Source: an uncultured Planctomycetia bacterium | Lineage (GTDB): Bacteria > Omnitrophota > Gorgyraeia > VGKH01 > JBHPFN01 | DNA: 64,000 nucleotides | Direction of reading: 5' to 3' | Assembly: GCA_964406665.1 (NCBI GenBank) | Contig: CAYOSQ010000005.1 | Location: forward strand, 21,929-85,928 | Shown: piece after piece, positions 1 through 64,000 of the stretch | Numbering within the stretch: position 1 is the first letter of the stretch | Layout: every line of letters begins with the position of its first letter | Made by a program: the position numbers and the translations under genes | Notes under the pieces: generated by a model | What the model was told of the DNA's origin: nothing | The model's database searches: none | What the model saw: the letters and a program-made list of their open reading frames with translations, nothing else

Positions 1-1
1 T

Positions 2-868
2 GTTTATGGCTTAACGTCTAATTTTGATGAATACAAGAAAAGAATTTTTACTGAGGATGATTCTAGAGCTTATGCCATAAAGTTCTTTGTTAAGGGTTAT
101 GAATATGAATTGTTGGGGTTGTTTAAGTCTGACATTCACCTTTTTGGAGTCAATGAGCGTTCTCGTATATATCTTTGGGGAGCTGATTCTAGAGGGAGAG
201 ACTTGTTTACTCGTATAATTCATGGTTCACGTATATCTCTTAGCATAGGTTTGATTGGGGTAACATTTGCTTTTGTTATTGGTTTACTTGTGGGTGGGAT
301 ATCCGGTTATTACGGAGGTAAGACCGATAATATTATAATGAGAATTTGCGAGATGATTATGATGGTACCAGGATTTTATTTAATGCTTGCTCTTCGAGCT
401 GCTTTTCCACCTAATTTAAGTTCTTTTCAGATTTATATTCTAATAGTTCTTATTTTTTCTTTTATCGGCTGGGCTGGAATGGCAAGGGTTATTAGAGGCA
501 TGAGTATTTCTTTAAGAGAAAGGGAGTATGTTCTTGCTGCTAAGGCTTTAGGTATATCTGATATAAAAATTATCTTCAAGCATATTTTGCCGCATACTCT
601 TTCTTATACGATAGTGGCAGCTACTATGTCTATTCCAGGATATATTTTAGGCGAATCCGGATTAAGTTTTCTAGGATTGGGTATTCAGGATCCACAGGCT
701 AGCTGGGGAAATCTTCTCTCAGAAGCGATGGGAATTGCGCAGATTAAATTTCATCCCTGGATATTGTTGCCAGGGTTGTTTATTTTTATAACTGTAATTT
801 CTTTTAATTTATTTGGGGATTGCTTAAGGGATGTACTTGATCCAAAATTAAAATCTGAGGTTAAGTAG
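2..868 (+). CDS. Oligopeptide/dipeptide ABC transporter permease (OppC/DppC family), 5'-partial; the reading frame is open to the window start
   Basis: The frame is open from nt 2. Translation shows an OppC-type N-terminal region and the binding-protein-dependent permease core (EAA-like loop 'AAKALGISDIKIIFKHILPH'). Directly followed by two ABC ATPase genes. Confidence 0.8.
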   Translation, partial: VYGLTSNFDEYKKRIFTEDDSRAYAIKFFVKGYEYELLGLFKSDIHLFGVNERSRIYLWGADSRGRDLFTRIIHGSRISLSIGLIGVTFAFVIGLLVGGISGYYGGKTDNIIMRICEMIMMVPGFYLMLALRAAFPPNLSSFQIYILIVLIFSFIGWAGMARVIRGMSISLREREYVLAAKALGISDIKIIFKHILPHTLSYTIVAATMSIPGYILGESGLSFLGLGIQDPQASWGNLLSEAMGIAQIKFHPWILLPGLFIFITVISFNLFGDCLRDVLDPKLKSEVK

Positions 869-869
869 T

Positions 870-1652
870 ATGATAGAGCCACTTCTCAGTATCCAAAATT
901 TAGGCTTAAGTTTTTTCATAAATAGCAAAATCAAGAATATTGTAGAGGGGTTATCTCTAGATATTTATGAAAAAGAGATTGTAGCTCTTGTAGGTGGATC
1001 AGGCAGTGGTAAAACGCTTACAGGTCTTTCTATTTTGAAGTTACTTCCTCAGCAGGCAAAAGCTGCAGGTAAGATTATCTGGCAGGGAGTTGATTTAATG
1101 GAGTTGTCAGAGAAAAGAATGGGATTAATTAGAGGAAAAGAAATTAGCATGGTGTTTCAGGAGCCGTTAAGCAGCCTTAATCCTGTTTTTACCATAGGCT
1201 ATCAAATTGACGAAGTAGTTAAGCTTCATGCTAAAAAGAGAGGTAGAGACGTAAAAGAGTATTCAATTGAACTTCTCAATAAAGTTGGTATTCCTGATCC
1301 CAAAAAAACAATCGACGATTATCCTCATCAGCTTAGCGGTGGCATGCGTCAAAGGGCAATGATAGCTATGAGCATTGCGGCTAATCCTAGGCTGTTGATT
1401 GCTGATGAACCAACAAGTAATTTAGATGTAACTATACAGGCACAAATATTAGAACTATTTTCTAAATTAAAAGATGATTTAAATATCTCAATTATTTTAA
1501 TTACGCATGATTTAAGTATAGTTAAGCATTTATCGGACAGGGTTGCTGTTATGCATAAAGGAAAGATAGTTGAATGTGGCAAAACAGATGGTTTACTGGA
1601 AAATCCTCAACATTATTATACGCGTGATTTACTGGAAGCGGTGAAAATCTAA
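870..1652 (+). CDS. Oligopeptide/dipeptide ABC transporter ATP-binding protein (OppD/DppD-like)
   Basis: Walker A 'GGSGSGKT', ABC signature 'LSGGMRQR', Walker B 'LLIADEPTSNLD'. Translationally coupled to the permease upstream. Confidence 0.85.
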   Translation: MIEPLLSIQNLGLSFFINSKIKNIVEGLSLDIYEKEIVALVGGSGSGKTLTGLSILKLLPQQAKAAGKIIWQGVDLMELSEKRMGLIRGKEISMVFQEPLSSLNPVFTIGYQIDEVVKLHAKKRGRDVKEYSIELLNKVGIPDPKKTIDDYPHQLSGGMRQRAMIAMSIAANPRLLIADEPTSNLDVTIQAQILELFSKLKDDLNISIILITHDLSIVKHLSDRVAVMHKGKIVECGKTDGLLENPQHYYTRDLLEAVKI

Positions 1653-2605
1653 TGAGCAAAGTTGTTTTAGATTTAAAAAATGTCTGTAAAGATTTCTCAA
1701 TTAAAAGAGGAATTTTTAAGAGGTCTGCAGGTTGTATAAAAGCGGTTAACAATGTATCGTTTTCTCTGAGCGAAAAAGAAACTTTAGGATTGGTGGGGGA
1801 ATCTGGTTGTGGAAAAACTACATTAGCCAGGGCTATTATTCGGTTAATAGACTCCAATAAAGGAGAAATTGTTTTTAACGGTATTAACTTAGCCAAAATT
1901 TCTAAACGTAAAATTCGTCCCTTGCGTCAGCATATGCAGATAGTTTTTCAGGATCCATATACTAGTTTAGATCCATTATATAAAGTCAAAGATATTATTG
2001 CCGAGGCAATTTTATCTTTTTGGAAAATGGATCAACTGGTGGTTTTAGATAGGGTCAAGGAATTATTGGAATTGGTCAAGCTTCCTCCGGATGTACTGTA
2101 CCGTTATCCGCATGAGTTTAGTGGAGGAGAGCGTCAACGTATTGCTATAGCTCGAAGTTTAGCAACTAATCCTAAGCTGCTTATTTTAGATGAGGCAGTA
2201 TCTAGTCTTGATGTGGTAATTCAGTCTCAAATTATTAGGCTGTTGCTAGAATTGCAAGAGAAGTTAGGATTAACGTATTTATTTATTTCGCATAATTTAA
2301 GAGTTATCAGGGCAGTAAGCACGAAAATTGCTGTGATGTATTTAGGTAAAATTGTTGAAATGGCAGAAACTGAAGAATTGCTTAATCATAAATTACATCC
2401 TTATGCAGAAGCACTTTTTCTTGCTGCGATAGAGATGAAGTCTACGGTAGCTGAAACAGCAGAAATTAAAGAACAGAAAATAAAAGGTTGTCCGTATAGC
2501 CCTAGATGTAAGTTTGCCCAAAATATTTGTCGAGAAGAAGAGCCGGAATTAAAAGAAATCTCTGGCGGACATATGGTTGCTTGTCATTTTCCGCTTGGTA
2601 AATAA
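1652..2605 (+). CDS. Oligopeptide/dipeptide ABC transporter ATP-binding protein (OppF/DppF-like) with C-terminal oligopeptide-transporter Cys motif
   Basis: Walker A 'GESGCGKT', signature 'FSGGERQR', Walker B 'LLILDEAVSSLD'. C-terminal 'CPYSPRCKFAQNIC' extension is typical of OppF/DppF. Confidence 0.85.
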   Translation: MSKVVLDLKNVCKDFSIKRGIFKRSAGCIKAVNNVSFSLSEKETLGLVGESGCGKTTLARAIIRLIDSNKGEIVFNGINLAKISKRKIRPLRQHMQIVFQDPYTSLDPLYKVKDIIAEAILSFWKMDQLVVLDRVKELLELVKLPPDVLYRYPHEFSGGERQRIAIARSLATNPKLLILDEAVSSLDVVIQSQIIRLLLELQEKLGLTYLFISHNLRVIRAVSTKIAVMYLGKIVEMAETEELLNHKLHPYAEALFLAAIEMKSTVAETAEIKEQKIKGCPYSPRCKFAQNICREEEPELKEISGGHMVACHFPLGK

Positions 2606-2677
2606 GTTTGTAAATCATTAGATATATTCTTGAAAATAAAAATTTTATAGTATATAATAATCCTACTTTCCTAAGGA

Positions 2678-3142
2678 GTGCTTAAATTTATGTTAAGAAA
2701 AGCTAGGCTTGATGATGCAGATGTAATCAAATCTTTAATAGATTTTTATGCTAAAGAAGATCTTATGATTCCTCGTTCTCTTAACGAGATATACGAGAAC
2801 ATCAGGGATTTTTGGGTATACCAGGAAAATGACACTATTGTTGGTTGTTGTGCCCTGCACGTATTTGGCTGGGAAGGTTTAGCAGAAATAAAATCGTTCG
2901 CGGTTGATCAAGCACATCATAAAAAAGGCATCGGCAAAGAGTTAATCTCGTGTTGTTTAAAAGATGCGACAGAGCTAAGAATAAAAAAAATATTTGTTTT
3001 AACATACGTACCAGAGTTTTTTGAAAAGTTTGGTTTTTCCAGGGTGGATAAATCAATGTTCCCGCAGAAGATTTGGGCCGAGTGTTGCAACTGTCCTAAA
3101 TTTCCAGATTGTAAAGAAATTGCACTTATTAAGAAGTTATAA
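2678..3142 (+). CDS. GNAT family N-acetyltransferase (short ArgA-like amino-acid N-acetyltransferase)
   Basis: 154 aa. GNAT acetyl-CoA motif 'HHKKGIGKELI'. Resembles single-domain N-acetylglutamate synthases. A TTGAAA-17-TATAAT-like promoter precedes it at about 2628-2660. Confidence 0.55.
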   Translation: MLKFMLRKARLDDADVIKSLIDFYAKEDLMIPRSLNEIYENIRDFWVYQENDTIVGCCALHVFGWEGLAEIKSFAVDQAHHKKGIGKELISCCLKDATELRIKKIFVLTYVPEFFEKFGFSRVDKSMFPQKIWAECCNCPKFPDCKEIALIKKL

Positions 3143-3153
3143 AGGAGGAAGTA

Positions 3154-4311
3154 ATGGATTATATGTTGACTGAAGAACAGATAATGATTAAAGATTTATG
3201 TAAACAGATCGCCGATGAAAAGATTCGTCCGAAAGCTGCGGAATATGATCAAAGTGAACAGTTTCCCGCAGATATTATGAAGATACTGGCACAGTCAGAT
3301 CTTTTTGGGATTTTTGTCCCAGAAGAATACGGTGGAACCGGCGTAAATGTATTAAGTCTATGTCTGGCTACAGAAGAATTTTCTAAGGCCTGCGGAGGTA
3401 TCGCTGTTTGCTATGCTGCGTCTGCTTTGGGTACTTTTCCTATAATTCTTTTTGGGAATGAGGAGCAGAAGAAAAAATATCTACCACCTCTGGCAAAGGG
3501 AGAAAAGATTGCTGCCTTTGGAATAACAGAGCCTGCTGCAGGTTCTGATGCAAGTGCGATTCAAACCACTGCGAAGAAAGCTGGCGACCACTATATTTTA
3601 AATGGAACAAAACATTTTATTACAAATGGCGGCGATGCCGAGATATATGTTGTCATAGCTATGACAGATAAATCAAAAGGTCCGCGTGGTGCATCTGCAT
3701 TTATCGTTGAGAAAGGTACACCCGGTTTTGAATTCGGTAAAAAAGAAGATAAGATGGGTATACGTGCATCTTCTACTAGTGAGTTAATCTTTACTGATTG
3801 TAAGATCCCTAAGGAAAATCTTCTAGCCCGCGAAGGGATGGGTTTTATCGTAACAATGAAGACTTTTGATATGAGTCGTCCCGGAGTTGCTGCTCAAGCT
3901 TTAGGGATTGCTCAAGGTGCTCTTGATGAGGCGGTAAAATACGCCAAAGAGCGTGAGCAATTTGGTAAGAATATAGGAAACTTTCAGGGGATTCAATGGA
4001 TGCTTGCTGATATGGCAACAGAAGTAGAAGCCGCTAGAGCTCTTGTTTATTCGGTTGCCCGCATGCTTGATAATGGTAATACAAAAGTCGCTAAAGAATC
4101 AGCAATGGCAAAGATGTATGCGTCAGATGTTGCTATGCGCGTCTCTACAGATGCTGTTCAGATTCTTGGTGGTTATGGCTATATGAAAGATTATCCAGTC
4201 GAGAAGTATATGCGTGATGCTAAGATTACCCAGATTTATGAGGGGACTAATCAAATCCAAAGAAACATAATCGCATTAAATCTTTTTAAGGAGCTAGCTT
4301 CGAGAAAGTAA
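3154..4311 (+). CDS. Acyl-CoA dehydrogenase (short-chain/butyryl-CoA dehydrogenase-like)
   Basis: 385 aa with canonical ACAD blocks ('AFGITEPAAGSD', 'YEGTNQIQR', catalytic Glu near the C-terminus). RBS 'aaggaggaag' upstream. Confidence 0.9.
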   Translation: MDYMLTEEQIMIKDLCKQIADEKIRPKAAEYDQSEQFPADIMKILAQSDLFGIFVPEEYGGTGVNVLSLCLATEEFSKACGGIAVCYAASALGTFPIILFGNEEQKKKYLPPLAKGEKIAAFGITEPAAGSDASAIQTTAKKAGDHYILNGTKHFITNGGDAEIYVVIAMTDKSKGPRGASAFIVEKGTPGFEFGKKEDKMGIRASSTSELIFTDCKIPKENLLAREGMGFIVTMKTFDMSRPGVAAQALGIAQGALDEAVKYAKEREQFGKNIGNFQGIQWMLADMATEVEAARALVYSVARMLDNGNTKVAKESAMAKMYASDVAMRVSTDAVQILGGYGYMKDYPVEKYMRDAKITQIYEGTNQIQRNIIALNLFKELASRK

Positions 4312-4337
4312 ATTTATTGTATACCAGGTTATTAAAA

Positions 4338-4370
4338 GGCGTTTTGGCTGAATTACCAGAGCGCCTTTTT
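4338..4370 (+). terminator. Rho-independent terminator downstream of the acyl-CoA dehydrogenase
   Basis: GGCGTTTTGG...CCAGAGCGCC imperfect hairpin followed by TTTTT. Confidence 0.6.
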
Positions 4371-4452
4371 CATCTTGCCAAATTTACAAAAAAGATGTAA
4401 TATATTTATCTATTGAAGGTATCTTTTAGAGGAAATATAAAAAGGAGGAATC

Positions 4453-5007
4453 ATGGTATTTGGAATAGTTTTATTAGTACTTATACTGATTCTTATTGGA
4501 TGGTTTTTTGGAGTTTATAATTCATTAGTCAAGTTAAGGGTTAGGATTAAAAACGCTTGGTCGCAGATAGATGTTCAGCTTAAGCGTCGCCATGATCTTA
4601 TTCCTAATCTTGTAGAGACCGCTAAGGGATATATGGCACATGAGAAAGATACCCTTGAGAAAGTTATTAAGGCGCGTACTCAGGCAATTGATGCATCAAA
4701 TTTAAAGGATAAGGCTCAGGCTGAGAATTTTCTCACCCAGACTTTACGTTCATTGTTTGCTGTATCAGAGAGATATCCAGATCTTAAGGCAAACCAGAAT
4801 ATGTTAAAACTTCAGGAAGAGCTTACTTCAACGGAAAATAAGATTGCTTTTGCCCGGCAATATTATAACGACGAAGTTATGCGTTTTAATACTGCTATTC
4901 AGGTGGTGCCTAATAATATAGTCTCTGGCATGTGTAATTTTACTAAGGAAGAATTCTTCGAAATAGAAGATGCTTCGCAAAAAGAAACTCCTGAGGTAAA
5001 ATTCTAA
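4453..5007 (+). CDS. lemA: LemA family protein
   Basis: N-terminal TM helix followed by the LemA signature ('NSLVKLRVRIKNAWSQIDVQLKRRHDLIPNLVETAKGY'). Confidence 0.85.
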   Translation: MVFGIVLLVLILILIGWFFGVYNSLVKLRVRIKNAWSQIDVQLKRRHDLIPNLVETAKGYMAHEKDTLEKVIKARTQAIDASNLKDKAQAENFLTQTLRSLFAVSERYPDLKANQNMLKLQEELTSTENKIAFARQYYNDEVMRFNTAIQVVPNNIVSGMCNFTKEEFFEIEDASQKETPEVKF

Positions 5008-5033
5008 ATCCTTAAAACTTTTCTTAAAAACAT

Positions 5034-6698
5034 ATGCCTTTTTCCTTTATAGATATAGAAGAGAAAAAGAGCAGGCTGATATTTCTTGTATTTGCCTCTT
5101 TAATAGTTTTCTATTTTGCCACTGCCTGGCTTTTGGTTTTAGTGGTCAAAAATACCACGTTTCTTTATTACAGCAGTTCCAGAATAACGAAGTTTACTTT
5201 CCCTACAGCAAATCAAACATTCATAGCGTTAATAGTTGCATTTGTGGCCGGTTTGACTCACTGGGCATTTTCAACGCATAATCTTATCCAGAAAATCACC
5301 TCTTCGGTCGATGCTTATTTTGCAGATTCTAAGGATACGTATCATCAGTATTTAAAAAACATTGTAGATGAGGTTTCTGTTGCAGTAGGAGGGAGAAATA
5401 TTGATGCCTATGTTATCCCCTCGTCTGCAATGAATGCATTCTCAATCGCCGATTTTGAGGGTAATGCTGTAATCGGAGCAACAGAAGGTTTGCTTGCCCG
5501 TTTAAACAGGGCACAGATTGAAGCTGTAGTTGGGCATGAAGCTGCTCATATCGTAAGCGGTGATTGTCTTAACGCAACTTTAATATGTTCTTTATCTGAG
5601 CTTTACAGAGAATCATTCTCGAAATTATCTCAAGCAATAAGGGGTTCGCGTGGTAGAGGAGGTATACAGATAATGCCTGTTTTGTTAGTTCTTGGCATTA
5701 TGAATATTCTAAATAAATTATTAAATAGTTTCATTTCGCGACAGAGAGAATATCGTGCTGATGCAGTTGCTGTTAGGCTTACGCGAGACCCTCTTAGCCT
5801 TGCCCAAGCTCTTAAGATTATATCAAGTAAATGGAACGGTGCAGGTTTAAGCGGAGAAAACCTGGAGTCAATTTTCATTGTAAGCCCGAAATTAAATGCT
5901 CTTGATGAAAAAGATGGTTTAGGACCAGATCTTTTTTCTACTCATCCACCAGTAAGAAAAAGAATACAGGTACTTTTAGATATTGCTCATGAGGATGAAA
6001 AAACATTAGAAGAAAATATCAAGAATATGAGAAGGGCTTCTCCGGTTGCTAAAGCAGAATTCACAACTGATAAGCCAAAAGATAAAAAGAAATGGTTTGT
6101 TTTTAAAGAGAGTAAGTGGCAAGGTCCTTTTGGAATTCCAGAATTGAGAACACTGCCGGGTTTTTTACCTACTGATTGGATAAAGCTCGAAGGTGTAAAT
6201 GGCGTATCTGATGCATTTCAAGATAAAGATATTGCAGAGATTTTTGAAGAAAATAATAGTGCTGCAAATGTAGAAAAAACAGGATGTGCATGTCCACATT
6301 GTCATGTTGGCTTAGCTGAAATTAATTATGAGGGTGCGCCAGCTTTTAAGTGTCTGCATTGTGAAGGTGTTTTTGTTGAGCACAGTAAGATCCCACGCAT
6401 ATTAATACGTAAGGATAAGGCTTTTTCAAAAGAAGTTGAGGAGTTAGCCAATGCAGTACACAAAACAAAAAAGCCGACGTATAAAGATTTTGATAAACAT
6501 AAGGGAAGCAAAAGCTGGGTTATTGATTGCCCAAAATGCCATAAAAAAATGAAGAGGCAATATTTTGTTTATTCATATCCAGTAGAAATTGATCGCTGCT
6601 GGAGTTGTAGTGGGATTTGGTTTGATAAGCAGGAGCTGGAAGTCTTACAGTATATCTATGAATATAAAGATAAGTTTTTTTCCGGAAAGCAATTTTAA
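5034..6698 (+). CDS. M48-family zinc metallopeptidase (HtpX-like) with two C-terminal zf-TFIIB-type zinc-ribbon domains
   Basis: N-terminal TM helices. HExxH 'HEAAHI' with downstream 'STHPPVRKRI' as the third-ligand region. C-terminus has two CxxC...CxxC ribbons ('CPHCHVGL...CLHCEGVFVE' and 'CPKCHKKM...CWSCSGIWFDKQELE'). Confidence 0.7.
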   Translation: MPFSFIDIEEKKSRLIFLVFASLIVFYFATAWLLVLVVKNTTFLYYSSSRITKFTFPTANQTFIALIVAFVAGLTHWAFSTHNLIQKITSSVDAYFADSKDTYHQYLKNIVDEVSVAVGGRNIDAYVIPSSAMNAFSIADFEGNAVIGATEGLLARLNRAQIEAVVGHEAAHIVSGDCLNATLICSLSELYRESFSKLSQAIRGSRGRGGIQIMPVLLVLGIMNILNKLLNSFISRQREYRADAVAVRLTRDPLSLAQALKIISSKWNGAGLSGENLESIFIVSPKLNALDEKDGLGPDLFSTHPPVRKRIQVLLDIAHEDEKTLEENIKNMRRASPVAKAEFTTDKPKDKKKWFVFKESKWQGPFGIPELRTLPGFLPTDWIKLEGVNGVSDAFQDKDIAEIFEENNSAANVEKTGCACPHCHVGLAEINYEGAPAFKCLHCEGVFVEHSKIPRILIRKDKAFSKEVEELANAVHKTKKPTYKDFDKHKGSKSWVIDCPKCHKKMKRQYFVYSYPVEIDRCWSCSGIWFDKQELEVLQYIYEYKDKFFSGKQF

Positions 6699-6712
6699 CC
6701 AAGGGGAAGTGG

Positions 6713-7426
6713 ATGGATTTTACTCAAATGATTAATAATTTGATGACTTCAGAAGGGGGAAGGCAGCTTTTATTTTTTGTCGGTTTTGCAGTTTTAATTG
6801 TATTTATTGTTGCAACAAGAATTATAGGGGAAAAGAAAAGAAGAGAAGCAGTGAGCAATTTAGCCAGAAGGTTAGGCTTTTCTTATTCAAGTGAGTTCAT
6901 TGGAGATGTCGTAAGTTCATGTGGAAACTTTGCACTTTTTGGAAAAGGTCATTCAAAGAAAGCTTATAATGTTCTAAAAGGTTATAGTCAGGATATTTCT
7001 TGGACGATCTTTGACTATAAATACACGGTTGGCCATGGTAAGCATTCTCATACTTATAATCAAACAGTTGCCTCTGCCGAATTATCCGGAGTTAATTTTC
7101 CAAAGTTTTCTTTAGCTCCAGAATCATTTTTTCATAAACTTGGTGATGTTTTTGGTTCTAAAGATATTGATTTTAATACTCATCCTATGTTTTCTAAGAA
7201 ATATCTTTTAAAAGGTTCTGATGAGCAGGCCATTAGAAATATTTTTGTTTCACACATATTAAACTATTTTGAGCAAAAGACAAATGTTCATAATATTGAG
7301 GCAGATGGAGATAAGTTTGTAATTTATGGTTATTGTAAAAGAGTGAAACCAGAAGATTTTCAAAAGTTTTTGTTTGAGATTTCTGGAGCAGCACGTATGT
7401 TAACAAGCGCTGCTTCAGCTCAATAG
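6713..7426 (+). CDS. Hypothetical membrane-anchored protein (single N-terminal TM, DUF-like)
   Basis: ORF with good RBS 'aaggggaagtgg'. N-terminal TM segment. No recognisable catalytic motif. Confidence 0.4.
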   Translation: MDFTQMINNLMTSEGGRQLLFFVGFAVLIVFIVATRIIGEKKRREAVSNLARRLGFSYSSEFIGDVVSSCGNFALFGKGHSKKAYNVLKGYSQDISWTIFDYKYTVGHGKHSHTYNQTVASAELSGVNFPKFSLAPESFFHKLGDVFGSKDIDFNTHPMFSKKYLLKGSDEQAIRNIFVSHILNYFEQKTNVHNIEADGDKFVIYGYCKRVKPEDFQKFLFEISGAARMLTSAASAQ

Positions 7427-7437
7427 AGGGAGAGCTT

Positions 7438-8082
7438 ATGTCCGAGAAAAAATTTGATATTTCAGATGCAATAAGTTTCGGATGGGAAACGGTTACAAAA
7501 AATATTGGTTTTTTTATCGCAGTAATGCTGACTATAGGTGCAGTAGCTATACTTTCAAATGTTCTGATGTGGTTTTTGAAAGAGGAGCCCTATGCAATTA
7601 GAACGATTGTTAGCTTGTTGTTTTGGGTAGGTCAGACAATGATTGGCTTAGGATTAGCTAAGATTGCTTTAAAATTTTGTGATGGTGAGGAAGTAAAGTT
7701 TGAAGATTTATTTTCTTGTTTTCCTATGACGCTTAATTATATTGCCGGTATGTTTATTTTCGGTTTAATTGTTATGGGGGGATTTATTTTGTTGATTGTA
7801 CCTGGAATAATCTTCGCAATTCAGTTTCAATTTTGGTTTTTGTTTATTATTGATAAAGGACGTGGTCCAATAGAATCTCTTAAAATGAGTGCAGAAATTA
7901 CTGAAGGAGTTAAGCCGGATCTGTTTGTTTTTGGAATACTGCTGAGTATGATTAATTTTGTTGGTTTTATTTGTTTATTTGTCGGCTCAATAGTTACGAT
8001 TCCACTTGTTACACTTGCTCATGTTTTTGTTTTTCGACAATTGTTAAATTATAGTGGGTCTAAAGATACTCAGCTGGCATAA
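7438..8082 (+). CDS. Hypothetical polytopic membrane protein (possibly GDPD-membrane-domain/DUF975-like)
   Basis: Several hydrophobic helices, translationally close to neighbours, RBS 'gagggagag'. Confidence 0.35.
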   Translation: MSEKKFDISDAISFGWETVTKNIGFFIAVMLTIGAVAILSNVLMWFLKEEPYAIRTIVSLLFWVGQTMIGLGLAKIALKFCDGEEVKFEDLFSCFPMTLNYIAGMFIFGLIVMGGFILLIVPGIIFAIQFQFWFLFIIDKGRGPIESLKMSAEITEGVKPDLFVFGILLSMINFVGFICLFVGSIVTIPLVTLAHVFVFRQLLNYSGSKDTQLA

Positions 8083-8091
8083 AGGAGAGGG

Positions 8092-8283
8092 ATGTTCACA
8101 ATTCTAATTTTGAATTTGATTATTGCAGCTATAGGATTTTTTGCAACCGCTAATATAATAAAACCTACTTCACGTAGAGTTATTACCTGGATAGCTATTT
8201 TGATAGTATTGAGTGTTATTGAGTTTTTTGTTTTATCGAAACTGATCGTGGATAGTTATTCAGGAGTTAAATATATTAACTAG
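8092..8283 (+). CDS. Small two-helix membrane protein, hypothetical
   Basis: 63-aa ORF with RBS 'aaggagaggg' and two hydrophobic stretches. Confidence 0.3.
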   Translation: MFTILILNLIIAAIGFFATANIIKPTSRRVITWIAILIVLSVIEFFVLSKLIVDSYSGVKYIN

Positions 8284-8299
8284 ATAGTCAAAGACGTTT

Positions 8300-9055
8300 C
8301 TACTTGGCTTTTCCCTGATTTGCAACAGCCTCCATAGCTTTTTTTACTTTTTCCGGATCCCCCAAATAATAACGGTTAAGCGGCTTAAGATTTTCATCTA
8401 GCTCATATACTAGTGGCATGCCAGTAGGTATGTTAAGACTTACAATTTTTTCATCAGAAACATTATCTAGATATTTTACCAAAGCACGCAGGCTGTTTCC
8501 ATGGGCAGCGATGAGAACTTTTTTTCCTGATTTTATTGTTGGTGTAATAGTTTCATGCCAGTAAGGCAGGAATCTTGCTACAGTATCTTTTAAGCACTCT
8601 GTTAGAGGCGTGTCTTTTTCAGCAAGATCTTTGTATCTAGGGTCGTTACCGGGGAAACGCTCGTCTGTTTTCTCAAGGACAGGAGGAGGGGTATCATAGC
8701 TTCTTCTCCAGACAAGCACTTGTTCATCACCATATTTTTTTGCAGTCTCAGATTTATTTAGTCCCTGGAGAGCACCATAGTGTCTTTCATTTAAACGCCA
8801 GGAGCGCAATACTGGTATCCACATCAGGTCCATTTCTTCCAGGGTTATCCACAATGTCTTTATAGCTCTTTTTAGCACGGAAGTAAAAGCGATATCAAAT
8901 TCATAACCTTCTTTTTTTAATACTTGTCCGGATTCATGTGCTTCTTGGGTTCCTTTTTCAGATAGGCCAACGTCTGTCCAGCCGGTAAATCTGTTTTCTT
9001 TATTCCATGTGCTTTCACCATGACGCAAGAGTACTACTTTAATCATTTTTCCCAT
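8300..9055 (-). CDS. gpmA: 2,3-bisphosphoglycerate-dependent phosphoglycerate mutase
   Basis: Catalytic '[21 protein letters not shown]' histidine-phosphatase motif and overall dPGM length. Confidence 0.9.
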
Positions 9056-9261
9056 TTTTTCCTCCCAATAGAGTTTATTTCATTTAGTAGTGTTATTATA
9101 TAATAAATAATAATTATTACTATTATTTTTTCCTAAAAATATAAAAGATAACGCTTCCTTTATTTTCTCCACACCCCTTGAAAAGAGTCTATATTATGCT
9201 TTACTATATTATAGATAGACATATCCGAAAATTTCCTTTAGAATAAAGGAGACCTGTAGCT

Positions 9262-9360
9262 AAATTATTGGCAGGGGCAAACTTAGGGAAACCTAAGGAC
9301 GCAAAGTTTCGGGCCTAAAGAGAAGGATTCCAATGGCAGCCGAGCGTACCGAAAACGTGG
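9262..9360 (+). promoter_or_regulatory. c-di-GMP-I (GEMM) riboswitch aptamer
   Basis: Sequence 'GGCAGGGGCAAACUUAGGGAAACCUAAGGACGCAAAGUUUCGGGCCUAAAG...GCAGCCGAGCGUACCGA' matches the GEMM-I consensus nearly position by position. Matching blocks: GGGCAAAC, GNRA-capped P2 hairpin CUUAGG-GAAA-CCUAAG, GGACGCAAAG, CGGGCCUAAA, CAGCCG...UACCGA (compare the Vibrio Vc2 aptamer). Confidence 0.8.
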
Positions 9361-9385
9361 GAAAAATTATAAAAAATCTTTTAGA

Positions 9386-9416
9386 AGATTTAGCGCGTAA
9401 GTCTAAATTTTTTACT
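9386..9416 (+). terminator. Candidate riboswitch expression-platform terminator
   Basis: AGATTTAG-cgcgtaagt-CTAAATTT hairpin followed by a T-run. An overlapping alternative hairpin AATCTT/AAGATT sits immediately upstream (mutually exclusive pairing). Confidence 0.3.
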
Positions 9417-9474
9417 CTGTTTCTTTTTGGGAGCAGAGTTTTTATTTTGGCGAGAATTAAAAAAGGGGGAAGCA

Positions 9475-10776
9475 ATGTTTAGAAGAAAAAGAAGCAATAA
9501 TTCAGGTATATCTTTGGTAGAAATTTTGGTTACTGTTTTTATTGTTGTATTGCTATTATCTACAGCGGTAACAACACTTGTCAGAGGAGCTAGGTTAAGA
9601 GAGGTAGCTGATCAAAAGACAAGGGCAATATTAGATGGGCAAAGTGTTTTTGAAGCGATGCGCGAAATTGCTCAAAATGCTGGAATAAATGATTTGTACA
9701 GGTGCGGCGCATCTTTTCGTGCAAATGCATATGTTGATTTGAATCAAGTTTTAGGCGGTGCGTCACTTTTAGATGAGCAAATACGTATTTTTTATCCCAG
9801 TGGTGTTACGGCACGTCCATTGCATTGTAGGTTGCAGATTAGCTGGACAGATTTTCGCGGTCAAACCGTTGCAGAAACAATAGAAACGAAATTTTGGGAA
9901 TTGGTTGCAGTAACTCCTGATAATGGAAGCTGTGGCACCTGCTTCCTCGCCGGCACCCCTATCCTTATGGCTGATGGCTCAACTAAGGATATTGAAACAA
10001 TTAAGGTAGGAGATACTGTAATAGCCTTTGATCAAGAATCTGGTAAGAATAAATCTGATGAGGTAGTTGAGACATTCATTCATGAAGAAGATAGCTATCT
10101 TTTAATCAATAATCGCATTAAGGCAACATCCAACCACCCTGTATTTCATAAAGGAAGATGGGTAGATATCGGATTGCTTAACATAGGTGATGAATTAACT
10201 AAGGTAGATGGTTCTAAAGAAAAGATCACCAGCATAGAAAAGATCAAAGAACCTGTAATGGTATACAACCTTGAGGTTAACCCTTATCATACATATTATG
10301 CTGATAACATATTAGCTCATAATAAGGGCTGTCTATTACCAGGCACAACTATACTTATGGCTGATGGCACTAACAAGTTTATTGAAAATATAGTTACCGG
10401 GGATAAAGTAACCTCTTATGATGAAGAATCTAAGACCAAGTTAAAAGATACAGTTAAAGAAGTATTCATGCATGAGGTACAAGGATACCTGATAATCAAT
10501 GATAGCATTAAAGTAACAGCAGAACACCCCTTCTTCTCTAATGGTATATGGGTTAGAGCAAAAGATCTTAAAGAAGGAGATATATTACTTACTCAAGAAG
10601 GTAAAGAAGAAGCTATTACCAGCATAAAAGCTGTTGATAAGAAGATCGTCGTTTACAACATTGAAGTAAACCCATATCACAACTACTTTGCTAATGGATA
10701 TCTGGTGCATAATAAAAGTTTGCCACAGGTACCTGTTCCACCACCAGATCCACCAGGTGGAGGATATGGGAATTAG
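9475..10776 (+). CDS. Type IV pilin-like (pseudopilin) protein with two tandem C-terminal Hint / bacterial intein-like (BIL) domains
   Basis: RBS 'aaagggggaag'. Class III signal 'MFRRKRSNNSG|ISLVEILV' (Gly-1, Glu+5). A pilin globular region with a Cys pair follows. Then two ~135-aa repeats, each starting with Cys ('CFLAGTPILMADGS', 'CLLPGTTILMADGT'), containing TxxH ('TSNH', 'TAEH') and ending 'VNPYHxY...HN'. Pro-rich tail. Confidence 0.7.
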   Translation: MFRRKRSNNSGISLVEILVTVFIVVLLLSTAVTTLVRGARLREVADQKTRAILDGQSVFEAMREIAQNAGINDLYRCGASFRANAYVDLNQVLGGASLLDEQIRIFYPSGVTARPLHCRLQISWTDFRGQTVAETIETKFWELVAVTPDNGSCGTCFLAGTPILMADGSTKDIETIKVGDTVIAFDQESGKNKSDEVVETFIHEEDSYLLINNRIKATSNHPVFHKGRWVDIGLLNIGDELTKVDGSKEKITSIEKIKEPVMVYNLEVNPYHTYYADNILAHNKGCLLPGTTILMADGTNKFIENIVTGDKVTSYDEESKTKLKDTVKEVFMHEVQGYLIINDSIKVTAEHPFFSNGIWVRAKDLKEGDILLTQEGKEEAITSIKAVDKKIVVYNIEVNPYHNYFANGYLVHNKSLPQVPVPPPDPPGGGYGN

Positions 10777-10816
10777 AGCTTGAAAACTTTGAAGTATATA
10801 TTTTTGAAGTTATAGT

Positions 10817-11356
10817 TTGGAGATGGTTATGAGATTTATGTATACAACAAAAAAAGGATTTACTTTCATGGAAACTTTAGTTGCTACCTTGGTTACCACT
10901 GTTATGTCTGCAGTCGTGATAACCACGATAGTTTGTTTAATGAATTTCTTTTTTGGGGAAGTTGCCAATGCTGAACTAAAACGGAAGGCTCACCAGTCAT
11001 TATCAACAATTATCCAGGATTTAAGAACTGCTGAGCCTGATGGAGCTAATGGTATTGATGTTTTAAATGATGGTGATAACAATAAGATTACTGCACGACT
11101 TGCAGGTGGTTGGGATGCTAATGGTTTTCTTGTGTATTCTACTGATGATACTCATTATTGGTTAGATGGAGATGAACTGGTTAAAGACAATATTGATACT
11201 GGAGAACGTAGAGTTCTCTGTAATCTTGCTTCAAGATTTAACTGTACAGAATATGCTGAAGGTCATTATTCTATGACCTTAATTTTAACTAAGGATACTG
11301 TGTTGAAAACAATTACTTATACTGCTACTGAAAACTTTGGTGTAAGAAATGATTAG
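10817..11356 (+). CDS. Prepilin-type N-terminal cleavage/methylation domain protein (minor pilin-like)
   Basis: 'KKG|FTFMETLVATLV' class III signal with Glu+5 followed by a hydrophobic helix. Start could be at one of the in-frame Met codons 10817-10838. Confidence 0.6.
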   Translation: MEMVMRFMYTTKKGFTFMETLVATLVTTVMSAVVITTIVCLMNFFFGEVANAELKRKAHQSLSTIIQDLRTAEPDGANGIDVLNDGDNNKITARLAGGWDANGFLVYSTDDTHYWLDGDELVKDNIDTGERRVLCNLASRFNCTEYAEGHYSMTLILTKDTVLKTITYTATENFGVRND

Positions 11357-11371
11357 TTTATAATGCAAAAT

Positions 11372-11567
11372 TTGAAAGGGTAGTTAAAATGCTAGCTATG
11401 AGATTACGCAAAAATGGACTTGCTATGATATTGAGTTTGGTGCTGACACTTGTTGTGTCTTGGGTAACAGTACCTATAATCATGACAGCTTTAGGGCATA
11501 CTCAAAATTCCAAAATAACAACCACTGCAATTGAAGCTAGAGAGGTAGCTGAAGCCGGAATAGCTGA
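11372..11567 (+). repeat. 196-bp direct repeat (RBS + 5' coding end), copy 1; partner at 13254..13449
   Basis: Identical to 13254..13449 except for 1 mismatch (11546 t vs c). The bodies downstream are only about 50% identical at protein level. Confidence 0.9.
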
Positions 11568-13207
11568 GGATTAAGGACGGCTTTACTAATAATTCTCTTC
11601 CTGCCAACTTTCCTAAAAACCCTAGTGAAACCGGCTCTAGTTTTTCTTATAATATCTGGCCAGGTGGAGAAGCCTTTCCAGTAGGAAGTGGTTCTGAATA
11701 TTCAGTAAATGTAGAATTAACCTTGGCTACTAATGACTTCGTTGAAGGAATAGGTGGAAACGGAGTGTATCGCTATATTTTAACCTCTAGCGGTACTGTC
11801 CCAACTATGGGTGGAGAGGTTAAGAAAACTGTTCAGGCAGGAGTAACATTTGATTATTTCTTTGGTGAGAATGTTAGGATGTGCGAAACTGACGAAGGTC
11901 CAGATTGCACAAGAGATCTAGGACATTCTTATTTCAATAATCAAAAGTCAATTATTCATTTAGATACAACTAACATAGCTGAGGGACGCTATCTTCGTCC
12001 AGGCAGATATAACCTATCATATTTCGGAAGGTATGGAGAAGGTCAGGGACCGGGTGCTGAGGAGGACCATGCTCGTCAAAGTGCTGAGGACCTTGTGCTT
12101 CTTTTTGATGAATATAGATTAGAGTTTCCAGAATGGCGGGATGCTAACGGTGATCACCTCGGACGCGATCCAGGAGGTGGAGTGCAGTATGAAGAATTTT
12201 TAGTTGACTACAATTTACAGGATCATAACGAACAATTTTTTCAGTATATAGATGAAAATGGTACAAATAACGAAGACAGCCCACCCTTCAATTTTGAGGT
12301 TTTAAGCCGTGATCCAGAAAACGAAGATGATGTGTTTATCGCAGAATTGAACTGCAGATTTAATTCTTCGCAATCAGCCGGCTGTGAAGACGATCTTGAT
12401 TTAGAACCTGGTGCACCCTGTACCCAATTTTGTGATGCTACTGAAGCAGCATTTGGAAGTGGTTCTTGGCCAGATTATCAGGAAGCATGTATGAACGCTT
12501 GCTATAGAAACAGTAGTGAGGTTTCATTTTCTTTTCAAGATGTTCATCCTGATTCAGAGGCGCATGTTCGTTGCTCGACTCCTGATGTATGCTTGAGACA
12601 TTGCTCTCATAACTATCAGTGGAATTATTATGATTCAACATGTCGTCAGCAGTGCGATACTACACATGGTTTTCTCCCTAGCAGAAAACAGCCCCAGGTG
12701 TGGATGCAATGTATGGTAGACTGCACTAATATTGAAGAATCTTTTGTTGCAAGTGAGTGTAATCAGCTATGTGATAATCCAGATTTATGTTTTGATTACT
12801 TTGCAGGAGATTATCAGCGTTATGCTAGAACCGATGATCCCCAGCAAGGTTTTCCTGGAGCACCAATACAGTTAAATTCTGAATGCTTTCAATTGTGTTC
12901 AGGAGTAACTAATATTTGGGGTTGTCGTGAGAGATGTGACAAAAAATTCTTTAGACGAGACACAACAGGAGATATTGTTATTTCTGCAATGAATAGAGTT
13001 GTTAAGGATAAATATGGCAAGTTTTATTGGCATGATGAAGACGATGATAATTCTTGTCATTATCCGCCTTGCGAACCTGCAACTGGTGGAAGTGTACATT
13101 TTGGTGATGGTACTTCACTTGAAATAGGTTTTGTTCTGAATATAGAGCAAGATCAAAGAATTGTAATAGTAGATTTTCAGTGGTTAGAAGTTGGTGGGGA
13201 TTATTAG
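11389..13207 (+). pseudogene. PilX_N-type large cysteine-rich pseudopilin-like protein, frameshifted paralog of 13271..15112
   Basis: N-terminal 62 codons are nearly identical to the downstream gene. An 11-nt deletion relative to copy 2 at about 11567 produces a stop ('GIAED*'). Homology continues in another frame (ORF 11723..13207, TTG as first codon), including all CX3C motifs. Confidence 0.55.
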
Positions 13208-13253
13208 TTTTTTGATTAAATGGATTCTGGTAATTAAATATAACAGCACTGAA

Positions 13254-13449
13254 TTGAAAGGGTAGTTAAAATGCTAGCTATGAGATTACGCAAAAATGGA
13301 CTTGCTATGATATTGAGTTTGGTGCTGACACTTGTTGTGTCTTGGGTAACAGTACCTATAATCATGACAGCTTTAGGGCATACTCAAAATTCCAAAATAA
13401 CAACCACTGCAATTGAAGCTAGAGAGGCAGCTGAAGCCGGAATAGCTGA
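13254..13449 (+). repeat. 196-bp direct repeat, copy 2
   Basis: See 11372..11567. Confidence 0.9.
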
Positions 13450-15112
13450 AGCCTTGATGTGGATTAAGAATGGTTTTACTTATAATACTCTTCCTGCCAA
13501 CTTTCCCAAAAACCCATCCGAAGTCGGCCCTGGCTTTGCTTACGATATCTGGCCAGGTGGAGAAGCCTTTCCTGCAGGAGGAGATAATAAGTATGCTGTA
13601 AATGTAGAATTAACCTTGGCTACTAATAATTTCATTGAAGGAGTAGATGGAAATGGAGAGTATCGCTATATTCTAACCTCTAGCGGTACTGTTCCGACTC
13701 TAGGTGGAGAAATAGAAAAAACTGTTCAGGCAGCAGTAACTTTTGATTATTATTATGGTGATGATATCGATATTTGTACAGTAGGTTCAGGACAAGACTG
13801 CACTAGAGATTTAGGTTATGAATATGTAAATGATAGAAAGCCGATAATTCATCTTGATACAACTAATGAAGCAGAAGGTCGTTATGTGCGTCCTGGTTTT
13901 TATAGCATAAGCTATAACGGTGAGTATGATATTGATCAAGGAGCCGGAGCAGAAACAACTGGACCTGATAGAGAATATGCTATGTATGGTTCAGAAAATA
14001 TGGTTGTATATCTTGATGAAGCAGCTCTTCTTTTTCCTGAGTGGAGAGATTTAGATGGAAATGGACGTGCTTCTTATGGTGGAGAGATTAGTCCTGAAGA
14101 ATTTCTTGTAAAGCCATGGTTGCAAGATTATACGGTTCATTTGTTTGAAAACATTGATGCAAATGGTACAAATGACGACCCTCCATTTAATTTTGAGGTT
14201 ATTGAAAGGGATCCTGAGAATCCTGAAGATAGGTTTATAATTGAATTATTTTGCGAGTCTGATAGCCTCCCAATAGGAAGTTGTTCCGGAGACCTTGATC
14301 TTGAGTCAGGTTCTACATGTTCCAATTTCTGTGAAGCAGTAGAGGATGCATATACAACCTTGGCATGGCCAGACTATGAAGCAGCATGTATGGCTGCCTG
14401 TGGAAGAAATGTTCTTGTAGAATATTCTTTTCAAGATGAACATCCAGATTCAGAGGCTAATGTTCGCTGTGGTGACAGTCAAATATGTTTGATTTATTGC
14501 GCCCACAGCTATCAATGGAATTATTACGATTCTTATTGTCGTCAAATATGTGATGTACATTATAATTTTGATCCTAATGCTCCTAATTATGGTCTTAGGC
14601 AGTCTCGAGATTGGAATGAGTGCATGGTTGATTGCTCAGATTTTATTTATGTAACTCCGGGATTCGAGTGTCAAAATTGGTGCGATGATCATGAGTCTTG
14701 TATGGATTTCTTTAGTGAAGAATATCAGATGAATGCGACAGAAGACAATCCAGCTCAATTTATTCCTGCAGTTGATCCAAGACAATTCATGTCGCAATGC
14801 GATAGAATGTGTAAAAGTGTAGATAATATTGGAGAATGCCGCAGCAGCTGCGATAGAAGATTTTTCCGTCAAGATGTTACAGGCGATATTGTTATAACTT
14901 TAATGAATAAATTGGCTAAAGAGAAACGTAAGAGGTTTCATTGGAATTCAGCAGACGATAATAGCTATGATTGTGAGTGGCCATGTGAACCAATAACTGC
15001 AGGTAGCGTTCATTTCGGAGATGCTGAGGGTACGGCTTTTGAGCTTCAGATAAATGATGATCTTAGAATAATTTTGAAGGATTTTCAGTGGATAGAAATA
15101 CCAAATGAATAA
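13271..15112 (+). CDS. PilX_N-domain pseudopilin-like protein with large cysteine-rich C-terminal region (putative pilus-tip/adhesin component)
   Basis: 'RLRKNG|LAMILSLVLTLVV' prepilin-like signal lacking Glu+5 (as in GspK/PilX), then 'AIEAREAAEAGIAEA' typical of PilX_N. Nine CX3C motifs (CSNFC, CMAAC, CLIYC, CRQIC, CMVDC, CQNWC, CDRMC, CRSSC, CEWPC). RBS 'gaaagggtag'. Confidence 0.65.
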   Translation: MLAMRLRKNGLAMILSLVLTLVVSWVTVPIIMTALGHTQNSKITTTAIEAREAAEAGIAEALMWIKNGFTYNTLPANFPKNPSEVGPGFAYDIWPGGEAFPAGGDNKYAVNVELTLATNNFIEGVDGNGEYRYILTSSGTVPTLGGEIEKTVQAAVTFDYYYGDDIDICTVGSGQDCTRDLGYEYVNDRKPIIHLDTTNEAEGRYVRPGFYSISYNGEYDIDQGAGAETTGPDREYAMYGSENMVVYLDEAALLFPEWRDLDGNGRASYGGEISPEEFLVKPWLQDYTVHLFENIDANGTNDDPPFNFEVIERDPENPEDRFIIELFCESDSLPIGSCSGDLDLESGSTCSNFCEAVEDAYTTLAWPDYEAACMAACGRNVLVEYSFQDEHPDSEANVRCGDSQICLIYCAHSYQWNYYDSYCRQICDVHYNFDPNAPNYGLRQSRDWNECMVDCSDFIYVTPGFECQNWCDDHESCMDFFSEEYQMNATEDNPAQFIPAVDPRQFMSQCDRMCKSVDNIGECRSSCDRRFFRQDVTGDIVITLMNKLAKEKRKRFHWNSADDNSYDCEWPCEPITAGSVHFGDAEGTAFELQINDDLRIILKDFQWIEIPNE

Positions 15113-15139
15113 TTTAAAGAAATAAAAAAAGTTAAGTTT

Positions 15140-15173
15140 AGCGTTTTGACATGTTGTCAAAACGCTTTTTTTT
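15140..15173 (+). terminator. Strong rho-independent terminator ending the pilin-like operon
   Basis: Perfect hairpin AGCGTTTTGACA-tg-TGTCAAAACGCT followed by TTTTTTT. Confidence 0.8.
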
Positions 15174-15174
15174 G

Positions 15175-15202
15175 TTGACTAAACAAATAGTTTTGATAGA
15201 AT
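15175..15202 (+). promoter_or_regulatory. Sigma70-type promoter for etfBA
   Basis: TTGACT - 16 nt - TAGAAT immediately upstream of etfB. Confidence 0.45.
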
Positions 15203-15211
15203 AGCTCCATT

Positions 15212-15991
15212 ATGGATATTATAGTATGCATAAAACAGGTACCTGATACCACTGATGTTCGCATAGATCCGATGACTAACACCTTGATTCGAGAAGGTGT
15301 ACAGTCAATAATAAATCCTTTTGATATGTATGCAATTGAGGAAGGTATTCAGCTTAAAGAGCGTTTTGGTGGAAACGTTATTGTGGTTACCATGGGTCCT
15401 CCTCAGGCAGAAGCTGCCTTAAGAGAAGCAATTAGCTTAGGGGCGGATGAGGGAATTTTAGTTAGTGACCGCGCTTTTGCCGGAAGCGACACTTGGGCAA
15501 CTAGCTATACTTTAGCAGCTGCAATTAAGAAGATTGGAGGCTTTGATTTGATTATTTGCGGAAAACAAGCCTCAGACGGAGATACTGCACAGGTTGGGCC
15601 GGGAATTGCAGCTCATTTAGACTTACCACAGGTTACCTATGTAAAGAAAGTTGAAAATATCGATGAGAAACATGCTAAGGTCGAGCGCATGACAGAAGAG
15701 GGATATGAGGTTGTCGAGACACCGCTGCCATGTTTGTTAACTGTTGTAAAAGAGATTAACGAGCCAAGGCTTCCTTCTTTGAAGGGGATGATGCGTTCTA
15801 AAAAAGCTGAAATAAAGAAATTAATAAAAGACGACTTGGATGTTGATGAAGAAGGCTTAGGATTAAATGGTTCCCCTACTCAAGTAGTTAAGATTTTTAC
15901 TCCACCTCCCAGGGAGGGCGGACAGATGTTAGAAGGGGAAGTTTCTGAAGTTGCCAAAAAATTAGTCGAAGCTTTGAAAAACGATATATAA
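15212..15991 (+). CDS. etfB: Electron transfer flavoprotein beta subunit
   Basis: 'MDIIVCIKQVPDT' N-terminus. Full-length EtfB/FixA similarity. Confidence 0.9.
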   Translation: MDIIVCIKQVPDTTDVRIDPMTNTLIREGVQSIINPFDMYAIEEGIQLKERFGGNVIVVTMGPPQAEAALREAISLGADEGILVSDRAFAGSDTWATSYTLAAAIKKIGGFDLIICGKQASDGDTAQVGPGIAAHLDLPQVTYVKKVENIDEKHAKVERMTEEGYEVVETPLPCLLTVVKEINEPRLPSLKGMMRSKKAEIKKLIKDDLDVDEEGLGLNGSPTQVVKIFTPPPREGGQMLEGEVSEVAKKLVEALKNDI

Positions 15992-15993
15992 AA

Positions 15994-17193
15994 ATGTCTA
16001 TTGGAATAATTCTAGAAAAATGTACTGGCTGTACCCTATGCGTTAAAGCTTGTCCTTTTGATGCTATTAAGATTGAAAACAAAAAAGCGATTATCGATTT
16101 AGATAAATGTACGCTTTGCGGAGCTTGTGTTGAAGTTTGTAAATTTGATGCAATTTTTCTAGAGAAAGAAACAAAACCAAAAGAAGATATTGTTGATGAT
16201 TCTAAAGGAGTTTGGGTTTTTGCCGAGCAGAAAAAAGGTGTTGTTCAGTCAGTTGCTTTTGAACTTTTAGGAAAAGCCCGGGAACTTGCCGATAAGCTTA
16301 ATACAGAAGTAGCTGCGGTTTTATTAGGGGATGGCGTTGCAAAACAGGCAGATGAGTTAATTCATCGTGGAGCAGATAAAGTTTATTTAGTGGAAGCCAA
16401 AGAGCTTAAAAATTTCCAGGATGAGCCTTACACAGAGGTACTTGTTAAGTTGATCCAGAAATACAAACCCAACATTTTATTAAGTGGAGCTACTTCAATT
16501 GGCAGGTCTCTCATAGCTCGTGTGGCAATAAATATTAAAGCCGGCTTGACCGCAGATTGTACTGGATTAGATATTGATCCTGAAAAAAACATTTTACTTC
16601 AAACCCGTCCAGCCTTTGGTGGAAATATTATGGCTACAATCATAAGCCCAAATTACCGTCCGCAAATGGCAACAGTAAGACATAAAGTAATGAAGGAGGC
16701 CCAGCCAGATAAATCTCGCAAGGGAGAAGTGATAAAAGAAAGTTTTGATAAGAAAGTTTTAGTTTCTCGTACCAAGGTTTTAGATATTGTTGATGATATA
16801 ACATCTGCTGTCAATTTAACAGAAGCAGATATTATTGTTTCTGGAGGAAGAGGAATAAGGGAAGCTAAGAACTTTGCGCTTATTGAAGAGTTAGCAAAAG
16901 TTCTTGGAGCTGCAGTGGGTGCATCTCGCGCTACTGTTGATGCCGGTTGGATTCCTTATTCTCATCAGGTTGGTCAGACTGGAAGAACAGTTTGTCCAAA
17001 AATTTATATTGCCTGTGGAATTTCCGGACAGATTCAACATTTAGTTGGAATGCAGTCATCAAAGATTATTGTTGCAATCAATAGTGACCCCAGTGCTCCT
17101 ATTTTTAAAGTTGCCACTTACGGTATAGTAGGAGATGTTTTTGAAGTTGTCCCTGCCTTAACTAAGAAGTTCAAAGAAGTCCTCAAGAAGTAA
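15994..17193 (+). CDS. etfA: Electron transfer flavoprotein alpha subunit with N-terminal 2x[4Fe-4S] ferredoxin domain (FixB-like)
   Basis: Two CxxCxxCxxxCP motifs ('CTGCTLCVKACP', 'CTLCGACVEVCK') followed by an EtfA core with FAD-binding C-terminal domain ('IVSGGRGI', 'YIACGISGQIQH'). Confidence 0.9.
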   Translation: MSIGIILEKCTGCTLCVKACPFDAIKIENKKAIIDLDKCTLCGACVEVCKFDAIFLEKETKPKEDIVDDSKGVWVFAEQKKGVVQSVAFELLGKARELADKLNTEVAAVLLGDGVAKQADELIHRGADKVYLVEAKELKNFQDEPYTEVLVKLIQKYKPNILLSGATSIGRSLIARVAINIKAGLTADCTGLDIDPEKNILLQTRPAFGGNIMATIISPNYRPQMATVRHKVMKEAQPDKSRKGEVIKESFDKKVLVSRTKVLDIVDDITSAVNLTEADIIVSGGRGIREAKNFALIEELAKVLGAAVGASRATVDAGWIPYSHQVGQTGRTVCPKIYIACGISGQIQHLVGMQSSKIIVAINSDPSAPIFKVATYGIVGDVFEVVPALTKKFKEVLKK

Positions 17194-17326
17194 TCTGCAC
17201 AAATAATTTCTTAAAATATCCTTAAATATTTTCTGTAATTAAATGTATTACTATATCAATATATTGTATATGTTGACATTTTTTGACACAATATGTTGAA
17301 ACTAGTAAATTTATGAAAAAAAATGC

Positions 17327-17355
17327 TTGACATCTGTATCTATATGTCATAATAT
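17327..17355 (+). promoter_or_regulatory. Sigma70-type promoter upstream of the HTH/ACP genes, embedded in ATATGT-containing repeats
   Basis: TTGACA - 17 nt - TAATAT. The flanking region carries repeated 'ATATGTTGA(C/A)A' and 'ATATGT' motifs. Confidence 0.45.
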
Positions 17356-17363
17356 GTAATCAA

Positions 17364-17540
17364 ATGGTAGATCAAAACTTGATGACTATCGATGATCTCG
17401 CAAAATATTTGCGAGTCAAAAAAAGGACTATCTATGACTGGCTAAAGCAGCACAAGGTGCCGGCTTTTAAGCTAGTTGGTCAATGGCGTTTTAAAAAAGA
17501 AAGAATAGATGCTTGGTTAGAAAACCATGGTAGCAACTAA
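17364..17540 (+). CDS. Small helix-turn-helix DNA-binding protein (excisionase/MerR-type HTH)
   Basis: 58-aa ORF 'MVDQNLMTIDDLAKYLRVKKRTIYDWLKQHKVPAFKLVGQWRFKKERIDAWL'. It is below the ORF-track length cutoff. Classic excisionase-family HTH pattern. Confidence 0.55.
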   Translation: MVDQNLMTIDDLAKYLRVKKRTIYDWLKQHKVPAFKLVGQWRFKKERIDAWLENHGSN

Positions 17541-17551
17541 GGGAGGAAAAA

Positions 17552-17809
17552 ATGGGAGGTCTGAAATTGGCAAACTTAGAAAGTGATATTAGAGCCATAG
17601 TTGCAGAAGTGCTTGAGACTGAACCCGAATCGTTAAATCCGGATGCAAAGTTTGTTGAGGATTTAGGAATGGATTCTATGATGGCGCTTGAGATATTAGC
17701 TGCTATTGAGAAAAAATTCCGAGTTGCGATTCCTGAGGATAAGCTCTCGAGCTTTACTTCTTTGAACGAGACAATTAGGCTCATTGAAAAGATTATGTCA
17801 AAAAAATAA
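17552..17809 (+). CDS. Acyl carrier protein-like
   Basis: 'FVEDLGMDSMMALEI' phosphopantetheine-attachment Ser motif, 85 aa, RBS 'aagggaggaaaaa'. Confidence 0.65.
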   Translation: MGGLKLANLESDIRAIVAEVLETEPESLNPDAKFVEDLGMDSMMALEILAAIEKKFRVAIPEDKLSSFTSLNETIRLIEKIMSKK

Positions 17810-17842
17810 AAAATTCTTTAAGCTCTTTAGAAAGGAGTTTCC

Positions 17843-20800
17843 ATGTACCTTAAGAGATTAGATATTCTTGGTTTTAAATCTTTTGCCGATAAAACAGTTC
17901 TTAATTTTGAGCCTGGAATTGCCGTGGTGGTTGGACCAAACGGATGCGGGAAGAGTAATATCTTTGATAGTATCCGTTGGGTTTTAGGAGAGCAGAGCAT
18001 AAAATCTCTGCGTGGAACCAAGATGGAAGATGTTATTTTTAGTGGTACTGTAAACAAGCCGGCTTTGGGCTTTGCTGAGGTATCTCTTACTTTCAGCAAT
18101 GAACAAAAAGTCCTTCCGATAGAATACGATGAAGTAACTGTTTCTAGGAGGCTGTTTCGTTCAGGTGAAAGTGAGTATTTAATTAATAAGCTTCCGGTGC
18201 GCCTAAGAGATGTTAATGAATTATTTATGGGAACAGGCATTGGAGCTGAGAGCTATTCTCTGGTTGAGCAGGGTAAGATAGATTTAATGATAAGTTCTAA
18301 ACCAGAAGATAGGAGAATGATATTTGACGAGGCAGCTGGTATTACAAAGTATAAATCCAAAAAAAGAGAGGCGCTAAATAAATTAAAAGATACAGAAAAT
18401 AATCTCTTAAGGATAAGCGATATAATTACTGAATTAAAAAGACAAATCGGCTCAATCGAAAGACAGGCTAATAAAGCCAGAAAATACAAAGATGAATTTG
18501 AAAAGTTGAAGAAACTAGAAGTAAAGTCAGCTTTATATCAAACAAAAGAATTGGATAGTAAAAAAGTTGAGCTTACTTCAAGAAAAGATAGCATGAGTGA
18601 AAGAAATAATATTTTGGATTCTCAGATACAGAAAGTAATTGATACCATTGGTCAACAAAATCTAAGAGTAAAAGAAATGCAGGATAAAATAAATGAGGTT
18701 TCTTCAGAATGCCTTAAAAAAGATAGCGTCATCGAGCATAACACCCAGCATATAACCGTCAGCAAAGAGAGGATTCAGGAATCTGCAGTAAGAAAAGAAA
18801 AAATCCGCGAGCAAGAAGCGATACTTAAAGACAGGATTGCTGGGCAGAAAGAAAAGCTTAAGGTTTTAGAGGAAGAGTTTGGCACAATAGCTTCTTTAAA
18901 GAATCAAAAGAGTAAAACTTTAACTGAGAGAAATGAGCAGCTAAGTAATTATTCTAATGCGATTAAAGCTACCCAGGATCAAATAACTCAGTTAAAAATG
19001 ACAGTGATGGAGCTTACTACAGAGCAGACATCATTGAAAAATACTGTTACTGATACATCTGCCCGCTATCAACATCTGCTTGCACGTAAAAAGAGATTGG
19101 ATATTGAAAAGACAAAGGTATGTTCTGAAAAGGAAACTGTTGGCGAAGATTTTGAAAAAGTAAGCTCACAGTGGCAGGCCATTCAGGATCAGCTTACTGA
19201 ACTTTCCGGCTTACGCAGTAAAGTGTTTAATGATTGTAAATCTTTAAAAGAGGAAGCATCACATCTGCAAAAGGAAATTGTTGAATATCAGAATAAAAAA
19301 CTAAGCCTAGAGTCACAGAAAGAGTTTATCGAAGATCTGCAATTAAAATATGATGATATTCCCGGAGGAGGACACTCTGTCCTTATAACTAATCCGGGGA
19401 TGGCAGATGAAAAGGCAGCTGTATTGGGAAAGATAAAACAAGTTTCAGAGTTAGATACAAAATATCGTTCTTTGGCTAATCAGCATTTTGCCCAGGATGA
19501 TATCGTACAACTTAAACAAATAATGTGTGAGACAAAGTTTATTTCTTTAGATTTACAACAAATAACCAATAAGATTGAAGAGATTTCTGATTCGATTAAT
19601 CATTCAAAAAGCGAATTAAACGGGATAAAAGATCGCATTCAATCTAAAGAAGAAGAAATTACTGCTTTTGATGCAGGAATTCGTAAGCAAGAGTTGCAGT
19701 TAGCTAATAAGCAAACACAAAAAGATTCTATCAATGAAACACTTGTTAAGTTAAGAGAAGAGCTCGAGTTGGTTGATATGGAATTAACCGAGACAAGTGA
19801 AGATATTGAAAAAATAAAACAGAAGGAAGATGATCTTAAGTGTAAGCAAACTGAGATGGAGCAAAGAATAGAAGAAAACGAAGGTGAGATAATCCAGCAG
19901 CAAAGTTTGATTTCACAAAATAGCAGTAAACGGGAGGACGCAAATATATCTATTGCGCAACTTCAGGCGGAATTAGAATCTTTGGAGGAACGGCAAAATG
20001 GTGAACAAGATAAATATAAGATTTTGCAGAGTTCCTGGAAGCAAGATTTAGATAATTTAGCTTCTTTCGAAAAAGAACTTTTTGACCTTGAGGGTAAGAA
20101 AGAAGAGCTAGAAAAAAATATTTTGAGACTTGAAGAAGAAATTTCTCAGGCTCAAAAAAATAAGAAGGAATTGCTGGAAACATTAAATGAGCATCGCAGC
20201 GAACAAAAAGAATTGGATAGGGTAATTGAGCAGCACAGAAGCAATCTTGATAAGCAACAGAAAGAACTAGAGAGTGCACGTTCAGATATTCATAAGGTTA
20301 TGATGCAGGTGCAGGAGATAGAATTTCAGATTACCTCAGTACGAGATAGAATTTCTCAGGCTTATAAGGTTGATTTAACACAACAGCAGTCTGACCAAGA
20401 AGCTGAGTCGGCTGAGGAATTTAATCATGGCGAATTATTAAGTGAGATAGAGACATTAAAGAAAAGGGTTGAGCGGTATGGTTCAGTTAATCTGGTGGCA
20501 ATTGAAGAGTTTGAGGAATTAAAAAACAGATATGAATTTTTGACAAAACAACAGGAAGATTTGATTAAATCGAAAGAAGCCTTAACTGACACAATATCTA
20601 AAATCAATCGAACAAGCCGAAAGCTTTTCCTGGAGACTTTTCAGAGAGTATCAGAGGAATTTAAAAAGTATTTCAGGATGCTATTTGGTGGAGGTGATGG
20701 ACAATTAATTTTAATTGATCCTCATGATCCTCTTGAATCAGGCATAGAAATAATTGCAAAACCTCCAGGGAAGAAACTTCAGAGCATAAGTTTACTTTCC

Positions 20801-21112
20801 GGTGGGGAAAAAGCTCTTGCTGCTATTGCATTAATTTTTGGAGTTTTCAAAGTAAAGCCAAGTCCTTTCTGCGTGCTGGATGAAATTGATGCTCCTTTGG
20901 ATGAGTCTAACGTAGGAAGATTTAGTAGCTTGCTAAAAGAATTTACGAAAAATTCTCAGTTTGTGGTTATCTCTCATAATAAAAAGACTATGGTTAATGC
21001 AGATGTTATGTATGGCATAACCATGCAGGAAACCGGGGTTTCTAAGATTGTGTCGGTAAAATTCGGAGAGAGTGAACAAAAGCAGCCTGAAGAAGAATTG
21101 GTAGCAGCATAG
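17843..21112 (+). CDS. smc: Chromosome segregation protein SMC
   Basis: 1089 aa. N-terminal Walker A 'GPNGCGKSNI', long coiled coils, hinge, C-terminal 'LSGGEKALAAIALIF' signature and Walker B 'FCVLDEIDAPLD'. Confidence 0.92.
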   Translation: MYLKRLDILGFKSFADKTVLNFEPGIAVVVGPNGCGKSNIFDSIRWVLGEQSIKSLRGTKMEDVIFSGTVNKPALGFAEVSLTFSNEQKVLPIEYDEVTVSRRLFRSGESEYLINKLPVRLRDVNELFMGTGIGAESYSLVEQGKIDLMISSKPEDRRMIFDEAAGITKYKSKKREALNKLKDTENNLLRISDIITELKRQIGSIERQANKARKYKDEFEKLKKLEVKSALYQTKELDSKKVELTSRKDSMSERNNILDSQIQKVIDTIGQQNLRVKEMQDKINEVSSECLKKDSVIEHNTQHITVSKERIQESAVRKEKIREQEAILKDRIAGQKEKLKVLEEEFGTIASLKNQKSKTLTERNEQLSNYSNAIKATQDQITQLKMTVMELTTEQTSLKNTVTDTSARYQHLLARKKRLDIEKTKVCSEKETVGEDFEKVSSQWQAIQDQLTELSGLRSKVFNDCKSLKEEASHLQKEIVEYQNKKLSLESQKEFIEDLQLKYDDIPGGGHSVLITNPGMADEKAAVLGKIKQVSELDTKYRSLANQHFAQDDIVQLKQIMCETKFISLDLQQITNKIEEISDSINHSKSELNGIKDRIQSKEEEITAFDAGIRKQELQLANKQTQKDSINETLVKLREELELVDMELTETSEDIEKIKQKEDDLKCKQTEMEQRIEENEGEIIQQQSLISQNSSKREDANISIAQLQAELESLEERQNGEQDKYKILQSSWKQDLDNLASFEKELFDLEGKKEELEKNILRLEEEISQAQKNKKELLETLNEHRSEQKELDRVIEQHRSNLDKQQKELESARSDIHKVMMQVQEIEFQITSVRDRISQAYKVDLTQQQSDQEAESAEEFNHGELLSEIETLKKRVERYGSVNLVAIEEFEELKNRYEFLTKQQEDLIKSKEALTDTISKINRTSRKLFLETFQRVSEEFKKYFRMLFGGGDGQLILIDPHDPLESGIEIIAKPPGKKLQSISLLSGGEKALAAIALIFGVFKVKPSPFCVLDEIDAPLDESNVGRFSSLLKEFTKNSQFVVISHNKKTMVNADVMYGITMQETGVSKIVSVKFGESEQKQPEEELVAA

Positions 21113-21130
21113 TTATTGGTAATTGATATT

Positions 21131-22324
21131 TTAAATTGCTGAGCGGACTAAATTCTTACCGTCTTTCTTGGCTTTGAATAATGCTTCATCTGCAGCATTT
21201 ACAAGATTAGATTTGTTCTTGGCATCTTCCGGGTAGGTAGCTACTCCTAAGCTTATAGTAATTTTAGGCTCAGATTTAGTTTCACCAAAAGAAAAATTGT
21301 GGTTTTCGGTTATTTCACGCAATCGGTTAGCTATAAATAAAGCTTCCTTGCGAGGTGTTTGTGGTAATATTATTGCAAATTCCTCTCCACCATAACGACA
21401 AACATAATCCATTTTTCTGGAGTGTTCCTTAAAGATGGTGGAAAGCTCTTTTAGAATTTTATCTCCTACTTGGTGTCCTAGGGTATCGTTGTAAGATTTG
21501 AAGTTATCAATATCTATCATAATTAGACTAAGAGGTAGCTTCAAAGCTTTTGTTCTGCTTAACTCTTCTTGAAGATTAAGCTGGAAATAACCATGGTTCC
21601 ATAGTTCAGTAAGCGAGTCTGTATTGGTGCGCATGACAGCATGTTCGTAAAGCTGAGAATTTTCAATTGCTAAGCCTGCTTGGTTTGCAAGCATAGTGAA
21701 TATTCTTAGATTATCTTTGGTAATAGGTTTTTGTGTAAATATATTATCTGCAACTATAATGCCAACAACTTTATCTTTTGCCCTAAGAGGTATCAGGACG
21801 ACTTCAGTAGTATTAAATTTATCCAAAAGTGGATCTTTTCTATATTTGCCTATTGATTTTTTTGTGATATGCAATGGCATCATATCAAAATAACATAAAG
21901 AAAGCAGATTGTTTTGCTTGGGATCGAGCGGAAGCTTAAATTGTCTAACGAAGCGGTTGAATTCGGAATCAATCATCTTCCCGGACGCCTTATACGCTTC
22001 GATAAGATTGTTTAGATCCGTTTGTTCTTTTTCGATCTTATCCCATATTTTTTTTGCTTTTTCTCCGGTGACTGGGCCAATACCCATTTTCCCTTCAATA
22101 ATTTTATCGTTTTCATTTACCAGAAAAAGCATGGCTCGGTTAAACCTTAATCCTGAATGCGCTGTAACTCCGGTTAAAATAATATATAGGATTTCATCTA
22201 AGCGCAGAGTGGTGCGCATAGCATTGCTTACTTCATACAAAATAGAAAGCTCTGCCTGTGTTCGATTGAGTTCTTGCTGCAATTTTGATATTTGTTCAGG
22301 CTTTTTATCCATCATAGTATTCAA
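21131..22324 (-). CDS. GAF-domain diguanylate cyclase (GGDEF)
   Basis: C-terminal GGDEF domain with intact 'RYGGEEF' active site and 'DxLT' motifs. N-terminal coiled-coil/GAF-like region. Confidence 0.85.
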   Translation of the reverse strand: MNTMMDKKPEQISKLQQELNRTQAELSILYEVSNAMRTTLRLDEILYIILTGVTAHSGLRFNRAMLFLVNENDKIIEGKMGIGPVTGEKAKKIWDKIEKEQTDLNNLIEAYKASGKMIDSEFNRFVRQFKLPLDPKQNNLLSLCYFDMMPLHITKKSIGKYRKDPLLDKFNTTEVVLIPLRAKDKVVGIIVADNIFTQKPITKDNLRIFTMLANQAGLAIENSQLYEHAVMRTNTDSLTELWNHGYFQLNLQEELSRTKALKLPLSLIMIDIDNFKSYNDTLGHQVGDKILKELSTIFKEHSRKMDYVCRYGGEEFAIILPQTPRKEALFIANRLREITENHNFSFGETKSEPKITISLGVATYPEDAKNKSNLVNAADEALFKAKKDGKNLVRSAI

Positions 22325-22478
22325 AAGATAGCACTATTTTGTAGAATTGTCAAGGATGAGTGAAAAAAAATAGATAATCAACTATAACACATTTATTACC
22401 AGATAGTTATGTTCTAAAATAAAAGAAAGCGCTTCCTTGACACTAACATGTTCGCATGTTATACTTTACTGAATATTT

Positions 22479-23072
22479 ATGGAAAATTCTATTGCCAGCA
22501 AACTAAACTGGGTAGATGTGATAGTATGGCTTTTTGCCATTAGGATAATTCTTATAGGCTATAAAAAGGGTTTTGCCATTGAATTATTCAAGTTGACCGG
22601 TCTAATATTAGCAGTTTTCACTTCATTTCATTACTATACTCGCGTTTCCGATTTACTTAATACTAATTCAAAAAATACATCTGGTTTTATTGATCTTATC
22701 TCTTTAGTGATTTTGCTTTTTTCAGTTATAATAGTGTTTAAATTTATACGAGACAGCGTGTTATTGATAATTAAAATTCATCCTATTGAAGGTTTAGATA
22801 AGTGGGGAGCGTTAATTCTCAGTTTGTTTAGGGCTGCGATTGTATCAAGTTTAATTGTTGTGATAATGCAGCTTTCAACATTAGCATATGTCGAAAAATC
22901 GGCAAAGGAATCTTTTTCTAATAAGCACTTTTCAAGTTTGGCTCCCAGACTTTACGCGAAAGTATTTGAATCTGTTATCTTCAAATTTTCTCCCAAAGAA
23001 GATCTTAATTTCTCTATATTTAAAGCTTTGGAAGAAAATCCAATGAAGCAGAAAAAGCAACAACAGCAGTAA
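22479..23072 (+). CDS. CvpA-family membrane protein (colicin V production protein-like)
   Basis: Four hydrophobic helices, CvpA-like size and pattern. Gln-rich tail. Confidence 0.5.
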   Translation: MENSIASKLNWVDVIVWLFAIRIILIGYKKGFAIELFKLTGLILAVFTSFHYYTRVSDLLNTNSKNTSGFIDLISLVILLFSVIIVFKFIRDSVLLIIKIHPIEGLDKWGALILSLFRAAIVSSLIVVIMQLSTLAYVEKSAKESFSNKHFSSLAPRLYAKVFESVIFKFSPKEDLNFSIFKALEENPMKQKKQQQQ

Positions 23073-23093
23073 TTATTACTCAGGAGGAAAAAA

Positions 23094-24047
23094 TTGAAAT
23101 TAGGTCAAATTTATGATTTTGTAGTTAAGTTTGGTATGCAGGCAGATCCGCGTAGCCCTGTAGTCGTAAAGCAGCAAATTGCTGATGCAAAAAAAGAATA
23201 TCGCAAGTTAAAAGGACAAGATAAGAAAGAATTCGATTTAGAACGGCTGAAGAATCCTTATGCAGATACTAGGCTTCTTTATGGAAATAAAAATAAAGAC
23301 ATTAAGAATATTCTAGTCGGTATTGATATTGGACCGGCTGAAATATTGCTTGCAGATAGATTAAGAGAGAGTGGTATTAATGTGGACTTGGTGATATCTC
23401 ATCATCCTCAAGGTTCTGCGTTAGCAGGTTTATATGAAGTTATGCATATGCAGGCAGATATGTTAACTGGCTTGGGAATCTCTGCAAATATTGCAAAAGA
23501 ATCAATGAAAAGAAGAATTGATGAAGTTGAAAGAAGACTTCTTCCTGCAAATCATAGCCGTACACTTGATGCAGCTAAATTGTTGGATATTCCTTGCATG
23601 TGTGTTCATACTGCATCTGATAATCATGTTTCCACTTATTTGCAGAAAATAGTTAATAAGAAAAAGCCAAAGAAGCTAGCTGATCTACTTAGACTTTTAA
23701 AGCAGATTCCTGAGTATAGAGATGCCACTAAAGAAAAGGCTGGTCCTAAAATATATATTGGCAAACCTGCTAGTAAGGCAGGCAAGGTCGTCTTAGAGAT
23801 GACTGGTGGTACTGAAGGAACAAAAGAATTATTTGGTAGGCTATCACAAGTAGGTGTTAATACGCTTGTGGGGATGCACCTATCAGAAGAACACTTCAAA
23901 ATAGTCAAAAGCGAACATCTTAACGTTGTTATTGCCGGGCACATTTCCTCAGATACGCTCGGATTGAATCTTTTGTTTGATAAACTAGAGAAAAAAGAAA
24001 AACTTAAGTTTATTAACTGTTCTGGGTTCAAAAGAATTAGACGATAA
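23094..24047 (+). CDS. Nif3-family dinuclear metal centre protein
   Basis: 'VDLVISHHPQG' and C-terminal 'VIAGHISSDTLG' motifs typical of Nif3/YqfO. Conserved position upstream of dnaG-rpoD. Confidence 0.6.
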   Translation: MKLGQIYDFVVKFGMQADPRSPVVVKQQIADAKKEYRKLKGQDKKEFDLERLKNPYADTRLLYGNKNKDIKNILVGIDIGPAEILLADRLRESGINVDLVISHHPQGSALAGLYEVMHMQADMLTGLGISANIAKESMKRRIDEVERRLLPANHSRTLDAAKLLDIPCMCVHTASDNHVSTYLQKIVNKKKPKKLADLLRLLKQIPEYRDATKEKAGPKIYIGKPASKAGKVVLEMTGGTEGTKELFGRLSQVGVNTLVGMHLSEEHFKIVKSEHLNVVIAGHISSDTLGLNLLFDKLEKKEKLKFINCSGFKRIRR

Positions 24048-24063
24048 AAAATAAGGTAATTTT

Positions 24064-25824
24064 ATGCCGTTAATATCCGAAAGAGTACTTAGCGAAGTTC
24101 TCGAGCGTTGCGATATTGTCGAAATTATATCTTCGTATATTCCGCTTAAACGCGCAGGTAGAAATTTTAAGGCTAACTGTCCGTTTCATCACGAGAAGAC
24201 AGCATCTTTTATAGTTAGCCCCCAGAAACAGATTTACCATTGTTTTGGCTGTGGAGCCGGGGGGAATGTTTTTAATTTCCTTATGCGTTATGAAAAGCTT
24301 GAATTTCGTGAGGCTGCTCAGGCACTTGCAGAAAAAGTAGGCGTTGAAATTCAGCTAAGCGCAGAGAATCCTAAAGAGATAAGTGAAAATAGAGAGCTTT
24401 ATAAGATAAATGAATTAGCGGCTAATTTTTATCACGACCACATAAAATCAAAAGAAGCTTCAAGCGTTAGAAGTTATTTGGCGCAAAGAGGAATTTCAGC
24501 AGAATCTGTAAAAGAGCTTAAAATAGGATATGCCCCTGATGCTTGGGGTAGCCTTATGAGTTTTCTGCGTAACAAAAAAGCACCTTTAAGGCTTCAAGAA
24601 AAAGCGGGGTTAATTTTAAGTAAACAGCATTCCTCAGATTATTACGACAGATTTCGCAGTAGGGTTATTTTTCCGATCTTTGATATTAAATCTAGAGTAG
24701 TTGGTTTCGGCGGACGCATCTTAACAGATGCATTACCTAAATATATTAATTCTCCGGAAACGCCTGTTTATTCTAAGGGGCGCATCTTATATGGTTTTAA
24801 TTTCAGCAAAGATGCAATAGGCAAAAATGATCAGGCCGTAATTGTTGAAGGATATCTGGATTTCTTGATTCCTTATCAGGATGGATTTAAAAATATTGTT
24901 GCGTCTTCAGGAACTGCTCTTACGATTGAACAGATTAGATTGCTTAAGCGATATACTCATAACATTGTGACAATCTTTGATTCAGATAAAGCAGGTGAAT
25001 TTGCGACTTTGCGTAGCTTGGATTTATTTATTGAAGAAGGAATGAACGTTAAGGTAGCCAGTTTACCCAAAGGATTTGACCCTGATTTATTTGTAAGAGA
25101 AAGAGGTATCGAAGAATTTAAGAGAGTCGTGAGTGATGCTGTAAATCTTTTCGATTATAAGTTAAGTGTTCTTGTATCTAGGCATGATCCTAAGATAATC
25201 GAAAACAGAGCAAAGATAGCAGCCGAGATGCTCAGTACAATTTCTAGATTTAAAAATGCAGTTTTGCAGTCAGAATACGTAAAAAGATTATCAGATTCTC
25301 TTTCAGTGAAAGAAGAAGCTTTGCTTGTTGAGCTTGCAAAAATGAAAGATGGTTTAGTGATTTCGCGCAATCTAACAGAAACTGTTCACAAGAGCCCAGA
25401 AAAGCATAATCTTAAGGCAGCTGAGAAGATGATTTTGCGCTTAATGTTAGCTGAAAGAAAGTTTGTAACTTTGACAAAAGATAGATTGGAAATCGCTGAT
25501 TTTCATAATCAGCATTTAAAAGATGTGGTTGAGCATATGTTCGATTTGGATTCTCAGGGGGAAGATGTGCATGTTGGTCGTTTAGTTAATCGATTTGCCG
25601 AAAGCCCTATAGCTGAGATCTTGACTGAATTGAGCGTTGCTGAAGATTTGCAGAATGCTGACAAGGAAAAGATCTTGCATGACTGCATTCAAAGATTAAA
25701 AAAAGAGGGATTAAAGCTTAAGTGTAAGAAATTACATCATGAAATTAAACAAGCAGAAAATGAGCAGAATGAAGAGATGCTGAAATGTTTAATAGAAGAA
25801 TATAATCAGTTAATTAAGGGGTGA
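24064..25824 (+). CDS. dnaG: DNA primase
   Basis: Zinc-ribbon '[11 protein letters not shown]...CFGCG', TOPRIM 'VIVEGYLDF', '[11 protein letters not shown]'. Confidence 0.9.
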
Positions 25825-27401
25825 GCATGAATAATTTAGAATTGAAAAAAGATGTTGATAAACTTGTTGAAGAAGGCAAGAAAAAAGGTTTTCTTACTTT
25901 CGAAGAAGTAAACAAGGGCCTTCCTTCAAAGAAGATGTCTTCTAATGATCTAGATGCGGTATTTGATGTTCTTGAAGGTAATGAAATCAGCGTTATCGAT
26001 AGCGATTCAAAGCTTGCCAAGAAGAAGATCAAACAACCAAAAGCGCCGAAGTCTCCGGCTAAAGAAGGGCATGCTGAGTCAAGATTTCTTCCATTGGATG
26101 ATCCAGTTAAGATGTATCTAAAGCAAATGGGGTCTATATCTCTTCTCTCGCGAGAAAAAGAAATTGAACTAGCTAAAAAGATTGAAGATTCCGAGTTTAA
26201 GTTTACTGATTCAGTGATTTCAGTTAAATTTGCTCGCAATGAAATAATCGAAATATTGGATAAAATTATTGAAAAGAAAGTTAATATTGACGAGGTAATA
26301 AAGGAAGAATCTGCTAATAAAACGAAGCTAATCAATAAAATAAGAAAGATTAGAAATAAGCTTGTTGCTGCTAGAAGAAATCCTGCAAAGTTCTTAAAAA
26401 TACTTTCAGAGCTAACGATTAATTCTCCTACGATTATTCAGATTGTAGAAAATATTGATAAGGCTTTGAAAGAAATTGATTATATAAACAGGATATCTGA
26501 TAGAAGTCATGGAAGGATAAGAAAGCGTAAAGGAATAACACTTAGTAGCTTAATTAGTCGTAAGAAAAAAATCATAAAGAATTTTGGCGTGTCTCACAAA
26601 AATATTAAAGAATCTATGCGTTCTGTTAAGATCAAGCAGTCTAGGTTTAACCGCGCCAAAAAATTACTTGTTGAGGCAAACTTAAGGCTAGTTGTAAGCA
26701 TAGCAAAAAAATATATCAACAGGGGTTTATCTTTTCTTGACCTTATTCAGGAAGGTAATATGGGTTTGATAAGAGCTGTTGAGAAATTTGAATATCAGAG
26801 AGGCTATAAGTTTTCTACCTATGCTACTTGGTGGATTCGCCAAGCCATAACACGTTCCATTGCAGATCAGTCTAGAACCATAAGAATTCCTGTTCATATG
26901 ACAGAAACGATTAATAAGATAATTCGTGTTTCTCGAATATTTGTTCAGGAGAATGGCCGAGAGCCTACGGCACAGGAAATATCCAAGGTTATGAAAATAC
27001 CTGTTAGCAAGGTAAAGGAAATACTGAAAATTTCTCAGGAGCCTATATCTTTGCAGACTCCCATAGGTGATGAAGGAGACACCCATTTTGGAGATTTTAT
27101 TGAAGATAAGAAAGCTGTTTCTCCTGCAAATGCTACATTGCATTCTATGCTTAAGGATGAAATAGGTGGTGTATTAAGCTCTCTTACCGATAGGGAAAAA
27201 CAAATTCTAGCGCTTAGGTTTGGGATTGAAGACGGATCTTCTAGGACGCTTGAAGAGGTTGGTGAAATATTTAAGGTTACACGTGAGAGAGTGCGTCAGA
27301 TTGAAGCTAAGGCATTAAGAAAATTAAGACACCCCACACGTTCAAGAAGGCTTTTATCTTTTATGGATATGAGTTTGGTAAAAGAAGGTGAAGTTGTTTA
27401 A
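25821..27401 (+). CDS. rpoD: RNA polymerase sigma factor RpoD (sigma-70)
   Basis: Regions 1.2 to 4 present ('[11 protein letters not shown]', '[18 protein letters not shown]', '[14 protein letters not shown]', '[30 protein letters not shown]'). Confidence 0.92.
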
Positions 27402-27421
27402 AGTTTTGTTTAAGACAAGAA

Positions 27422-27452
27422 AGCCTATCTCTTCACGGGATAGGCTTTTTTT
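27422..27452 (+). terminator. Rho-independent terminator after rpoD
   Basis: AGCCTATC-tcttcacg-GATAGGCT hairpin followed by TTTTTT. Confidence 0.75.
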
Positions 27453-27545
27453 GTGTTATCCAGTAATTATCGGAGCAATTGATTTTTTGTACAAAACTCA
27501 AATTTAGGTTGAAAAAATACCTGATAGCTAATATAATAAATTTCA

Positions 27546-27956
27546 ATGTTAGTTTTTAGCATTCCTAGTGATAGAAAGTCTATTAAAAAGGCAACAAGTA
27601 AAATCTTAACATATATAGAAGATATGAATCTTCGGGAGAAACTTCTTTTTAATGTTAGATTGTGCTGTGAAGAAGCTATAATTAATGCTATTAAACACGG
27701 CAATGCCTATGATTCTGATCTCATGGTCAAAGTATCGGTTTCCAAGACTCCTGAGTATCTTAAGATAAGCGTTAAAGATCAAGGTAAAGGTTTTGATGTT
27801 AGTAAGGTTTCTAACCCTACTGCAAAAGAAAACTTACTTAAATTATCCGGCAGAGGAGTACATCTTATGAGAAATTATATGGATGAAGTTTCTTTCAGTG
27901 AAAAGGGAAACCGTGTTACAATGATGAAGTATATTAAAAAAGCTAATAGGAGGTAA
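27546..27956 (+). CDS. Anti-sigma factor / serine protein kinase (RsbW/SpoIIAB-like, HATPase_c)
   Basis: 'EEAIINAIKHG' N-box and 'VKDQGKGF' G1-box. 136 aa. Confidence 0.7.
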   Translation: MLVFSIPSDRKSIKKATSKILTYIEDMNLREKLLFNVRLCCEEAIINAIKHGNAYDSDLMVKVSVSKTPEYLKISVKDQGKGFDVSKVSNPTAKENLLKLSGRGVHLMRNYMDEVSFSEKGNRVTMMKYIKKANRR

Positions 27957-28291
27957 TGATGCAGATAAAAGAGTCTGAAAATAGCGGAGTTGTAGTTTTA
28001 TCAGTTGAAGGAGATATTGATTTAAATTCATCTCCCATAATGAGAGATAAGTTTAATGAATTGGCGCAAAAAGAAACTTCTAAAATTCTGTTAAACTTTT
28101 CTTCTGTTAATTATATTGATAGTTCAGGACTTGCCACTTTAATTGAAATGCTCCAGAGGTTGAAGAAATATCAGGGACAGTTGCGCCTGGCAAATGTTTC
28201 TGAAAAAATTAGAAGTCTTTTTGAGGTAACTAAATTAGATAAGCTTTTTAAGATGTATGCCAGCGAAGATGATGCCATAAAGGATTTCTAG
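27956..28291 (+). CDS. Anti-sigma factor antagonist (STAS domain, RsbV/SpoIIAA-like)
   Basis: 'VLSVEGDIDLNSSPIMRDKF...NYIDSSGLATLIEM' with the conserved phospho-Ser. Confidence 0.75.
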   Translation: MMQIKESENSGVVVLSVEGDIDLNSSPIMRDKFNELAQKETSKILLNFSSVNYIDSSGLATLIEMLQRLKKYQGQLRLANVSEKIRSLFEVTKLDKLFKMYASEDDAIKDF

Positions 28292-28303
28292 TCAAAAAAA
28301 TCT

Positions 28304-29101
28304 ATGTTAAATATATTCGAGAATATAGGTAAGAGTACTAAGGATTTAGTTAATCAAATAATTGGAGTAGCTAAGCTTTTGCTGGATACTCTTTACTGGA
28401 TAATAGTTGCGCCTTTCAAAGGTAAATCCCTTAAGCGTCAAAGTATTTTTGAACAGATGGTTTTTATGGGGATTAAGTCTATTGTTATAGTTTTCTTTGT
28501 AACGTTTTTCACAGGCGTTGTTCTTGCCATGCAGTCGGCCTATCAATTAAAACAACTTGGAGCAGAGATTTACGTTGCTAGTTTGGTTGCTGTGTCTTTA
28601 ACAAGAGAACTTGGTCCGGTCCTGACTGCTTTGGTTATTGCTGGGAGAATTGGGGCTGCCATTACTGCAGAGATAGGTTCAATGAAAGTATCTGAGCAGA
28701 TTGAAGCTCTTGATACCATGGCAATAAATCCTATCAGATTTTTAGTTGTTCCCAAGTTTTTGGCTTTAGTGATTATGCTTCCATGTCTTACTATAATTGG
28801 TGATTTTGTGGGTATGTTTGGTGGATATTTGGTTGGAATTTTCAATCTAAGGATTAACTCTGCATTATATATCCAGACTTCCTTGAAGTTTTTGGAGCTT
28901 AAGGATATTTATTCTGGCTTAGGTAAGTCGGTTGTGTTTGCTGTGATAATTGCCTTGATTGGGTGTTATCAGGGTTTAAATACAAAAGGTGGGGCTGAAG
29001 GTGTTGGCAAAGCTACTACCTTGAGTGTGGTGACTAGTTTTATTCTAATTATTCTAGCAGATTGTGTTATAACGGGAATATTGTATTTTTCTAACATGTA
29101 A
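28304..29101 (+). CDS. mlaE: MlaE-family ABC transporter permease
   Basis: 265-aa polytopic permease with the MlaE pattern ('IGSMKVSEQIEALDTMAINP'). Confidence 0.8.
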   Translation: MLNIFENIGKSTKDLVNQIIGVAKLLLDTLYWIIVAPFKGKSLKRQSIFEQMVFMGIKSIVIVFFVTFFTGVVLAMQSAYQLKQLGAEIYVASLVAVSLTRELGPVLTALVIAGRIGAAITAEIGSMKVSEQIEALDTMAINPIRFLVVPKFLALVIMLPCLTIIGDFVGMFGGYLVGIFNLRINSALYIQTSLKFLELKDIYSGLGKSVVFAVIIALIGCYQGLNTKGGAEGVGKATTLSVVTSFILIILADCVITGILYFSNM

Positions 29102-29107
29102 ATAACT

Positions 29108-29914
29108 ATGACAGAAGAAAAAAAAATAGCAATATCTATTCGTGGTTTAGAAAAATCTTTTGGTGATCATAGGGTTCTCTGTGGAGTTAATCTGGATATA
29201 AATAAAGGCGAGACTTTTGTTATTATGGGTGGTTCAGGTTGCGGAAAGAGCACTTTGTTAAGACATATTGTTGGTGCAATGAAACCTAATGCAGGAAAAA
29301 TATATTTTGGTGATAAAGATATTGTTTCAATTTCTGGATCTGAACTTGAGAACGTAAAAAGAAAATTTGGATTACTTTTTCAATCTGGAGCATTACTTGA
29401 TTCCCTTACTGTTGAAGAAAATGTGAGCCTTCCCCTTAAAGAGCATACAAAATTAGATTCTAGCATTATAAAGATTATAGTTAAGATGAAGTTGGCCCTT
29501 GTGGGTTTAAGAGGTTTTGAGCATTTAATGCCAAGTGAACTATCTGGTGGAATGAAGAAGCGTGTTGGTCTTGCCCGTGCAATAGCTATGGATCCTGAGA
29601 TGATCTTTTATGATGAGCCTACTGCGGGGCTAGACCCTGTAGTTGCTGCTGTTATAGATAAGCTAATTTTGGATTTAAGTAAGAAGTTACTCATTACATC
29701 AGTTGTGGTAACCCATGATATGCAGAGTGTCTTTAGGATAGCGGATAGAGTTGCTATGTTACATAAAGGTAGGGTTCTCGAAGTGGGCACCACTAAAGAA
29801 ATCAAGAATTCCAAGAATGAAATCGTCCAACAATTTATAAACGGCAATACAGAAGGTCCTTTAGATTTCTTTAAAAAGGGAGATGATTATCTTCAGGACC
29901 TTGTGGGGATTTAG
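29108..29914 (+). CDS. mlaF: MlaF-family ABC transporter ATP-binding protein
   Basis: Walker A 'GGSGCGKST', signature 'LSGGMKKR', Walker B 'MIFYDEPTAGLD'. Confidence 0.85.
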   Translation: MTEEKKIAISIRGLEKSFGDHRVLCGVNLDINKGETFVIMGGSGCGKSTLLRHIVGAMKPNAGKIYFGDKDIVSISGSELENVKRKFGLLFQSGALLDSLTVEENVSLPLKEHTKLDSSIIKIIVKMKLALVGLRGFEHLMPSELSGGMKKRVGLARAIAMDPEMIFYDEPTAGLDPVVAAVIDKLILDLSKKLLITSVVVTHDMQSVFRIADRVAMLHKGRVLEVGTTKEIKNSKNEIVQQFINGNTEGPLDFFKKGDDYLQDLVGI

Positions 29915-29932
29915 ATAATAAAGGAGCTAAGC

Positions 29933-30571
29933 ATGAAGATTAATAACGAAACTAAAATAGGTATAATGGTAACGATTTGCCTGATTGCTCTGGGGGCACT
30001 TACTTGTAAAGTGGGAGATTTTAGCCTTAACAAAAAAGGTTATGAGATTAAGGCGGAGTTTATCAATATCGATGGGGTTGAGACGAATGCTCCTGTTCGT
30101 TTAAATGGACTCGAGATTGGAAAAGTTACTGATATTGAAATTATTTATGGTGATCAAACAAAAATGTTGCTTACTATTTGGATTGATGAAACTGCAAAAG
30201 TAAAAGATCAGGTAAAAGCTTCAGTTAAGACTATGGGACTTATGGGTGAGAAATATATTGCCCTTACTGATTCTGGTGAAGGGGATGTTTATTTAGAAAA
30301 AGATTCACTAGTTATCGGGCAGGAACCTTTAGATATAGACGCGCTTATGGCCAAGGGTGATGTTATCGCTGATAATGTTAATTTGGCCTTAGAAAATATT
30401 GTAGAAATTACTGATAATGTTAAAGAAAGACTTGCTCTAAATAAAGAAAGCATAGATCAAATAATTGAAAATCTGAAATATGTAAGTGAGAATTTTGAAG
30501 AGTTAAGCGGGGATTTAAAACGCAATCCTTGGAAGTTGTTGTTCCGCACAAAAGAAAAGAAAGAAGAATAA
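29933..30571 (+). CDS. mlaD: MlaD-like MCE-domain protein
   Basis: N-terminal TM anchor followed by an MCE domain ('FINIDGVETNAPVRLNGLEIGKV'). Confidence 0.7.
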   Translation: MKINNETKIGIMVTICLIALGALTCKVGDFSLNKKGYEIKAEFINIDGVETNAPVRLNGLEIGKVTDIEIIYGDQTKMLLTIWIDETAKVKDQVKASVKTMGLMGEKYIALTDSGEGDVYLEKDSLVIGQEPLDIDALMAKGDVIADNVNLALENIVEITDNVKERLALNKESIDQIIENLKYVSENFEELSGDLKRNPWKLLFRTKEKKEE

Positions 30572-30587
30572 TCGGGGGTATATTTTT

Positions 30588-31385
30588 ATGAACAAATCAA
30601 TATTTGCTGTAATTTCAATTTTAGCTATATTATTTTCTTGCAGCACAGCTTTTGCTCAGGCTCATCAACTTCAGGCAGAGATTATTTATGTTGAAGGTAG
30701 TGTTTTTGTTAAACAAAGCATTGATTCTGATTGGGTAGATGCAAAAGTTGGCATGGTACTAGAGAAGAATGCAGTTGTTAGGGTTGGCGAGGGTTCAAAA
30801 TGCGATATTGTTTTTGATGGAAATAAAGAAAATATTATTGGTCTTTCCAAGAATACAGAAATATCCTTATCTGATGCTGCCCCTAGGAGTGTTCAGTTGG
30901 TCAGAGGAAGAGTTTTTTCACTTATTAAAAAATTAAAAAAGGATTCTAGGTTTGAGGTCAGAACTCCAACTGCAATTTCTGGTGCTAGGGGAACTGGATG
31001 GGCAAGTACCTATGATGGCAGTAAGACTAAATTTGAGGCACACGAGAAAGATATTTATGTTTCTGGTCTTGATAAGGATGGTAAATCTAGAGGAAAACAA
31101 ACATTAGGTGAAGGAAATTCTGTAAATATATCTGGGTTAGGTTTTATTGAGGACTTTTTAGGTTTAGGCTCAGAGGAGAAAAATCGTTGGAAAAAATGGA
31201 AGAAAGATTCTCTGGACCATCTAGGCGGATATAATAAGGGTAGTGGAATGAAGCCTATGGGAAACACCGAAGATCAGCTTGATGATTTTTCTGATAAGTT
31301 AGATGATATTCTTGAGCTTAAAGATTTAGATAAAATTGAGGATAGATTAGACGATGGTGGTTCCGGGGGCTATGAACTTGAATAA
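30588..31385 (+). CDS. Secreted FecR-domain-like protein, hypothetical
   Basis: Signal peptide 'ILAILFSCSTAFAQA'. FecR-like beta-rich central region. Acidic C-terminal tail. Confidence 0.4.
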   Translation: MNKSIFAVISILAILFSCSTAFAQAHQLQAEIIYVEGSVFVKQSIDSDWVDAKVGMVLEKNAVVRVGEGSKCDIVFDGNKENIIGLSKNTEISLSDAAPRSVQLVRGRVFSLIKKLKKDSRFEVRTPTAISGARGTGWASTYDGSKTKFEAHEKDIYVSGLDKDGKSRGKQTLGEGNSVNISGLGFIEDFLGLGSEEKNRWKKWKKDSLDHLGGYNKGSGMKPMGNTEDQLDDFSDKLDDILELKDLDKIEDRLDDGGSGGYELE

Positions 31386-31402
31386 TAAAACAAGGAAATC
31401 AA

Positions 31403-32425
31403 ATGAATAAAAAAACTTTAGTATTTTCAATATTTATTTTATTGTTTTGTTCAAATGTCTATTCCCAAACCATTACGGAGGATAAGCAGGAAAAGCATGA
31501 AGATAGAGAATCTTTTAGCCAAAGTTATTCTACTGAGCAAGATACAAGTGATGAATCGAGATATCAGATTGAGTCTAATTTTGGATTTTTTATAGGATTT
31601 GATAACAACGTATTCTTAGATTCAACTCGCAAGGGCGATACTTTTCAGAATTATATTTATAGTTTAAATTATTCAAATAAACTAAAAAGAGATTTAGATT
31701 TAAAGATTAAGTACAGCCTTAACTCGCTTCAGTATGATAGATACACTGATAATTCTTCTGTGGGTAATACAGGAAATTTTGCTTTAGAGAAAAAATTGGG
31801 TGGGCGTAATCTTGTGGGAATTTCTACTGAAATAGGTTCTGTTTATTATCCAAGCAATGATCAGGGTGAATATTTTACAGCTGGAGGTTCTTTGTATGGT
31901 AAACAGTTTTTAGGAAAGAACCTGTATCATCGAGCTGGTTATAGTTTTTTAAGTAAAAGTTTTATGCATCGTAAGGCGAAAGACGGCAACGGCGTTGATA
32001 TGGAAGAAGAGAGAGATGATGTGCGCCATGCTATAGATTACGAAGTAGGGTTTTATCCGGATAATCAATCATTATTTAAGTTAAAAGGTCAGGTATATAA
32101 TAATGATTCTCGAGATGGATATATGGATTATTATGATTATGATTCTTTTAAGCTTGGCGCAACATTTATAAAACTACTAAACGATAAATGGTCATCGCTT
32201 CTTAACTATAATTTTCGTAGAAATAATTATAAAACTCGCCTAATTAAAAATGGATCAGAGGCAGAGTATGATAATAATCATACTGGAAACGCAGGAATTA
32301 TTTATAAATTAAGTGAAAACACTTCAGCATCAGCAATATATTCTTATTCGCAGAATTATTCTAATGATAGCGGTCAGGAATATTCCGTTAGCATGGTATC
32401 TTTAGGCCTGCGATATGCCTTCTAA
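31403..32425 (+). CDS. Putative outer-membrane beta-barrel protein
   Basis: Signal peptide, alternating Tyr/Gly/Asn-rich amphipathic strands, C-terminal 'LGLRYAF' (terminal Phe). Confidence 0.4.
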   Translation: MNKKTLVFSIFILLFCSNVYSQTITEDKQEKHEDRESFSQSYSTEQDTSDESRYQIESNFGFFIGFDNNVFLDSTRKGDTFQNYIYSLNYSNKLKRDLDLKIKYSLNSLQYDRYTDNSSVGNTGNFALEKKLGGRNLVGISTEIGSVYYPSNDQGEYFTAGGSLYGKQFLGKNLYHRAGYSFLSKSFMHRKAKDGNGVDMEEERDDVRHAIDYEVGFYPDNQSLFKLKGQVYNNDSRDGYMDYYDYDSFKLGATFIKLLNDKWSSLLNYNFRRNNYKTRLIKNGSEAEYDNNHTGNAGIIYKLSENTSASAIYSYSQNYSNDSGQEYSVSMVSLGLRYAF

Positions 32426-34352
32426 AATTTCAAAGATAAAGTTAAACAATCATATTACCAAATCAATTTTATTCGTAGTTGTCGCTGTAATTATTTTTTG
32501 TCTTTCTTTTTTTAGAGTTTTTGATTTATACGAATTAGTACTTCTTGATCTGCGTTTTAAAATCCGACCGGTTCAACAATTCATTGACGATATAGTTATT
32601 ATTGAAATTTCTGATGATACTTTGCAGAATTTAAGCCAGTGGCCACTGCCTCGTGATTTTCATGCAAGTTTAATGGATGTTTTAAGAGAGCTTAAAGTAA
32701 AGCAGGTATTTTTTGACATTTTATTTAGTGAAAAGACTAGATGGGATGATGTTTTCAGGGCTTCTTTGAAAAAAGCAGATAATGCATATCTTTCATATGC
32801 TTTTAGATTAGATAGTGATCCACGCCCAGGTGCTTTTAGGGCTAGTTCTGAAATTATCGCTCCCTTACTTGATAATTTTAATAAAGTAGTACATGGAAGC
32901 GGACATATTAATATTTTAACTGATGCTGATGGTAAGAGTAGATGGGCACCTCTTTTCGTTAAATATAAAGACGATCTTCATCCCCATATTGCTTTAAAAG
33001 CCGCTTGTGATTATCTAGGGATTTCTTTGGAAGATGTGGCTTTGAAGAATAATTACTTATTAATAGGAAAAGAATTAAGTGTTCCTGTTTCAGATACAGG
33101 ATGTGTAATGATTAATTATGTTGGACCATGGACAAAAAGTTTCAAACATTACTCTTATTTTGACATACTTGCAGCTTATCAAGAAGAGAGAGAGGGCGTA
33201 GCTCCCCGAATCAATCTAAGAGCTTTAAGGGGTAAGGTTTGTTTTGTTGGTCTTACGGCTACAGGAACATTAGATCTGCATGCGATGCCACTTGAACCAA
33301 TTTATCCTATGGTGGGGTTGCATGCAAATATTTTCAATAGCATTGTTTTGAAGAAGTTTTTAACAAGATTAAGTAGAACTATTAATTTAGTTATTCTAGC
33401 TGTTTTAATTCTTTTAGCTTTATTGATTACGCTTAAATTTAGACCATTAAAAAGTTTTCTTACAGTTTTTGGTTTAGGTATTAGCTATGCTTTAATCTGT
33501 TTTGCTTTGTTTGTATTTCTTGGTTTATGGCTGGATTTATTCTTTCCTTTAGTAATTTTGATGGTAGTGTATTTGTCTGTAACGCTCTTGAAATTCCTTA
33601 GCGAGGCGAGAAAAAATGAGCTAATGGAAAAAGAGCTTTCAATTGCCAAAGAGATACAGATAAGTTTTCTTCCGGATGAGATAAATAAGTTTGCTGATAT
33701 AGAGATAGCCTCAGACATGGTAACAGCCAAGCACGTTGGTGGAGATTTGTATGATATCAGGGTATTAGATGATGATAAATTGGGAATATTTTTAGGAGAT
33801 GTTGCCGGCAAAGGTGTATCTGCTGCATTGGTTATGGCTAAGGCTATTTCACTGTTTAGGATTTTTTCGACTGAAACAGAATCTCCTGCAGCATTGCTTG
33901 AAAAATTAAATGATGCAATGGTTAAAGATTCTAAATCCGGATTGTTTGTAACTTCAACTTATATAATTTATGATTCTAAGCAGCATAAGGTAATACTTTC
34001 TAGCGGCGGACATCTTCCCACACTTCTGGTTAAAGGCAGGAGTGCAGAAAGTGAAATGATAGATGTTGAAGGTGGAATGCCTTTAGGAATAATGGATGGT
34101 GTAGAATTTTGTGATAAGACCATTGGTCTTAACATTGGTGATAGCGTAGTGCTGTATACTGATGGTGTTGTTGAAGCGAAAAACATTAAACGAGAAGATT
34201 TCGAAGAGGAAAGATTGGTAAGCTGCGTGGCTGAAAGTAAGAACTTAAGCGTACAAGATATTATTTCTACGATAAAGAGCAAATTAAGATTATTTGTTGG
34301 TAAAGCACCACAACATGATGATATAACTATTATTGTTTTTAAGAGAGTCTAA
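32415..34352 (+). CDS. CHASE2 sensor domain / PP2C (SpoIIE/RsbU-type) serine phosphatase
   Basis: N-terminal TM + periplasmic CHASE2-like region, 3 TM helices, then the PP2C core ('HVGGDLYD', 'GDVAGKGVSAALVMA', 'LYTDGVVEAKN'). Confidence 0.7.
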   Translation: MPSKISKIKLNNHITKSILFVVVAVIIFCLSFFRVFDLYELVLLDLRFKIRPVQQFIDDIVIIEISDDTLQNLSQWPLPRDFHASLMDVLRELKVKQVFFDILFSEKTRWDDVFRASLKKADNAYLSYAFRLDSDPRPGAFRASSEIIAPLLDNFNKVVHGSGHINILTDADGKSRWAPLFVKYKDDLHPHIALKAACDYLGISLEDVALKNNYLLIGKELSVPVSDTGCVMINYVGPWTKSFKHYSYFDILAAYQEEREGVAPRINLRALRGKVCFVGLTATGTLDLHAMPLEPIYPMVGLHANIFNSIVLKKFLTRLSRTINLVILAVLILLALLITLKFRPLKSFLTVFGLGISYALICFALFVFLGLWLDLFFPLVILMVVYLSVTLLKFLSEARKNELMEKELSIAKEIQISFLPDEINKFADIEIASDMVTAKHVGGDLYDIRVLDDDKLGIFLGDVAGKGVSAALVMAKAISLFRIFSTETESPAALLEKLNDAMVKDSKSGLFVTSTYIIYDSKQHKVILSSGGHLPTLLVKGRSAESEMIDVEGGMPLGIMDGVEFCDKTIGLNIGDSVVLYTDGVVEAKNIKREDFEEERLVSCVAESKNLSVQDIISTIKSKLRLFVGKAPQHDDITIIVFKRV

Positions 34353-34472
34353 TCTGGATTTATTTTAAGGCAGTTTATTGATATTTTCTTGCATTATAAA
34401 ACTAAATTTGCTATAAGATAAATAGAGCATAATATTGTAAATGAATTAATAAAAGTATACAAGAGAGAGGAG

Positions 34473-34895
34473 TTGGTTTTTATGCCGGGGAAAATCAAAA
34501 GAAGACTATTTATTATTGCAAATAAATACCAAAAACAGGTTATCCAGCTAGTTTTCTTTACTACCGTTGTTCCGGTAATTATTACCATAGTGGCGCTTTG
34601 CTATCTATTTTTTGATATAACTACTAATCTTATGCTTGGTGGGTATGATTCGATTCCTCTAATAAAAAAGATAATCTTGATAACAATTGTTACATTACCT
34701 CTATATATTATTATGTTGGGAATTTGGTCATATAAGATTTCTAATAGATTAACCGGACCAATATTAAGAATAAATCAAGATTTACAAGATATTATTGATG
34801 GAAAGTCAAAGCAACGTTTATTCGTCAGGGAAACAGATTATTTGAAAGATCTGGTTGATAAGATAAATGTTCTTATCGATAGGCTTAATCAATAA
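34473..34895 (+). CDS. Small membrane protein, hypothetical (two TM helices and an amphipathic tail)
   Basis: 140-aa ORF preceded by a TTGCAT-17-TATAAG promoter-like sequence and RBS 'agagaggag'. Confidence 0.35.
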   Translation: MVFMPGKIKRRLFIIANKYQKQVIQLVFFTTVVPVIITIVALCYLFFDITTNLMLGGYDSIPLIKKIILITIVTLPLYIIMLGIWSYKISNRLTGPILRINQDLQDIIDGKSKQRLFVRETDYLKDLVDKINVLIDRLNQ

Positions 34896-34978
34896 TATTT
34901 ATAAAACCCTCGCATTGTTTGTAATCTTTCATGCCAATCTTTTCGCTACTCCTGTCGTAATTTACAAAATAAAAGTAT

Positions 34979-35905
34979 ATGGATAAAACATTTAAAAGAT
35001 TTATAACACTTCCTGTAGTTGAGTTTACATTTTTCAGTATCTTAGGATTATTTTTCTGGTTTAGTCAAAAAGAGCAGAATATCTTACCTTTAATTATTTT
35101 CATTTATATTGCAGTGTTTGTACCAGGTGGAATGCTGCTTTATGCTTTTTTGCCGTCACAAAAGAAGAATATAGGTAGAAGGTTTACTTATATCATGGCA
35201 GGATTGCTTCTTTTTCTCGAGATCGGAATTTTAGGTAGACAAAACCTTCAGTTGGAAGGTTTATTTTTTACGCTACTTTCTGGTTTTTTTTCTGCAGCTC
35301 TGTTGCATTATTGTATAGCTAAGATTATTGGTCCTATAATTTTAAACAGGGCTTGGTGCGGCTGGGGTTGTTGGACAATGATGATCTTAGATTTACTTCC
35401 TTATAAAGAGAGCAGCGGTCGCCTTAAAGGAAAATGGGGATTCTTAAGATATCTTCATTTTATCGCAAGCCTGATTCTTGTAGTATGGTTCTGGAACACA
35501 TTTAGATATTCAATCCCTAAAGAAAACTGGGGCATGATAGGATTATACTGGTTTCTTATCGGAAATGCTCTGTATTACGCCTTGGGTATCATCCTGGCAA
35601 TAATTCTTAAGGATAATCGGGCTTTTTGTAAATATGCCTGTCCCATAACTGTCTTTCTTAAGCTATCCAGCATATTCTCTTTACTTAAGATAAAAACTGA
35701 CAAAGACTCTTGCCAGGGATGTCAGCAGTGTATGAAAGCCTGTCCTATGGATATACGTATACCCGAATACACTAAGTTAGGTACAAGGGTGCTTTCTAGT
35801 GAATGTACACTTTGTCTGAAATGCATAAACGCCTGCCCAAATAAAGCCCTTAAGGTTTCTGTTGGATTCGACATAGGAGGGAAGGATTTTTTGAATGAAA
35901 AGTAG
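34979..35905 (+). CDS. NapH/MauN-like membrane polyferredoxin (2x[4Fe-4S]), paralog 1
   Basis: Four or more TM helices. 'RAWCGWGCW' (NapH-type CxxxC box). Two ferredoxin motifs 'CQGCQQCMKACP' and 'CTLCLKCINACP'. Confidence 0.7.
   Translation: MDKTFKRFITLPVVEFTFFSILGLFFWFSQKEQNILPLIIFIYIAVFVPGGMLLYAFLPSQKKNIGRRFTYIMAGLLLFLEIGILGRQNLQLEGLFFTLLSGFFSAALLHYCIAKIIGPIILNRAWCGWGCWTMMILDLLPYKESSGRLKGKWGFLRYLHFIASLILVVWFWNTFRYSIPKENWGMIGLYWFLIGNALYYALGIILAIILKDNRAFCKYACPITVFLKLSSIFSLLKIKTDKDSCQGCQQCMKACPMDIRIPEYTKLGTRVLSSECTLCLKCINACPNKALKVSVGFDIGGKDFLNEK
35353..35899 (+). repeat. 547-bp perfect direct repeat, copy 1 (period 913 bp); partner at 36266..36812
   Basis: Exact nucleotide identity across the 3' halves of the two polyferredoxin genes. 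Confidence 0.95.
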
Positions 35906-36845
35906 AACTTCTTTTTTAAATCACTGGCTTGTTGCTCCCTTAATGATAATTTCGTTCTTTTTTACTATTGCAATCTTTCTTTGGATATCTGAAGGTATTT
36001 TTTCATTGCTTATATTTTCCACAGGTATATTTGTTGTCTCAGGTGCTATTTTGTATATAAAATTGCCTGAAACAAAGAAGTATCTTGCCCGTAGGATTTC
36101 TTTTTTCGCGGTAGGCATGTCGCTTTTCTTCGGCGTTGGTATCTTAGCTCAGGAGAACTTACAGCTTGAGGGATTTTTCTTCTCTATCTTAGGGGGTCTT
36201 TATCCTATGGCTATGATACATTATATGATTGGTAAAATATTTGGTACTATTATTCTACAGAGAGGTTGGTGCGGCTGGGGTTGTTGGACAATGATGATCT
36301 TAGATTTACTTCCTTATAAAGAGAGCAGCGGTCGCCTTAAAGGAAAATGGGGATTCTTAAGATATCTTCATTTTATCGCAAGCCTGATTCTTGTAGTATG
36401 GTTCTGGAACACATTTAGATATTCAATCCCTAAAGAAAACTGGGGCATGATAGGATTATACTGGTTTCTTATCGGAAATGCTCTGTATTACGCCTTGGGT
36501 ATCATCCTGGCAATAATTCTTAAGGATAATCGGGCTTTTTGTAAATATGCCTGTCCCATAACTGTCTTTCTTAAGCTATCCAGCATATTCTCTTTACTTA
36601 AGATAAAAACTGACAAAGACTCTTGCCAGGGATGTCAGCAGTGTATGAAAGCCTGTCCTATGGATATACGTATACCCGAATACACTAAGTTAGGTACAAG
36701 GGTGCTTTCTAGTGAATGTACACTTTGTCTGAAATGCATAAACGCCTGCCCAAATAAAGCCCTTAAGGTTTCTGTTGGATTCGACATAGGAGGGAAGGAT
36801 TTTTTGAATGAACGGGAGCCTGAATTCGATTCCCAATCTTCTTAG
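35895..36845 (+). CDS. NapH/MauN-like membrane polyferredoxin, paralog 2
   Basis: Same architecture. The N-terminal half is about 40% identical to paralog 1; the C-terminal half is nucleotide-identical. Start ATG overlaps the stop of paralog 1. Confidence 0.7.
   Translation: MKSRTSFLNHWLVAPLMIISFFFTIAIFLWISEGIFSLLIFSTGIFVVSGAILYIKLPETKKYLARRISFFAVGMSLFFGVGILAQENLQLEGFFFSILGGLYPMAMIHYMIGKIFGTIILQRGWCGWGCWTMMILDLLPYKESSGRLKGKWGFLRYLHFIASLILVVWFWNTFRYSIPKENWGMIGLYWFLIGNALYYALGIILAIILKDNRAFCKYACPITVFLKLSSIFSLLKIKTDKDSCQGCQQCMKACPMDIRIPEYTKLGTRVLSSECTLCLKCINACPNKALKVSVGFDIGGKDFLNEREPEFDSQSS
36266..36812 (+). repeat. 547-bp perfect direct repeat, copy 2
   Basis: See 35353..35899. Confidence 0.95.
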
Positions 36846-36925
36846 CAAGCGGTTTTTCGCCTTGCAAAAAGCTAAAATTTGAGCTAATATAATTATCAGA
36901 TTTACCCGTCGACTTTTATGCTTTA

Positions 36926-36998
36926 GGGCCGATAGTTCAGTTGGGAGAACGCCTGGTTCGCAATCAGGAGGTCGGGGGTTCAACTCCCCCTCGGTCCA
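36926..36998 (+). tRNA. tRNA-Ala (anticodon CGC)
   Basis: Cloverleaf: acceptor GGGCCGA/TCGGTCC with G3:U70 Ala identity pair, D-stem GTTC/GAAC, anticodon stem CCTGG/TCAGG with loop TTCGCAA, T-stem GGGGG/CCCCC with loop TTCAACT. CCA is not encoded. Confidence 0.85.
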
Positions 36999-37021
36999 CA
37001 AATTTAGGAAAAAATAGTAAA

Positions 37022-38119
37022 ATGAACAAAAAAAGCTTGATAACTCTCTTCTTGTTAATTATTTTAAGTGTAACGTTATTTTTCTCTAATGCTTATGTTT
37101 CTTCTAATCCTTTGAAGGAAGCGATGTATTATAAGAAACTTGAGGATAAAAAAGTTAATTGTCAACTTTGCCCTCGTAGGTGTTTAATCCAAAATAACAA
37201 AAGAGGATTTTGTGGGGTAAGAGAAAATAAGGAGGGGATTCTTTATTCTCTTGTTTACGGAGAACCCTGTGCAGTACATGTTGACCCCATTGAAAAAAAA
37301 CCACTTTTTCATTTTTTCCCCAAAAGCAAAGCGTTTTCAATCGCTACAGTTGGTTGTAATCTTAAGTGTAAATTTTGTCAGAACTGGGAGATTTCCCAGG
37401 CTTCTCCCGGAGACGTTAGAACTTACAAATTATCTCCTGAAGAAATCGTTGAGCATGCTATTAAGTCAGGATCGCGCTCCATTGCATATACGTATACTGA
37501 GCCCACGATTTTTTATGAATACATGATTGATATTGCTAAGATTGCTAAAAGAAGAGGCGTAAAAAATGTTATGCATTCTGCTGGACACATAAGTGAAGAA
37601 CCCTTAAGGCAACTGTGTAAATATCTTGATGCTGCTAATATTGATTTGAAGGGCTTTACTGAGGATTATTATAGTGAGATGTCTCTGGGAAGTCTGGAAT
37701 CTGTGCTTAAAACTTTAAAGATTTTGGATGAAGAAGGTGTTTGGGTTGAAATAACTAATCTTGTGGTACCCGGATTAAACGATGATCCCGAACTTATTAA
37801 GGCAATGAGTATTTGGATAAAAGATAATTTGGGTCCTGAGACTCCGCTACACTTTTCTAGATTCTGGCCGATGTATAAGCTAAAGAATCTTTCACCGACA
37901 CCTGTTAGTACTATTGAACGGGCAAGGAAAATTGCAATGGAGAATGGTCTTAAATTTGTATATATAGGAAATGTAGTAGGGCATAAAGCAGAGGATACGT
38001 TTTGCCCGGTTTGTGGTAAATCAATAATTGAACGCTCAGGTTATTCAATAAACAAAATAAATATAAAAGATGGAAAGTGCGTATTTTGCAATGCGGAGGT
38101 CCCTGGTGTCTGGAAATAA
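37022..38119 (+). CDS. AmmeMemoRadiSam system radical SAM enzyme with extra N-terminal signal/anchor segment
   Basis: 'VNCQLCPRRCLI...RGFCGVRE' N-terminal Cys box, 'DPIEKKPLFHF', radical SAM 'GCNLKCKFCQNWEIS'. The N-terminal 30 aa 'MNKKSLITLFLLIILSVTLFFSNA' are hydrophobic. The ORF-track start at 36941 is rejected because it overlaps the tRNA. Confidence 0.85.
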   Translation: MNKKSLITLFLLIILSVTLFFSNAYVSSNPLKEAMYYKKLEDKKVNCQLCPRRCLIQNNKRGFCGVRENKEGILYSLVYGEPCAVHVDPIEKKPLFHFFPKSKAFSIATVGCNLKCKFCQNWEISQASPGDVRTYKLSPEEIVEHAIKSGSRSIAYTYTEPTIFYEYMIDIAKIAKRRGVKNVMHSAGHISEEPLRQLCKYLDAANIDLKGFTEDYYSEMSLGSLESVLKTLKILDEEGVWVEITNLVVPGLNDDPELIKAMSIWIKDNLGPETPLHFSRFWPMYKLKNLSPTPVSTIERARKIAMENGLKFVYIGNVVGHKAEDTFCPVCGKSIIERSGYSINKINIKDGKCVFCNAEVPGVWK

Positions 38120-39575
38120 AATTGTCATAATATTAATTATTATTTTTTTAACGGGCACAGTTATTGTGGCTGAAGAAGAAATAAAATTGCCTAATGTCAG
38201 CGGGGCATTTTATCCTGCCAATAAGATTATTTTATCTACCCAGATTAATTCTTTTTTAAATAAGGCTCGAATTCCGGAGATTTCCCAAAACCCCGTTGCT
38301 TTAATATCTCCCCATGCAGGATATGTCTATTCTGGTGCAGTAGCTGCATATGGATATAAGGCTATAAAAGGAAGGCATTATAAAACCGTGGTGGTTATTG
38401 CCCCGAGTCATTTTGCTGATTTTCAAGGGTTTTCTGTGTGGAAGGAAGGAAAGTTTAAAACTCCTTTAGGTGACATTGAGGTTGATTCTGAATTTTCTAA
38501 TAGATTGATTAATGCAACAAATAAAATTAAATACTTGCCAAATGTTTTTGAAAAAGAACATTCTTTGGAGGTTCAACTTCCGTTCTTGCAAAAGGTCTTG
38601 AAGAATTTTAAAATAGTTCCCGTTATTGTTTCTCCACGAGCGAGCCTGGAAGATTGTAAAGATTTTGCTTCAATTTTAAATGATACGACAGGGAATCGAT
38701 CGGATGTTTTAGTTATTGCTAGTACAGATTTATCTCACTATCGTAGCGGTAAGGATGCAGATAAAATTGATGCAAAGACAATTTCCTGCATTAAAGATAT
38801 GGATTTAAATTCTCTTTGGGTAAAAAGCTCTTTAAAGGAAGTGGAGCTTTGTGGTCTTCGTCCGGTAGAGATTACAATTTTTTATGCAAAATTGAGAAAT
38901 GCAACAAATATTAAGATTTTAAAACATGCAAATTCTGGGGATGCTAGCGGTGATTATAAAAGGGTTGTAGGGTATTTAAGCGCTGTGTTTCTAAAAGCAG
39001 CTGTTGAAGGAGAGAAAGATATGCTTAACAATATTCAGAAAAAACAATTATTGGGAATTGCCAGAGAATCTTTAGAGTCTTATGTAAGAAGTAAAAAAAG
39101 AACTAATCCGCAAACTCAGGATGATAAACTTAAGCAAAAGACAGGTGCTTTTGTTACTCTTCATAAAAATGGACAGCTGCGTGGTTGCATTGGTAGGATT
39201 GTAGGGGATACGCCTTTGTATCAGGTTGTTGCTGATTATGCTGTTGAAGCTGCTGTAAACGATCCACGCTTTCCAGAAGTTAAAAGCGGCGAATTAAAAG
39301 AAATTGATCTGGAGATTTCAGCAATGACCCCGCTTAAAAAGATTAGCGATGTTAATATTATTGAGGTGGGAAAGCATGGAATATTGATGCGCAAAGGTTT
39401 CTATTCGGGTCTTTTACTCCCTCAGGTCGCAACTGAATACGGCTGGGATAGGGAAACATTCTTAGGGCATACCTGTCAGAAGGCCGGACTTCCAACAGAT
39501 TGCTGGAAAGACAAATCTACGCAAGTATTCATATTTAGTGCAGAAGTATTCTCAGAAGATTCTATTAAAGAATAA
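38091..39575 (+). CDS. Fused Memo-like (AmmeMemoRadiSam protein B) / AMMECR1-domain protein with N-terminal hydrophobic segment
   Basis: Memo motif 'ISPHAGYVYSGAVAAYGY...VVVIAPSH'. C-terminal AMMECR1 'GAFVTLHKNGQLRGCIGRI'. Start is ATG 38091 or GTG 38106; both overlap the radical SAM gene end. N-terminal 'IVIILIIIFLTGTVIVA'. Confidence 0.8.
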   Translation: MRRSLVSGNKIVIILIIIFLTGTVIVAEEEIKLPNVSGAFYPANKIILSTQINSFLNKARIPEISQNPVALISPHAGYVYSGAVAAYGYKAIKGRHYKTVVVIAPSHFADFQGFSVWKEGKFKTPLGDIEVDSEFSNRLINATNKIKYLPNVFEKEHSLEVQLPFLQKVLKNFKIVPVIVSPRASLEDCKDFASILNDTTGNRSDVLVIASTDLSHYRSGKDADKIDAKTISCIKDMDLNSLWVKSSLKEVELCGLRPVEITIFYAKLRNATNIKILKHANSGDASGDYKRVVGYLSAVFLKAAVEGEKDMLNNIQKKQLLGIARESLESYVRSKKRTNPQTQDDKLKQKTGAFVTLHKNGQLRGCIGRIVGDTPLYQVVADYAVEAAVNDPRFPEVKSGELKEIDLEISAMTPLKKISDVNIIEVGKHGILMRKGFYSGLLLPQVATEYGWDRETFLGHTCQKAGLPTDCWKDKSTQVFIFSAEVFSEDSIKE

Positions 39576-39576
39576 C

Positions 39577-40305
39577 ATGAAAAGATTTTTTTGTCCTAAA
39601 AATAACATCGGAGTTAATGAAATCAATATTGTTGATAAAAAAGAAATTCATCATATTGTTTCTGTGCTGCGTTGCAAAAATGGTGATAAAGTTAATATTT
39701 TTGATGGGGATGATAGAGAATATTATGGGAAGATTTCTCTTATTCAAAAAGATAGAGTAGTCATTGCTATTGCTAGTAAGCGTGAGAGTTCTGCTAAAAA
39801 GGTTACTTTAACAATTGCTTGCTCAATACCTAAGAAATCGAAGTTTGATTTTTTGCTTGAAAAGTGTACAGAACTCGGCGTCGATAGGATTATTCCAATG
39901 TTAACAGATAGAACGGTTGTTGTCTTAGACGATAAGCATAAAGCTTCTAAGGTTGAACGTTGGAGAAAGATTGTTTTATCTGCTTGCAAGCAGTGTGGTA
40001 GAAATTCTTTACCTGAGGTTGATAAAGTAAAAAGTTTTAAAGATGTTATAGGGGAAGCCGGAAATTATGATTTAGTTTTATTTTTATGCTTAGAAGACGA
40101 ACGTAGAGAAATAAAAGATGTATTAAGTAAATTTGAGGGGAAAAGTATTATCGTATTTATCGGCCCAGAGGGTGATTTTACAGAAAGAGAAATTTCTTTG
40201 GCTAAGCAGTCAGGTTGTAATCTGGTGAGTTTAGGAGATAAGGTGTTGAGAGTAGAAACTGCCGCAATATTCATTTCTTCTATCCATAAATTTATTTTTG
40301 ATTAG
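39577..40305 (+). CDS. rsmE: 16S rRNA (uracil1498-N3)-methyltransferase RsmE
   Basis: 'MKRFF' start, PUA-like N-domain, SPOUT C-domain ('IFIGPEGDFTEREI'). Confidence 0.8.
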   Translation: MKRFFCPKNNIGVNEINIVDKKEIHHIVSVLRCKNGDKVNIFDGDDREYYGKISLIQKDRVVIAIASKRESSAKKVTLTIACSIPKKSKFDFLLEKCTELGVDRIIPMLTDRTVVVLDDKHKASKVERWRKIVLSACKQCGRNSLPEVDKVKSFKDVIGEAGNYDLVLFLCLEDERREIKDVLSKFEGKSIIVFIGPEGDFTEREISLAKQSGCNLVSLGDKVLRVETAAIFISSIHKFIFD

Positions 40306-40307
40306 TT

Positions 40308-41627
40308 TTGCAAAATTCTTTTAATATGATTTCATCAATTTCCAAAATTAAAAACAAGAAAGTTAGATTTTTTACTATAGGCTGTAAGGTAAATCAATAT
40401 GAGACACAGTCAATGAGAGAGCAATTAATTAAAGCTGGCATTAAAGAATCTTCGAAGGGGCGGGCAGATATTTATGTAATAAATACTTGCACTGTAACTT
40501 CTCGTGCAGATAGAAAATCTATAAATTATATCAAAAAGGCAATTAAAGAAAATCCTAAAGGTCTGATTGTTGCTCTGGGATGTCTGGCTGAAAAGGATAG
40601 AGAAGAGATTGAATCAGTGGGCAAAGTAGATATTATAGCTACTAATAAGTCTAAGAATAATATCCTTAAGTTGATTTTAGATAAATTCAATTTTTCTTCG
40701 GGAATTGATAATTTATCCTGCGATAATTTAATAAGTTCTTTTTCTGGACATAGCAGGGCGTTTATCAAGGTTCAGGATGGTTGCAATAATAGCTGCGCTT
40801 ATTGTAAAATTCCTTCTGTAAGGGGAAGGTCGCGAAGCAGAAGTTTAGCTGAAATAACGAGAGAGGCAAAAGCATTGATCCAAAACGGCTATAAAGAGAT
40901 AGTCCTTTGCGGTATTTGTCTTGGCTGTTATGGAAAAGACCTGAAGCCGAAGAAAGCATTGGTTGACGTGATTTCAGCCATAATAAAATTAAAAGGTAAT
41001 TTTAGAGTACGCTTAAGCTCCATAGAAGCAAGAGATATTACTGATAGGCTTATAAAATTATTAGCAAGCTCTGATAAAATTTGTAGGCATATGCATATTC
41101 CTTTTCAAAGTGGAGATGATGAAATATTAAGACTTATGCAAAGAAAATATACAGCTTCGTTCTATAAAAAGATAGTTGATAAACTTAAAGAGCAAATTCC
41201 AGATATTGCAATTACCACTGATATTTTAGTGGGTTTTCCCGGTGAAGAAGATAAGCATTTTTTAACTACGGTTGAGCTTATTGAATATGTTGGGCCTTCT
41301 AGAATTCATATCTTTCCGTTTAGTTTGCGAAAGGATACATTGGCTTATGATTTGCCTTCGCGTGTTTCGATGAATATAATTAAAGAGAGAATTGAGAAAT
41401 TAGGTATTATTGCAAGAAGAAGTTCATATTTATATAGAAAACGTTTTTTAAATGAGAAACTTTATGTGCTTTTTGAAGATAAAAAAGACAGAAAGACCGG
41501 ATTCGCAAAAGGGTATACAGATAATTACATAGAAGTTCTTTGTGATAATTTAAACGTAACTAGTAGTACTTTAAGACCAGCTGAAGTCTTTAAAGTTAAT
41601 CCTGAATGTACATTTGTCCGGGTATAG
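40308..41627 (+). CDS. MiaB-family tRNA methylthiotransferase (MtaB/RimO-like radical SAM)
   Basis: MTTase N-domain 'FTIGCKVNQYETQ', radical SAM 'GCNNSCAYCKIP', C-terminal TRAM-like domain. Start may be the internal Met at 40326. Confidence 0.8.
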   Translation: MQNSFNMISSISKIKNKKVRFFTIGCKVNQYETQSMREQLIKAGIKESSKGRADIYVINTCTVTSRADRKSINYIKKAIKENPKGLIVALGCLAEKDREEIESVGKVDIIATNKSKNNILKLILDKFNFSSGIDNLSCDNLISSFSGHSRAFIKVQDGCNNSCAYCKIPSVRGRSRSRSLAEITREAKALIQNGYKEIVLCGICLGCYGKDLKPKKALVDVISAIIKLKGNFRVRLSSIEARDITDRLIKLLASSDKICRHMHIPFQSGDDEILRLMQRKYTASFYKKIVDKLKEQIPDIAITTDILVGFPGEEDKHFLTTVELIEYVGPSRIHIFPFSLRKDTLAYDLPSRVSMNIIKERIEKLGIIARRSSYLYRKRFLNEKLYVLFEDKKDRKTGFAKGYTDNYIEVLCDNLNVTSSTLRPAEVFKVNPECTFVRV

Positions 41628-41882
41628 ATGTTTTATCTTAGAGCCATAATTGATTATTTTGCATAATGTTATAGTTTTTTAGAGTTTTTAAGAAGTAATT
41701 GATATATCCAGCGACCCTGGAAAATGCAGGGTCACTATCCCTTCGCTTCTCTCAGGCCTCCTCGAAGAGTGCCGAGCAAAGGCGAGGTGCAGTATTAACA
41801 CTGAGTATGCCTCGTCGTGTGAGAATATGAAGAAATGGAAGATTATGATGTATCTTTGGGGCTATTGAGGTATACGAATGTG

Positions 41883-41912
41883 TTGACAAGGCTTACATTG
41901 ATATTGTATAAT
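41883..41912 (+). promoter_or_regulatory. Sigma70-type promoter for recA
   Basis: TTGACA - 18 nt - TATAAT about 30 nt upstream of the recA RBS 'aaggaggt'. Confidence 0.5.
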
Positions 41913-41941
41913 GCACTCTATCTGTTATCAAGGAGGTTTAC

Positions 41942-42949
41942 ATGCCACAAGAAAAGAAAAGTGACGGTTCTCATCGTCAAAAAGCATTAGAATTAGCCAT
42001 TGCTCAAATAGAGAAACAGTTTGGAAAAGGTTCTATCATGAAGCTCGGTTCTGATACCAAGCTTGATGTTGAGTCTATACCGACGGGTGCGATATCTTTG
42101 GATATTGCTTTAGGTGTAGGAGGTTTGCCTAGAGGTAGGGTTGCAGAAATTTTTGGCCCGGAAGCTTCGGGTAAAACTACTCTCACTTTAAGCGTTATTT
42201 CAGAAGTCCAGCGAAACGGAGGAGTTGCAGCATTTGTTGATGCAGAGCATGCTTTTGATCCCACATATGCAAAAAAAGTCGGAGTAGACTTAGATAATCT
42301 TTTAATGTCTCAACCTGATACCGGTGAGCAAGCATTAGAGATTACTGAAACATTAGTGCGCTCCAACGCCGTTGATTTAGTTGTTATAGATTCTGTTGCT
42401 GCACTTACTCCTCGTTCAGAGATTGAAGGAGAAATGGGTCAGATGCAAATTGGTTTACAGGCACGTCTTATGTCTCAGGCATTAAGAAAGCTTACAGGTG
42501 CTATTAGTAAATCTAAGACCTGTGTTGTATTTATTAATCAGATTAGAATGAAAATAGGTGTTATGTTTGGTTCTCCTGAAACTACTCCTGGAGGTAGGGC
42601 TTTGAAGTTTTATGCTTCAGTAAGGTTGGATTTGCGACGTATCGGTTCTGTTAAAGAGGGCGATCAGGTTGTCGGTAGTAGAGTAAGAGCAAAGGTTGTT
42701 AAAAATAAGGTTGCTCCACCTTTTAAAAATACTGAGTTTGAAATTATGCATGATGAAGGAATATCTAGAGTGGGAAATATTCTGGATATGGCAATTGAGT
42801 CAGGCATCATTGATAAATCTGGAGCATGGTTTGCTCTTGACGGGGAAAAAATAGGTCAAGGTAGAGAAAATGCCCGCCGTTTTTTAAAAGACCATTCTAA
42901 GATTTTAGATAAGGTAGAAAAGCAAGTTAGGCAGAAGGCAATTGCGTAA
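41942..42949 (+). CDS. recA: Recombinase RecA
   Basis: Walker A 'GPEASGKTT' and the rest of the canonical RecA sequence. Confidence 0.95.
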
Positions 42950-42972
42950 ATATTGAAGGAGGGTGTGTTTGT

Positions 42973-44487
42973 ATGTTTAGAAAAAAGCACATTGCTAGTT
43001 TTTGTGTTATTGTTCTTTCCGCAGGTATAGTTATCGGATTGCTTGTTGCGGCAAAATTAGATATGTCACCTAAGATTGATGCTGCGACAACCAATGCTTA
43101 TGATTCAACCCCAGGGATCCTCTTAGATTTGGAAAGCGCTTTTATTAAAGTTGCTGAAGAATTTGGGCCCGCGGTTGTGTCTATTAGTACTGTTCAAATA
43201 AACAAGACCGGAGGAAGAAGTTATTATTTTGGTTCTCCTTTTGATGGTGGGCCTAGAAATAGTCCTTTCGGAGATGATTTATTCGATAGGTTTTTCGAAG
43301 ATTTCTTTGGGGAGCTTCCCGAAAGAGAGCGTAGGCAGATGGGTTTAGGCTCTGGTTTTATAATTGATGAAAGAGGATATATTTTAACTAATCAGCATGT
43401 TGTTGAAGATGCTGATAAAATAACTGTTACCTTGCCTGACGGTAGAGAATTTGATGCAGAATTAAAAGGAACAGATCCGCGCTCTGACTTAGCCGTGATT
43501 AAAATTAAAGCAAAGAATTTGCCTGTTATTAAATTGGGAGATTCTGATAAAGTTAAGATTGGTCAATTAGTTGTAGCTATAGGAAATCCTTTTGGCTACG
43601 TAATGCATAGTCCTGAGCCAACTATAACAACCGGAGTAATAAGTGCGTTGCATAGATCATTACCTAGAACTACCAGAAGAGATAGGGATTACTCTGATTT
43701 AATTCAAACAGATGCTGCGATTAATCCGGGAAATTCTGGTGGTCCCTTGGTTAATTTAAACGGTGAAGTAGTGGGAATAAATGTAGCAATATTTTCAACA
43801 TCTGGTGGATATCAAGGTATAGGTTTTGCCATTCCTGTAAATACAGCCAGAAGAGTCATCGATAAACTTATTGAAGGTAAGAAGGTTCTTTACGGATGGT
43901 TGGGTGTGGCTGTGCAGGAACTTAATGAGGATTTATCTGAATATTTCGGGTTAAGTGACAAAAAAGGTGTTTTAATCAGTAATGTTTTTGATGACAGCCC
44001 GGCTAAAAAAGCTGGTATGGAATCTGGTGATGTCATTGTTGAATTTGACGGAAAGAAAATTGAAGATTTGAAAGCTTTGTTAAAACATGTTGGTCAAGCA
44101 GAGGTAGGTTCTAAGGCTAAGATTGTTGTCTTAAGAAATGAGAAAAAAGTTACTCTTACTGTTGAGATTGGTGAACGCCCAAGTGATATTGCAGAGTTAA
44201 GTCAAGAACCAGAGGTTTCCGAAGGCTGGAGAGGTATAAAGGTTGAAGATATCACTCCTGAATTACAAGCTCGTTTTAGAATAGACTCTAATGAAGGGGT
44301 TGTGATAGTTGATATTGACCCTGATTCATCTGCTGCTGAGTCTAGTTTAAGAATTGGCGATGTGATTAAAGAAATTGGAAAGAAATCAATTAAAAACGTT
44401 GCTGATTTTAACGAGGTTATTAAAAAACTAAAAGGCAATGCGTTAATACGTACCAATAACGGCTTTGCTATTATTAAAAAGAAATAG
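42973..44487 (+). CDS. HtrA/DegP-family periplasmic serine protease with two PDZ domains
   Basis: Catalytic triad contexts 'LTNQHVV', 'DLAVIKI', 'GNSGGPLVN'. N-terminal signal anchor. Two PDZ-like C-terminal domains. Confidence 0.9.
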   Translation: MFRKKHIASFCVIVLSAGIVIGLLVAAKLDMSPKIDAATTNAYDSTPGILLDLESAFIKVAEEFGPAVVSISTVQINKTGGRSYYFGSPFDGGPRNSPFGDDLFDRFFEDFFGELPERERRQMGLGSGFIIDERGYILTNQHVVEDADKITVTLPDGREFDAELKGTDPRSDLAVIKIKAKNLPVIKLGDSDKVKIGQLVVAIGNPFGYVMHSPEPTITTGVISALHRSLPRTTRRDRDYSDLIQTDAAINPGNSGGPLVNLNGEVVGINVAIFSTSGGYQGIGFAIPVNTARRVIDKLIEGKKVLYGWLGVAVQELNEDLSEYFGLSDKKGVLISNVFDDSPAKKAGMESGDVIVEFDGKKIEDLKALLKHVGQAEVGSKAKIVVLRNEKKVTLTVEIGERPSDIAELSQEPEVSEGWRGIKVEDITPELQARFRIDSNEGVVIVDIDPDSSAAESSLRIGDVIKEIGKKSIKNVADFNEVIKKLKGNALIRTNNGFAIIKKK

Positions 44488-44493
44488 TGTCTA

Positions 44494-44949
44494 ATGCAGC
44501 AAGAACTGATAAAGGCAAGAAATTCAGTTTTTCGACTTTTAAAATTTAGAGCAAGAAGTAAACAAGAAATAATCGATCGCTTAAAGAAAAAAAAGTTCAG
44601 TGGTAGTGTTATTAAAAACACAGTTGAATATTTCCAAGAGTTGAATTATATAAACGATAACGATTTTGCAGCTTCATGGGTAAGTACTAAAATTGCAAAG
44701 CCGCTTGGTCCTCGCAGAATCTTCTTTGAGTTAAAGCAAAAAGGCGTTGGGGAAGAAATTATTGAAGAGGCGTGGGATAAAGCCAGCAAAGATTATAGTG
44801 AGCTTTCAGTGGCTTTATCGCTTGCAGAAAAAAGGATGCGTTTAAATAGGGGTATAGATAAAAATAAAGCCAAACAGCGCATATACGGTTATTTAAACCG
44901 CAGAGGTTTTTCACCTGATGTAATTATTGAGGTTTTACAGAAATTATGA
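44494..44949 (+). CDS. recX: Recombination regulator RecX
   Basis: 151-aa helical-repeat protein with RecX pattern ('FRLLKFRARSKQEIIDRLKKK'). Confidence 0.75.
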   Translation: MQQELIKARNSVFRLLKFRARSKQEIIDRLKKKKFSGSVIKNTVEYFQELNYINDNDFAASWVSTKIAKPLGPRRIFFELKQKGVGEEIIEEAWDKASKDYSELSVALSLAEKRMRLNRGIDKNKAKQRIYGYLNRRGFSPDVIIEVLQKL

Positions 44950-47618
44950 AAACAGATTTAATCAGAAAGAAATTCTTAGATTTTTTTAAGGACAAAGGTC
45001 ATAAAATAGTCGCTAGTGATTATTTGGTGCCCAGTGGAGATCCTACTGTACTTTTTACATCGGCGGGAATGAATCAGTTTAAAAAGCAATTCTTAGGACA
45101 AATTACTGATTTCAAAAGAGCTGCAACATCACAAAAATGTCTTAGGACAGATGATCTTGAGCACGTAGGAAGAACTGCTGTACATCATACATTTTTTGAA
45201 ATGCTGGGTAACTTTTCTTTTGGTGACTATTTTAAAAAAGATGCAATTAACTGGGCATGGGAATTTCTTACAGTTGAACTTAGTTTGCCTGAAAATAAGC
45301 TTTGGGCATCTGTTTATAAGGATGATGATGAAGCTTATGATATTTGGATTAAAGATATAAAATTACCAAAGAGTAGAATTGTTAAATTAGGGGATAAAGA
45401 GAATTTCTGGCCGGCTGAAGCTAAGACTAAAGGACCCAATGGTCCTTGCGGCCCGTGTTCTGAAATTTTCTACGATTTTGGAAAAGATGTGGGATGTGGG
45501 AAAAATAACTGTACTTCAGCATGTGGCTGTGGTAGGTTTGCTGAAGTGTGGAATTTAGTTTTTACACAGTTCAACAGAAAAGAAGATACAACGCTTGAGC
45601 CACTACCAAATAAAAATATTGATACTGGTATGGGTTTAGAGAGATTAGCCAGTGTTATGCAGGGTGTAACAAACAATTTTGATACAGATTTATTTATTCC
45701 AATAGTTAATGCAATAAAAAAGGAAGTTGATGTTGCTAAAGTTAACAATGAACAACTAACAAAAATAAGAATAATCGCTGACCATATTAGGGCGGTTACC
45801 TTTGCCATATGTGATGGTGTAAATCCTTCTAATGAGGATCGTGGATATATTATCAGAAAATTGATTAGAATATGTGTTAACATTTATAGATCTTTGGGTA
45901 AAAATGATCCTATGTTGTATAAGATTATTCCTGTGGTTTCAGATGTTATGAAAAGCCCATATCCTGAAATGGTAAAGAGAAGAGAAAATATTTCTGATAT
46001 GGTTAAAAGGGAAGAAGAATCTTTCTTGAAAACTCTTAAAGATAAAGAACCAGAGTTAAAAAAAGATCTGGCGAAGCTTAAAGTTAAAGCTAAAAATCTT
46101 TCCGAAGAAAGTTTAGTTGTTGAGTTGGGCAATCTATTTTTTACATATTATGATACGAGTGGTGTCCCAGTTAGCTTAAGCGAGTCAACAGCATCAAACT
46201 ATTTTAGTAGTGCAACAATATTGCAAAGTAGCTCTAATTGTCGTCTTGTCCGTATGCCGGAACAGAAAGACCGTTCGCGTGCCGCAAGCACTATGGGAAA
46301 AGACGTTTTCTCAGGTTCTGATTTAAACTTAAAAGTAAAGGCCACTAAATTTATGGGTTATAATGCGAGTGATTCAGATTCGAAGATCATCAAAATCTTA
46401 AGTAGCAATAACGAAGAGGTTGATTCTGCAGGAAAACAAGATGAAGTTAAAATAGTTTTAGACAAAACTCCGTTTTACGGAGAATCAGGTGGTCAAATCG
46501 GAGATGCAGGCAGTATTTCTAAAAAGAGCGCTAAGTTAGAGGTATTTGATACTAAGGTTTTTGACGGTGTGATAGTGCATTTGTCTAAAATTGTTGAAGG
46601 GAAATTTAAGATTAACGATAAGGTCAAGGCCTCGGTTAATTATGAGCGTAGGATGTCTATTGCTAGGAATCATACAGCAACACATTTGTTGCAATCTGCC
46701 TTAAAGAAAGTTCTTGGTGATCATGTTCAACAACAAGGTTCTTTAGTTGCTGAGGATAGGTTGCGTTTTGACTTCTCACATTTTAAAGCTATATCAAAAG
46801 AAGAGTTTAGCCGAATAGAAGAAGTTGTTAATGGTTATATTCTCGATAATGATAAATTGGATTGCAAGGTTAAAGATTTAGAGGCTGCAAAAAAAGATGG
46901 TGCTCTGGCATTTTTCGGTGAGAAATATTCTGACAAAGTGCGCGTAGTCAGCACTGGAGATTATTCTAAAGAGCTTTGTGGGGGCACGCATCTTAATTCT
47001 ACTGGTGAGGTAGGATTGTTTAGCATCATTTCTGAAAGCTCTGTTGCTCAGGGTATCAGAAGGATTGAGGCAACTACAGGAAAATTTGCATATAAGCGCT
47101 TAAAACATAAAGAGGGGCTTATTGCTGATATTGAAAAGGTGCTAAAAGTTGAAGAAGATAAACTAATTAGTCAAACTTCTAAAATTAGCGAGGCATTAAA
47201 AAAAGCTGAGAAAAGTATCAGCAATTTGAGATTGGAGATATTCAAAAACAATTTAGATGATGTCGTAAGAAGAGGCAATGTTGTTAATGCCGTAAACGTC
47301 ATTGTTCAGAAGTGTGAAGATGCAGATTTTGGATTTTTAAGGTCTGCAGTTGATATGATAAAGAAAAGAGTTAGGTCATCAGCAATCGCCTTAGGTTCTG
47401 TAAAGGATGAAAAGGCATTGTTAGTTCTAGGTTTAACGGATGATTTAACCAAAAAAGGCTTGGACGCGTCTGAGCTAATTAAAGAAGTTGCAGTGATCGT
47501 TGATGGCAGTGGTGGAGGTAGAAAAGATTTTGCTCAAGCGGGCGGAAACAAGAAAGAAAAACTATCAGATGCACTTGATAAGGCAGCTGTAATTATTAAA
47601 GAAAGAGTAAGAAAATGA
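44946..47618 (+). CDS. alaS: Alanine--tRNA ligase
   Basis: 890 aa. Class II motifs, 'HHTFFEMLGNFSFGDYFK', editing domain 'HTATHLL', C-terminal DHHA1-like region. Confidence 0.95.
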   Translation: MKTDLIRKKFLDFFKDKGHKIVASDYLVPSGDPTVLFTSAGMNQFKKQFLGQITDFKRAATSQKCLRTDDLEHVGRTAVHHTFFEMLGNFSFGDYFKKDAINWAWEFLTVELSLPENKLWASVYKDDDEAYDIWIKDIKLPKSRIVKLGDKENFWPAEAKTKGPNGPCGPCSEIFYDFGKDVGCGKNNCTSACGCGRFAEVWNLVFTQFNRKEDTTLEPLPNKNIDTGMGLERLASVMQGVTNNFDTDLFIPIVNAIKKEVDVAKVNNEQLTKIRIIADHIRAVTFAICDGVNPSNEDRGYIIRKLIRICVNIYRSLGKNDPMLYKIIPVVSDVMKSPYPEMVKRRENISDMVKREEESFLKTLKDKEPELKKDLAKLKVKAKNLSEESLVVELGNLFFTYYDTSGVPVSLSESTASNYFSSATILQSSSNCRLVRMPEQKDRSRAASTMGKDVFSGSDLNLKVKATKFMGYNASDSDSKIIKILSSNNEEVDSAGKQDEVKIVLDKTPFYGESGGQIGDAGSISKKSAKLEVFDTKVFDGVIVHLSKIVEGKFKINDKVKASVNYERRMSIARNHTATHLLQSALKKVLGDHVQQQGSLVAEDRLRFDFSHFKAISKEEFSRIEEVVNGYILDNDKLDCKVKDLEAAKKDGALAFFGEKYSDKVRVVSTGDYSKELCGGTHLNSTGEVGLFSIISESSVAQGIRRIEATTGKFAYKRLKHKEGLIADIEKVLKVEEDKLISQTSKISEALKKAEKSISNLRLEIFKNNLDDVVRRGNVVNAVNVIVQKCEDADFGFLRSAVDMIKKRVRSSAIALGSVKDEKALLVLGLTDDLTKKGLDASELIKEVAVIVDGSGGGRKDFAQAGGNKKEKLSDALDKAAVIIKERVRK

Positions 47619-48832
47619 GAGTCTTGCGTGATACCAGTAAAGAATTAGAGAAAATTTATAATCGCCAGCTTTTTAGAAAAAAGAGCATTGCTCAGAAAGT
47701 TGCAAAGATAGTTGATGATGTCGCTCATCATGGGGATGATGCACTGCTGAAATATACCCGTAGATTTGATAGAGTAAAGTTGTCTTCTCGTCAATTGGTT
47801 GTCTCTGAGGCAGAGATAAGCGCAGCATATCAAAACATTACGCCTGATTTTGTTTCGAGTTTAAAAGTAATTATTGAAAATATTACAAAGTTTTATAAGA
47901 AGCAACAGAAGAAATCTTGGCGCCTTAAGGGAGATGATGGGATAATTTTAGGTGAGCAGATTCAGCCACTTGATACTGTGGGCATTTATATTCCTGGTGG
48001 TACTGCAGCTTTGGCATCGTCAGTATATATGACAGTTCTTCCTGCAAAGATTGCTGGAGTAAAAAGAATTATCCTTATGACACCTCCAGGTAAGAATGTT
48101 TATGTTGACCCACATATTCTGGTTGTTGCAAATTTACTTAAGGTTAAAGAGATTTATCGAGTTGGTGGTGCACAGGCTATTGCAGCTATGGCTTTCGGTA
48201 CAAAAACAATTCCTAGGGTTGATAAGATTGTTGGTCCAGGAAATATTTATGTAACCGAGGCAAAACGTCAGCTTTATGGGTTTGTTGATATAGATATGCT
48301 AGCTGGGCCGACAGAACTTGTAGTTATTGCTAATAGATATAGCAATCCACAATATGTAATTGCTGATTTAAAAGCTCAGGAAGAGCATCTTAAGGGGTTG
48401 TCTATATTGATAACTAACTCTAAATCTTTAATTAAACAAGTTAAGAATCAGGTTTCTACCGGATATGCTATCTTGGTTAAGAATGTAAATCAGGCAGTTG
48501 ATATAGCAAATAAGATCGCCCCGGAACATCTAGAAATACTGACCAATAATCCATTAAAGGTGGTCAAAAAAATTAAACATGCTGGTGCAATATTTCTTGG
48601 CCCGTATAGCCCAACCGCTGTAGGTGATTATGTTGCTGGACCAAGCCATGTATTGCCTACTTCTGGAACAGCAAGATTTTTCTCTGGATTAAGCTTGCAG
48701 GATTTCTTTAAAACGAGCCACGTAATTTCTTATTCCAAGAAGGCGCTTGAGAAAGTCAGAGGACCGTTAGAGAAAATATCTAGCATTGAAGGATTAAATA
48801 AACACACTGATTCAGTAAAGATAAGGTTTTAG
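47615..48832 (+). CDS. hisD: Histidinol dehydrogenase
   Basis: Full-length HisD similarity ('GIYIPGGTAALASSV', 'AGPSHVLPT'). Confidence 0.9.
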   Translation: MRVLRDTSKELEKIYNRQLFRKKSIAQKVAKIVDDVAHHGDDALLKYTRRFDRVKLSSRQLVVSEAEISAAYQNITPDFVSSLKVIIENITKFYKKQQKKSWRLKGDDGIILGEQIQPLDTVGIYIPGGTAALASSVYMTVLPAKIAGVKRIILMTPPGKNVYVDPHILVVANLLKVKEIYRVGGAQAIAAMAFGTKTIPRVDKIVGPGNIYVTEAKRQLYGFVDIDMLAGPTELVVIANRYSNPQYVIADLKAQEEHLKGLSILITNSKSLIKQVKNQVSTGYAILVKNVNQAVDIANKIAPEHLEILTNNPLKVVKKIKHAGAIFLGPYSPTAVGDYVAGPSHVLPTSGTARFFSGLSLQDFFKTSHVISYSKKALEKVRGPLEKISSIEGLNKHTDSVKIRF

Positions 48833-48847
48833 TAGAAAGGATTACTT

Positions 48848-49468
48848 ATGGTAAATAAGTCAAATAACCGTATTGCAGAGGTTAAGAGAAAAACAAAAGA
48901 AACAGAAATATCTCTTAAATTGAATATTGATGGAAAAGGTGAATCTTCCATAGAAACAGGTATTGGACTTCTAGATCACATGTTAGACCTTTTTGCTTTT
49001 CATGGTTTATTTGATTTGGATATTAAGGCCAAAGGTGATATAGAAAAGATTGATTTACATCACACCAATGAGGACATTGGTATTGTATTGGGTAAGGCTT
49101 TTAAAGAGGCACTTGGTGAGAAGGGCAGCATAAGACGCTTTGGTACTTCTTCTGTGCCTATGGAGCAGGTTGTTGCAACTGTTACTGCAGATATTAGCGG
49201 CAGGGGATATTTAGTCCTAGAAGTTAAAGAACCAGGACAGCTTCCTAAGCCTGAAGAAGGATATCAATTTTCGGATGTTGAGCATTTTCTGGATTCTTTT
49301 GCGAAAAATTTAGGAATGAATCTTGCGGTTAAAGTTGATACTCCTGGCCAGGATTTACACACTGATATTGAGCCGATATTTAAAGCTTTAGGGATTGCCA
49401 TGGATCAGGCTACTCAAATTGATCCTCGCAGAGAAGGAATACCCTCCACTAAAGGCGTGATAGATTAA
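48848..49468 (+). CDS. hisB: Imidazoleglycerol-phosphate dehydratase
   Basis: 'DHMLDLFAFHG', 'HHTNEDIGIVLG' metal-binding motifs. Confidence 0.9.
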   Translation: MVNKSNNRIAEVKRKTKETEISLKLNIDGKGESSIETGIGLLDHMLDLFAFHGLFDLDIKAKGDIEKIDLHHTNEDIGIVLGKAFKEALGEKGSIRRFGTSSVPMEQVVATVTADISGRGYLVLEVKEPGQLPKPEEGYQFSDVEHFLDSFAKNLGMNLAVKVDTPGQDLHTDIEPIFKALGIAMDQATQIDPRREGIPSTKGVID

Positions 49469-50073
49469 TGATTGTCGTTGTTGACTACGGAACCGGAAAT
49501 CTGCGCAGTGTTCAGAAAGCATTGGAGTCAGTTGGTGCTGATGCGAAGATTTCTAGCGATGTTAAGGAAATAAAGAATGCGCAGAAGCTTGTTCTTCCAG
49601 GAGTTGGTGCTTTTGGACAGGCAATGAATAAACTTTCTGATTGTGGGTTGGTTTCTGCGATAAAAGATTATATTGATTCTAAAAGACCTTTTTTAGGAAT
49701 TTGTTTGGGGTTACAGCTTTTGTTTACTGAGAGCGAAGAATGTTCTGGCTTAAAAGGTTTGGATATTTTTCCTGGAAAAGTACGCAAATTTTCTAAGCTA
49801 AAAGTTCCCCACATGGGTTGGAATCAGATTGTGATTGCAGATGATAAAAAAGATAACGTTTTGTTTAAAGGATTAGACGGTGGAGCATATGCTTATTTTT
49901 GTCATTCATATTATGTTGATCCCAAAGATAAACAAATAGCTGCTACTACAACTTCTTATGGATTAGATTTTGTTTCTATGATCGCAGTTGATAATGTTTG
50001 GGCTGTACAGTTTCACCCTGAAAAAAGTCAGGATGTTGGGCTTAAGATGCTGAAGAATTTCGTGGAGATTTAA
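49468..50073 (+). CDS. hisH: Imidazole glycerol phosphate synthase glutaminase subunit
   Basis: 'MIVVVDYGTGNLRSV', catalytic 'GICLGLQLL', 'HPEKS'. Confidence 0.9.
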   Translation: MIVVVDYGTGNLRSVQKALESVGADAKISSDVKEIKNAQKLVLPGVGAFGQAMNKLSDCGLVSAIKDYIDSKRPFLGICLGLQLLFTESEECSGLKGLDIFPGKVRKFSKLKVPHMGWNQIVIADDKKDNVLFKGLDGGAYAYFCHSYYVDPKDKQIAATTTSYGLDFVSMIAVDNVWAVQFHPEKSQDVGLKMLKNFVEI

Positions 50074-50074
50074 A

Positions 50075-50806
50075 ATGGATATTATACCTGCAATAGATTT
50101 AAAAGACGGCAAGGTTGTTCGTCTCACACAGGGAAAGTTTCAGGAGGTAACAATTTATTCTGACAACCCTGTTGACACTGCCAAGAAATGGGTAGAATTT
50201 GGTGCGCAATCTCTGCATGTGGTTGATTTAGATGGAGCAGTAGCTGGTGAGAGTAAGAATATGCAGATAATTTCTCAGATAGCTAGACAGGTAGATGTCC
50301 CTATTCAAGTTGGTGGCGGCATTAGGGATGAGGAAGCTATTTTACAACTGTTTAATGCTGGGGTTAATAGGGTTGTCTTGGGAACAAAAGCTGTTGAGGA
50401 TAGTTCTTTTGTGGAATCTGTTACTAGTCAGTTTGGAAGCAGGATAATCGTCAGCATTGATAGCTCAATGGGTAAGGTTGCTACTGACGGATGGACTAGC
50501 ATTACTCAACAGGATGCTTTTGAATTAGCTAAGTCTTTTGAGAAGATCGGTGTAAAGACACTTATTTTTACAGACATCTCACGTGATGGTACGTTAATTG
50601 GGCCGAATTTTGCTAATATTGAAAAAATGCTAGCTGCAGTTAGCATACCTATAATTGCTGCTGGGGGAATTTCAAATATTGAAGATATAAAGAAGCTTTT
50701 GGATATGAGCCCTAAGGGTATAGAGGGTGTTATAATTGGGAAAGCTTTATATGAAACCAAAGTATTTTTAAAGGAGGCTATTGATCTGTGCTCGCCAGAC
50801 GAATAA
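50075..50806 (+). CDS. hisA: 1-(5-phosphoribosyl)-5-[(5-phosphoribosylamino)methylideneamino]imidazole-4-carboxamide isomerase
   Basis: '[17 protein letters not shown]', 'GGGIRDEE', '[13 protein letters not shown]'. Confidence 0.9.
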
Positions 50807-51543
50807 TCCCATGTTTAGATGTTAAGGACGGCCGAGTTGTCAAAGGTGTTCGCTTTGTTTCTTTAAGGGATGCCGGAGATCCTGTTGAAGTAGCCGCAAC
50901 GTATAATCAAGAAGGGGCAGATGAAATAGTATTTTTAGATATTACTGCAAGTTTTGAAAAGCGTCCTATATTGATTGATGTTGTAAGAAGAACTGCTGAG
51001 CGTGTTTTCATGCCCTTAACCGTTGGCGGTGGGATAAGAAATATCGATGATATTAGAGAGTTGCTTAATGCCGGTGCTGATAAAATTTCAATCAACACTC
51101 AGGCAATTAAGACACCGGAGTTGGTTAAGGAGTCAGCTGATAAATTCGGCAGTCAGTGTATTGTTGTTGCAGTTGATGCTAAGAATGCAGGAGATCATTG
51201 GCAAGTGTATATAAATGGAGGAAGAACTCCGATAGATAAAGATGCGATAAGCTGGGTAAAAGAGGTAGAATCTCTCGGTGCTGGTGAAATATTGCTCACA
51301 AGTATGGATTGTGATGGTACAAAAGACGGATATGATTTACCTTTAACAAAAGCTATTTGTGATGCGGTAAATATTCCTGTGATTGCATCCGGTGGGGCAG
51401 GAAACTTAGAACATTTCTCTGATGTGTTTACCAAGACTACTGCTGATGCAGCTTTAGCGGCAAGTATATTTCATTATCAAGAAATAGGTATAAAGCAAGT
51501 TAAGAATTACCTAAAAGAAAAAAGGATTGAAATAAGACCATGA
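50788..51543 (+). CDS. hisF: Imidazole glycerol phosphate synthase cyclase subunit
   Basis: '[20 protein letters not shown]', 'TVGGGIR', '[12 protein letters not shown]'. Confidence 0.9.
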
Positions 51544-51872
51544 AAGCATTAACTTTAAAAAATATTAAAAACTTGAAATTTGACAAAAAAGGATTAATTC
51601 CTGTAATTATCCAGGATTATAAGGTTAATGATGTTCTTATGCTTGCATATATGAACAAAGATTCAATCAAAAGAACTATTAAGCTGAAAAAGACGTGTTT
51701 TTGGTCGCGTTCACGTAAGAAATTCTGGGTGAAAGGGGAAACCTCAGGACATTTTCAAATTGTTAAGAAAATATATTTTGACTGCGATGCAGATACTTTA
51801 TTAATTAAGGTTAGGCAAGTTGGAGTTGCATGCCATACAGGTAAGAGGAGTTGTTTTTTTAGAACACTATGA
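51540..51872 (+). CDS. hisI: Phosphoribosyl-AMP cyclohydrolase (HisI domain only)
   Basis: '[25 protein letters not shown]...[17 protein letters not shown]...CDADTLL...CHTGKRSCF'. Confidence 0.85.
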
Positions 51873-53380
51873 TTTATCCGTCAAAGAAAGAATTCTTAAA
51901 ATTAAGCAAAAAAGGTAATGTTATTCCTGTTTATAAGGAAGTCTTAGCTGATTTTGATTCGCCGGTTTCTGCATATTTGAAACTTAGTAAATCTAAATAT
52001 TCATTTTTGTTGGAATCAGTTGAAGGTGAAGAAAAGGTTGCTCGTTATTCTTTCTTGGGAGATAGCCCATCATTGATATTTGAGAGTAAAGCCAGTAAGA
52101 TAAAAATAATTCGTTTCAGAGGAAAAACAAAAAGAGTCAAAGTCTACACTGCTAAACTCGATGCTTTAGAAGAAATTAAAAGAATAATGCAGCAGTATAA
52201 GTTCGTATCAGTAAAAGGATTACCCCGATTTTCCGGAGGTTTAGTTGGGTATATAGGCTATGATATGGTAAGATTTTTTGAGCCACGTCTTCAAAAAACA
52301 GGAAAGATAAATCCTGATGATTTAAAACTTCAAGATGTTGTAATGGTTCTTGCTGATAAATTAGTAATTTTTGATCATCGAGAACATACGCTAAAGATAA
52401 TTTATTGTATTCATACAGATTCTTCTAAAAGCTCTCCATCTAAATTGTATGACAATGCTGTTAAAGAAATCGAAGTCAGATCTCAAAAGCTTGAGAAGGC
52501 ATTGGGCTCGAAATCCACATCTCTTCATAAATCAATCTTTGATTTTAATGCTAAATCCAATTTTTCTAAAAGTCGATTTGAAGAAGCTGTTAGAAAGGCA
52601 AAGAAGTATATAAGATCAGGCGATATTATTCAAGCAGTTTTATCTCAGAGATTCCGCTTGAAGCTGCGCACCGATTCATTTAATATTTACAGAGCTCTCA
52701 GACAGATTAATCCGTCTGCATATATGTATTATCTTAAATTTGATAAACTGAGTATCGTAGGATCGTCCCCGGAACTTCTTGTCCGTTGTGAGGATAGATT
52801 AGTACAGACTCGTCCTATCGCCGGGACAAGACAACGAGGCAAGAACGAAAAGGAAGATGAGGCATTAAGTAAAAATCTTATTAACGATAAGAAAGAAAGA
52901 GCCGAGCACATTATGCTTGTTGATTTAGGACGCAATGATTTAGGACGGGTTTGTGAAAGAGGTTCGGTTAAGCTTTCTGAGTTTATGAAGATAGAGAAGT
53001 TTTCACACGTAATGCATATTGTTAGTAATGTGGTGGGTAAGCTTTCAAAGAATAAAAATATTTATGATTTATTGCGCGCAACGTTTCCCGCAGGTACCGT
53101 AACAGGGGCTCCGAAAATCAGGGCAATGGAAATAATTGACGAATTAGAAAATGTCAAAAGAGGGCCTTACGCAGGGTGCATCGGTTACTTTAGTTTTTCC
53201 GGGAACTTAGATACTTGTATCACAATAAGGACAATAGTTGTTAAGGGTAATGTGGCTTATATGCAAGCTGGAGCAGGAATTGTTGCTGATTCTAAACCGA
53301 GCAAAGAGTATTTAGAAACAGTGAATAAAGCAAAGGCTCAGTTGTTGGCCATACAATTAGCACAAAATTATTTTAAATAA
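51869..53380 (+). CDS. Chorismate-utilising enzyme, anthranilate synthase component I-like (TrpE/PabB family)
   Basis: 'PIAGTRQRG', '[17 protein letters not shown]', '[15 protein letters not shown]', '[24 protein letters not shown]'. No adjacent glutamine amidotransferase partner gene. Confidence 0.8.
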
Positions 53381-53394
53381 GGAGGAGTTGAAAA

Positions 53395-53637
53395 ATGTCT
53401 GTACGTTTAAGGTTGAAGAAAGTTGGTAAGAGTTCAAAGGGGGCATATAATTACAGAATTGTTGCCTGTACTAAAACAGCGGCAAGAGACGGTCGTTTCT
53501 TAGATGAGATTGGCTATTACGATCCAGCAAAAAAGCCTGCTTCGGTAAAAATCAATAAAGCAAAGGCCGAATATTGGCTAAAAAAAGGAGCTATTCCATC
53601 TAATACTGTAAAAAGTTTATTAAAAAAGGAGAAATAA
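53395..53637 (+). CDS. rpsP: 30S ribosomal protein S16
   Basis: 'MSVRLRLKKVGKSSKGAYNYRIVA...DGRFLDEIGYYDP'. Confidence 0.9.
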   Translation: MSVRLRLKKVGKSSKGAYNYRIVACTKTAARDGRFLDEIGYYDPAKKPASVKINKAKAEYWLKKGAIPSNTVKSLLKKEK

Positions 53638-53640
53638 AAC

Positions 53641-53922
53641 ATGAACGGAGCACCTCAAGGAAGTCCTATGGTACATTTTATTCCTATAATTCTGATTTTC
53701 GGAATTTTCTATTTTTTACTTATCCGTCCTCAGAAACAGAAACAGGATGAGCATAAGACAATGGTTTCTGGTCTTAAGAAGAATGATGAAGTTATAACTG
53801 CCGGGGGAATTCACGGCACTGTTGTGAATGTTAAAGATAGAAGTGTAATCGTCAGAGTTGATGATAATGTAAAGATTGAGATAGAGAGAGATTTTGTAAG
53901 TACAATTGTTAAAAAGGCATAA
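53641..53922 (+). CDS. yajC: Preprotein translocase subunit YajC
   Basis: Single TM followed by 'LKKNDEVITAGGIHGTVVNVKD'. Confidence 0.8.
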   Translation: MNGAPQGSPMVHFIPIILIFGIFYFLLIRPQKQKQDEHKTMVSGLKKNDEVITAGGIHGTVVNVKDRSVIVRVDDNVKIEIERDFVSTIVKKA

Positions 53923-53927
53923 TTATT

Positions 53928-56135
53928 ATGAAGATGAATAAAGATTTAAGGGTAAAACTTGTTTTCATTTTAGGAGTTGTTATTCTGTTTAGCTGGTTTG
54001 CTTTTCCTCTAGAGAAAAGAATCAACTTAGGCTTGGACTTAAAGGGCGGTATGCATCTAGTGTTAAGGGTAGATACTGCAAATTTATCCGAAAATGCTAA
54101 AACAGATGCTGTGGAGCGTGCTTTAGAGATTATCAGGAATAGAATTGATGAGTTTGGTGTCGGAGAGCCTTCGATCCAGCGTCAGGGAGAAGAAGAGATC
54201 GTTGTTCAGCTTCCTGGTATAACTGATAGAAACCGGGCTATAGAATTGATTGGAAGAACAGCTCTTCTGGAATTTAAACTGGTAAATGCTGATCCTGAAA
54301 AATTAAAACACTCTGCTGAGGGAAATGTCCCTGAAGGGTATGAGCTAAAAACCTATATGAAAGATGAAGAGGAAGCTCAGCTGCTTATTGAAAAAAAGGC
54401 TGTTTTAATCGGAGATGCAGTTGTTGATGCTCAAGTTAGTTTTGACAGAACCGGTTTTGGTGAGCCGTATGTTAGCCTTAAATTTAACTCTCAGGGTGCT
54501 AGAGAGTTTGCAAAGATAACACGTGAAAATGTTGGTAAACAATTAGCAATTGTTTTGGATGGAAAAGTTCATTCTGCTCCTGTTATCAGGGAAGCAATTC
54601 CTTCGGGGGAGGCGCAGATTACCGGAAGCTTTGATCTTAATGAAGCAAGGGACTTATCTATTATTTTAAGAGTTGGCGCTCTTCCTGCGCCTATGTATAT
54701 CGAAGAAGAAAGAACTGTTGGTCCTTTATTGGGTCAAGATTCAATTAATAGCGGAATTAAAGCATGTCTTATCGGTGGAGCGCTTGTTTTATTATTCATG
54801 ACAGTTTATTATTTTAACGCCGGAATAATCGCAAATATCGCATTGATGCTTAATATGGTTCTTATCCTTGGTGCTTTAGGGATGTTTCGTGTATTGCTTC
54901 TACAGCAGCAGGTAACTTTAACTCTTCCTGGTATTGCTGGTATTGTTTTAACATTAGGTATGGCAGTGGATGCTAATGTTTTGATCAATGAAAGGATCAG
55001 GGAAGAGCTTCGTATCGGCCGGCCGCTTTATGCAGCAATCAGAAGTGGATATAACAAAGCGTTTAGTGCGATTATTGATTCAAACGTTACAACCCTTATT
55101 GCGGCTTTTCTTCTGTTTCAGTTTGGTACGGGTCCGATAAGAGGTTTTGCCGTAACTTTAACCATAGGTATTTTAGTAAGTTTATTTACTGCAATCTTTG
55201 TAACGCGTACCATCTTTGAGACATTAATTGCTATGAAGTTGATGAAGAAGATTCATATGGTGCCGTTTCTTACGAATACAAAGTTTGATTTTGTCGGTAA
55301 GCGAAAAATATTTTATGCTTTTTCTATTGTCTTGATTATTTTCGGTTTGATTGTTTTTCAAGGTAAAGGAAAAGATAAATACGGAATTGATTTTTCCGGA
55401 GGAGAATTGCAGAGGTACAAATTTCAACAAGTCGTTTCTATCGAAGATATACGTGATAGCTTAAAGGAAGTAGGTCTTGCAGAATCTACTATTTTGCCGT
55501 TTAAGGATAGTCCTAGGGCAGTAGCAATAAGGACTTTCGAAGAGAGCTCAAATAAAGTACAAGAGGTTTTTAAAGAAAAGTTTCCCAATAACAAATTTGA
55601 GATCATGGGAATCGAAAAAGTTGGACCTCTTGTTGGCCAGGAGTTAAGAAAGAGGGCAATGCAGGCAATTCTTTTCGCGCTTTTGGGTATTCTTATATAT
55701 GTGGGATTTCGTTTTAAGCATTTTAATTATGCCGCAGCAGGAATTATTGCACTTTTCCATGATGTGTTTTTGACTATTGGCATCTTGGCAATTATGGGTA
55801 GGTCTATAGACCTGCTTGTTGTAACAGCCCTTTTGACTATTGCGGGTTATTCGATTAATGATACGATAGTTATTTTCGACCGAGTCCGTGAAATAGAGCG
55901 AACCCATGGACGTAAAGCATCGCTGGGTGAGATTATAAATTTAGGAGTTAATCAAACCCTTTCAAGAACTATTCTTACCACAGTTCTGACATTATTGGTT
56001 GTATTTGCCTTATTCTTTTTCGGCGGTGAAGTTTTAAACAGCTTTGCTCTTGCATTGATAATTGGAATTAGTTCGGGGGTGTATTCAACTATTTTCATTG
56101 CTTCACCACTGGTTTTAGCTTGGCAGAAAAAATAA
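53928..56135 (+). CDS. secDF: Protein translocase subunit SecDF (fused)
   Basis: 735 aa. SecD periplasmic domain and 6 TM helices, then SecF-like domain and 6 TM helices. Confidence 0.9.
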   Translation: MKMNKDLRVKLVFILGVVILFSWFAFPLEKRINLGLDLKGGMHLVLRVDTANLSENAKTDAVERALEIIRNRIDEFGVGEPSIQRQGEEEIVVQLPGITDRNRAIELIGRTALLEFKLVNADPEKLKHSAEGNVPEGYELKTYMKDEEEAQLLIEKKAVLIGDAVVDAQVSFDRTGFGEPYVSLKFNSQGAREFAKITRENVGKQLAIVLDGKVHSAPVIREAIPSGEAQITGSFDLNEARDLSIILRVGALPAPMYIEEERTVGPLLGQDSINSGIKACLIGGALVLLFMTVYYFNAGIIANIALMLNMVLILGALGMFRVLLLQQQVTLTLPGIAGIVLTLGMAVDANVLINERIREELRIGRPLYAAIRSGYNKAFSAIIDSNVTTLIAAFLLFQFGTGPIRGFAVTLTIGILVSLFTAIFVTRTIFETLIAMKLMKKIHMVPFLTNTKFDFVGKRKIFYAFSIVLIIFGLIVFQGKGKDKYGIDFSGGELQRYKFQQVVSIEDIRDSLKEVGLAESTILPFKDSPRAVAIRTFEESSNKVQEVFKEKFPNNKFEIMGIEKVGPLVGQELRKRAMQAILFALLGILIYVGFRFKHFNYAAAGIIALFHDVFLTIGILAIMGRSIDLLVVTALLTIAGYSINDTIVIFDRVREIERTHGRKASLGEIINLGVNQTLSRTILTTVLTLLVVFALFFFGGEVLNSFALALIIGISSGVYSTIFIASPLVLAWQKK

Positions 56136-56139
56136 TCAA

Positions 56140-58029
56140 ATGTTCAGATCTATCAAGCTTTATTCTTCAGGGTCTATTAGTCTTGAGGAACTAAGGCAAA
56201 CTTTAATTGATTTTGGCTATAAAAGAGTCGCTGGGATTTGTGAAGAAGGTGATTTCTCCGTAAAGGGAGGAATCGTTGATGTTTATCCTGCCAGCTTCGA
56301 TTGTCCTATCCGCATAGACTTGGATATGGATAAAGTAAATTCCATATTCAGTTTTAATATCATAAACGGTAAACGTTTATGGGAACATTCTACAGTAATA
56401 ATCCTGCCAATCAAAAGAACGAAAACTACCCGACATGCAAAGTTTTCCGAGGAGCAACCGATAGAGAATTTTATTGAGTTGCAAGAGGGAGATTATGCAG
56501 TTCATGTTAACCACGGGGTGGGAAGATATTTAGGAATAGAAAAACTCAGGACAGAAGAAAACTTTAGGGATCATTTTGTCTTAGAATATGATGGAGGCGA
56601 TAAACTCTATGTTCCTACAGAACATATGCATTTAATTCAGAAATATATCGCATTTCAAGGTGGACAACCAAAACTATATAAGCTGGGTTCTAGAGAGTGG
56701 CAGAAAGTAAAAAACAGAACAAAAAAGAACATCAAGAAATTGGCTTTAGATCTTCTTCAGGTTCAGGCACTGCGTAATAGTCTTCCGGGTTTTAAATTTT
56801 CAAAAGATGCTGATTGGCAGAAGCAATTTGAGGAAACATTTACTTTTGTAGAGACTCCCGATCAAGCCAAGGCAACAGAAGAAGTAAAAAAAGATATGGA
56901 GTCAGAAAGGCCGATGGACAGACTTGTTTGTGGAGATGTTGGATATGGAAAAACTGAGGTGGCCATGCGGGCAGCCTTTAAAGCCGTAATGAGCAATAAG
57001 CAAGTTGCTTTTCTGGTACCCACAACTATTCTTGCCGAACAGCATTATTATAACTTTACTAAACGCTTAAAGAAATTTCCTATCCGTGTTGAAATGCTCA
57101 GTCGTTTTAATTCTCCTAGACAGCAGAAGAAGATTGTTGAAGACTTAAAAAAAGGTAGTGTTGATATTGTTATAGGAACTCATAGATTGTTATCCGGGGA
57201 TATCAATTATAAAGATTTGGGTCTTGTTATAATAGATGAAGAACAACGTTTCGGGGTAAAAGCTAAAGAAAAGTTTAAGCATCTAAGGCTTTTAGTTGAT
57301 GTGATTACTTTAACTGCTACACCAATTCCGCGAACTTTGTATATGGCAGTAATGAATGCAAAAGATATGTCTGTTATAAATACCCCACCAGAGAACCGGA
57401 TTCCTGTTAGGACACATGTTGCACAGGCTGACGATGTTTTAATTAAGCAGGCAATTGCCAGGGAACTGTCAAGAAAAGGCCAGGTTTACTTTGTGCATAA
57501 CCGTGTTGAGGGAATTGAAGAAATTAAAGAAAAGGTTGAGAAGTTGTCTAAATCGCGTAAAATAGGATTAGCGCATGGTCAGATGCCTTCTAAGCTACTG
57601 GAAAAGGTTATCCTTTCTTTTTTGAAAGGCGAGTTAGACATCTTGGTTTGTACGATGATTATTGAATCCGGAATGGATATACCTAATGCGAACACTTTAA
57701 TTGTTAATAGGGCAGACAACTTTGGCTTGGCAGATTTACACCAGTTGCGCGGCCGCGTGGGACGGTTTAATAAACAAGCATACGCTTACTTTTTATTTCC
57801 TAAACATGGGATTTTAACTTCTGATGCCCAACGACGACTAGAGGCAATTGAACGATTTAGTAGTCTTGGTTCAGGATTTAATATTGCTTTTGAAGATTTA
57901 CAGATTAGAGGTGCAGGAAATATTTTAGGGTCTCAGCAGCATGGGTACATAAGTGCAGTTGGATTTGATTTGTATTGTAGGATGTTAAGGGAAGTAATTT
58001 CTCAAATCAACTATAGGAGTGGAAAATGA
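56140..58029 (+). CDS. mfd: Short Mfd-like transcription-repair coupling factor (RNAP-interacting domain + SF2 translocase; lacks UvrB-homology N-module and C-terminal D7)
   Basis: RID/CarD-like 'LQEGDYAVHVNHGVGRYLGIE', helicase motifs 'GDVGYGKTEVA', 'DEEQRFG', 'TATPIPRT', 'QLRGRVGR'. Only 629 aa, starting 4 nt after secDF. Confidence 0.75.
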   Translation: MFRSIKLYSSGSISLEELRQTLIDFGYKRVAGICEEGDFSVKGGIVDVYPASFDCPIRIDLDMDKVNSIFSFNIINGKRLWEHSTVIILPIKRTKTTRHAKFSEEQPIENFIELQEGDYAVHVNHGVGRYLGIEKLRTEENFRDHFVLEYDGGDKLYVPTEHMHLIQKYIAFQGGQPKLYKLGSREWQKVKNRTKKNIKKLALDLLQVQALRNSLPGFKFSKDADWQKQFEETFTFVETPDQAKATEEVKKDMESERPMDRLVCGDVGYGKTEVAMRAAFKAVMSNKQVAFLVPTTILAEQHYYNFTKRLKKFPIRVEMLSRFNSPRQQKKIVEDLKKGSVDIVIGTHRLLSGDINYKDLGLVIIDEEQRFGVKAKEKFKHLRLLVDVITLTATPIPRTLYMAVMNAKDMSVINTPPENRIPVRTHVAQADDVLIKQAIARELSRKGQVYFVHNRVEGIEEIKEKVEKLSKSRKIGLAHGQMPSKLLEKVILSFLKGELDILVCTMIIESGMDIPNANTLIVNRADNFGLADLHQLRGRVGRFNKQAYAYFLFPKHGILTSDAQRRLEAIERFSSLGSGFNIAFEDLQIRGAGNILGSQQHGYISAVGFDLYCRMLREVISQINYRSGK

Positions 58030-58961
58030 GTATTAAGTTACTAAGAGCATTAATATTTTGTTTTTTGGGTTTAACTTTTTTAATTGCTGGCGAAATTTAT
58101 GCAGTGGAGGATAGGATTGTAGCTGTAGTCAATAATGAGATTATTACAAAAAGCTATATGGATAATTTTATTAATTTGTTGAATATTCAGACGCAGACAA
58201 ACAATTTAACTGATTCCCTGGGAGAAGATGCAGAAGAGATTGAAAAGCAGGTCTTGGAAAGATTAATTGAGGACAGGTTGATTCTTCAAGAAGCTCAGCG
58301 TCAAGGCATTGAAGCTGACGAAGAATTAATTAATGAAAAAATAAACGGACTAAGAGATAGTTTTAATTCTGTAGAAATGTTTAATGAGTATCTTTCCATG
58401 CAGGGTTTTACTATAGCTGATTTACAGCAGACCATTGCAGAACAAATTATTATGCGTAATATAGTTCAGCGGGAAGTAAAAAATAAGATTTTCGTCCATC
58501 CAAAGGAAGTAACCGATTATTTTAATGAGTTCGCTGAGCAATTTCGCAAACCAGAAAGTGTTAATCTGGACTCAATTTTTATCGGAAATCAACAAAGTAA
58601 GAAAGAGACAAAAAAGCAAGTTAAAGAAGCCGTGAAGCTTTTAAAAGAAGGCAAGGGTTTCAAGGAAGTTGCTGCAGGTTATTCAGATATTGATTCTTTA
58701 GGGATTGTTTTTCGTGGGCAGCTAATGAAAGAAATAGAAGATGTCATTTTTAGTTTAAAGGTTGGAGAAATAAGTAATCCGGTTGAAATAGATACAGGAT
58801 ACTTTATTTTTGTAATTCTTGAAAAAATATCTCCATCAGCGAAAGCTTTAAAAGAAGTCCAGTCTCAAATCCATCAGCAAATTTTTGAGGAAAAGTTTCA
58901 GCAAAGATTCGTGGAGTGGACCGATAAACTCAAGGAAGATGCTTACATCGTCATCAAATAA
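58026..58961 (+). CDS. SurA/PrsA-like periplasmic chaperone peptidyl-prolyl isomerase
   Basis: Signal peptide. SurA N-terminal chaperone region ('VAVVNNEIITKSYMDNF'). One parvulin-like domain ('GYFIFVILEK'). Confidence 0.65.
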   Translation: MSIKLLRALIFCFLGLTFLIAGEIYAVEDRIVAVVNNEIITKSYMDNFINLLNIQTQTNNLTDSLGEDAEEIEKQVLERLIEDRLILQEAQRQGIEADEELINEKINGLRDSFNSVEMFNEYLSMQGFTIADLQQTIAEQIIMRNIVQREVKNKIFVHPKEVTDYFNEFAEQFRKPESVNLDSIFIGNQQSKKETKKQVKEAVKLLKEGKGFKEVAAGYSDIDSLGIVFRGQLMKEIEDVIFSLKVGEISNPVEIDTGYFIFVILEKISPSAKALKEVQSQIHQQIFEEKFQQRFVEWTDKLKEDAYIVIK

Positions 58962-59907
58962 GCCGGTCATCTGCATTACAATGGGAGATCCTTCCGGCAT
59001 TGGGCCGGAAGTAACCGCAAAAGCACTGCTTAATTCTAAGATATCCCGCCTTGCCAATTTTGTTGTTGTGGGCGATTCGTTTGTTTTATCAAAGTATTTT
59101 CCTAAAAAGAAATCATTTCCATCAGTTGTTGTGGCTGATGCAGATAATGTAAACCGAAAAAAATTCAGACTTGGTGTTACGGATGCTTGTTATGGAAGGG
59201 CAGCAATCGAGTATATCGATATTGCACTTACTATGCTTAAAGAAGGTTATGTTGATGCATTGGTAACTGCTCCTGTAAGCAAAGAATCAATAAAACTATC
59301 AGGGCTTAAATCATTTCAAGGTCATACAGAATATTTGGCACAGAAGACAAAGACAAAAAAGATCATGATGATGTTGCTTGCTGATAATTTTAGAGTTTCA
59401 CTTGTTACTAGACATATCCCGATAAACAAAATAAGTGAGGCAATTACAAAAAAGAAAGTTTATGAAACGCTGATCCAAACTTACCTTTGTCTTAAAAGTT
59501 ATTTTAAAATAGAAAATCCAAAAATTGGTGTTTGCGGATTGAATCCTCATGCCGGGGAAGGTGGCCTCTTAGGTTGTGAAGAGCAGCAAGTTGTTATTCC
59601 AGCGATAAAACGTGCCAGAAGCAAATGTAGTAATATTTCAGACCCATTGCCAGCAGATACAATGTTTGTAAGTAGCCGTAGAGCTCAGCTTGATGCAATA
59701 GTTGCCATGTATCATGACCAAGGTCTTATTCCTTTAAAGACAATAGGTTTTAGTAATTCGGTGAATCTTTCTTTTGGGCTACCTTTTATAAGAACTTCTC
59801 CTGCACATGGTACTGGGTTTAACATTGCAGGAAAAGGTGCAGCTGAGCCTACTTCGATGATTGAAGCAATTAAGTTAGCCTGCAAGCTTTATAAGAATTC
59901 TAGATGA
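58939..59907 (+). CDS. pdxA: 4-hydroxythreonine-4-phosphate dehydrogenase
   Basis: 'PVICITMGDPSGIGPEV' N-terminus (starts at the internal Met of ORF 58885), 'GHTEYLA', 'HDQGLIP'. Classic surA-pdxA-ksgA order. Confidence 0.85.
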   Translation: MLTSSSNKPVICITMGDPSGIGPEVTAKALLNSKISRLANFVVVGDSFVLSKYFPKKKSFPSVVVADADNVNRKKFRLGVTDACYGRAAIEYIDIALTMLKEGYVDALVTAPVSKESIKLSGLKSFQGHTEYLAQKTKTKKIMMMLLADNFRVSLVTRHIPINKISEAITKKKVYETLIQTYLCLKSYFKIENPKIGVCGLNPHAGEGGLLGCEEQQVVIPAIKRARSKCSNISDPLPADTMFVSSRRAQLDAIVAMYHDQGLIPLKTIGFSNSVNLSFGLPFIRTSPAHGTGFNIAGKGAAEPTSMIEAIKLACKLYKNSR

Positions 59908-60725
59908 TAATGAAGTCTTTTCTTCCTGCAAAAAAATCCTTAGGCCAGAATTTTTTAACTGATGATAATATACGTAGAAAAATTATCTCTTCCTGTAATA
60001 TCTTAGACAGCGAAACCGTTTTAGAAATTGGACCTGGTAAAGGTGCGCTTACACAAGAACTTGTAATAAATGCCAAAAGTGTTATTGCAGTTGAAAAAGA
60101 CACGCGTTTTTTTGAGTTTCTTTCTGAAGTATTCAAAGGTTATCGTAATCTTACTTTGATTAATCAGGATATTCTGAAATTTACTATCTTAGAGAAAAAT
60201 ACCAAGGTTATCGGCAACATTCCTTACAATATCACCTCGCCATTAATTGAGCATTTATTCTCTCAGAAGAAAATGATTAGTGTAATTTATTTGTGTCTGC
60301 AGAAAGAGCTAGCTCAGCGCATGGTAGCGGAGGTAGGTTGCAAGGCATACGGTTCATTTAGTTTATTCGTGCAGTATTATTCTGTGCCACGCATACTATT
60401 TCCTATTAAAAGTACATGTTTTCGACCTAAACCAAGAGTGGATTCTTGTTTTATGGAGTTGCAGGTTCATAGGAAACCTCTGGTTGAAGTTAAGGATGAG
60501 AAATTAATGTTTGAAATAATAAGAGCTTGTTTCAATCAAAGAAGAAAGATGATTTCTAATTCCTTGAGGTCTTTTTTTGCTGAAGAAGTTTTAAGTGGTA
60601 TATTTGCAAATACAAAGATAAAATCTTGCATGCGTCCTGAGCAATTAAAACTTGGGGATTTTGCAAAACTAGCCAATTTCATTGCTTCAAGTACAAAAAA
60701 TAATCATAAATCTATTGTCTACTGA
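59904..60725 (+). CDS. rsmA: 16S rRNA (adenine1518/1519-N6)-dimethyltransferase RsmA/KsgA
   Basis: 'KKSLGQNFLTDDN', 'EIGPGKGALT', 'VIGNIPYNITSP'. Confidence 0.9.
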   Translation: MIMKSFLPAKKSLGQNFLTDDNIRRKIISSCNILDSETVLEIGPGKGALTQELVINAKSVIAVEKDTRFFEFLSEVFKGYRNLTLINQDILKFTILEKNTKVIGNIPYNITSPLIEHLFSQKKMISVIYLCLQKELAQRMVAEVGCKAYGSFSLFVQYYSVPRILFPIKSTCFRPKPRVDSCFMELQVHRKPLVEVKDEKLMFEIIRACFNQRRKMISNSLRSFFAEEVLSGIFANTKIKSCMRPEQLKLGDFAKLANFIASSTKNNHKSIVY

Positions 60726-60742
60726 TAAAAAATAAAGGAGTC

Positions 60743-61222
60743 GTGATGGCAGCGAAAGTGTTAACAAAGAAAATTGTAAAGTTTTTGAAAACTAATGAAT
60801 TCCTGAATATTGCTACTTGTAGTTCTGATATGCAACCTAATGTTGCACCTAAAATTTTATTGAAGATAGATGGTGACTGTGTCTATTTGGGAGATTATAA
60901 TATTGATAGGACATGGATGAATATCCGTTCTAATCATAGGGTTTCACTTTCTTGCATTGATATGGATACATTAGTGGGTTATCAGTTAAACGGTGTGGCA
61001 GAGTCTATAGATGAAGGTTTGCAGCAGGATAAACTTTCTAAATTATTCAATAAAAAGAAGCTGGATTTTTCTACTAATCGAATAATCGAAGGTGTGCGCT
61101 GCGGCAAGGAGCACAGAAGTTCTGAAATGGTGTTTCCTGACCGAGTGATTGTATATAAAATTAGATTAGAAGAAGTTATTGAAATACAGCCGGAAGGAAC
61201 ATTAGAAAGAAAGAAGTTATGA
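60743..61222 (+). CDS. Pyridoxamine 5'-phosphate oxidase-like FMN-binding split-barrel protein, hypothetical
   Basis: 159 aa, RBS 'aaggag'. PNPOx-like pattern ('EFLNIATCSSDMQPNVAPK'). Confidence 0.45.
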   Translation: MMAAKVLTKKIVKFLKTNEFLNIATCSSDMQPNVAPKILLKIDGDCVYLGDYNIDRTWMNIRSNHRVSLSCIDMDTLVGYQLNGVAESIDEGLQQDKLSKLFNKKKLDFSTNRIIEGVRCGKEHRSSEMVFPDRVIVYKIRLEEVIEIQPEGTLERKKL

Positions 61223-61605
61223 AGATAAAGAAGCTGATGATTATTTTGCTATGTTGGATATCGGTGAGTAATACAGGATTATGTTTTGCAGATGGAGAAG
61301 ATTCTGACAAAGCTGTTTTTTTAAATCAAAAAGGCATTAGCGCAAAATCTACTTCGGGAAAAAGTATGAATGCTATGCCGGATGTTTGCCAATCGCCAGC
61401 TGTTGATTCTGTATCGATTCCGTATGCGAATACTGCAAGTGCTTCTGAATCAGCAAAGGGGAGCAAGAAGGTTAAGGTAGAAGATTCTCAGCCTTTGATA
61501 AAAGACGAATCATTCCAGCCAAGTTTGTTTGAGGAAGAAGGCGCAGCGAATGATGATCTTGAATATGAAACATTGAAAAAGGTTGAGGAAATCAGGAAAA
61601 AATGA
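61219..61605 (+). CDS. Small secreted/lipoprotein-like hypothetical protein
   Basis: Signal peptide with a lipobox-like 'NTGLC'. Acidic C-terminus. Confidence 0.4.
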   Translation: MKIKKLMIILLCWISVSNTGLCFADGEDSDKAVFLNQKGISAKSTSGKSMNAMPDVCQSPAVDSVSIPYANTASASESAKGSKKVKVEDSQPLIKDESFQPSLFEEEGAANDDLEYETLKKVEEIRKK

Positions 61606-61824
61606 TCAAAAAGAACTATTACTAAATTTTTAGAACGCGTATATTGTAACTATTGTGTAGTTTGAGTAAAAACGAAGGAGTTTTTCAGGCCGAATAAATT
61701 CGGCCTTGTTCATTTTAAGACAATGTTTAGAATAGTTTTTTTTCAAATAATCATTGGATAAAACAAATTTTTGAAGTAAAATATATAATTGTAATCTATT
61801 GAAAATAAACACAATCCGGGAAAA

Positions 61825-62109
61825 ATGCTTACCAATAAAGATATTCGATATGTAGCGCAATTAGCGCGGATAAACCTTGATCAAGAAGAGCTTAAGTTCT
61901 TCACTAAGCAGCTTGAAGATATCCTAGAGTATATTCAAAAGCTTGACAAGTTGGATGTAACCAAGGTTGAGCCTACCGCCCATGTATTACCAATAAAGAA
62001 TGTTTTACGAGGTGATAACCTAAAGAAATCATTACCTGTAAAAGAAGTTTTGCAAAATGCACCTTCAAAGGATGATAAATTTTTTAAGGTCCCAAAGGTA
62101 ATAGAATGA
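61825..62109 (+). CDS. gatC: Glu/Asp-tRNA amidotransferase subunit C
   Basis: 'MLTNKDIRYVAQLARINLDQEELKFFTKQLEDILEYIQKL'. Confidence 0.85.
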   Translation: MLTNKDIRYVAQLARINLDQEELKFFTKQLEDILEYIQKLDKLDVTKVEPTAHVLPIKNVLRGDNLKKSLPVKEVLQNAPSKDDKFFKVPKVIE

Positions 62110-63539
62110 ATCTGCATGAATTAGCCGCACACGAGCTACAAAAAAAAATAAACAGCAAAGAAATAGAAAGTTGCGTATTCATTGATTCTTTGTTAAAGCG
62201 CATATCTTCAGTAGATAAGAAGATAAAATCTTTCGCACGCGTATTTGATAAACCTATTTTTGAATCTAAAAATGGAAAGTCAATGAGCGGTATCCCGATT
62301 GCAATTAAAGATAATATCTGCATAAAAGATGAATTAACCACTTGCTGCTCAAAGATTTTAGATGGTTTTCGCCCACCCTACAATGCAACTGTTGTTGATC
62401 GCTTAAAGGATGTTGGTGTAGCATTAATTGGAAACACAAATATGGATGAATTTGCTTTTGGTTCATCGACGGAAAACTCTTGTTACGGGCCCACCCGTAA
62501 CCCTTGGGATACTGAAAGAGTTGTGGGTGGTTCTAGTGGTGGTTCTGCAGCAGCGGTGGCAGCGCGCCTCGTTCCTTGGGCATTAGGGTCGGATACTGGT
62601 GGTTCTATCAGGCAACCTGCAGCGCTTTGTGGTGTAGTAGGGTTAAAGCCAACCTATGGATGTGTTTCACGTTTTGGTCTGATTGCATTCGCTTCAAGCT
62701 TGGATCAGATAGGTCCAATTACTAGAGATGTTGAAGATTCAGCTCTTTTGATGAATATAATTGCTGGTCACGATGCTAACGATACAACTTCAGTTGAGGC
62801 AGAAAAACAAGATTATACAAAGTCGCTTAAAAAAGATATTAAGGGATTAAGAATTGGAATCCCCAAGGAATATTTTACTGAAGGTATTAATCTTGAGGTT
62901 AAGACTGCAGTTCAGGAGGCTATTGAACTTCTCAAAAAGCAAGGCGCGAAGGTTGAGGAGATTTCTCTCCCGCATACCGAATATGCTGTACCTACTTATT
63001 ATATTGTTGCAACAGCAGAGGCAAGTTCCAATCTAGCACGTTTTGACGGTGTACAGTATGGCTTGCGCTCAACGCTGGATAAGGAAAATGCAATGATTGA
63101 AATGTATAAGGAAACGCGTAAACAGGGTTTTGGAAAAGAGGCCAAGCGAAGGATAATCTTAGGCACATATGCGCTTTCTTCCGGATATTATGATGCTTAT
63201 TACCTTCGAGCACTTAAGGTACGTACGCTTATCAAGAAAGATTTCGATGAGGCATTCAAGAGTGTAGATTGTATTGTAACGCCAACTTCGCCTACGCCGG
63301 CATTTAAAATTGGTGAGAAATCAGATAATCCGCTTTCTATGTATTTATCAGATATTTACACAATTTCGGCAAATTTAGCAGGTATACCAGCGATTTCAAT
63401 TCCTTGTGGTTTTACAAAAGGAAACTTGCCTATTGGTCTACAGATTTTAGCAAAACCATTTGCTGAAAGTACATTGTTTAATGTTGCCTATACTTATGAG
63501 CAGAGTACCGACTGGCACAAAAAGAGTCCAAAGTTATGA
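62106..63539 (+). CDS. gatA: Glu/Asp-tRNA amidotransferase subunit A
   Basis: Amidase signature '[12 protein letters not shown]', '[12 protein letters not shown]'. Confidence 0.9.
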
Positions 63540-64000
63540 GTGAGCATGAAATAGTTATTGGATTAGAAGTTCACGTTCACCTGAAGACAAAAACAAAAGC
63601 TTTTTGTGGGTGTTCGACTGAATTCGGCAATGAGCCTAATTCTCAGACTTGTCCTGTTTGCTTAGGAATGCCGGGATCTTTGCCAGTATTAAATAAACAA
63701 TTTTTAGAGTTGGGAATACGTACAGCACTTGCACTGGGTTGTGAAATAGCTGAGTTTACAAAGTTTGATAGAAAGAATTATTATTATCCTGATTTGCCTA
63801 AGAACTATCAGATTTCTCAGTATGATTTGCCTATGTCGCACCGTGGTTTTATTATGATAGAGATTGAGGGAAAGCAGAAAAAGATTGGCATTACCCGTGT
63901 GCATATGGAAGAAGATGCGGGTAAACTTATCCATGATGAAAAAAAGCCTGTTAGTTATGTTGATTATAATCGAACCGGAATGCCGCTTTTAGAAATTGTT
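63536..64000 (+). CDS. gatB: Glu/Asp-tRNA amidotransferase subunit B (3'-partial, runs off the window)
   Basis: '[26 protein letters not shown]' N-terminus. ATGA overlap with gatA. Confidence 0.9.

Follow-up and report, generated by a model that had tools for sequence, protein, structure and literature searches.

Two adjacent genes in an Omnitrophota-type genome share nearly identical 5′ ends and diverge downstream, and the first of them is frameshifted right behind the shared segment. This arrangement raises the question whether the segment was homogenized by recombination and whether the broken gene is a silent donor of variation or a recently inactivated paralog. Both options were put forward in a first-pass annotation of the window (the whole 64,000-nt stretch of DNA that was analyzed). 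The explanation that we consider probable is RecA-type conversion restricted to the conserved first helix of the two proteins, combined with recent inactivation of one paralog. All features of the locus itself that are described below lie on the forward strand.

Operon organization and a family of putative minor pilins

The locus (9427–15112) appears to be one operon encoding a pilus-tip module that would consist of a GspI-like protein, a GspJ-like protein and two tandem, large GspK/PilX-like paralogs. The first gene (9427–10776) encodes a GspI-like pseudopilin with the prepilin site G/ISLVE; its C-terminal part contains two Hint domains, which are bacterial intein-like and match Pfam PT-HINT in two stretches (E=2.5e-42). 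The N_methyl match of this protein is weak, as is the match of residues 27–78 to NCBIfam XpsI (E=5.8e-4), and residues 17–169 are homologous to the genes of 146–168 aa with which the module begins in two related loci, L009 and L011. The second gene (10817–11356), which encodes a pseudopilin with the site G/FTFME and a weak N_methyl match, stands in the GspJ position; its product shows 34% identity to a 175-aa gene of L011 (E=8e-33) and 28% identity to a 212-aa gene of L009. Each of the two paralogs, denoted here copy 1 and copy 2, has its own RBS and ATG within the operon. Copy 2 (13271–15112) is intact; its 613-aa product, similar to a modular minor pilin, joins a GspK-like module at the N-terminus to a Cys-rich one at the C-terminus, and in both paralogs the latter module evolves fast. 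No terminator was found between copy 1 and copy 2; the four-gene operon ends with a predicted intrinsic terminator at 15140–15176 (a 12-bp stem followed by a T run).

In the predicted structure, a helix spanning residues 7–71 and a sheet spanning residues 98–160 are modeled with pLDDT of 80–90, giving the paralogs the predicted fold of the GspK/PilX-type tip minor pilins, that is, a long N-terminal helix on an antiparallel sheet. Their prepilin site, G/LAMIL, lacks Glu+5, and the genes follow I-like and J-like pseudopilins. The I-like/J-like/K-like gene order is kept in L009, L011 and a 50-kb contig, L017, where the family adjoins RcpC, a secretin and a TadZ/CpaF-like ATPase. The label PilX_N, initially attached to both genes, gains no support from Pfam: neither copy matches PilX_N (PF14341) at E≤1, and among 11 family members one does (E=0.018). 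An ‘AEAG’ motif is present after the hydrophobic segment, a mere resemblance to PilX_N. Foldseek comparison with the PDB yielded no significant match, and a sequence profile search of the PDB produced nothing.

Word-based protein searches with copy 2 or the family profile retrieved solely the two clusters from the window itself, and the relatives came from an exhaustive HMMER search. When genome contigs were searched with profiles, the one made from the two copies found nothing and a five-sequence alignment found only the SAG AM-311-J20, a Candidatus Omnitrophota genome that is the source of the closest relative and shares the same etfBA-SMC synteny. It is from this nearest relative, and not from marker genes within the window, that the locus was placed in Omnitrophota. 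Only about twelve members were found among 1.84 billion proteins; the family is always multi-copy and has so far been seen in Omnitrophota-type genomes only. We propose that these genes define a previously undescribed family of modular minor pilins without a match in Pfam or the PDB. The possibility that the duplication is older than the split from the SAG lineage was rejected: the C-terminal tree joins copy 1 with copy 2 in 200 of 200 bootstraps, so that orthology to P0006/P0003 is not established and this tree is unusable as an incongruence test.

Three tiers of divergence between the two copies

Alignment confirms the near identity of the 5′ ends: 11372–11567 of copy 1 and 13254–13449 of copy 2 match over 196 nt with one mismatch (T at 11546, C at 13428; Val53/Ala53), a count that may slightly overstate the identity because De Bruijn assemblers can merge differences deep within repeats. 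In both copies, the block begins 17 nt before the ATG (11389 and 13271, respectively) and includes, as annotated, the RBS; it covers codons 1–60, with the hydrophobic anchor and most of helix α1, ending after 59 2/3 codons instead of the 62 originally given. The longest perfectly identical run is 174 nt, whereas in 2000 shuffles of the alignment columns, the longest run averaged 16 nt and never exceeded 39; the probability of so long a run at the local identity of 83% is about 1.6e-11. Across 59 codons of the block, not one of the 44 synonymous sites differs.

The original description of the rest as diverged is too simple for the next 300 nt or so. The zone from 11568 to about 11869 shows 83% identity with dS of about 0.4 (pS is 0.29–0.31 over the 100 codons after the block), and only past 11869 is dS saturated, with pS of 0.48–0.87. 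Outside the block, identical runs of 30, 28 and 19 nt are confined to this intermediate zone; 3′ of 11869, no homology anchor was found, the longest identical run there being 14 nt. The zone contains the remainder of the pilin-like module, and its end matches the end of the modeled β-sheet, at about residue 160.

The paralogs are old, judging from the saturated synonymous sites and the dN/dS of about 0.3 in the body (about 0.29 for copy 1 versus copy 2), and their 5′ ends seem to have been homogenized at least twice. The older event would have encompassed the whole pilin-like module, to about 11869, leaving the intermediate zone as its footprint, and the very recent one apparently covered the RBS and helix α1, 196–204 nt altogether. 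With 0 of 44 synonymous changes in the block, pS of 0.3 next to it and higher values beyond, the three-tier divergence most likely represents gene conversion, not conservation, in agreement with the original reading of the mosaic. Uniform divergence, which had been named as the pattern that would speak against that reading, is not what the window pair shows; it was found in a control genome, L011.

A second lineage and selection on the nucleotide sequence

In L011, three tandem paralogs of the same family differ uniformly, with 40–60% nucleotide identity and longest runs of 9–11 nt; therefore, N-terminal selection alone does not produce nucleotide identity. The second lineage, represented by contig L017, carries a tandem pair of 626 aa and 567 aa with an exact 205-nt block in common, which ends at the codon homologous to the end of the block in the window (‘..EIK’ vs ‘..WIK’). 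A distant truncated copy, P0015, is 97% identical within the L017 block, but 3′ of the block it clusters with the 626-aa gene to the exclusion of the 567-aa gene, a phylogenetic incongruence. The trees for this lineage, with copies taken from contigs of different samples, are (626,567),417 for the block and (626,417),567 for the next 77 nt.

Could selection at the nucleotide level, acting on a shared leader, a translation-initiation signal or an RNA element, keep the 5′ ends identical in the absence of recombination? The RBS does lie within the block, and the block ends at the same codon in two lineages, but it is hard to reconcile such selection with the identity of all 44 synonymous sites, with the lack of significant RNA structure at the 3′ end of the block (z = -1.0), with the fully diverged 5′ ends of the three paralogs in L011, and with the lack of any nucleotide-level relationship between the 5′ blocks of the two lineages. 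We regard this explanation as very improbable.

Two further contigs of the second lineage were set aside. L009 is not proof of a real recombinational deletion given that loop-skipping by an assembler at the exact 205-nt repeat yields the same contig, and for L010, a chimeric assembly is equally likely as a real inter-locus recombinant. Corresponding loop contigs exist in the lineage of the window, namely L005 and L006, which are delimited by the repeat. Short-read assembly of this locus results in broken contigs or a skipped loop, hence MAG-based gene counts for the family are unreliable.

The 11-nt deletion in copy 1

As first reported, the frame of copy 1 is broken right after the block. Exactly 11 nt, AGCCTTGATGT, present in copy 2 at 13450–13460, are missing by alignment between 11567 and 11568, with neither microhomology nor a repeat at the site, so that translation from the copy 1 start ends after 61 aa (11389–11574, stop TAA at 11572–11574; the independent contig L002 has it annotated as a gene of 58 aa). 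The 8 nt that follow the deletion, GGATTAAG, are identical in both copies as well, and for this reason the deletion may lie 8 nt inside the homogenized tract and not at its edge; relative to the recent tract, it is thus located either right at the 3′ end or 8 nt short of it. If deletion and tract end were unrelated, the chance of their coincidence would be roughly 1%, a figure that hints at some causal connection. Extension of the heteroduplex may be stopped by the deletion, or the deletion may postdate the tract.

The frameshift had also been suspected to be an assembly artefact at the repeat. The deletion junction, GGAATAGCTGAGGATTAAGGACGG, is present in L002–L006, that is, in five independent metagenome assemblies from at least five samples and two archives (ENA ERZ23499057, ERZ23498658 and ERZ23498668; JGI 3300013119 and 3300009008), and the window is separated from L001–L004 by SNPs; because of these two observations, a simple assembly artefact is ruled out, and the 11-nt deletion is genuine. 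More broadly, either the frameshift or the near identity of the 5′ ends could be ascribed to mis-assembly, considering that the 196-nt repeat exceeds the typical read length, that L001 and L003–L006 all end inside or beside it, and that collapse of a repeat can hide differences between copies. However, the junction adjoins unique copy 1 sequence, such that k-mers cover it directly, and it is identical in five assemblies made by two pipelines, where the T/C difference at 11546/13428 recurs, too. Furthermore, a repeat node can form only if the copies are truly near-identical, unlike in the adjoining 83% zone, and the order U-R-B1-I-R-B2 is the sole linear path through the graph. Mis-assembly thus seems scarcely credible.

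Among the six contigs, from at least six samples, each differs from the window by 0–2 substitutions, plus one 1-nt gap, and at the contig level, none shows mosaic changes. The junction strings that distinguish the possible states are GCTGAGGATTAAGGACGG for copy 1 with the deletion, GCCTTGATGTGGATTAAGGACGG for a repaired copy 1 and GCTGAGGATTAAGAATGG for copy 2 with the deletion; neither of the latter two occurs in any of the six contigs. The contigs that provide this support were all assembled from short reads and stem from a single near-clonal population (at least 99.94% identical), in which minority haplotypes with an intact copy 1 may exist. No intact copy 1 protein was detected among 5.8 billion clusters. 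A look-up with the upstream gene and the 58-aa ORF for contigs joining that gene directly to copy 2 returned L002 only. Searching a metagenome contig collection with a profile and an exact 32-nt pattern of all possible junctions gave no match, the population being absent from that collection. The alternative junctions that the first-pass annotation had suggested looking for in related contigs are not seen in any contig found.

The state of copy 1

Behind the lesion, the copy 1 body (11564–13207) is open in the +1 frame for 1.64 kb, without an anchor and a start of its own; no stop codon interrupts it, and all 16 invariant Cys of the family are kept. No rate acceleration was detected in the body (Tajima relative-rate tests, 45 vs 35, p=0.26). 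Among the possible substitutions in it, 5.1% would yield a stop, so that the body would be expected to remain open only while fewer than about 58 neutral substitutions have accumulated. Its state suits a very recent inactivation as well as it suits a silent donor.

Copy 1 could still be made at full length by programmed +1 ribosomal frameshifting, or its body could be produced separately by reinitiation. With the body frame already open from 11564 and the frame-0 stop following 8 nt later, the two parts would be linked by a shift within GCT GAG GAT TAA. Nevertheless, the overlap at 11564–11574 (CTG AGG ATT / GCT GAG GAT TAA) allows no +1 tRNA re-pairing and contains no slippery heptamer, and no stimulatory structure is apparent (fold z-score -1.0). 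Reinitiation at the first canonical in-frame start, TTG at 11723, would give a product without the membrane anchor that is needed for export. Moreover, neither copy 2 nor any of the ten relatives has the lesion. Either route is exceedingly improbable.

Another possibility is an ON/OFF toggle between two tip adhesins that is driven by conversion, with the broken copy maintained as a silent allele: short tracts through the shared 5′ block would erase the 11-nt lesion from copy 1 or copy it into copy 2, and the displayed C-terminal module would switch. The fully open copy 1 body with every invariant Cys in place fits such a scheme, but recent neutral inactivation predicts an open body as well. 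The identical runs of 28–30 nt at 11652 and 11705, just 3′ of the lesion, could terminate a repairing tract, and one transcript carries both copies; the lesion itself, however, is a unique 11-nt deletion and not a reversible repeat. The 5′ block architecture recurs in the second lineage with differing junctions (L009 vs L017, and L010), variants that are explicable by loop-skipping at the exact 205-nt repeat, as with L005 and L006. Analogy also speaks for a toggle: the Helicobacter pylori bab genes act in this manner (PMC4552749), and the pili of Omnitrophota are thought to mediate host attachment (PMC10066038). Against it stand the complete lack of the repaired junction and of a deletion-bearing copy 2 in the six contigs, along with the missing intact copy 1 protein. 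On balance, we deem a toggle unlikely. A broader proposal, and a distinctly doubtful one, is that the identical α1 block of tandem tip-pilin genes serves as a portable recombination handle in host-dependent Omnitrophota nanobacteria, where a frame-breaking lesion would be shifted or removed by short conversion tracts and bodies would be excised or amplified by crossovers. If true, a lineage would change the Cys-rich receptor-binding module capping its pilus and thereby switch host range or adhesion with neither repeats nor a dedicated recombinase.

The wider suggestion of a recombination-based surface variation system finds no support at this locus. Within the window, the block exists in two copies only, both with an RBS and ATG, unlike the silent, start-less donors of cassette systems. 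No G4-like motif was identified on either strand in 9000–15400, and the locus contains no SSR other than the T-run of the terminator, the lost 11 nt being unique. Conserved flanks on both sides of a variable region, as in cassette exchange, are missing, in view of the 14-nt maximum past 11869, and heterogeneity at the expressed locus, in the form of mosaic changes or alternative junctions, was not seen in the six contigs. Between the two roles initially offered for the broken copy, the silent donor is left unsupported, and recent inactivation fits the open body and the retained Cys.

The reading that we favor, conversion restricted to the first helix, would involve ordinary RecA-dependent ectopic gene conversion between direct repeats; the homologous recombination machinery is represented in the window by recA (41942–42949; Pfam E=1.9e-137). 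Conversion would be restricted to the part kept similar by selection, namely α1, the assembly interface, because identical runs long enough for strand exchange persist only there. As a result, the outer modules of the two tip variants would diverge, whereas the assembly helix would remain common to both. Copy 1 would be a recently inactivated, still co-transcribed paralog and not a maintained silent cassette, and copy 2 alone would be made as an exported protein.

Comparison with known systems

One close parallel is found in the H. pylori babA/babB/babC genes, which have near-identical 5′ regions and diverged middles, with the frame status set in the 5′ region and one copy often out of frame; conversion tracts there lie about 60–240 bp from the start codon and move the frame-determining region (PMC4552749). 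The bab loci, however, are dispersed and share a 3′ region with more than 90% identity, and their frame switch is a reversible CT-repeat tract, whereas the copies described here are tandem, without 3′ homology, and differ by a unique 11-nt deletion.

Neisseria and Kingella possess two paralogous pilus-associated adhesins of the PilY1 family, PilC1 and PilC2, one of which is often switched off by a 5′ frameshift and which presumably differ in adhesive properties. The likeness consists in a pair of paralogs at the pilus with one copy frameshifted near the 5′ end. Unlike the proteins encoded here, to which they are related neither in sequence nor in fold, the PilC proteins are not pilin-like; their frameshift resides in a reversible poly-G tract and their loci are not in tandem, in contrast to the tandem arrangement and unique deletion in the window.

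In the pilE/pilS system of Neisseria, RecA-dependent, non-reciprocal transfer occurs between pilin copies, with a constant N-terminal helix and a variable outer part; the numerous pilS copies have neither promoter nor RBS nor the 5′ constant region, and conversion is initiated by a G4 element. The relationship is inverted here: pilE/pilS converts the variable part, whereas in this locus, conversion apparently affects the constant part, neither copy lacks an RBS or a start, and there is no G4.

Compared to GspK/XcpX and the modular minor pilins of Thermus thermophilus (ComZ) and Streptococcus sanguinis, the present family has no sequence similarity to any solved structure or Pfam family. The extra module lies at the C-terminus and is rich in Cys, of which 16 are invariant, and in at least one lineage, the genes belong to a Tad-type cluster, not to a T2SS or T4aP.

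Gene conversion among paralogous surface genes is textbook biology, and the mechanism itself adds nothing new. In tandem bacterial paralogs such as tufA/tufB, RecA-mediated conversion usually homogenizes the whole gene. The present case would resemble such concerted evolution in that RecA-mediated conversion keeps gene parts identical and the tract ends where homology drops, but it would differ in that the assembly helix alone is homogenized and the remainder diverges freely. The restriction of homogenization to the assembly helix in two independent lineages would make this family a clean natural case of conversion limited by homology that is itself maintained by selection.

The homogenised block and the deletion

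The two paralogs, both on the + strand, share a 196-nt direct repeat with a single mismatch in the alignment (11372-11567 in copy 1, 13254-13449 in copy 2), which confirms the near-identical 5' ends on diverged genes reported in the first-pass annotation. The mismatch, 11546 T versus 13428 C, changes Val53 to Ala53. This block starts 17 nt 5' of each ATG (11389 and 13271) and therefore includes the ribosome-binding site; its coding part extends through codon 59 plus 2 nt, rather than over the 62 identical codons counted originally, and a search of the window yielded these two block copies and no more. Immediately 3' of the block, copy 1 lacks 11 nt, AGCCTTGATGT, that are present in copy 2 at 13450-13460 (+); aligning the two copies allows only one position for the deletion and revealed no flanking microhomology. 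The deletion does break the frame: frame 0 of copy 1 terminates at the TAA at 11572-11574, giving 61 aa against the 613 aa of copy 2 (13271-15112), and the +1 frame stays open over the remainder (11564-13207). The 8 nt 3' of the deletion are identical between the copies, with the first mismatches from 11576, so that the deletion either coincides with the 3' end of the homogenised tract or falls within the tract, 8 nt from that end.

The longest identical run between the copies is 174 nt, compared to a mean of 16 and a maximum of 39 in 2000 column shufflings of the alignment; at the local identity of 83%, about 1.6e-11 runs of this length are expected. Nei-Gojobori counts of synonymous differences delineate three tiers along the gene: 0 of 44 sites differ inside the block, pS is 0.29-0.31 (dS about 0.4) from 11570 to 11869, and 3' of 11869 pS reaches saturation (0.48-0.87). 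These tiers bear out the gene-conversion signature and imply that the 5' part was homogenised at least twice. Over the whole body, that is, the portion 3' of the block, dN/dS between the copies is about 0.29, so both genes were under purifying selection for most of their history. As a control, three tandem paralogs of the family on one contig from a different genome (L011, GCA_042567325.1) show 40-60% nucleotide identity throughout, with longest identical runs of 9-11 nt; hence the block is not simply a conserved N-terminus. Uniform divergence, which the first-pass annotation set against conversion, thus characterizes the L011 paralogs and not the three-tiered window pair.

The frameshift in independent contigs

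Through exact-protein look-ups, we recovered six independent metagenome contigs of the window's population, whose identity to the window is 99.94-100%: L002-L004 from three ENA samples, and L001, L005 and L006 from JGI samples. The possibility that the frameshift is an assembly artefact at the repeat, raised at the outset, finds some support in the behavior of these contigs, several of which terminate inside the repeat, with L005 and L006 being 'loop' contigs that have it at both ends. The repeat troubles assemblers, yet the deletion junction adjoins unique sequence, and the identical junction is present in all five contigs that span 11567, none of which carries a repaired copy 1. Moreover, L001-L004 differ from the window by a synonymous SNP at 14026 (T in the window, A in the contigs; GCT/GCA) and at a few other sites, and so are not copies of one assembly; at least two haplotypes carry the frameshift, and the artefact explanation, in its simple form, can be dismissed. 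Only a few SNPs separate the window from these contigs, at 14026, 14068 and 12491. Differences deep within the block could have been collapsed by de Bruijn assemblers, a limited caveat because a repeat node forms only if the copies are truly near-identical.

Protein family and genomic setting

The 'PilX_N' label first assigned to the pair does not hold: neither copy matches Pfam or NCBIfam, and a PilX_N match was found for one of 11 relatives (E = 0.018). When 1.84 billion representative proteins were searched exhaustively with HMMER, ten distant relatives, 27-43% identical to copy 2, emerged besides the two window products. In all relatives the N-terminus is basic and hydrophobic and lacks Glu+5, an 'AEAG'-type motif occurs, and the C-terminal region carries an HPDSE motif along with 16 invariant cysteines. 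Classical prepilin sites (G|ISLVE and G|FTFME) are encoded by both genes 5' of copy 1, and the first of these genes (9427-10776, +) weakly matches XpsI (GspI). Arranged as small pseudopilin, medium pseudopilin and large Glu5-less protein, the module parallels gspI-gspJ-gspK, and this arrangement is kept, with detectable homology, in three other lineages. On L017, a contig of 50 kb, the module immediately precedes a Tad-type pilus cluster with RcpC/CpaB, a secretin and a TadZ/CpaF-like ATPase. The closest relative is a syntenic tandem pair in the Candidatus Omnitrophota single-cell genome (SAG) AM-311-J20, followed, as in the window, by etfB, etfA and SMC. Two further relatives are annotated as Omnitrophota, and the rest of the window is core chromosome (SMC, DnaG, RpoD, RecA, AlaRS, SecDF). 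We infer that the two genes encode alternative modular minor pilins of the pilus tip, with the Cys-rich module outward. Pili have been proposed to function in host attachment in Omnitrophota (PMC10066038), and this family may have a role in such attachment.

The product of 9427-10776 (+), the operon's first pseudopilin, contains two tandem C-terminal Hint/bacterial-intein-like domains (PT-HINT, E = 2.5e-42), both of which begin with Cys (CFLAGTPILMADG / CLLPGTTILMADG) and end in HN then Lys, hence without a +1 nucleophile; a 46-nt direct repeat (9952-9997 / 10342-10387) is their DNA trace. Hint domains are absent from the homologs in L009 and L011 (146-168 aa); self-cleavage would be an unusual property for a minor pilin. 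The SAG contig L011 also encodes a second module (2751-5363) of 148 (N_methyl), 183 and 509 aa; the 509-aa protein resembles the Cys-rich family at its N-terminus (a hydrophobic segment and 'AEAG'), and over the rest of its length no homology to that family is detectable. In the window, etfB (15212-15991) is followed by an EtfA homolog with an N-terminal 2x[4Fe-4S] ferredoxin domain (15994-17193, +), a fusion also found in the SAG relative (L007); together with an acyl-CoA dehydrogenase (3154-4311), these genes are consistent with an electron-bifurcating Bcd/Etf-type system. The 184-aa product of 4453-5007 (+) matches the NCBIfam model of the magnetosome protein MamQ far below the family cut-off (E = 6.5e-26) and, as a probable generic member of the LemA family, does not indicate magnetosomes. 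A nearby signalling cluster (21131-22324 (-), 27546-27956, 32415-34352), comprising a GAF-GGDEF diguanylate cyclase, an anti-sigma-factor-like HATPase and a CHASE2-SpoIIE phosphatase, might bear on the regulation of the surface or of pili.

Recurrence in a second lineage

The block (196-204 nt) encodes the membrane anchor and most of alpha1, the long N-terminal pilin helix, and the zone of dS 0.4 stops at about residue 165, the end of the pilin-like module in the predicted model. In a second lineage, with proteins 28% identical to those of the window, the tandem genes of L017 (626 and 567 aa) have in common an exact 205-nt block that begins at codon 3 and extends to '...QEIK', a codon whose homolog in the window is that of '...WIK', the point at which identity stops there; 3' of the block, the two L017 genes diverge abruptly. 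A truncated third copy (P0015; L013-L016), at a distant locus beside a UDG gene, shows 97% identity over the block and, directly 3' of it, resembles the 626-aa gene, not the 567-aa gene; this change of topology at the block edge, between copies on different contigs, is indicative of recombination. A fourth, divergently oriented paralog (592 aa, P0010) lacks the block of the tandem pair. Homogenisation of the alpha1 segment between direct-repeat copies thus arose independently in two of the three lineages examinable on a single contig.

Contig L009 equals L017 minus 1852 nt (the body of the 626-aa gene, the spacer and one block), exactly what a crossover within the block would produce, and in L010 the tandem locus is connected to the UDG-locus copy at a point about 370 nt inside the gene. 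Both could be real recombinants or assembly products, and were set aside as evidence of recombination because a loop skip or mis-join at an exact repeat longer than the reads gives the same structures. In L017 (5697-13598), L009 and L018, the three-gene module occurs twice, in divergent orientation, next to the Tad-type cluster (rotamase, RcpC, secretin, fused TadZ/CpaF-like ATPase). The truncated member (388-417 aa; P0015 in L013-L016, P0013 in L010 at 1301-2467) lacks the Cys-rich C-terminal part, and its locus reads murB-ddl-ftsQ-ftsA ... radical SAM - 177 aa - P0015 - 142 aa - UDG.

Status of copy 1 and mechanism

No terminator was found between the copies and a strong one lies 3' of copy 2 (15140-15176, +), so copy 1 should be transcribed. 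The frame overlap (11564-11574) contains neither a slippery codon nor a stimulatory structure (z = -1.0), and translation bridging both frames does not appear reasonably possible; the first canonical in-frame start of the body is TTG 11723, and the predicted product lacks the anchor. There is no repeat at the lesion and no SSR or G4 in the locus. Stops are created by 5.1% of the possible substitutions in the copy 1 body, so that an open frame is likely only below about 58 neutral substitutions (3.5% divergence). Rate acceleration of copy 1 is not significant (45 versus 35 unique changes, p = 0.26), and the invariant cysteines are all retained. The first-pass annotation envisaged a silent donor or a recently inactivated gene: the open body, the lack of acceleration and the kept cysteines fit very recent inactivation and, on sequence alone, would fit a maintained silent allele as well.

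The observation of block and deletion stands, and its interpretation is partly supported; what finds no support is the recombination-based variation system, with cassettes exchanging bodies. The window has only two copies, identical runs 3' of 11869 never exceed 14 nt, leaving no 3' anchor for body exchange, and a comparison of the population contigs for alternative junctions, as originally proposed, produced only the deletion junction (5/5).

The data show that 5' homogenisation took place both recently and earlier, that the frameshift is real, that the genes form one operon and that recA is present. The process would be RecA-dependent ectopic conversion between tandem copies, self-limited to the segment kept similar by pilus-assembly selection, where long identical runs survive; it would retain one common alpha1 in both tip variants, with the outer modules diverging. 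The position of the deletion coincides with the tract end, for which there are two explanations: the 11-nt heterology may have halted heteroduplex extension, in which case the deletion preceded the last conversion, or the tract may end naturally at the alpha1 boundary, as in the second lineage, the deletion being later and 8 nt inside the tract. Conversion might also act as a switch, given that copy 1 would be repaired by a tract extending from the block into one of the 28-30-nt identical runs (at 11652 or 11705), and copy 2 broken by transfer in the reverse direction; we consider such switching improbable.

Comparison with known systems

In pilE/pilS, the variable part is converted, from many start-less donors, with a G4 element; in the window pair, by contrast, it is the constant part, and the locus has two copies only, each with its own start, and no G4. 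The pilC1/pilC2 pairs of Neisseria and Kingella, governed by a poly-G switch, are functional analogues, although the protein is unrelated to the window family. The closest behavioural analogue is the bab family of H. pylori, where conversion in the 5' region, 60-240 bp from the start, transfers the stretch that sets the frame from one paralog to another (PMC4552749). The bab genes possess a reversible CT repeat and common 3' ends, whereas the window pair has no SSR and no 3' identical run longer than 14 nt. The window pair adds an example of a known process, in a protein family that is itself new and uncharacterised.

What the first reader, a model, noticed from the sequence alone, without database searches (positions are those of the whole stretch)
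34979..36845. Tandem NapH-like polyferredoxin genes with 547-bp perfectly identical 3' halves
Two adjacent membrane [4Fe-4S] proteins have N-terminal halves that are only about 40% identical. From the 'WCGWGCW' box to the penultimate codon (35353-35899 and 36266-36812) the DNA is 100% identical. This implies recent gene conversion of the 3' half between older paralogs. The second gene's ATG overlaps the first gene's stop. Such mosaics are rare for redox proteins and the repeat is a hotspot for deletion, duplication and misassembly.
Basis: seen in the sequence. Interest (0 to 1): 0.55.

Follow-up and report, generated by a model that had tools for sequence, protein, structure and literature searches.

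The report
Unstable tandem polyferredoxin genes sharing identical half
Two neighbouring membrane iron-sulfur protein genes in an uncultured marine Omnitrophota bacterium really do share a 547-base perfectly identical 3' part, and other assemblies of the same population carry only one fused gene; this is a tidy but ordinary case of recent recombination and repeat-driven gene gain or loss.

Summary
Window 35353-35899 and 36266-36812 are identical at 547 of 547 bases. The preceding parts, N1 and N2, are about 38% identical in protein, with saturated synonymous sites (dS about 2.6) right up to the breakpoint.

The repeat is not a misassembly. Three complete assemblies carry it. Nine contigs from other samples stop exactly k bases (55, 99 or 119) into a repeat copy. 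One contig is a closed 913-bp N2-C cycle.

New result: five assemblies of the same near-clonal population (about 1 SNP per 10 kb) carry a single 317-aa gene. It is exactly N1 + C + gene 2's tail, which is the window minus one 913-bp unit. The syntenic locus of the nearest relative (Omnitrophota MAG, L009) also has one gene of that architecture. C and N1 group with that ortholog. N2 has no relative above about 44% identity among 1.84 billion representative proteins.

Best reading: a very recent recombination placed the resident C module behind a deeply divergent four-helix N module. The perfect repeats now drive loss of the unit. Whether N2 is an old resident paralog (gene conversion) or a recent import is unresolved. 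The proteins are NapH-like but are not NapH. Interest is modest.

The parts
34979..35905 (+). Gene 1 (308 aa): membrane polyferredoxin made of N1 + C, ending ...LNEK*. The last codon and the stop are read from the start of gene 2.
   Evidence: ORF list. Pfam Fer4_5 and Fer4 families. NapH/MauN model TIGR02163 scores 67 bits against a cutoff of 213. The exact protein is found on 4 contigs.
35895..36845 (+). Gene 2 (316 aa): membrane polyferredoxin made of N2 + C + the tail REPEFDSQSS.
   Evidence: ORF list. Family searches. The exact protein is found on 6 contigs. AlphaFold2 model: pLDDT 86.5, six TM helices plus a ferredoxin domain.
34979..35352 (+). N1: the resident N-terminal module (TM1-TM4) of gene 1.
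   Evidence: It is 53% identical in protein to the syntenic ortholog P0003 and about 70% identical in collinear DNA. It groups with P0003 in 66% of NJ bootstraps and never with N2.
35353..35899 (+). Repeat copy 1 (C). It encodes the first Cys motif WCGWGCW, TM5-TM6, the second Cys motif CKYACP and the two [4Fe-4S] motifs.
   Evidence: Exact 547-nt run. C groups with the syntenic ortholog P0003 in 93% of bootstraps. It is 68% identical in DNA to the L009 gene.
35900..36265 (+). N2-unique segment (366 nt). Together with ATGAA at 35895-35899 it encodes the deeply divergent TM1-TM4 module of gene 2.
   Evidence: No relative above about 44% identity among 1.84 billion representatives. A word-based search found nothing. 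dS against N1 is 2.6. It keeps all family-invariant residues and violates 3 of the 22 most conserved N-half positions. It shows no DNA similarity to L009.
36266..36812 (+). Repeat copy 2 (C), identical to copy 1.
   Evidence: Both copies are exact in L001 and L002/L016.
35900..36812 (+). The 913-bp facultative unit (N2-unique segment plus one C copy). Because of the repeat, any register from 35353-36265 to 35900-36812 is equivalent. It is absent from the single-gene assemblies.
   Evidence: L019, L020, L022 and L033 equal the window minus exactly 913 bp, with 0-1 SNP. L011 is a closed 913-bp cycle.
35895..35899 (+). ATGAA junction. These 5 nt are shared by the end of C (TTGAATGAA|CGG in copy 2) and the start of gene 2 (ATGAA|AAGT). 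This is the 3' edge of the repeat and a possible microhomology join.
   Evidence: Read directly from the sequence. The ortholog in L009 has AACGAA at this position and no ATG.
35876..35886 (+). Shine-Dalgarno-like GGAGGGAAGGA, ending 8 nt upstream of gene 2's ATG. It lies inside the coding sequence of C, so it is also present in copy 2 at 36789-36799.
   Evidence: Read directly from the sequence.
36813..36845 (+). The unique 3' tail of gene 2 (REPEFDSQSS + stop). It resembles the tail of the single-copy ortholog (RKPLTKE).

Best explanation
The locus is real. It encodes two co-oriented, 11-nt-overlapping genes for six-helix membrane polyferredoxins of the NapH/NosR/RdhC superfamily.

One very recent homologous-recombination event placed the resident gene's redox core (C) behind a second, anciently divergent four-helix N module (N2). 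That event was either a gene conversion with gene 1 as donor or an unequal or Campbell-type exchange. C comprises Cys motif 1, TM5-TM6, Cys motif 2 and the two [4Fe-4S] motifs.

The 5' breakpoint lies at the TM4/WCGWGCW junction, which is the most conserved DNA in the family. The 3' breakpoint is the ATGAA shared by the end of C and the start of gene 2.

The resulting 547-bp perfect direct repeats make the 913-bp unit (N2 + C) unstable. Recombination between them removes it and leaves a single in-frame N1-C-tail gene, a form that coexists in the same near-clonal marine population.

Shown: the repeat, its lineage, the breakpoints and both forms in assemblies. Inferred: the recombination mechanism, its direction, and that the two forms are real cell-to-cell variants.

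The rest falls on the rivals listed below.
For: - Exact 547-nt repeat, with an abrupt switch from saturated divergence.
- C groups with the syntenic single-copy ortholog P0003 in 93% of bootstraps. N1 groups with P0003 in 66% and with N2 in 0%. DNA collinearity with L009 holds for N1 and C but not for N2.
- Independent assemblies: 3 complete tandems. Nine contigs from other samples end or start exactly 55, 99 or 119 nt inside a repeat copy. One contig is a closed 913-bp cycle with a 119-nt overlap.
- Five contigs carry a single 317-aa gene that is residue for residue N1+C+tail, in flanks with 0-1 SNP per 10 kb.
- The flanking SNP at 32000 (A/G) occurs with both forms, which fits recurrent loss.
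- N2 retains every family-invariant residue, and dN/dS is about 0.2, so gene 2 looks functional.
- The breakpoint falls at a structural module boundary in a confident model.
Against: - No reads were available. One-gene and two-gene contigs could partly reflect assembler path choice or pruning of a low-coverage loop.
- No relative carries a tandem pair, so the prior existence of two resident paralogs is unproven.
- A classical conversion tract should end inside homology. Here the 3' end coincides with the very last homologous bases, which fits a duplication or insertion junction at least as well.
- The four-gamete argument rests on one SNP in consensus contigs.
Confidence: 0.6

Rival explanations
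1. Recent import of N2. The ancestral and still-segregating state is the single gene N1-C-tail, as in the relative L009. A foreign or otherwise unsampled homolog's N module was joined in. The join was illegitimate at the ATGAA microhomology on one side and homologous at the conserved WCGWGCW-coding DNA on the other. It happened through sister-chromatid bridging, through homology-facilitated illegitimate recombination on a transient duplication, or through Campbell-type integration of a circle. Any of these duplicates the resident C. On this view the C copies are identical because the duplication itself is young, not because older copies were homogenised.
For: - The single-gene form is collinear with the ortholog, tail included.
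- The tandem is unique to this population, and all five relatives examined are single genes.
- N2 is never sister to N1, is a long branch, and has no close kin.
- The identity ends exactly at structural junctions, with a 5-nt microhomology.
- Both forms share the same clonal flanks.
Against: - It needs a complex or two-step mechanism.
- N2's GC content and codon usage lie within the host range (GC3 0.32 against 0.28; 16th percentile of codon likelihood), so N2 is not obviously foreign.
- No donor lineage was found.
- The SNP at 32000 occurs on both forms, which is easier to explain by recurrent deletion than by recurrent insertion.
Confidence: 0.3
2. Only the tandem exists in cells, and the single-gene contigs are collapsed assemblies. 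The assembler walked N1-C-tail and dropped the N2 loop, which at 366 nt plus overlaps would fall below the contig length cut-offs.
For: - Tandem repeats longer than the read or insert length are classic collapse sites.
- Ten of 18 assemblies visibly struggle at this repeat.
- The flanks of the single and tandem contigs are identical.
Against: - Four of the five single-form contigs come from assemblies whose other contigs break unitig-style at k = 99 or 119. A loop at full coverage would force a break there, as it does in L023, L030 and L031.
- Passing straight through C implies that N2 was absent or a small minority in those samples.
- The same pipeline gave tandem, broken and single outcomes in sibling samples.
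Confidence: 0.22
3. The tandem itself is an assembly or binning artefact. N2 belongs to another organism or locus, and the join to C is chimeric.
For: Metagenome-derived sequence. The repeat is longer than typical reads.
Against: - N2 is bounded on both sides by at least 119 nt identical to C, in assemblies from three data sources and with at least three k values.
- Contigs span N1-C-N2 and N2-C-tail separately.
- The 913-bp cycle closes exactly.
- An unrelated locus would not share the sequence upstream of its start codon with the 3' end of C.
Confidence: 0.04
4. Long-running, selection-maintained concerted evolution. The two genes are old neighbours whose redox cores are repeatedly homogenised, for example because both must fit the same partner, while the N modules have escaped conversion.
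For: - The breakpoint lies at a structural module boundary.
- The GC3 of C is raised (0.396 against a host mean of 0.276; amino-acid-controlled z = 2.8), but this is not so in the single-copy ortholog. That could be a footprint of GC-biased conversion.
- Concerted evolution of energy-metabolism genes is documented in prokaryotes (PMC6053082).
Against: - No second lineage with the pair exists in which to show recurrence.
- One of 62 host sequence chunks reaches the same GC3 excess.
- A long-lived perfect repeat would be lost quickly by deletion unless selection were strong.
Confidence: 0.12

Closest known systems
Interlocus gene conversion / concerted evolution of bacterial paralogs (e.g. tufA/tufB; Santoyo & Romero 2005; survey in PMC6053082)
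   Same: The paralogs are identical to each other, synonymous sites included, yet only 68% identical in DNA to the ortholog. The phylogenies of different gene segments disagree. Homologous recombination is the implied driver.
   Different: Only the 3' two-thirds of the gene is affected, and the tract runs to the last homologous base. The published prokaryotic survey considered full-length conversions only (PMC6053082, Discussion). The prior existence of two paralogs is not shown here, and recurrence across species cannot be shown.
Unstable tandem duplications and repeat-mediated (RecA-dependent) deletion in bacteria (general knowledge: Anderson & Roth; Reams & Roth. Long-read examples of duplication and conversion variation within one outbreak clone: PMC12046097)
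   Same: Perfect direct repeats flank a unit that is present, absent or possibly multiplied within one clonal population. The loss is precise: one repeat plus the spacer.
   Different: The unit is not a simple copy of its neighbour. It carries a 366-bp module as diverged as an ortholog from another phylum, so loss cannot be reversed by re-duplication.
NapH / MauN quinol dehydrogenase ferredoxin subunits, and the NapH-NosR-RdhC membrane module (PMC5928378)
   Same: Polytopic membrane protein with two cytoplasmic-side CX3C(P) motifs and two C-terminal CX2CX2CX3CP [4Fe-4S] motifs. The HMM alignment to NapH covers TM4 to the C-terminus (residues ~106-295).
   Different: It scores far below the NapH cutoffs. 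It has six rather than four TM helices, with an extra N-terminal bundle. The first motif is CX3C-W rather than CX3CP. There are no napA/G/F, nos or rdh genes nearby. No solved structure resembles the membrane part.

Membership tests
NapH/MauN family (TIGR02163; PRK09477 NapH) | Score at or above the curated family cutoff | tested here: not met
   TIGR02163 scores 67.0 and 65.6 bits against a cutoff of 213. PRK09477 scores 63.6 and 60.7 bits against 234.
NapH/MauN family | Two C-terminal [4Fe-4S] binding motifs (CX2CX2CX3CP) | tested here: met
   CQGCQQCMKACP and CTLCLKCINACP are both present. Pfam Fer4 family hits. All eight Cys are invariant across 70 homologs.
NapH/MauN family | Two CX3CP motifs in the membrane module (PMC5928378) | tested here: inconclusive
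   The second motif, CKYACP, is canonical. The first is CGWGCW: both Cys are invariant, but W replaces P throughout this family.
NapH/MauN family | Four transmembrane segments | tested here: not met
   The AlphaFold2 model (pLDDT 86.5) and hydropathy both give six TM helices. The NapH model aligns only from TM4 onward.
NapH/MauN family | Genomic association with nap (napA/G/F) or mau genes | tested here: not met
   The neighbours within about 10 kb are a CHASE2-SpoIIE phosphatase, a 137-aa membrane protein, tRNA-Ala, AmmeMemoRadiSam genes, RsmE, a MiaB-like gene and RecA. The relatives sit in unrelated contexts.
Interlocus gene conversion between paralogs | The segment is identical between paralogs, synonymous sites included, while the orthologs are diverged | tested here: met
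   0 of 547 differences between the copies. C is 68% identical in DNA to the L009 ortholog.
Interlocus gene conversion between paralogs | Phylogenetic discordance between the converted and unconverted segments | tested here: met
   N half: N1+P0003 66%, N1+N2 0%. C half: G1+G2 100%, and with P0003 93%.
Interlocus gene conversion between paralogs | Both paralogs existed before the event (the pair is present in related lineages) | tested here: inconclusive
   None of the five relatives has a pair, and the syntenic ortholog is single. Sampling of this lineage is very sparse: the genome and metagenome scans found no closer kin.
Repeat-mediated tandem duplication/deletion polymorphism | Perfect direct repeats bound the variable unit, and the short form equals a precise loss of one repeat plus the spacer | tested here: met
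   L019, L020, L022 and L033 equal the window minus exactly 913 bp. The protein equals the predicted chimera at 317 of 317 residues.
Repeat-mediated tandem duplication/deletion polymorphism | Both forms coexist in one population, confirmed at read level | not testable with these tools
   Both forms are seen only as contigs: 3 complete tandems, 10 broken or looped, 5 single. No reads or coverage were available.

The most novel reading that the evidence does not exclude
The 913-bp N2+C unit behaves as a recombinase-free 'plug-in' cassette. Host homologous recombination across the 547-bp repeat excises it as a circle and can re-integrate it into any cell that carries the C sequence. This would toggle a clonal population between a one-polyferredoxin and a two-polyferredoxin state, with alternative membrane (quinone- or partner-facing) modules on an identical redox core. 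Selection would keep the cores identical, and the raised GC3 of C would be a footprint of biased conversion.
Probability: 0.08. Interest if true: 0.6.

Novelty: new member of a known kind. Interest (0 to 1): 0.3.

Why it matters
- It is a clean natural example from an uncultured phylum (Omnitrophota, marine oxygen-deficient water) of recombination building a new gene from a divergent membrane module and a resident redox core. It also shows how the resulting perfect repeat makes gene content vary within one clone.
- For practice, it documents a site where short-read metagenome assemblies give three different answers (one gene, two genes, or a 'circular' 913-bp contig) for the same genome. This affects MAG gene counts and protein clustering: the 317-aa chimera and the 308-aa gene fall in one 90% cluster, and gene 2's N module is hidden behind a truncated cluster representative.
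- It does not open a long-standing question. The function of this polyferredoxin family remains unknown.

Tried and rejected
- **Chance or selective constraint as the cause of identity:** rejected. About 82 synonymous differences would be expected and none is seen.
- **Recent whole-gene duplication followed by fast adaptive divergence of N2:** rejected. Synonymous sites are saturated, codon identity at conserved residues is at the chance level, there is no gradient toward the breakpoint, and N1+N2 are never sisters.
- **C as N2's original partner (conversion from gene 2 into gene 1):** rejected. C groups with the resident lineage ortholog at 93%.
- **N2 as compositionally foreign DNA:** not supported. 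Its GC content and codon usage are within the host range, and it is C that is the outlier.
- **Searches for N2 kin or a donor, all negative:**
  - 5.8-billion word-index search with N2 alone. That search also failed to recover gene 2's own truncated cluster representative, so its sensitivity here is doubtful.
  - Exhaustive HMMER search over 1.84 billion representatives, best identity 41-44%.
  - GTDB genome scan, JGI metagenome scan and viral contigs.
- **Tandem pairs as a family habit:** rejected. All five relatives examined are single genes.
- **Solved-structure homologs of the membrane part:** none found. The afdb50 fold library was unavailable.
- **Promoter and terminator scan of the locus:** no signal above background that changes the picture.
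- **First NJ bootstrap run:** timed out and was redone.
- **Strain-specific SNPs separating the one-gene and two-gene forms:** none found.
Full report
**1. The observation**

Comparing each base with the base 913 positions downstream gives a single maximal exact run of 547 nt, 35353-35899 = 36266-36812. The window holds no other copy.

- Gene 1 is 34979-35905 (308 aa) and gene 2 is 35895-36845 (316 aa).
- Upstream of the run, the two proteins share 49 of 128 aligned residues.
- The genes overlap by 11 nt. Gene 2's ATG (35895-35897) lies inside the last five bases of repeat copy 1. It is preceded by GGAGGGAAGGA (35876-35886), which is itself coding sequence of C.
- Gene 1 ends ...LNEK* only because, after the shared ATGAA, it reads two codons into gene 2.

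**2. The identity is recent and the divergence is old**

- Between N1 and N2, dN is 0.54 and dS is 2.6.
- Among 47 conserved residues with degenerate codons, 17 use the same codon, against 20.3 expected from host codon usage alone.
- Synonymous differences continue into the last codons before the breakpoint.
- If C were equally old, about 82 synonymous differences would be expected. None is seen, and the 95% upper bound on divergence between the copies is 0.55%.

These results exclude two ideas: a recent whole-gene duplicate whose N part raced ahead, and identity maintained by protein-level constraint.

**3. The repeat is not an assembly artefact**

Exact-protein look-ups recovered 17 further contigs of the same population. 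They come from ENA re-assemblies of two studies and from several JGI metagenomes, and they differ from the window by about 1 SNP per 10 kb (SNP density).

- Two contigs contain the full N1-C-N2-C-tail with both C copies exact (L001, L002/L016).
- Six start exactly 55 nt before the end of copy 1, or end exactly 55 nt into copy 2 (L003/L018, L017, L005, L006, L007, L008).
- Three JGI contigs stop 119 or 99 nt into C, or start 119 nt before its end (L030, L031, L023).
- L011 is 1,032 nt with identical 119-nt ends, so it is a closed walk round the 913-bp N2-C cycle.

Breaks at exactly k bases are what a de Bruijn graph produces at a true exact repeat. N2 is bounded on both sides by C in every data set, which forces a tandem (or circular) arrangement and rules out a chimera with another locus.

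**4. The same population also has a one-gene form**

Look-ups through the flanking radical-SAM gene and the upstream 137-aa gene found four contigs with a single 317-aa gene (L019/L026, L020/L024, L022/L027, L033). A fifth appears as fragments P0266 and P0267.

- That protein is residue for residue N1 + C + gene 2's tail.
- The contigs equal the window minus exactly 913 bp, with 0-1 SNP.
- The only informative flanking SNP (32000 A/G) occurs with both forms. This fits recurrent loss, although one SNP in consensus contigs is weak evidence.
- Several of the single-form contigs come from assemblies that elsewhere break unitig-style at this repeat. Passing straight through C therefore suggests N2 was absent or rare in those samples. 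Without reads, collapse cannot be excluded.

**5. Which part is resident**

The closest relative outside the species is P0003, from a Candidatus Omnitrophota MAG. Its locus L009 is syntenic on both sides: MlaE/ABC/MlaD, CHASE2-SpoIIE and a 136-aa protein upstream; tRNA-Ala(CGC), AmmeMemoRadiSam genes, RsmE, a MiaB-like gene and RecA downstream. It has one polyferredoxin gene.

- Its N part resembles N1 (53% in protein; about 70% in collinear DNA).
- Its C part resembles C (69% in protein; 68% in DNA).
- Its tail (LNERKPLTKE) resembles gene 2's tail.
- In NJ bootstraps, C joins P0003 in 93% of replicates, N1 joins P0003 in 66%, and N1 joins N2 in 0%.
- N2 is a long branch: its distance to every other member is at least 1.02, against a family median of 0.84.

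N1, C and the tail therefore form the ancestral gene architecture, and C is of the resident lineage. If a conversion occurred, gene 1 was the donor.

**6. N2 has no known kin but looks functional**

- An exhaustive HMMER search of 1.84 billion representatives gave at most 41-44% identity.
- Word-based, genome, metagenome and viral scans found nothing closer.
- N2 keeps all family-invariant N-half residues and violates 3 of the 22 positions conserved at 90% or more. The family mean is 0.65, and 7 of 68 members do as badly or worse.
- dN/dS is about 0.2.
- Its GC content and codon usage lie within the host range.
- None of the five relatives inspected has a tandem partner.

**7. The proteins**

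- Pfam finds Fer4_5 plus dicluster ferredoxin families.
- NCBIfam's best hit is NapH/MauN, but at 61-67 bits against cutoffs of 213-234. The alignment covers only residues ~106-295.
- A confident AlphaFold2 model (pLDDT 86.5, pTM 0.85) gives this layout:
  - TM1-TM4 at residues 13-121
  - Cys motif 1 (WCGWGCW) at 125-131
  - TM5-TM6 at 154-209
  - Cys motif 2 (CKYACP) at 216-221
  - a 2x[4Fe-4S] domain from about residue 235
- The recombination breakpoint sits exactly at the junction between TM4 and motif 1.
- By analogy with NapH, whose membrane module is proposed to oxidise menaquinol and pass electrons on (PMC5928378), the likely role is electron transfer between the quinone pool and a cytoplasmic-side partner. 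The variable TM1-TM4 bundle would then set quinone or partner specificity. This is inference.
- There are no nap, nos or rdh genes nearby, and no solved structure resembles the membrane part.
- One sample is documented as marine water column from an oxygen-deficient zone (PMC12220078).

**8. Mechanism**

Two histories fit the data.

- **(a) Old resident tandem paralogs.** Gene 2's own C half was overwritten by gene 1's in a recent conversion. The single form then arises by deletion between the repeats.
- **(b) Recent import.** The single gene is ancestral. N2 was recently joined in, by illegitimate recombination at ATGAA and by homologous recombination at the conserved WCGWGCW-coding DNA, and this duplicated C.

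In favour of (a):
- It is mechanistically simple.
- N2 has host-like composition.
- The SNP pattern suggests recurrent loss.

In favour of (b):
- The tandem is unique to this population.
- The single form has the ancestral architecture.
- The identity ends exactly at structural junctions, whereas a conversion tract would normally end inside homology.

I rate (a) at about 0.45 and (b) at about 0.3.

Two probabilities sit alongside these:
- that the single-gene contigs are merely collapsed assemblies: 0.22
- that the tandem itself is an artefact: 0.04

**9. Comparison and verdict**

This is partial-gene homogenisation or duplication followed by repeat-mediated instability. Both are known processes (PMC6053082; PMC12046097; general knowledge of bacterial tandem duplications). 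Here they occur in a protein family and phylum where they had not been described. The case is useful as a worked example and as an assembly caveat, but it is not surprising to a specialist. Interest is 0.3, and the novelty class is 'new member of a known kind'.

Noticed in passing
window 35353-35899 and 36266-36812: The shared C segment is a compositional outlier in its host. Its GC3 is 0.396 against a host mean of 0.276 (amino-acid-controlled z = 2.8; 1 of 62 host chunks reaches this level), and its codon-usage likelihood is in the 1st percentile. N1 (0.264) and N2 (0.323) are ordinary. In the single-copy ortholog L009, the N and C halves have equal GC3 (0.43 and 0.43). This could reflect GC-biased conversion or a more recent origin of C..
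   Followed up: partly
L011 (JGI 3300009106, Ga0117917_1095924), 1-1032: A stand-alone contig that is a closed walk of the 913-bp N2-C cycle with a 119-nt self-overlap. It could come from low coverage plus tip clipping, from arrays of three or more units, or from an excised circle..
   Followed up: partly
window 36808-36882: The Shine-Dalgarno-like sequence and the ATG of gene 2 lie inside the repeat, so copy 2 carries them too. There they open a 24-codon ORF (MNGSLNSIPNLLSKRFFALQKAKI*) that runs over gene 2's stop into the spacer before tRNA-Ala. It is probably a meaningless by-product.
   Followed up: no
window 36926-39575; L009 10645-13308: A tRNA-Ala(CGC) gene is followed by an AmmeMemoRadiSam radical-SAM gene and a fused Memo-AMMECR1 gene (system proteins B and A in one 501-aa protein). 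The order is conserved in the distant relative L009..
   Followed up: no
window 32415-34895 and upstream, about 27500-32400: A CHASE2-SpoIIE (PP2C) membrane phosphatase and a 137-140-aa HAMP-like membrane protein sit directly upstream of the pair. Further upstream lie an anti-sigma-type kinase, a STAS protein, MlaE/ABC/MlaD and a FecR-like gene. This order is also conserved in L009, apart from the FecR-like gene, which is not called there. It may be a partner-switching signalling module..
   Followed up: no
JGI 1,739-bp contig (proteins P0266 and P0267); corresponds to window ~35280-35295: One single-form contig has a frameshift in the T-run of N1 (...SGFF|FCSSVALLYS), which splits the gene in two. 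It is either a homopolymer sequencing error or a real inactivating variant..
   Followed up: no
L017 and L018, window-equivalent 33875-33884: Scaffolds from two different samples carry a 10-N gap at the same place inside the CHASE2-SpoIIE gene. This suggests a second spot that assemblers find difficult..
   Followed up: no
protein clusters: In the 90%-identity protein collection, gene 2 is represented by a truncated 233-aa fragment (P0001), and the 317-aa chimera is clustered with gene 1. The first 73 residues of N2 are therefore invisible to representative-based searches. The N2-only word search did not recover even P0001.
   Followed up: partly
L009 9273-10361: In the relative, a GDSL-family lipase gene on the opposite strand lies between the single polyferredoxin gene and tRNA-Ala. 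It is absent from the window..
   Followed up: no

Follow-up and report, generated by a model that had tools for sequence, protein, structure and literature searches.

An AmmeMemoRadiSam locus with export-type N-terminal segments on both gene products and its probable extracytoplasmic location

Introduction

Can a radical SAM enzyme, with its Fe-S cluster, work outside the cytoplasm? The question is raised by an AmmeMemoRadiSam locus within a 64-kb stretch of DNA (the window), for which an original prediction described a radical SAM enzyme (rSAM) and a fused Memo-AMMECR1 protein, both beginning with hydrophobic segments, next to genes for membrane polyferredoxins. We know of no radical SAM enzyme reported among Tat substrates, and Sec export is not known for any Fe-S protein; nor are a pool of SAM or an electron donor of low enough potential known from the periplasm. 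Literature searches found no paper on exported radical SAM enzymes. The new point of the present analysis is the scale and meaning of export signals across relatives, not the Memo-AMMECR1 fusion itself.

Gene content of the locus

Table 1. Features of the locus, in window coordinates
Feature	Position	Strand	Details
NapH-like membrane polyferredoxin, copy 1	34979..35905	+	308 aa; Pfam Fer4_5, Fer4_7, Fer4_10; TIGR02163 67 bits
547-bp perfect direct repeat	35353..35899 and 36266-36812	+	exact-match scan, windowed identity
NapH-like membrane polyferredoxin, copy 2	35895..36845	+	316 aa; tandem paralogue; Fer4_5 and dicluster domains; TIGR02163 ~66 bits
tRNA-Ala(CGC)	36926..36999	+	ARAGORN; Rfam 67 bits; 22 nt upstream of rSAM start codon
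AmmeMemoRadiSam rSAM enzyme precursor	37022..38119	+	365 aa from ATG 37022; mature domain from ~37124
Putative rSAM Sec-type signal peptide or signal anchor	37022..37093	+	MNKK n-region, 17 hydrophobic residues, SNA c-region; AlphaFold2 helix 3-26
Fusion-gene RBS GGAGG	38095..38099	+	6 nt before GTG 38106, within 3' end of rSAM gene
Memo-AMMECR1 fusion gene	38106-39575	+	489 aa from GTG 38106; enclosing ORF 38070-39575
Putative fusion Sec-type signal peptide or anchor	38106..38171	+	(M)SGNK and IVIILIIIFLTGTVIVA (17 hydrophobic residues), then EEE
Memo (protein B) domain	38190..38987	+	PF01875 213 bits; TIGR04336 268.1 bits (cut-off 26), residues 41-307
AMMECR1 (protein A) domain	39057..39551	+	PF01871 198 bits; TIGR04335 189.4 bits (cut-off 99), residues 326-494

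The rSAM gene, originally described as TIGR04337-like, encodes a protein that scores well over the cut-off of that model (398.7 bits against 220, with residues 35 to 364 aligned). Its CX3CX2C motif, CNLKCKFC, is invariant among homologues, as are two further four-Cys sites, one N-terminal and one C-terminal; the invariant cysteines are residues 47, 50, 54, 64, 112, 116, 119, 328, 331, 353, and 356. In an AlphaFold2 model, a single helix (3-26) and a low-confidence linker precede a globular domain that begins at about residue 31. The nearest solved structure by sequence is PflA (PDB 3c8f, E=1e-7). An assignment as a glycyl-radical activase was nevertheless rejected, with scores of 54.8 for the PflA model (cut-off 231.75) and 44.5 for TIGR02494 (cut-off 174.35); all glycyl-radical activase models fell below cut-off, and no glycyl-radical enzyme is encoded in the locus.

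The following gene overlaps the rSAM gene by 14 nt, an arrangement that probably couples their translation, and matches both the Memo and the AMMECR1 profiles, as had been predicted. The Memo metal-site residues are kept (invariant H70, H102, H152, D208, H211, and C249), the AMMECR1 motifs LRGCIG and DPRF are invariant, and the AMMECR1 domain matches PDB 1vaj (E=3e-40). The rSAM enzyme and the Memo-AMMECR1 fusion are genuine AmmeMemoRadiSam components. The fusion is not unusual: all 120 closest homologues are fused, Memo and AMMECR1 are fused in nearly all linked genes of 44 of 81 loci, and a paper of 2007 (PMC2034487) already mentions it. It is a common, previously described architecture.

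Pfam, ARAGORN, and Rfam bore out the placement of this system just downstream of two NapH-like polyferredoxin genes and a tRNA-Ala gene. The polyferredoxins have a NapH/MauN-type architecture, being polytopic, with CX3CP-type motifs (CGWGCW, CKYACP) and, at the C-terminus, a ferredoxin domain of the 2x[4Fe-4S] type; copy 1 has about six predicted transmembrane (TM) helices and CX3C(W/P) motifs. Their scores of 67 and 65.6 bits are far short of the TIGR02163 cut-off of 213, however, so that they are NapH-like only. The perfect direct repeat spans the 3' two-thirds of both genes, leaving the 5' 370 nt of copy 2 about 55% identical to copy 1 while the 3' part is identical, and indicates a recent gene conversion or duplication. 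A contig from the same species (L081) has one hybrid polyferredoxin gene, 913 bp shorter, and the copy 1 protein (P0241) is found unchanged on four further contigs, up to 108 kb long.

L001-L005, L007, L009, L021, L024, L050, and L085 also have this tRNA directly upstream, in the same orientation. The unit conserved in the clade begins at tRNA-Ala(CGC), and gene content upstream of it varies; the tRNA, the rSAM gene, and the fusion gene form an operon-like unit. Promoter and terminator scans yielded hits at chance level only.

N-terminal segments and start codons

Both proteins carry a Sec-type layout, in which a positive, Lys-containing n-region is followed by an uninterrupted hydrophobic h-region and then by small residues ahead of a polar or acidic stretch. 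The rSAM N-terminus reads MNKK-SLITLFLLIILSVTLFF-SNA/YVSS. Residues at the predicted -3/-1 positions are S-N-A/Y in rSAM and I-V-A/E, with a bulky residue at -3, in the fusion, and the very hydrophobic h-region of rSAM (17-18 residues) fits an uncleaved anchor as well as a cleaved signal. A twin arginine is absent from the rSAM signal (KK, no RR); in the fusion, RR is present only if translation starts at ATG 38091, and it is off the Tat consensus. The fusion signal contains no Cys and thus no lipobox ([LVI][ASTVI][GAS]C). The same signal style is seen on another exported protein encoded in the window (MNKK...VYS/QT).

The best start for the fusion gene is GTG 38106, which is also the JGI call (P0121, 489 aa, 100% identical); homologues P0200 and P0207 have ATG at this position, and the hydrophobic segment lies downstream of every candidate start. 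For rSAM, ATG 37022 has AGGA 12 nt upstream and JGI calls the 365-aa form. The original prediction had pointed out that the real starts might lie downstream of the segments, for example at the internal Met of rSAM (Met35, ATG 37124). This came out otherwise, as the position is not Met in 99 of 111 alignable rSAM homologues (Ser in 47, Leu in 36, others in the remainder). In an 80%-identical relative (L085; P0002, 331 aa), for which the NCBI start is the internal Met, the upstream frame is open and signal-like, with a different sequence. A chance origin from AT-rich sequence was ruled out by the conserved signal-like extensions of homologues. Because the segments are kept in homologues, the internal position is mostly not Met, and all fusion starts lie upstream, comparison of sequences leads to the conclusion that the N-terminal segments of both proteins are translated and under selection. 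A minor cytoplasmic rSAM isoform may arise from the internal start.

Signals across relatives

Topology and signals were called with home-made sequence rules in the 120 closest homologues of each protein, in the 80 nearest species-level loci, and in the nearest 150 clusters at 50% identity. The hydrophobic segments noticed originally on both proteins proved to have signal-like counterparts in 116 of the 120 rSAM homologues and 96 of the 120 fusion homologues, with a median h-region of 14 residues in the latter and of 18 residues (hydropathy ~3) for rSAM. Charges flanking the rSAM segment average +2.16 on the N-terminal and -0.43 on the C-terminal side and are never reversed (n=116); the asymmetry predicts an N-in/C-out orientation for 107/116 rSAM and 84/96 fusion homologues, and the reverse for 0 and 3, respectively. 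Small residues occupy -3/-1 in 98/116 rSAM and 90/96 fusion homologues. A lipobox, e.g., VFLNAC/SSGAQE, is present in 20 fusion homologues, among them the closest, with 56-63% identity to the window protein; it implies processing on the outer side of the membrane.

Among the 80 nearest species, 50 rSAMs have Tat signals (40 canonical and 10 KR/RK variants) by a rule that also matches 4.4% of other ORFs in those loci, 19-20 have Sec-type signals, and 9 have none. The Tat logo is [ILMV][TNSD]-R-R-x-F(35/36)-[LI](33/36)-K(22/36), and the h-region hydropathy is 1.73 in Tat-type versus 2.96 in Sec-type rSAMs. The window rSAM belongs to the Sec-type clade, which is nested among Tat-type clades, while partner fusions of relatives carry Sec or lipoprotein signals. 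Signals co-occur: both proteins have one in 31 loci, neither in 2, the fusion alone in 2, and rSAM alone in none (Fisher p=0.01). In L068 and L069, a signal is found on the fusion and not on rSAM, so the two enzymes need not always share a compartment. In the broader sample of 150 clusters, approximately one quarter have signals and one half lack them. The view that a membrane-tethered or exported version is unusual was thus upheld in part: for a radical SAM enzyme with its Fe-S cluster it is remarkable, but it is not peculiar to this locus, since signals, mostly of the Tat type, occur in 69-70 of the 80 nearest relatives at species level.

Electron-transfer modules in relatives

Several relatives fuse rSAM to domains of electron-transfer systems. 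P0370 and P0386 consist of a signal anchor, an FMN_bind domain with the ApbE motif D-x-[IV]-[TS]-G-A-T, and rSAM, with no TM helix in between. In P0361, P0362, and P0375, FMN_bind is followed by a Fer4_5 TM module and rSAM, with six predicted TM helices between FMN_bind and rSAM in P0361 and P0375 and five detected in P0362. P0364 and P0383 are DsbD_2-rSAM fusions, and P0372 joins a CBM_11-like domain to rSAM. In 13 of 19 Sec-type loci, versus 1 of 50 Tat-type loci, the gene after the fusion gene codes for a DsbD_2 protein, whose conserved Cys motifs are G-x2-C-x3-C-x-P and P-C-x-P; Tat-signal DUF362 proteins precede 13 Tat-type rSAMs. A survey for NapH-like genes near other AmmeMemoRadiSam loci, a check suggested originally, found NapH/NosR-like Fer4_5 modules adjacent to the exported system (L006, L034, L055, L012, L068, and L072) or fused to it (P0361, P0362, and P0375) in several phyla. 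FMN_bind domains are typically extracytosolic, and for the combination of NapH-like proteins with FMN_bind, Meheust et al. (2021, PMC8238504) proposed a role in supplying extracytosolic reductases with electrons.

No DsbD_2 gene is present in the 64-kb window. The window, L081, and L085 lack it where nine clade members have one, and have NapH-like genes instead. FMN_bind is absent from the window proteins scanned, including the polyferredoxins, and the latter have no BLAST similarity to the fused NosR-like modules at E<0.01.

Discussion

Comparison with homologues shows that both gene products are made with predicted N-terminal targeting segments. Because of these signals, together with the fusions of rSAM to transmembrane electron modules in relatives, the system is most likely extracytoplasmic, and it is probable that an Fe-S radical SAM enzyme here works outside the cytoplasm. 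The reading that we favor, with moderate confidence, is an extracytoplasmic version of AmmeMemoRadiSam in a diderm bacterium of the Omnitrophota type, supplied with electrons through a membrane conduit as the pattern in relatives suggests; diderm or periplasmic markers encoded in the window are MlaEFD, SurA, HtrA, and SecDF. The segments would route the catalytic domains via Sec/SRP across the inner membrane to its periplasmic side, where they would be either released or left anchored. There, rSAM, the Memo metal domain, and AMMECR1 would act jointly on an envelope or periplasmic substrate, not on RNA. The rSAM cluster would be reduced by a membrane-spanning conduit: in most clade members the candidate is the DsbD_2/CcdA-like protein whose gene comes next after that of the fusion, and in other relatives it is a NosR/NapH-like Fer4_5 membrane module that has a flavinylated FMN_bind domain in the periplasm and in some cases forms one protein with rSAM. 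A Sec-exported rSAM apoprotein would need three Cys-ligated metal sites to be filled outside the cytoplasm; the Tat route, which would solve this cofactor problem, is closed to the window rSAM in the absence of a twin arginine. SAM might be used catalytically or, as one possibility, only once to activate a partner.

The main competitor keeps both enzymes on the cytoplasmic face, with the N-terminal helices as uncleaved N-out/C-in anchors. Such an rSAM would still be able to draw on the Fe-S assembly, SAM, and ferredoxin or flavodoxin of the cytoplasm, and could act on a membrane-embedded substrate, e.g., an isoprenoid lipid. The missing twin arginine, a long and very hydrophobic h-region that fits a TM helix, the general argument that Fe-S/SAM chemistry is ill suited to Sec export, and the two loci that pair a signal-less rSAM with a signal-bearing partner all fit such an arrangement, and yet the positive-inside rule points in the opposite direction in nearly all rSAM homologues and never in this one. 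Canonical Tat export signals in sister clades, lipoboxes on partner proteins, and the rSAM domains of P0370 and P0386, which directly follow an FMN_bind domain of a typically extracytosolic kind (PMC8238504) with no intervening TM helix, weigh against it further, and we judge it unlikely. Far less likely is a cytoplasmic RNA-modification pathway. A role of AMMECR1 in RNA modification was proposed in 2007 (PMC2034487), the tRNA is directly upstream, and genes for the rRNA methyltransferase RsmE and the tRNA methylthiotransferase MtaB are directly downstream in 10 loci; these neighbors are conserved within one phylum only, however, along with other housekeeping genes, and enzymes of which both proteins bear export signals, with Tat signals in relatives, would be kept apart from RNA. 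Scarcely credible, and the least probable of these readings, is an ordinary soluble rSAM that starts at ATG 37124, the hydrophobic stretch being not, or not always, translated. The TIGR04337 match begins exactly at that codon, which follows AAGGA at a distance of 4 nt and is the annotated start of the 80%-identical relative, but few homologues have Met there, their extensions drift in sequence while remaining constant in character, and the open, signal-like frame of L085, the JGI call, and the fusion, to which the argument is inapplicable, all speak for the longer form.

The source of electrons is a separate matter. The proposal that the polyferredoxins supply them gained from the rSAM fusions to DsbD_2 and to FMN_bind with NapH/NosR-like modules, and from the presence of NapH-like genes in a window without DsbD_2. 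The conserved unit, which is led by the tRNA, speaks against it, as do the lack of FMN_bind in the polyferredoxins and their lack of BLAST similarity to the fused NosR-like modules. That they feed electrons to rSAM is plausible on circumstantial grounds; because DsbD_2 is absent and the two NapH-like genes lie just upstream, they are the leading local candidates for the conduit, a role for which the odds are roughly even. They could instead, with a probability only slightly below one half, be unrelated neighbors, the donor being encoded elsewhere and the adjacency reflecting inherited order in a housekeeping stretch (RsmE, MtaB, RecA, RecX, and AlaS). Lineages differ in the genes that precede the tRNA, in L085 a GDSL lipase gene on the opposite strand separates polyferredoxin and tRNA, the promoter and terminator scans do not rise above chance, and none of four polyferredoxin orthologues (50-54% identity, in other phyla and on long contigs) is near AmmeMemoRadiSam genes, their neighbors being unrelated. 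Against simple neighborhood stand the recurrence of Fer4_5 modules beside or fused to the exported system in several phyla and the fact that precisely those clade members without DsbD_2 have a NapH-like gene.

Comparison with known systems

Viperin is a radical SAM enzyme tethered to the cytosolic face of a membrane by an amphipathic N-terminal helix. The window rSAM likewise has an N-terminal helix that may tether it to a membrane, but with the n-h-c layout and charge bias that export signals have. The S/T-R-R-x-F-L-K signals of most sampled rSAM relatives are like those of Fe-S proteins exported by Tat, such as NapG, NrfC, and hydrogenase small subunits, whereas the window signal is Sec-type and lacks the twin arginine. 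CcdA/DsbD proteins export thiol reductant in cytochrome c maturation, and the same domain (PF13386, DsbD_2) follows the fusion gene or is fused to rSAM in relatives of the window system, although not in the window; in place of an apocytochrome, its client would be a Cys-rich apoprotein of the Fe-S kind that has been exported. With PflA and other glycyl-radical activases, rSAM shares the CX3CX2C motif and a radical SAM core that forms a partial TIM barrel, and it differs in its two extra invariant four-Cys sites, its export signal, and the lack of a glycyl-radical partner.

In NapH-like and NosR/PceC-type flavinylated systems, the same PF12801 (Fer4_5) modules and ApbE-motif FMN_bind domains are found that are fused or adjacent to rSAM relatives, but here the client would be a radical SAM enzyme, a kind of client absent from the main text of the paper on those systems (Meheust et al., 2021, PMC8238504), and the polyferredoxins of the window have no FMN_bind and do not reach the NapH cut-off. 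With the canonical AmmeMemoRadiSam system, the locus shares three components over curated cut-offs (TIGR04337, TIGR04336, and TIGR04335), adjacent genes, and intact catalytic and metal-binding residues. The window locus departs from it in the N-terminal export or anchor signals on both polypeptides, such signals being absent from about half of the 150 nearest family clusters, and in its clade, with which transmembrane electron-transfer modules are associated.

Gene content and organization of the locus

All genes of interest lie on the + strand. The radical SAM enzyme (rSAM) scored 398.7 bits against TIGR04337 (cut-off 220), and the TIGR04336 and TIGR04335 scores of the Memo-AMMECR1 fusion encoded next to it were 268 and 189 bits. 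The eleven cysteines of the rSAM, arranged as a CX3CX2C motif and two four-cysteine sites, were invariant across 39 homologues, as were the His/Asp/Cys site of Memo and the LRGCIG and DPRF motifs of AMMECR1 across 32 homologues. Judged by its sequence, the locus is a full AmmeMemoRadiSam member with intact catalytic residues in both proteins. The solved structure nearest to the rSAM is that of PflA. An Rfam scan returned the tRNA as its sole match and no riboswitch, and matches in a promoter and terminator scan of 34300-40400 were at chance level.

Features of the locus, in window positions
Feature	Position	Strand	Remark
CHASE2-SpoIIE phosphatase	32415-34352	+	
Small membrane protein	34473-34895	+	
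NapH-like polyferredoxins (two genes)	34979-35905 and 35895-36845	+	Fer4_5 and dicluster domains
tRNA-Ala(CGC)	36926-36999	+	
rSAM	37022-38119	+	
Memo-AMMECR1 fusion	38106-39575	+	Mechanical ORF opens at 38070
RsmE	39577-40305	+	Downstream of fusion
MtaB	40326-41627	+	Downstream of RsmE
RecA, HtrA, RecX, AlaS			Downstream of fusion

An apparent partner-switching set at 27546-28291 and 32415-34352, consisting of an RsbW-like HATPase_c_2 kinase, a STAS anti-anti-sigma protein and the CHASE2-SpoIIE (PP2C) phosphatase, is interrupted by the MlaEFD lipid-transport operon and a FecR-like gene.

Translation and nature of the N-terminal segments

The original prediction placed hydrophobic N-terminal segments on both proteins and named an internal Met of the rSAM as a possible true start. 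This internal ATG (37124) coincides exactly with the beginning of the TIGR04337 match and is preceded by AAGGA at a distance of 4 nt, compared with AGGA at 12 nt for ATG 37022. Comparative data settled the matter for the upstream start. A hydrophobic-core extension is present in 116 of the 120 closest rSAM homologues (60-80% identity, mostly Omnitrophota), the position of the internal Met is occupied by Ser, Leu, Tyr or other non-Met residues in 99 of 111 alignable homologues, and the upstream frame of a relative with 80% identity (P0002, from locus L085) is open and encodes MFLKLGKKGFFVLLCVALFAGLFFFIHRGIA, a different but equally signal-like sequence. Downstream start codons were rejected on these comparative grounds. 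The 365-aa form is also the JGI call on same-species contigs, and an AlphaFold2 model (pLDDT 88) has a single helix at residues 3-26, a low-confidence linker and a globular domain from about residue 31. The NCBI start of P0002 (L085:5055-6050, 331 aa) is the internal Met, which drops the signal, and database annotations probably under-report export signals in the rSAM family.

For the fusion, the GTG start at 38106 lies 6 nt after GGAGG (38095-38099), is the start chosen by JGI (P0121, 100% identical) and is matched by ATG at the same position in two homologues (P0200, P0207); every candidate start is upstream of the hydrophobic segment. The apparently conserved 'MENVNFA...' extensions found in some fusion gene calls are, in our reading, the coding sequence of the conserved rSAM C-terminus translated in its overlapping frame.

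Both segments have an n-h-c layout: MNKK, SLITLFLLIILSVTLFF and SNA ahead of Y in the rSAM, and (M)SGNK, IVIILIIIFLTGTVIVA and EEE in the fusion. Across rSAM homologues the net charge was +2.16 in the N-flank vs -0.43 in the C-flank, with the N-flank more positive in 107 of 116 and less positive in none; for the fusion it was more positive in 84 of 96 and less positive in 3. Small residues occupied -3/-1 in 98/116 rSAMs and 90/96 fusions. In 20 fusion homologues, the closest (56-63% identity) among them, a lipobox Cys ends the h-region (e.g. VFLNAC ahead of SSGAQE), which implies that these proteins are processed at the membrane's outer face. The h-region has a median of 18 residues in the rSAM, long for a cleaved signal, and a typical 14 in the fusion; a cleaved signal and an uncleaved N-in/C-out anchor would both fit. 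The segments of the original prediction thus proved to be translated and conserved, with the character of signals. Because the window encodes MlaEFD, SurA, HtrA and SecDF, the organism is a diderm with a periplasm, and an exported protein encoded nearby begins with MNKKTLVFSIFILLFCSNVYS, then QT, in the same signal style as the rSAM. No tat genes were found among the window genes scanned.

Export signals among relatives

A scan of one genome per GTDB species yielded 80 rSAM loci (L001-L080) from many phyla, including archaea, which were typed by translating the region upstream of each rSAM domain. Canonical twin-arginine signals were present in 40 loci and KR/RK variants in 10 more, while 19-20 were Sec-like (no RR), 9 had no extension and 2 were unclear. 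The Tat-type rSAMs share the logo [ILMV][TNSD]-R-R-x-F(35/36)-[LI](33/36)-K(22/36), and their h-regions have a hydropathy of 1.73 vs 2.96 in the Sec-type, as expected for genuine Tat signals; the Tat rule matched 4.4% of other long ORFs in the panel loci. In a neighbour-joining tree the window falls in a Sec-type clade with L001-L005, L007, L009, L021, L024, L050 and others. Tat-type clades surround this nested clade, and the signal-less rSAMs form three small groups.

Wherever a signal-bearing rSAM was linked to a Memo-AMMECR1 gene (31 loci), the fusion carried a Sec or lipoprotein signal, and both were signal-less in two Bacteroidales loci. Two loci, L068 and L069, had a signal on the fusion alone (Fisher p=0.01 for co-occurrence of signals), and this discordance does not fit a simple model in which both enzymes are exported. 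In these loci (L068:1864-2847, labelled Pirellulales, and L069:5139-6143, Aegiribacteria), a short signal-less rSAM accompanies a signal- or lipobox-bearing fusion.

Among the best 150 of 1,695 rSAM clusters at 50% identity, about half were canonical and signal-less, ~25 Tat-type and ~10 Sec/TM-type. Exported forms thus make up a large, unannotated minority within the family; they are no quirk of the window locus.

Neighbouring genes and domain fusions

All ORFs within 6 kb of the rSAM were clustered. The gene after the fusion encodes a CcdA-like membrane protein, DsbD_2, whose G-x2-C-x3-C-x-P and P-C-x-P motifs are conserved, in 13/19 Sec-type vs 1/50 Tat-type loci; loci with this gene include L001, L002, L004, L005, L007, L009, L010, L021, L024 and L050. 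Tat-signal DUF362 proteins are encoded upstream of 13 Tat-type rSAMs and are predicted to be a second exported partner specific to these loci; twin-arginine-bearing DUF362 genes lie directly upstream in L020, L025, L027, L030, L047, L049, L055, L078 and L079. In 37 of the 80 loci, from many phyla (L011, L013, L016, L019, L029, L031, L036, L041, L056 and others), the rSAM has a polytopic, spermidine-synthase-like membrane protein as its neighbour. It is tempting to link this protein to SAM handling outside the cytoplasm; its topology by a crude K/R rule was 17 in vs 15 out. This protein, of 650-830 aa with an embedded SAM/dcSAM-binding domain, is fused to the rSAM in P0496 and to FMN_bind and Fer4_5 in L068:4521-8615. 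No DsbD_2, DUF362 or membrane spermidine-synthase homologue is encoded in the whole 64-kb window.

NapH/NosR-like Fer4_5 proteins were found in seven loci, the L068 fusion among them, and in L012 the protein is a fusion of DsbD_2, FMN_bind and Fer4_5. Among the nearest cluster representatives, several have the rSAM domain itself joined to other domains.

Fusions of the rSAM domain among cluster representatives
Protein	Architecture	Remark
P0361, P0362	FMN_bind, Fer4_5 membrane module, TM, rSAM	58-59% identity
P0375	DsbD_2, FMN_bind, Fer4_5, rSAM	
P0364, P0383	DsbD_2, rSAM	P0383 from a Kiritimatiellota MAG
P0370, P0386	Signal anchor, FMN_bind, rSAM	No intervening TM helix; P0386 from a Planctomycetota MAG
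P0372	CBM_11-like domain, rSAM	

The FMN_bind domains of these fusions contain the ApbE flavinylation motif D-x-[IV]-[TS]-G-A-T. Six TM helices are predicted between FMN_bind and rSAM in P0361 and P0375, an even number that predicts both domains on the same side of the membrane. Most fusions are metagenomic singletons, any one of which might be a gene-call artefact, while the theme recurs in independent clusters. FMN_bind domains and NapH-like modules have been described as modular conduits through which extracytosolic enzymes receive electrons (PMC8238504). P0365 and P0372 combine the rSAM with beta-propeller (Reg_prop/PorZ-like) or CBM_11-like carbohydrate-binding domains, of a kind typically seen in surface or secreted proteins.

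The gene order tRNA-Ala(CGC), rSAM, fusion, DsbD_2, RsmE, MtaB is conserved in the clade. In at least 12 loci (the window, L001-L005, L007, L009, L021, L024, L050 and L085), whose rSAMs are only 53-80% identical, the tRNA gene and the rSAM share a strand, with the tRNA ~20 nt upstream of the rSAM start. The promoter of the tRNA may also drive the rSAM and fusion genes, whose transcript would then be freed by tRNA processing. Some database gene calls (e.g. P0001, P0051, P0217) extend the ORF through the tRNA. Just upstream of the tRNA, the Omnitrophota relatives L001, L003, L005, L007, L009, L021, L024 and L050 carry two or three tandem pseudopilin-like genes with the N_methyl motif, and two larger conserved genes beside them resemble, by eye only, secretion ATPase and platform proteins.

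The polyferredoxins of the window

Against the NapH/MauN model, whose cut-off is 213 bits, the window polyferredoxins scored only 67 and 66, and they are thus NapH-like rather than NapH. The proposal that they supply electrons to the rSAM now stands at about even odds. In its favour, the clade members without DsbD_2 between fusion and RsmE are precisely the window, a same-species contig (L081) and L085, which have a NapH-like gene nearby, and some relatives have DsbD_2 and NapH-like modules joined in one protein with one another and with the rSAM. Against it, the polyferredoxins lie upstream of the tRNA that leads the conserved unit, a position taken by pseudopilin-like genes in most relatives; in L085 a lipase gene on the opposite strand lies in between; four orthologues (50-54% identity, on long contigs) have unrelated neighbours; similar NapH-like genes adjoin the system in only 2 of the 80 loci (L006, L034); and the window proteins lack FMN_bind and gave no BLAST match at E<0.01 to the fused NosR-like modules. 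On two unrelated contigs, a PMT_2 (ArnT-like) glycosyltransferase gene follows the polyferredoxin orthologue (L086:7017-8558, L087:6945-8468), an adjacency that hints at a different usual partner for this family.

The tandem genes share a 547-bp stretch of 100% identity (35353-35899 and 36266-36812), while their 5' thirds are ~55% identical. L081, from another sample, is 913 bp shorter and has a single hybrid gene that joins the 5' part of copy 1 to the tail of copy 2; the assembly may have collapsed here, or the difference may be a genuine polymorphism due to deletion or gene conversion. Four other contigs encode a protein identical to the 308-aa copy 1.

Proposed mechanism and the alternative

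The data show the gene identities, the translated and conserved signal-like N-termini, the Tat signals of relatives and their signal-bearing partners, and the domain fusions. In the mechanism proposed from them, rSAM and fusion would both be targeted to the periplasmic face, where a membrane module would supply electrons to the rSAM and the three catalytic modules would act on an extracytoplasmic substrate. The main alternative is that the N-terminal segments are cytoplasm-facing membrane anchors. Such anchors would avoid the problems of extracytoplasmic cluster insertion and SAM supply, but they are contradicted by the charge bias of the flanks, the Tat signals of relatives, the lipoboxes and the FMN_bind-rSAM fusions.

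If export is the correct reading, the cofactor problem is specific to the Sec-type clade, the window included: an unfolded apoprotein would need its clusters inserted outside the cytoplasm. Speculatively, reductant export, suggested by the tight DsbD_2 association, could keep the eleven cysteines reduced, and clusters might self-assemble in anoxic conditions rich in Fe(II) and sulfide. By analogy with activases, whose fold the rSAM resembles, one SAM turnover might suffice to activate a partner. The complete scheme, in which the rSAM is Sec-translocated unfolded, acquires its cluster(s) outside the cytoplasm via a DsbD_2 or NapH/NosR-like reductant or conduit and is active in the periplasm, with SAM serving either as a genuine cofactor or just once, in a turnover that activates Memo-AMMECR1, is offered tentatively, as somewhat more apt to be wrong than right. 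If true, it would imply extracytoplasmic Fe-S assembly and SAM-radical chemistry, with the Memo/AMMECR1 pair acting on a cell-envelope substrate, not RNA. To judge by the aminopropyltransferase-like membrane protein that recurs beside the rSAM, the substrate may be an envelope or lipid-linked molecule; an isoprenoid context, reportedly noted by Burroughs and colleagues in 2019, hints in the same direction.

Significance and relation to known systems

Radical SAM enzymes are regarded as cytoplasmic on account of their requirements, which are Fe-S assembly, SAM and a reductant of very low potential. A large and phylogenetically broad clade whose members carry Tat or Sec signals, have signal-bearing partners and are fused to transmembrane electron-supply modules would overturn this assumption and raise the question of how cofactor and SAM arrive in the periplasm; the evidence for it is wholly computational. 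The rSAM is also a candidate client enzyme for the many uncharacterised NapH-like and FMN_bind systems. Human homologues of AMMECR1 and Memo are disease-linked. An extracytoplasmic location would constrain the function of these proteins, pointing to an envelope, lipid or exported-protein substrate.

A study from 2007 (PMC2034487) described the AMMECR1-Memo fusion and the neighbourhood of the three genes and ventured a guess at RNA modification, against which an extracytoplasmic location would argue, at least in this clade. The suggestion that the fusion is unusual was accordingly dropped, as it is common among homologues and has been known since that study. The literature searched yielded no paper on exported, periplasmic or Tat-dependent radical SAM enzymes, and none tying Memo or AMMECR1 to flavinylated or NapH-like systems; signal-bearing forms may have been mentioned earlier in comparative Memo work. 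Radical SAM, Memo and AMMECR1 are absent from the main text of the flavinylation papers (among them PMC8238504), and the part of the supplement examined contains only unrelated radical SAM genes. Compared with the canonical AmmeMemoRadiSam system, that of the window is a full member but differs in being a signal-bearing and, we infer, exported form.
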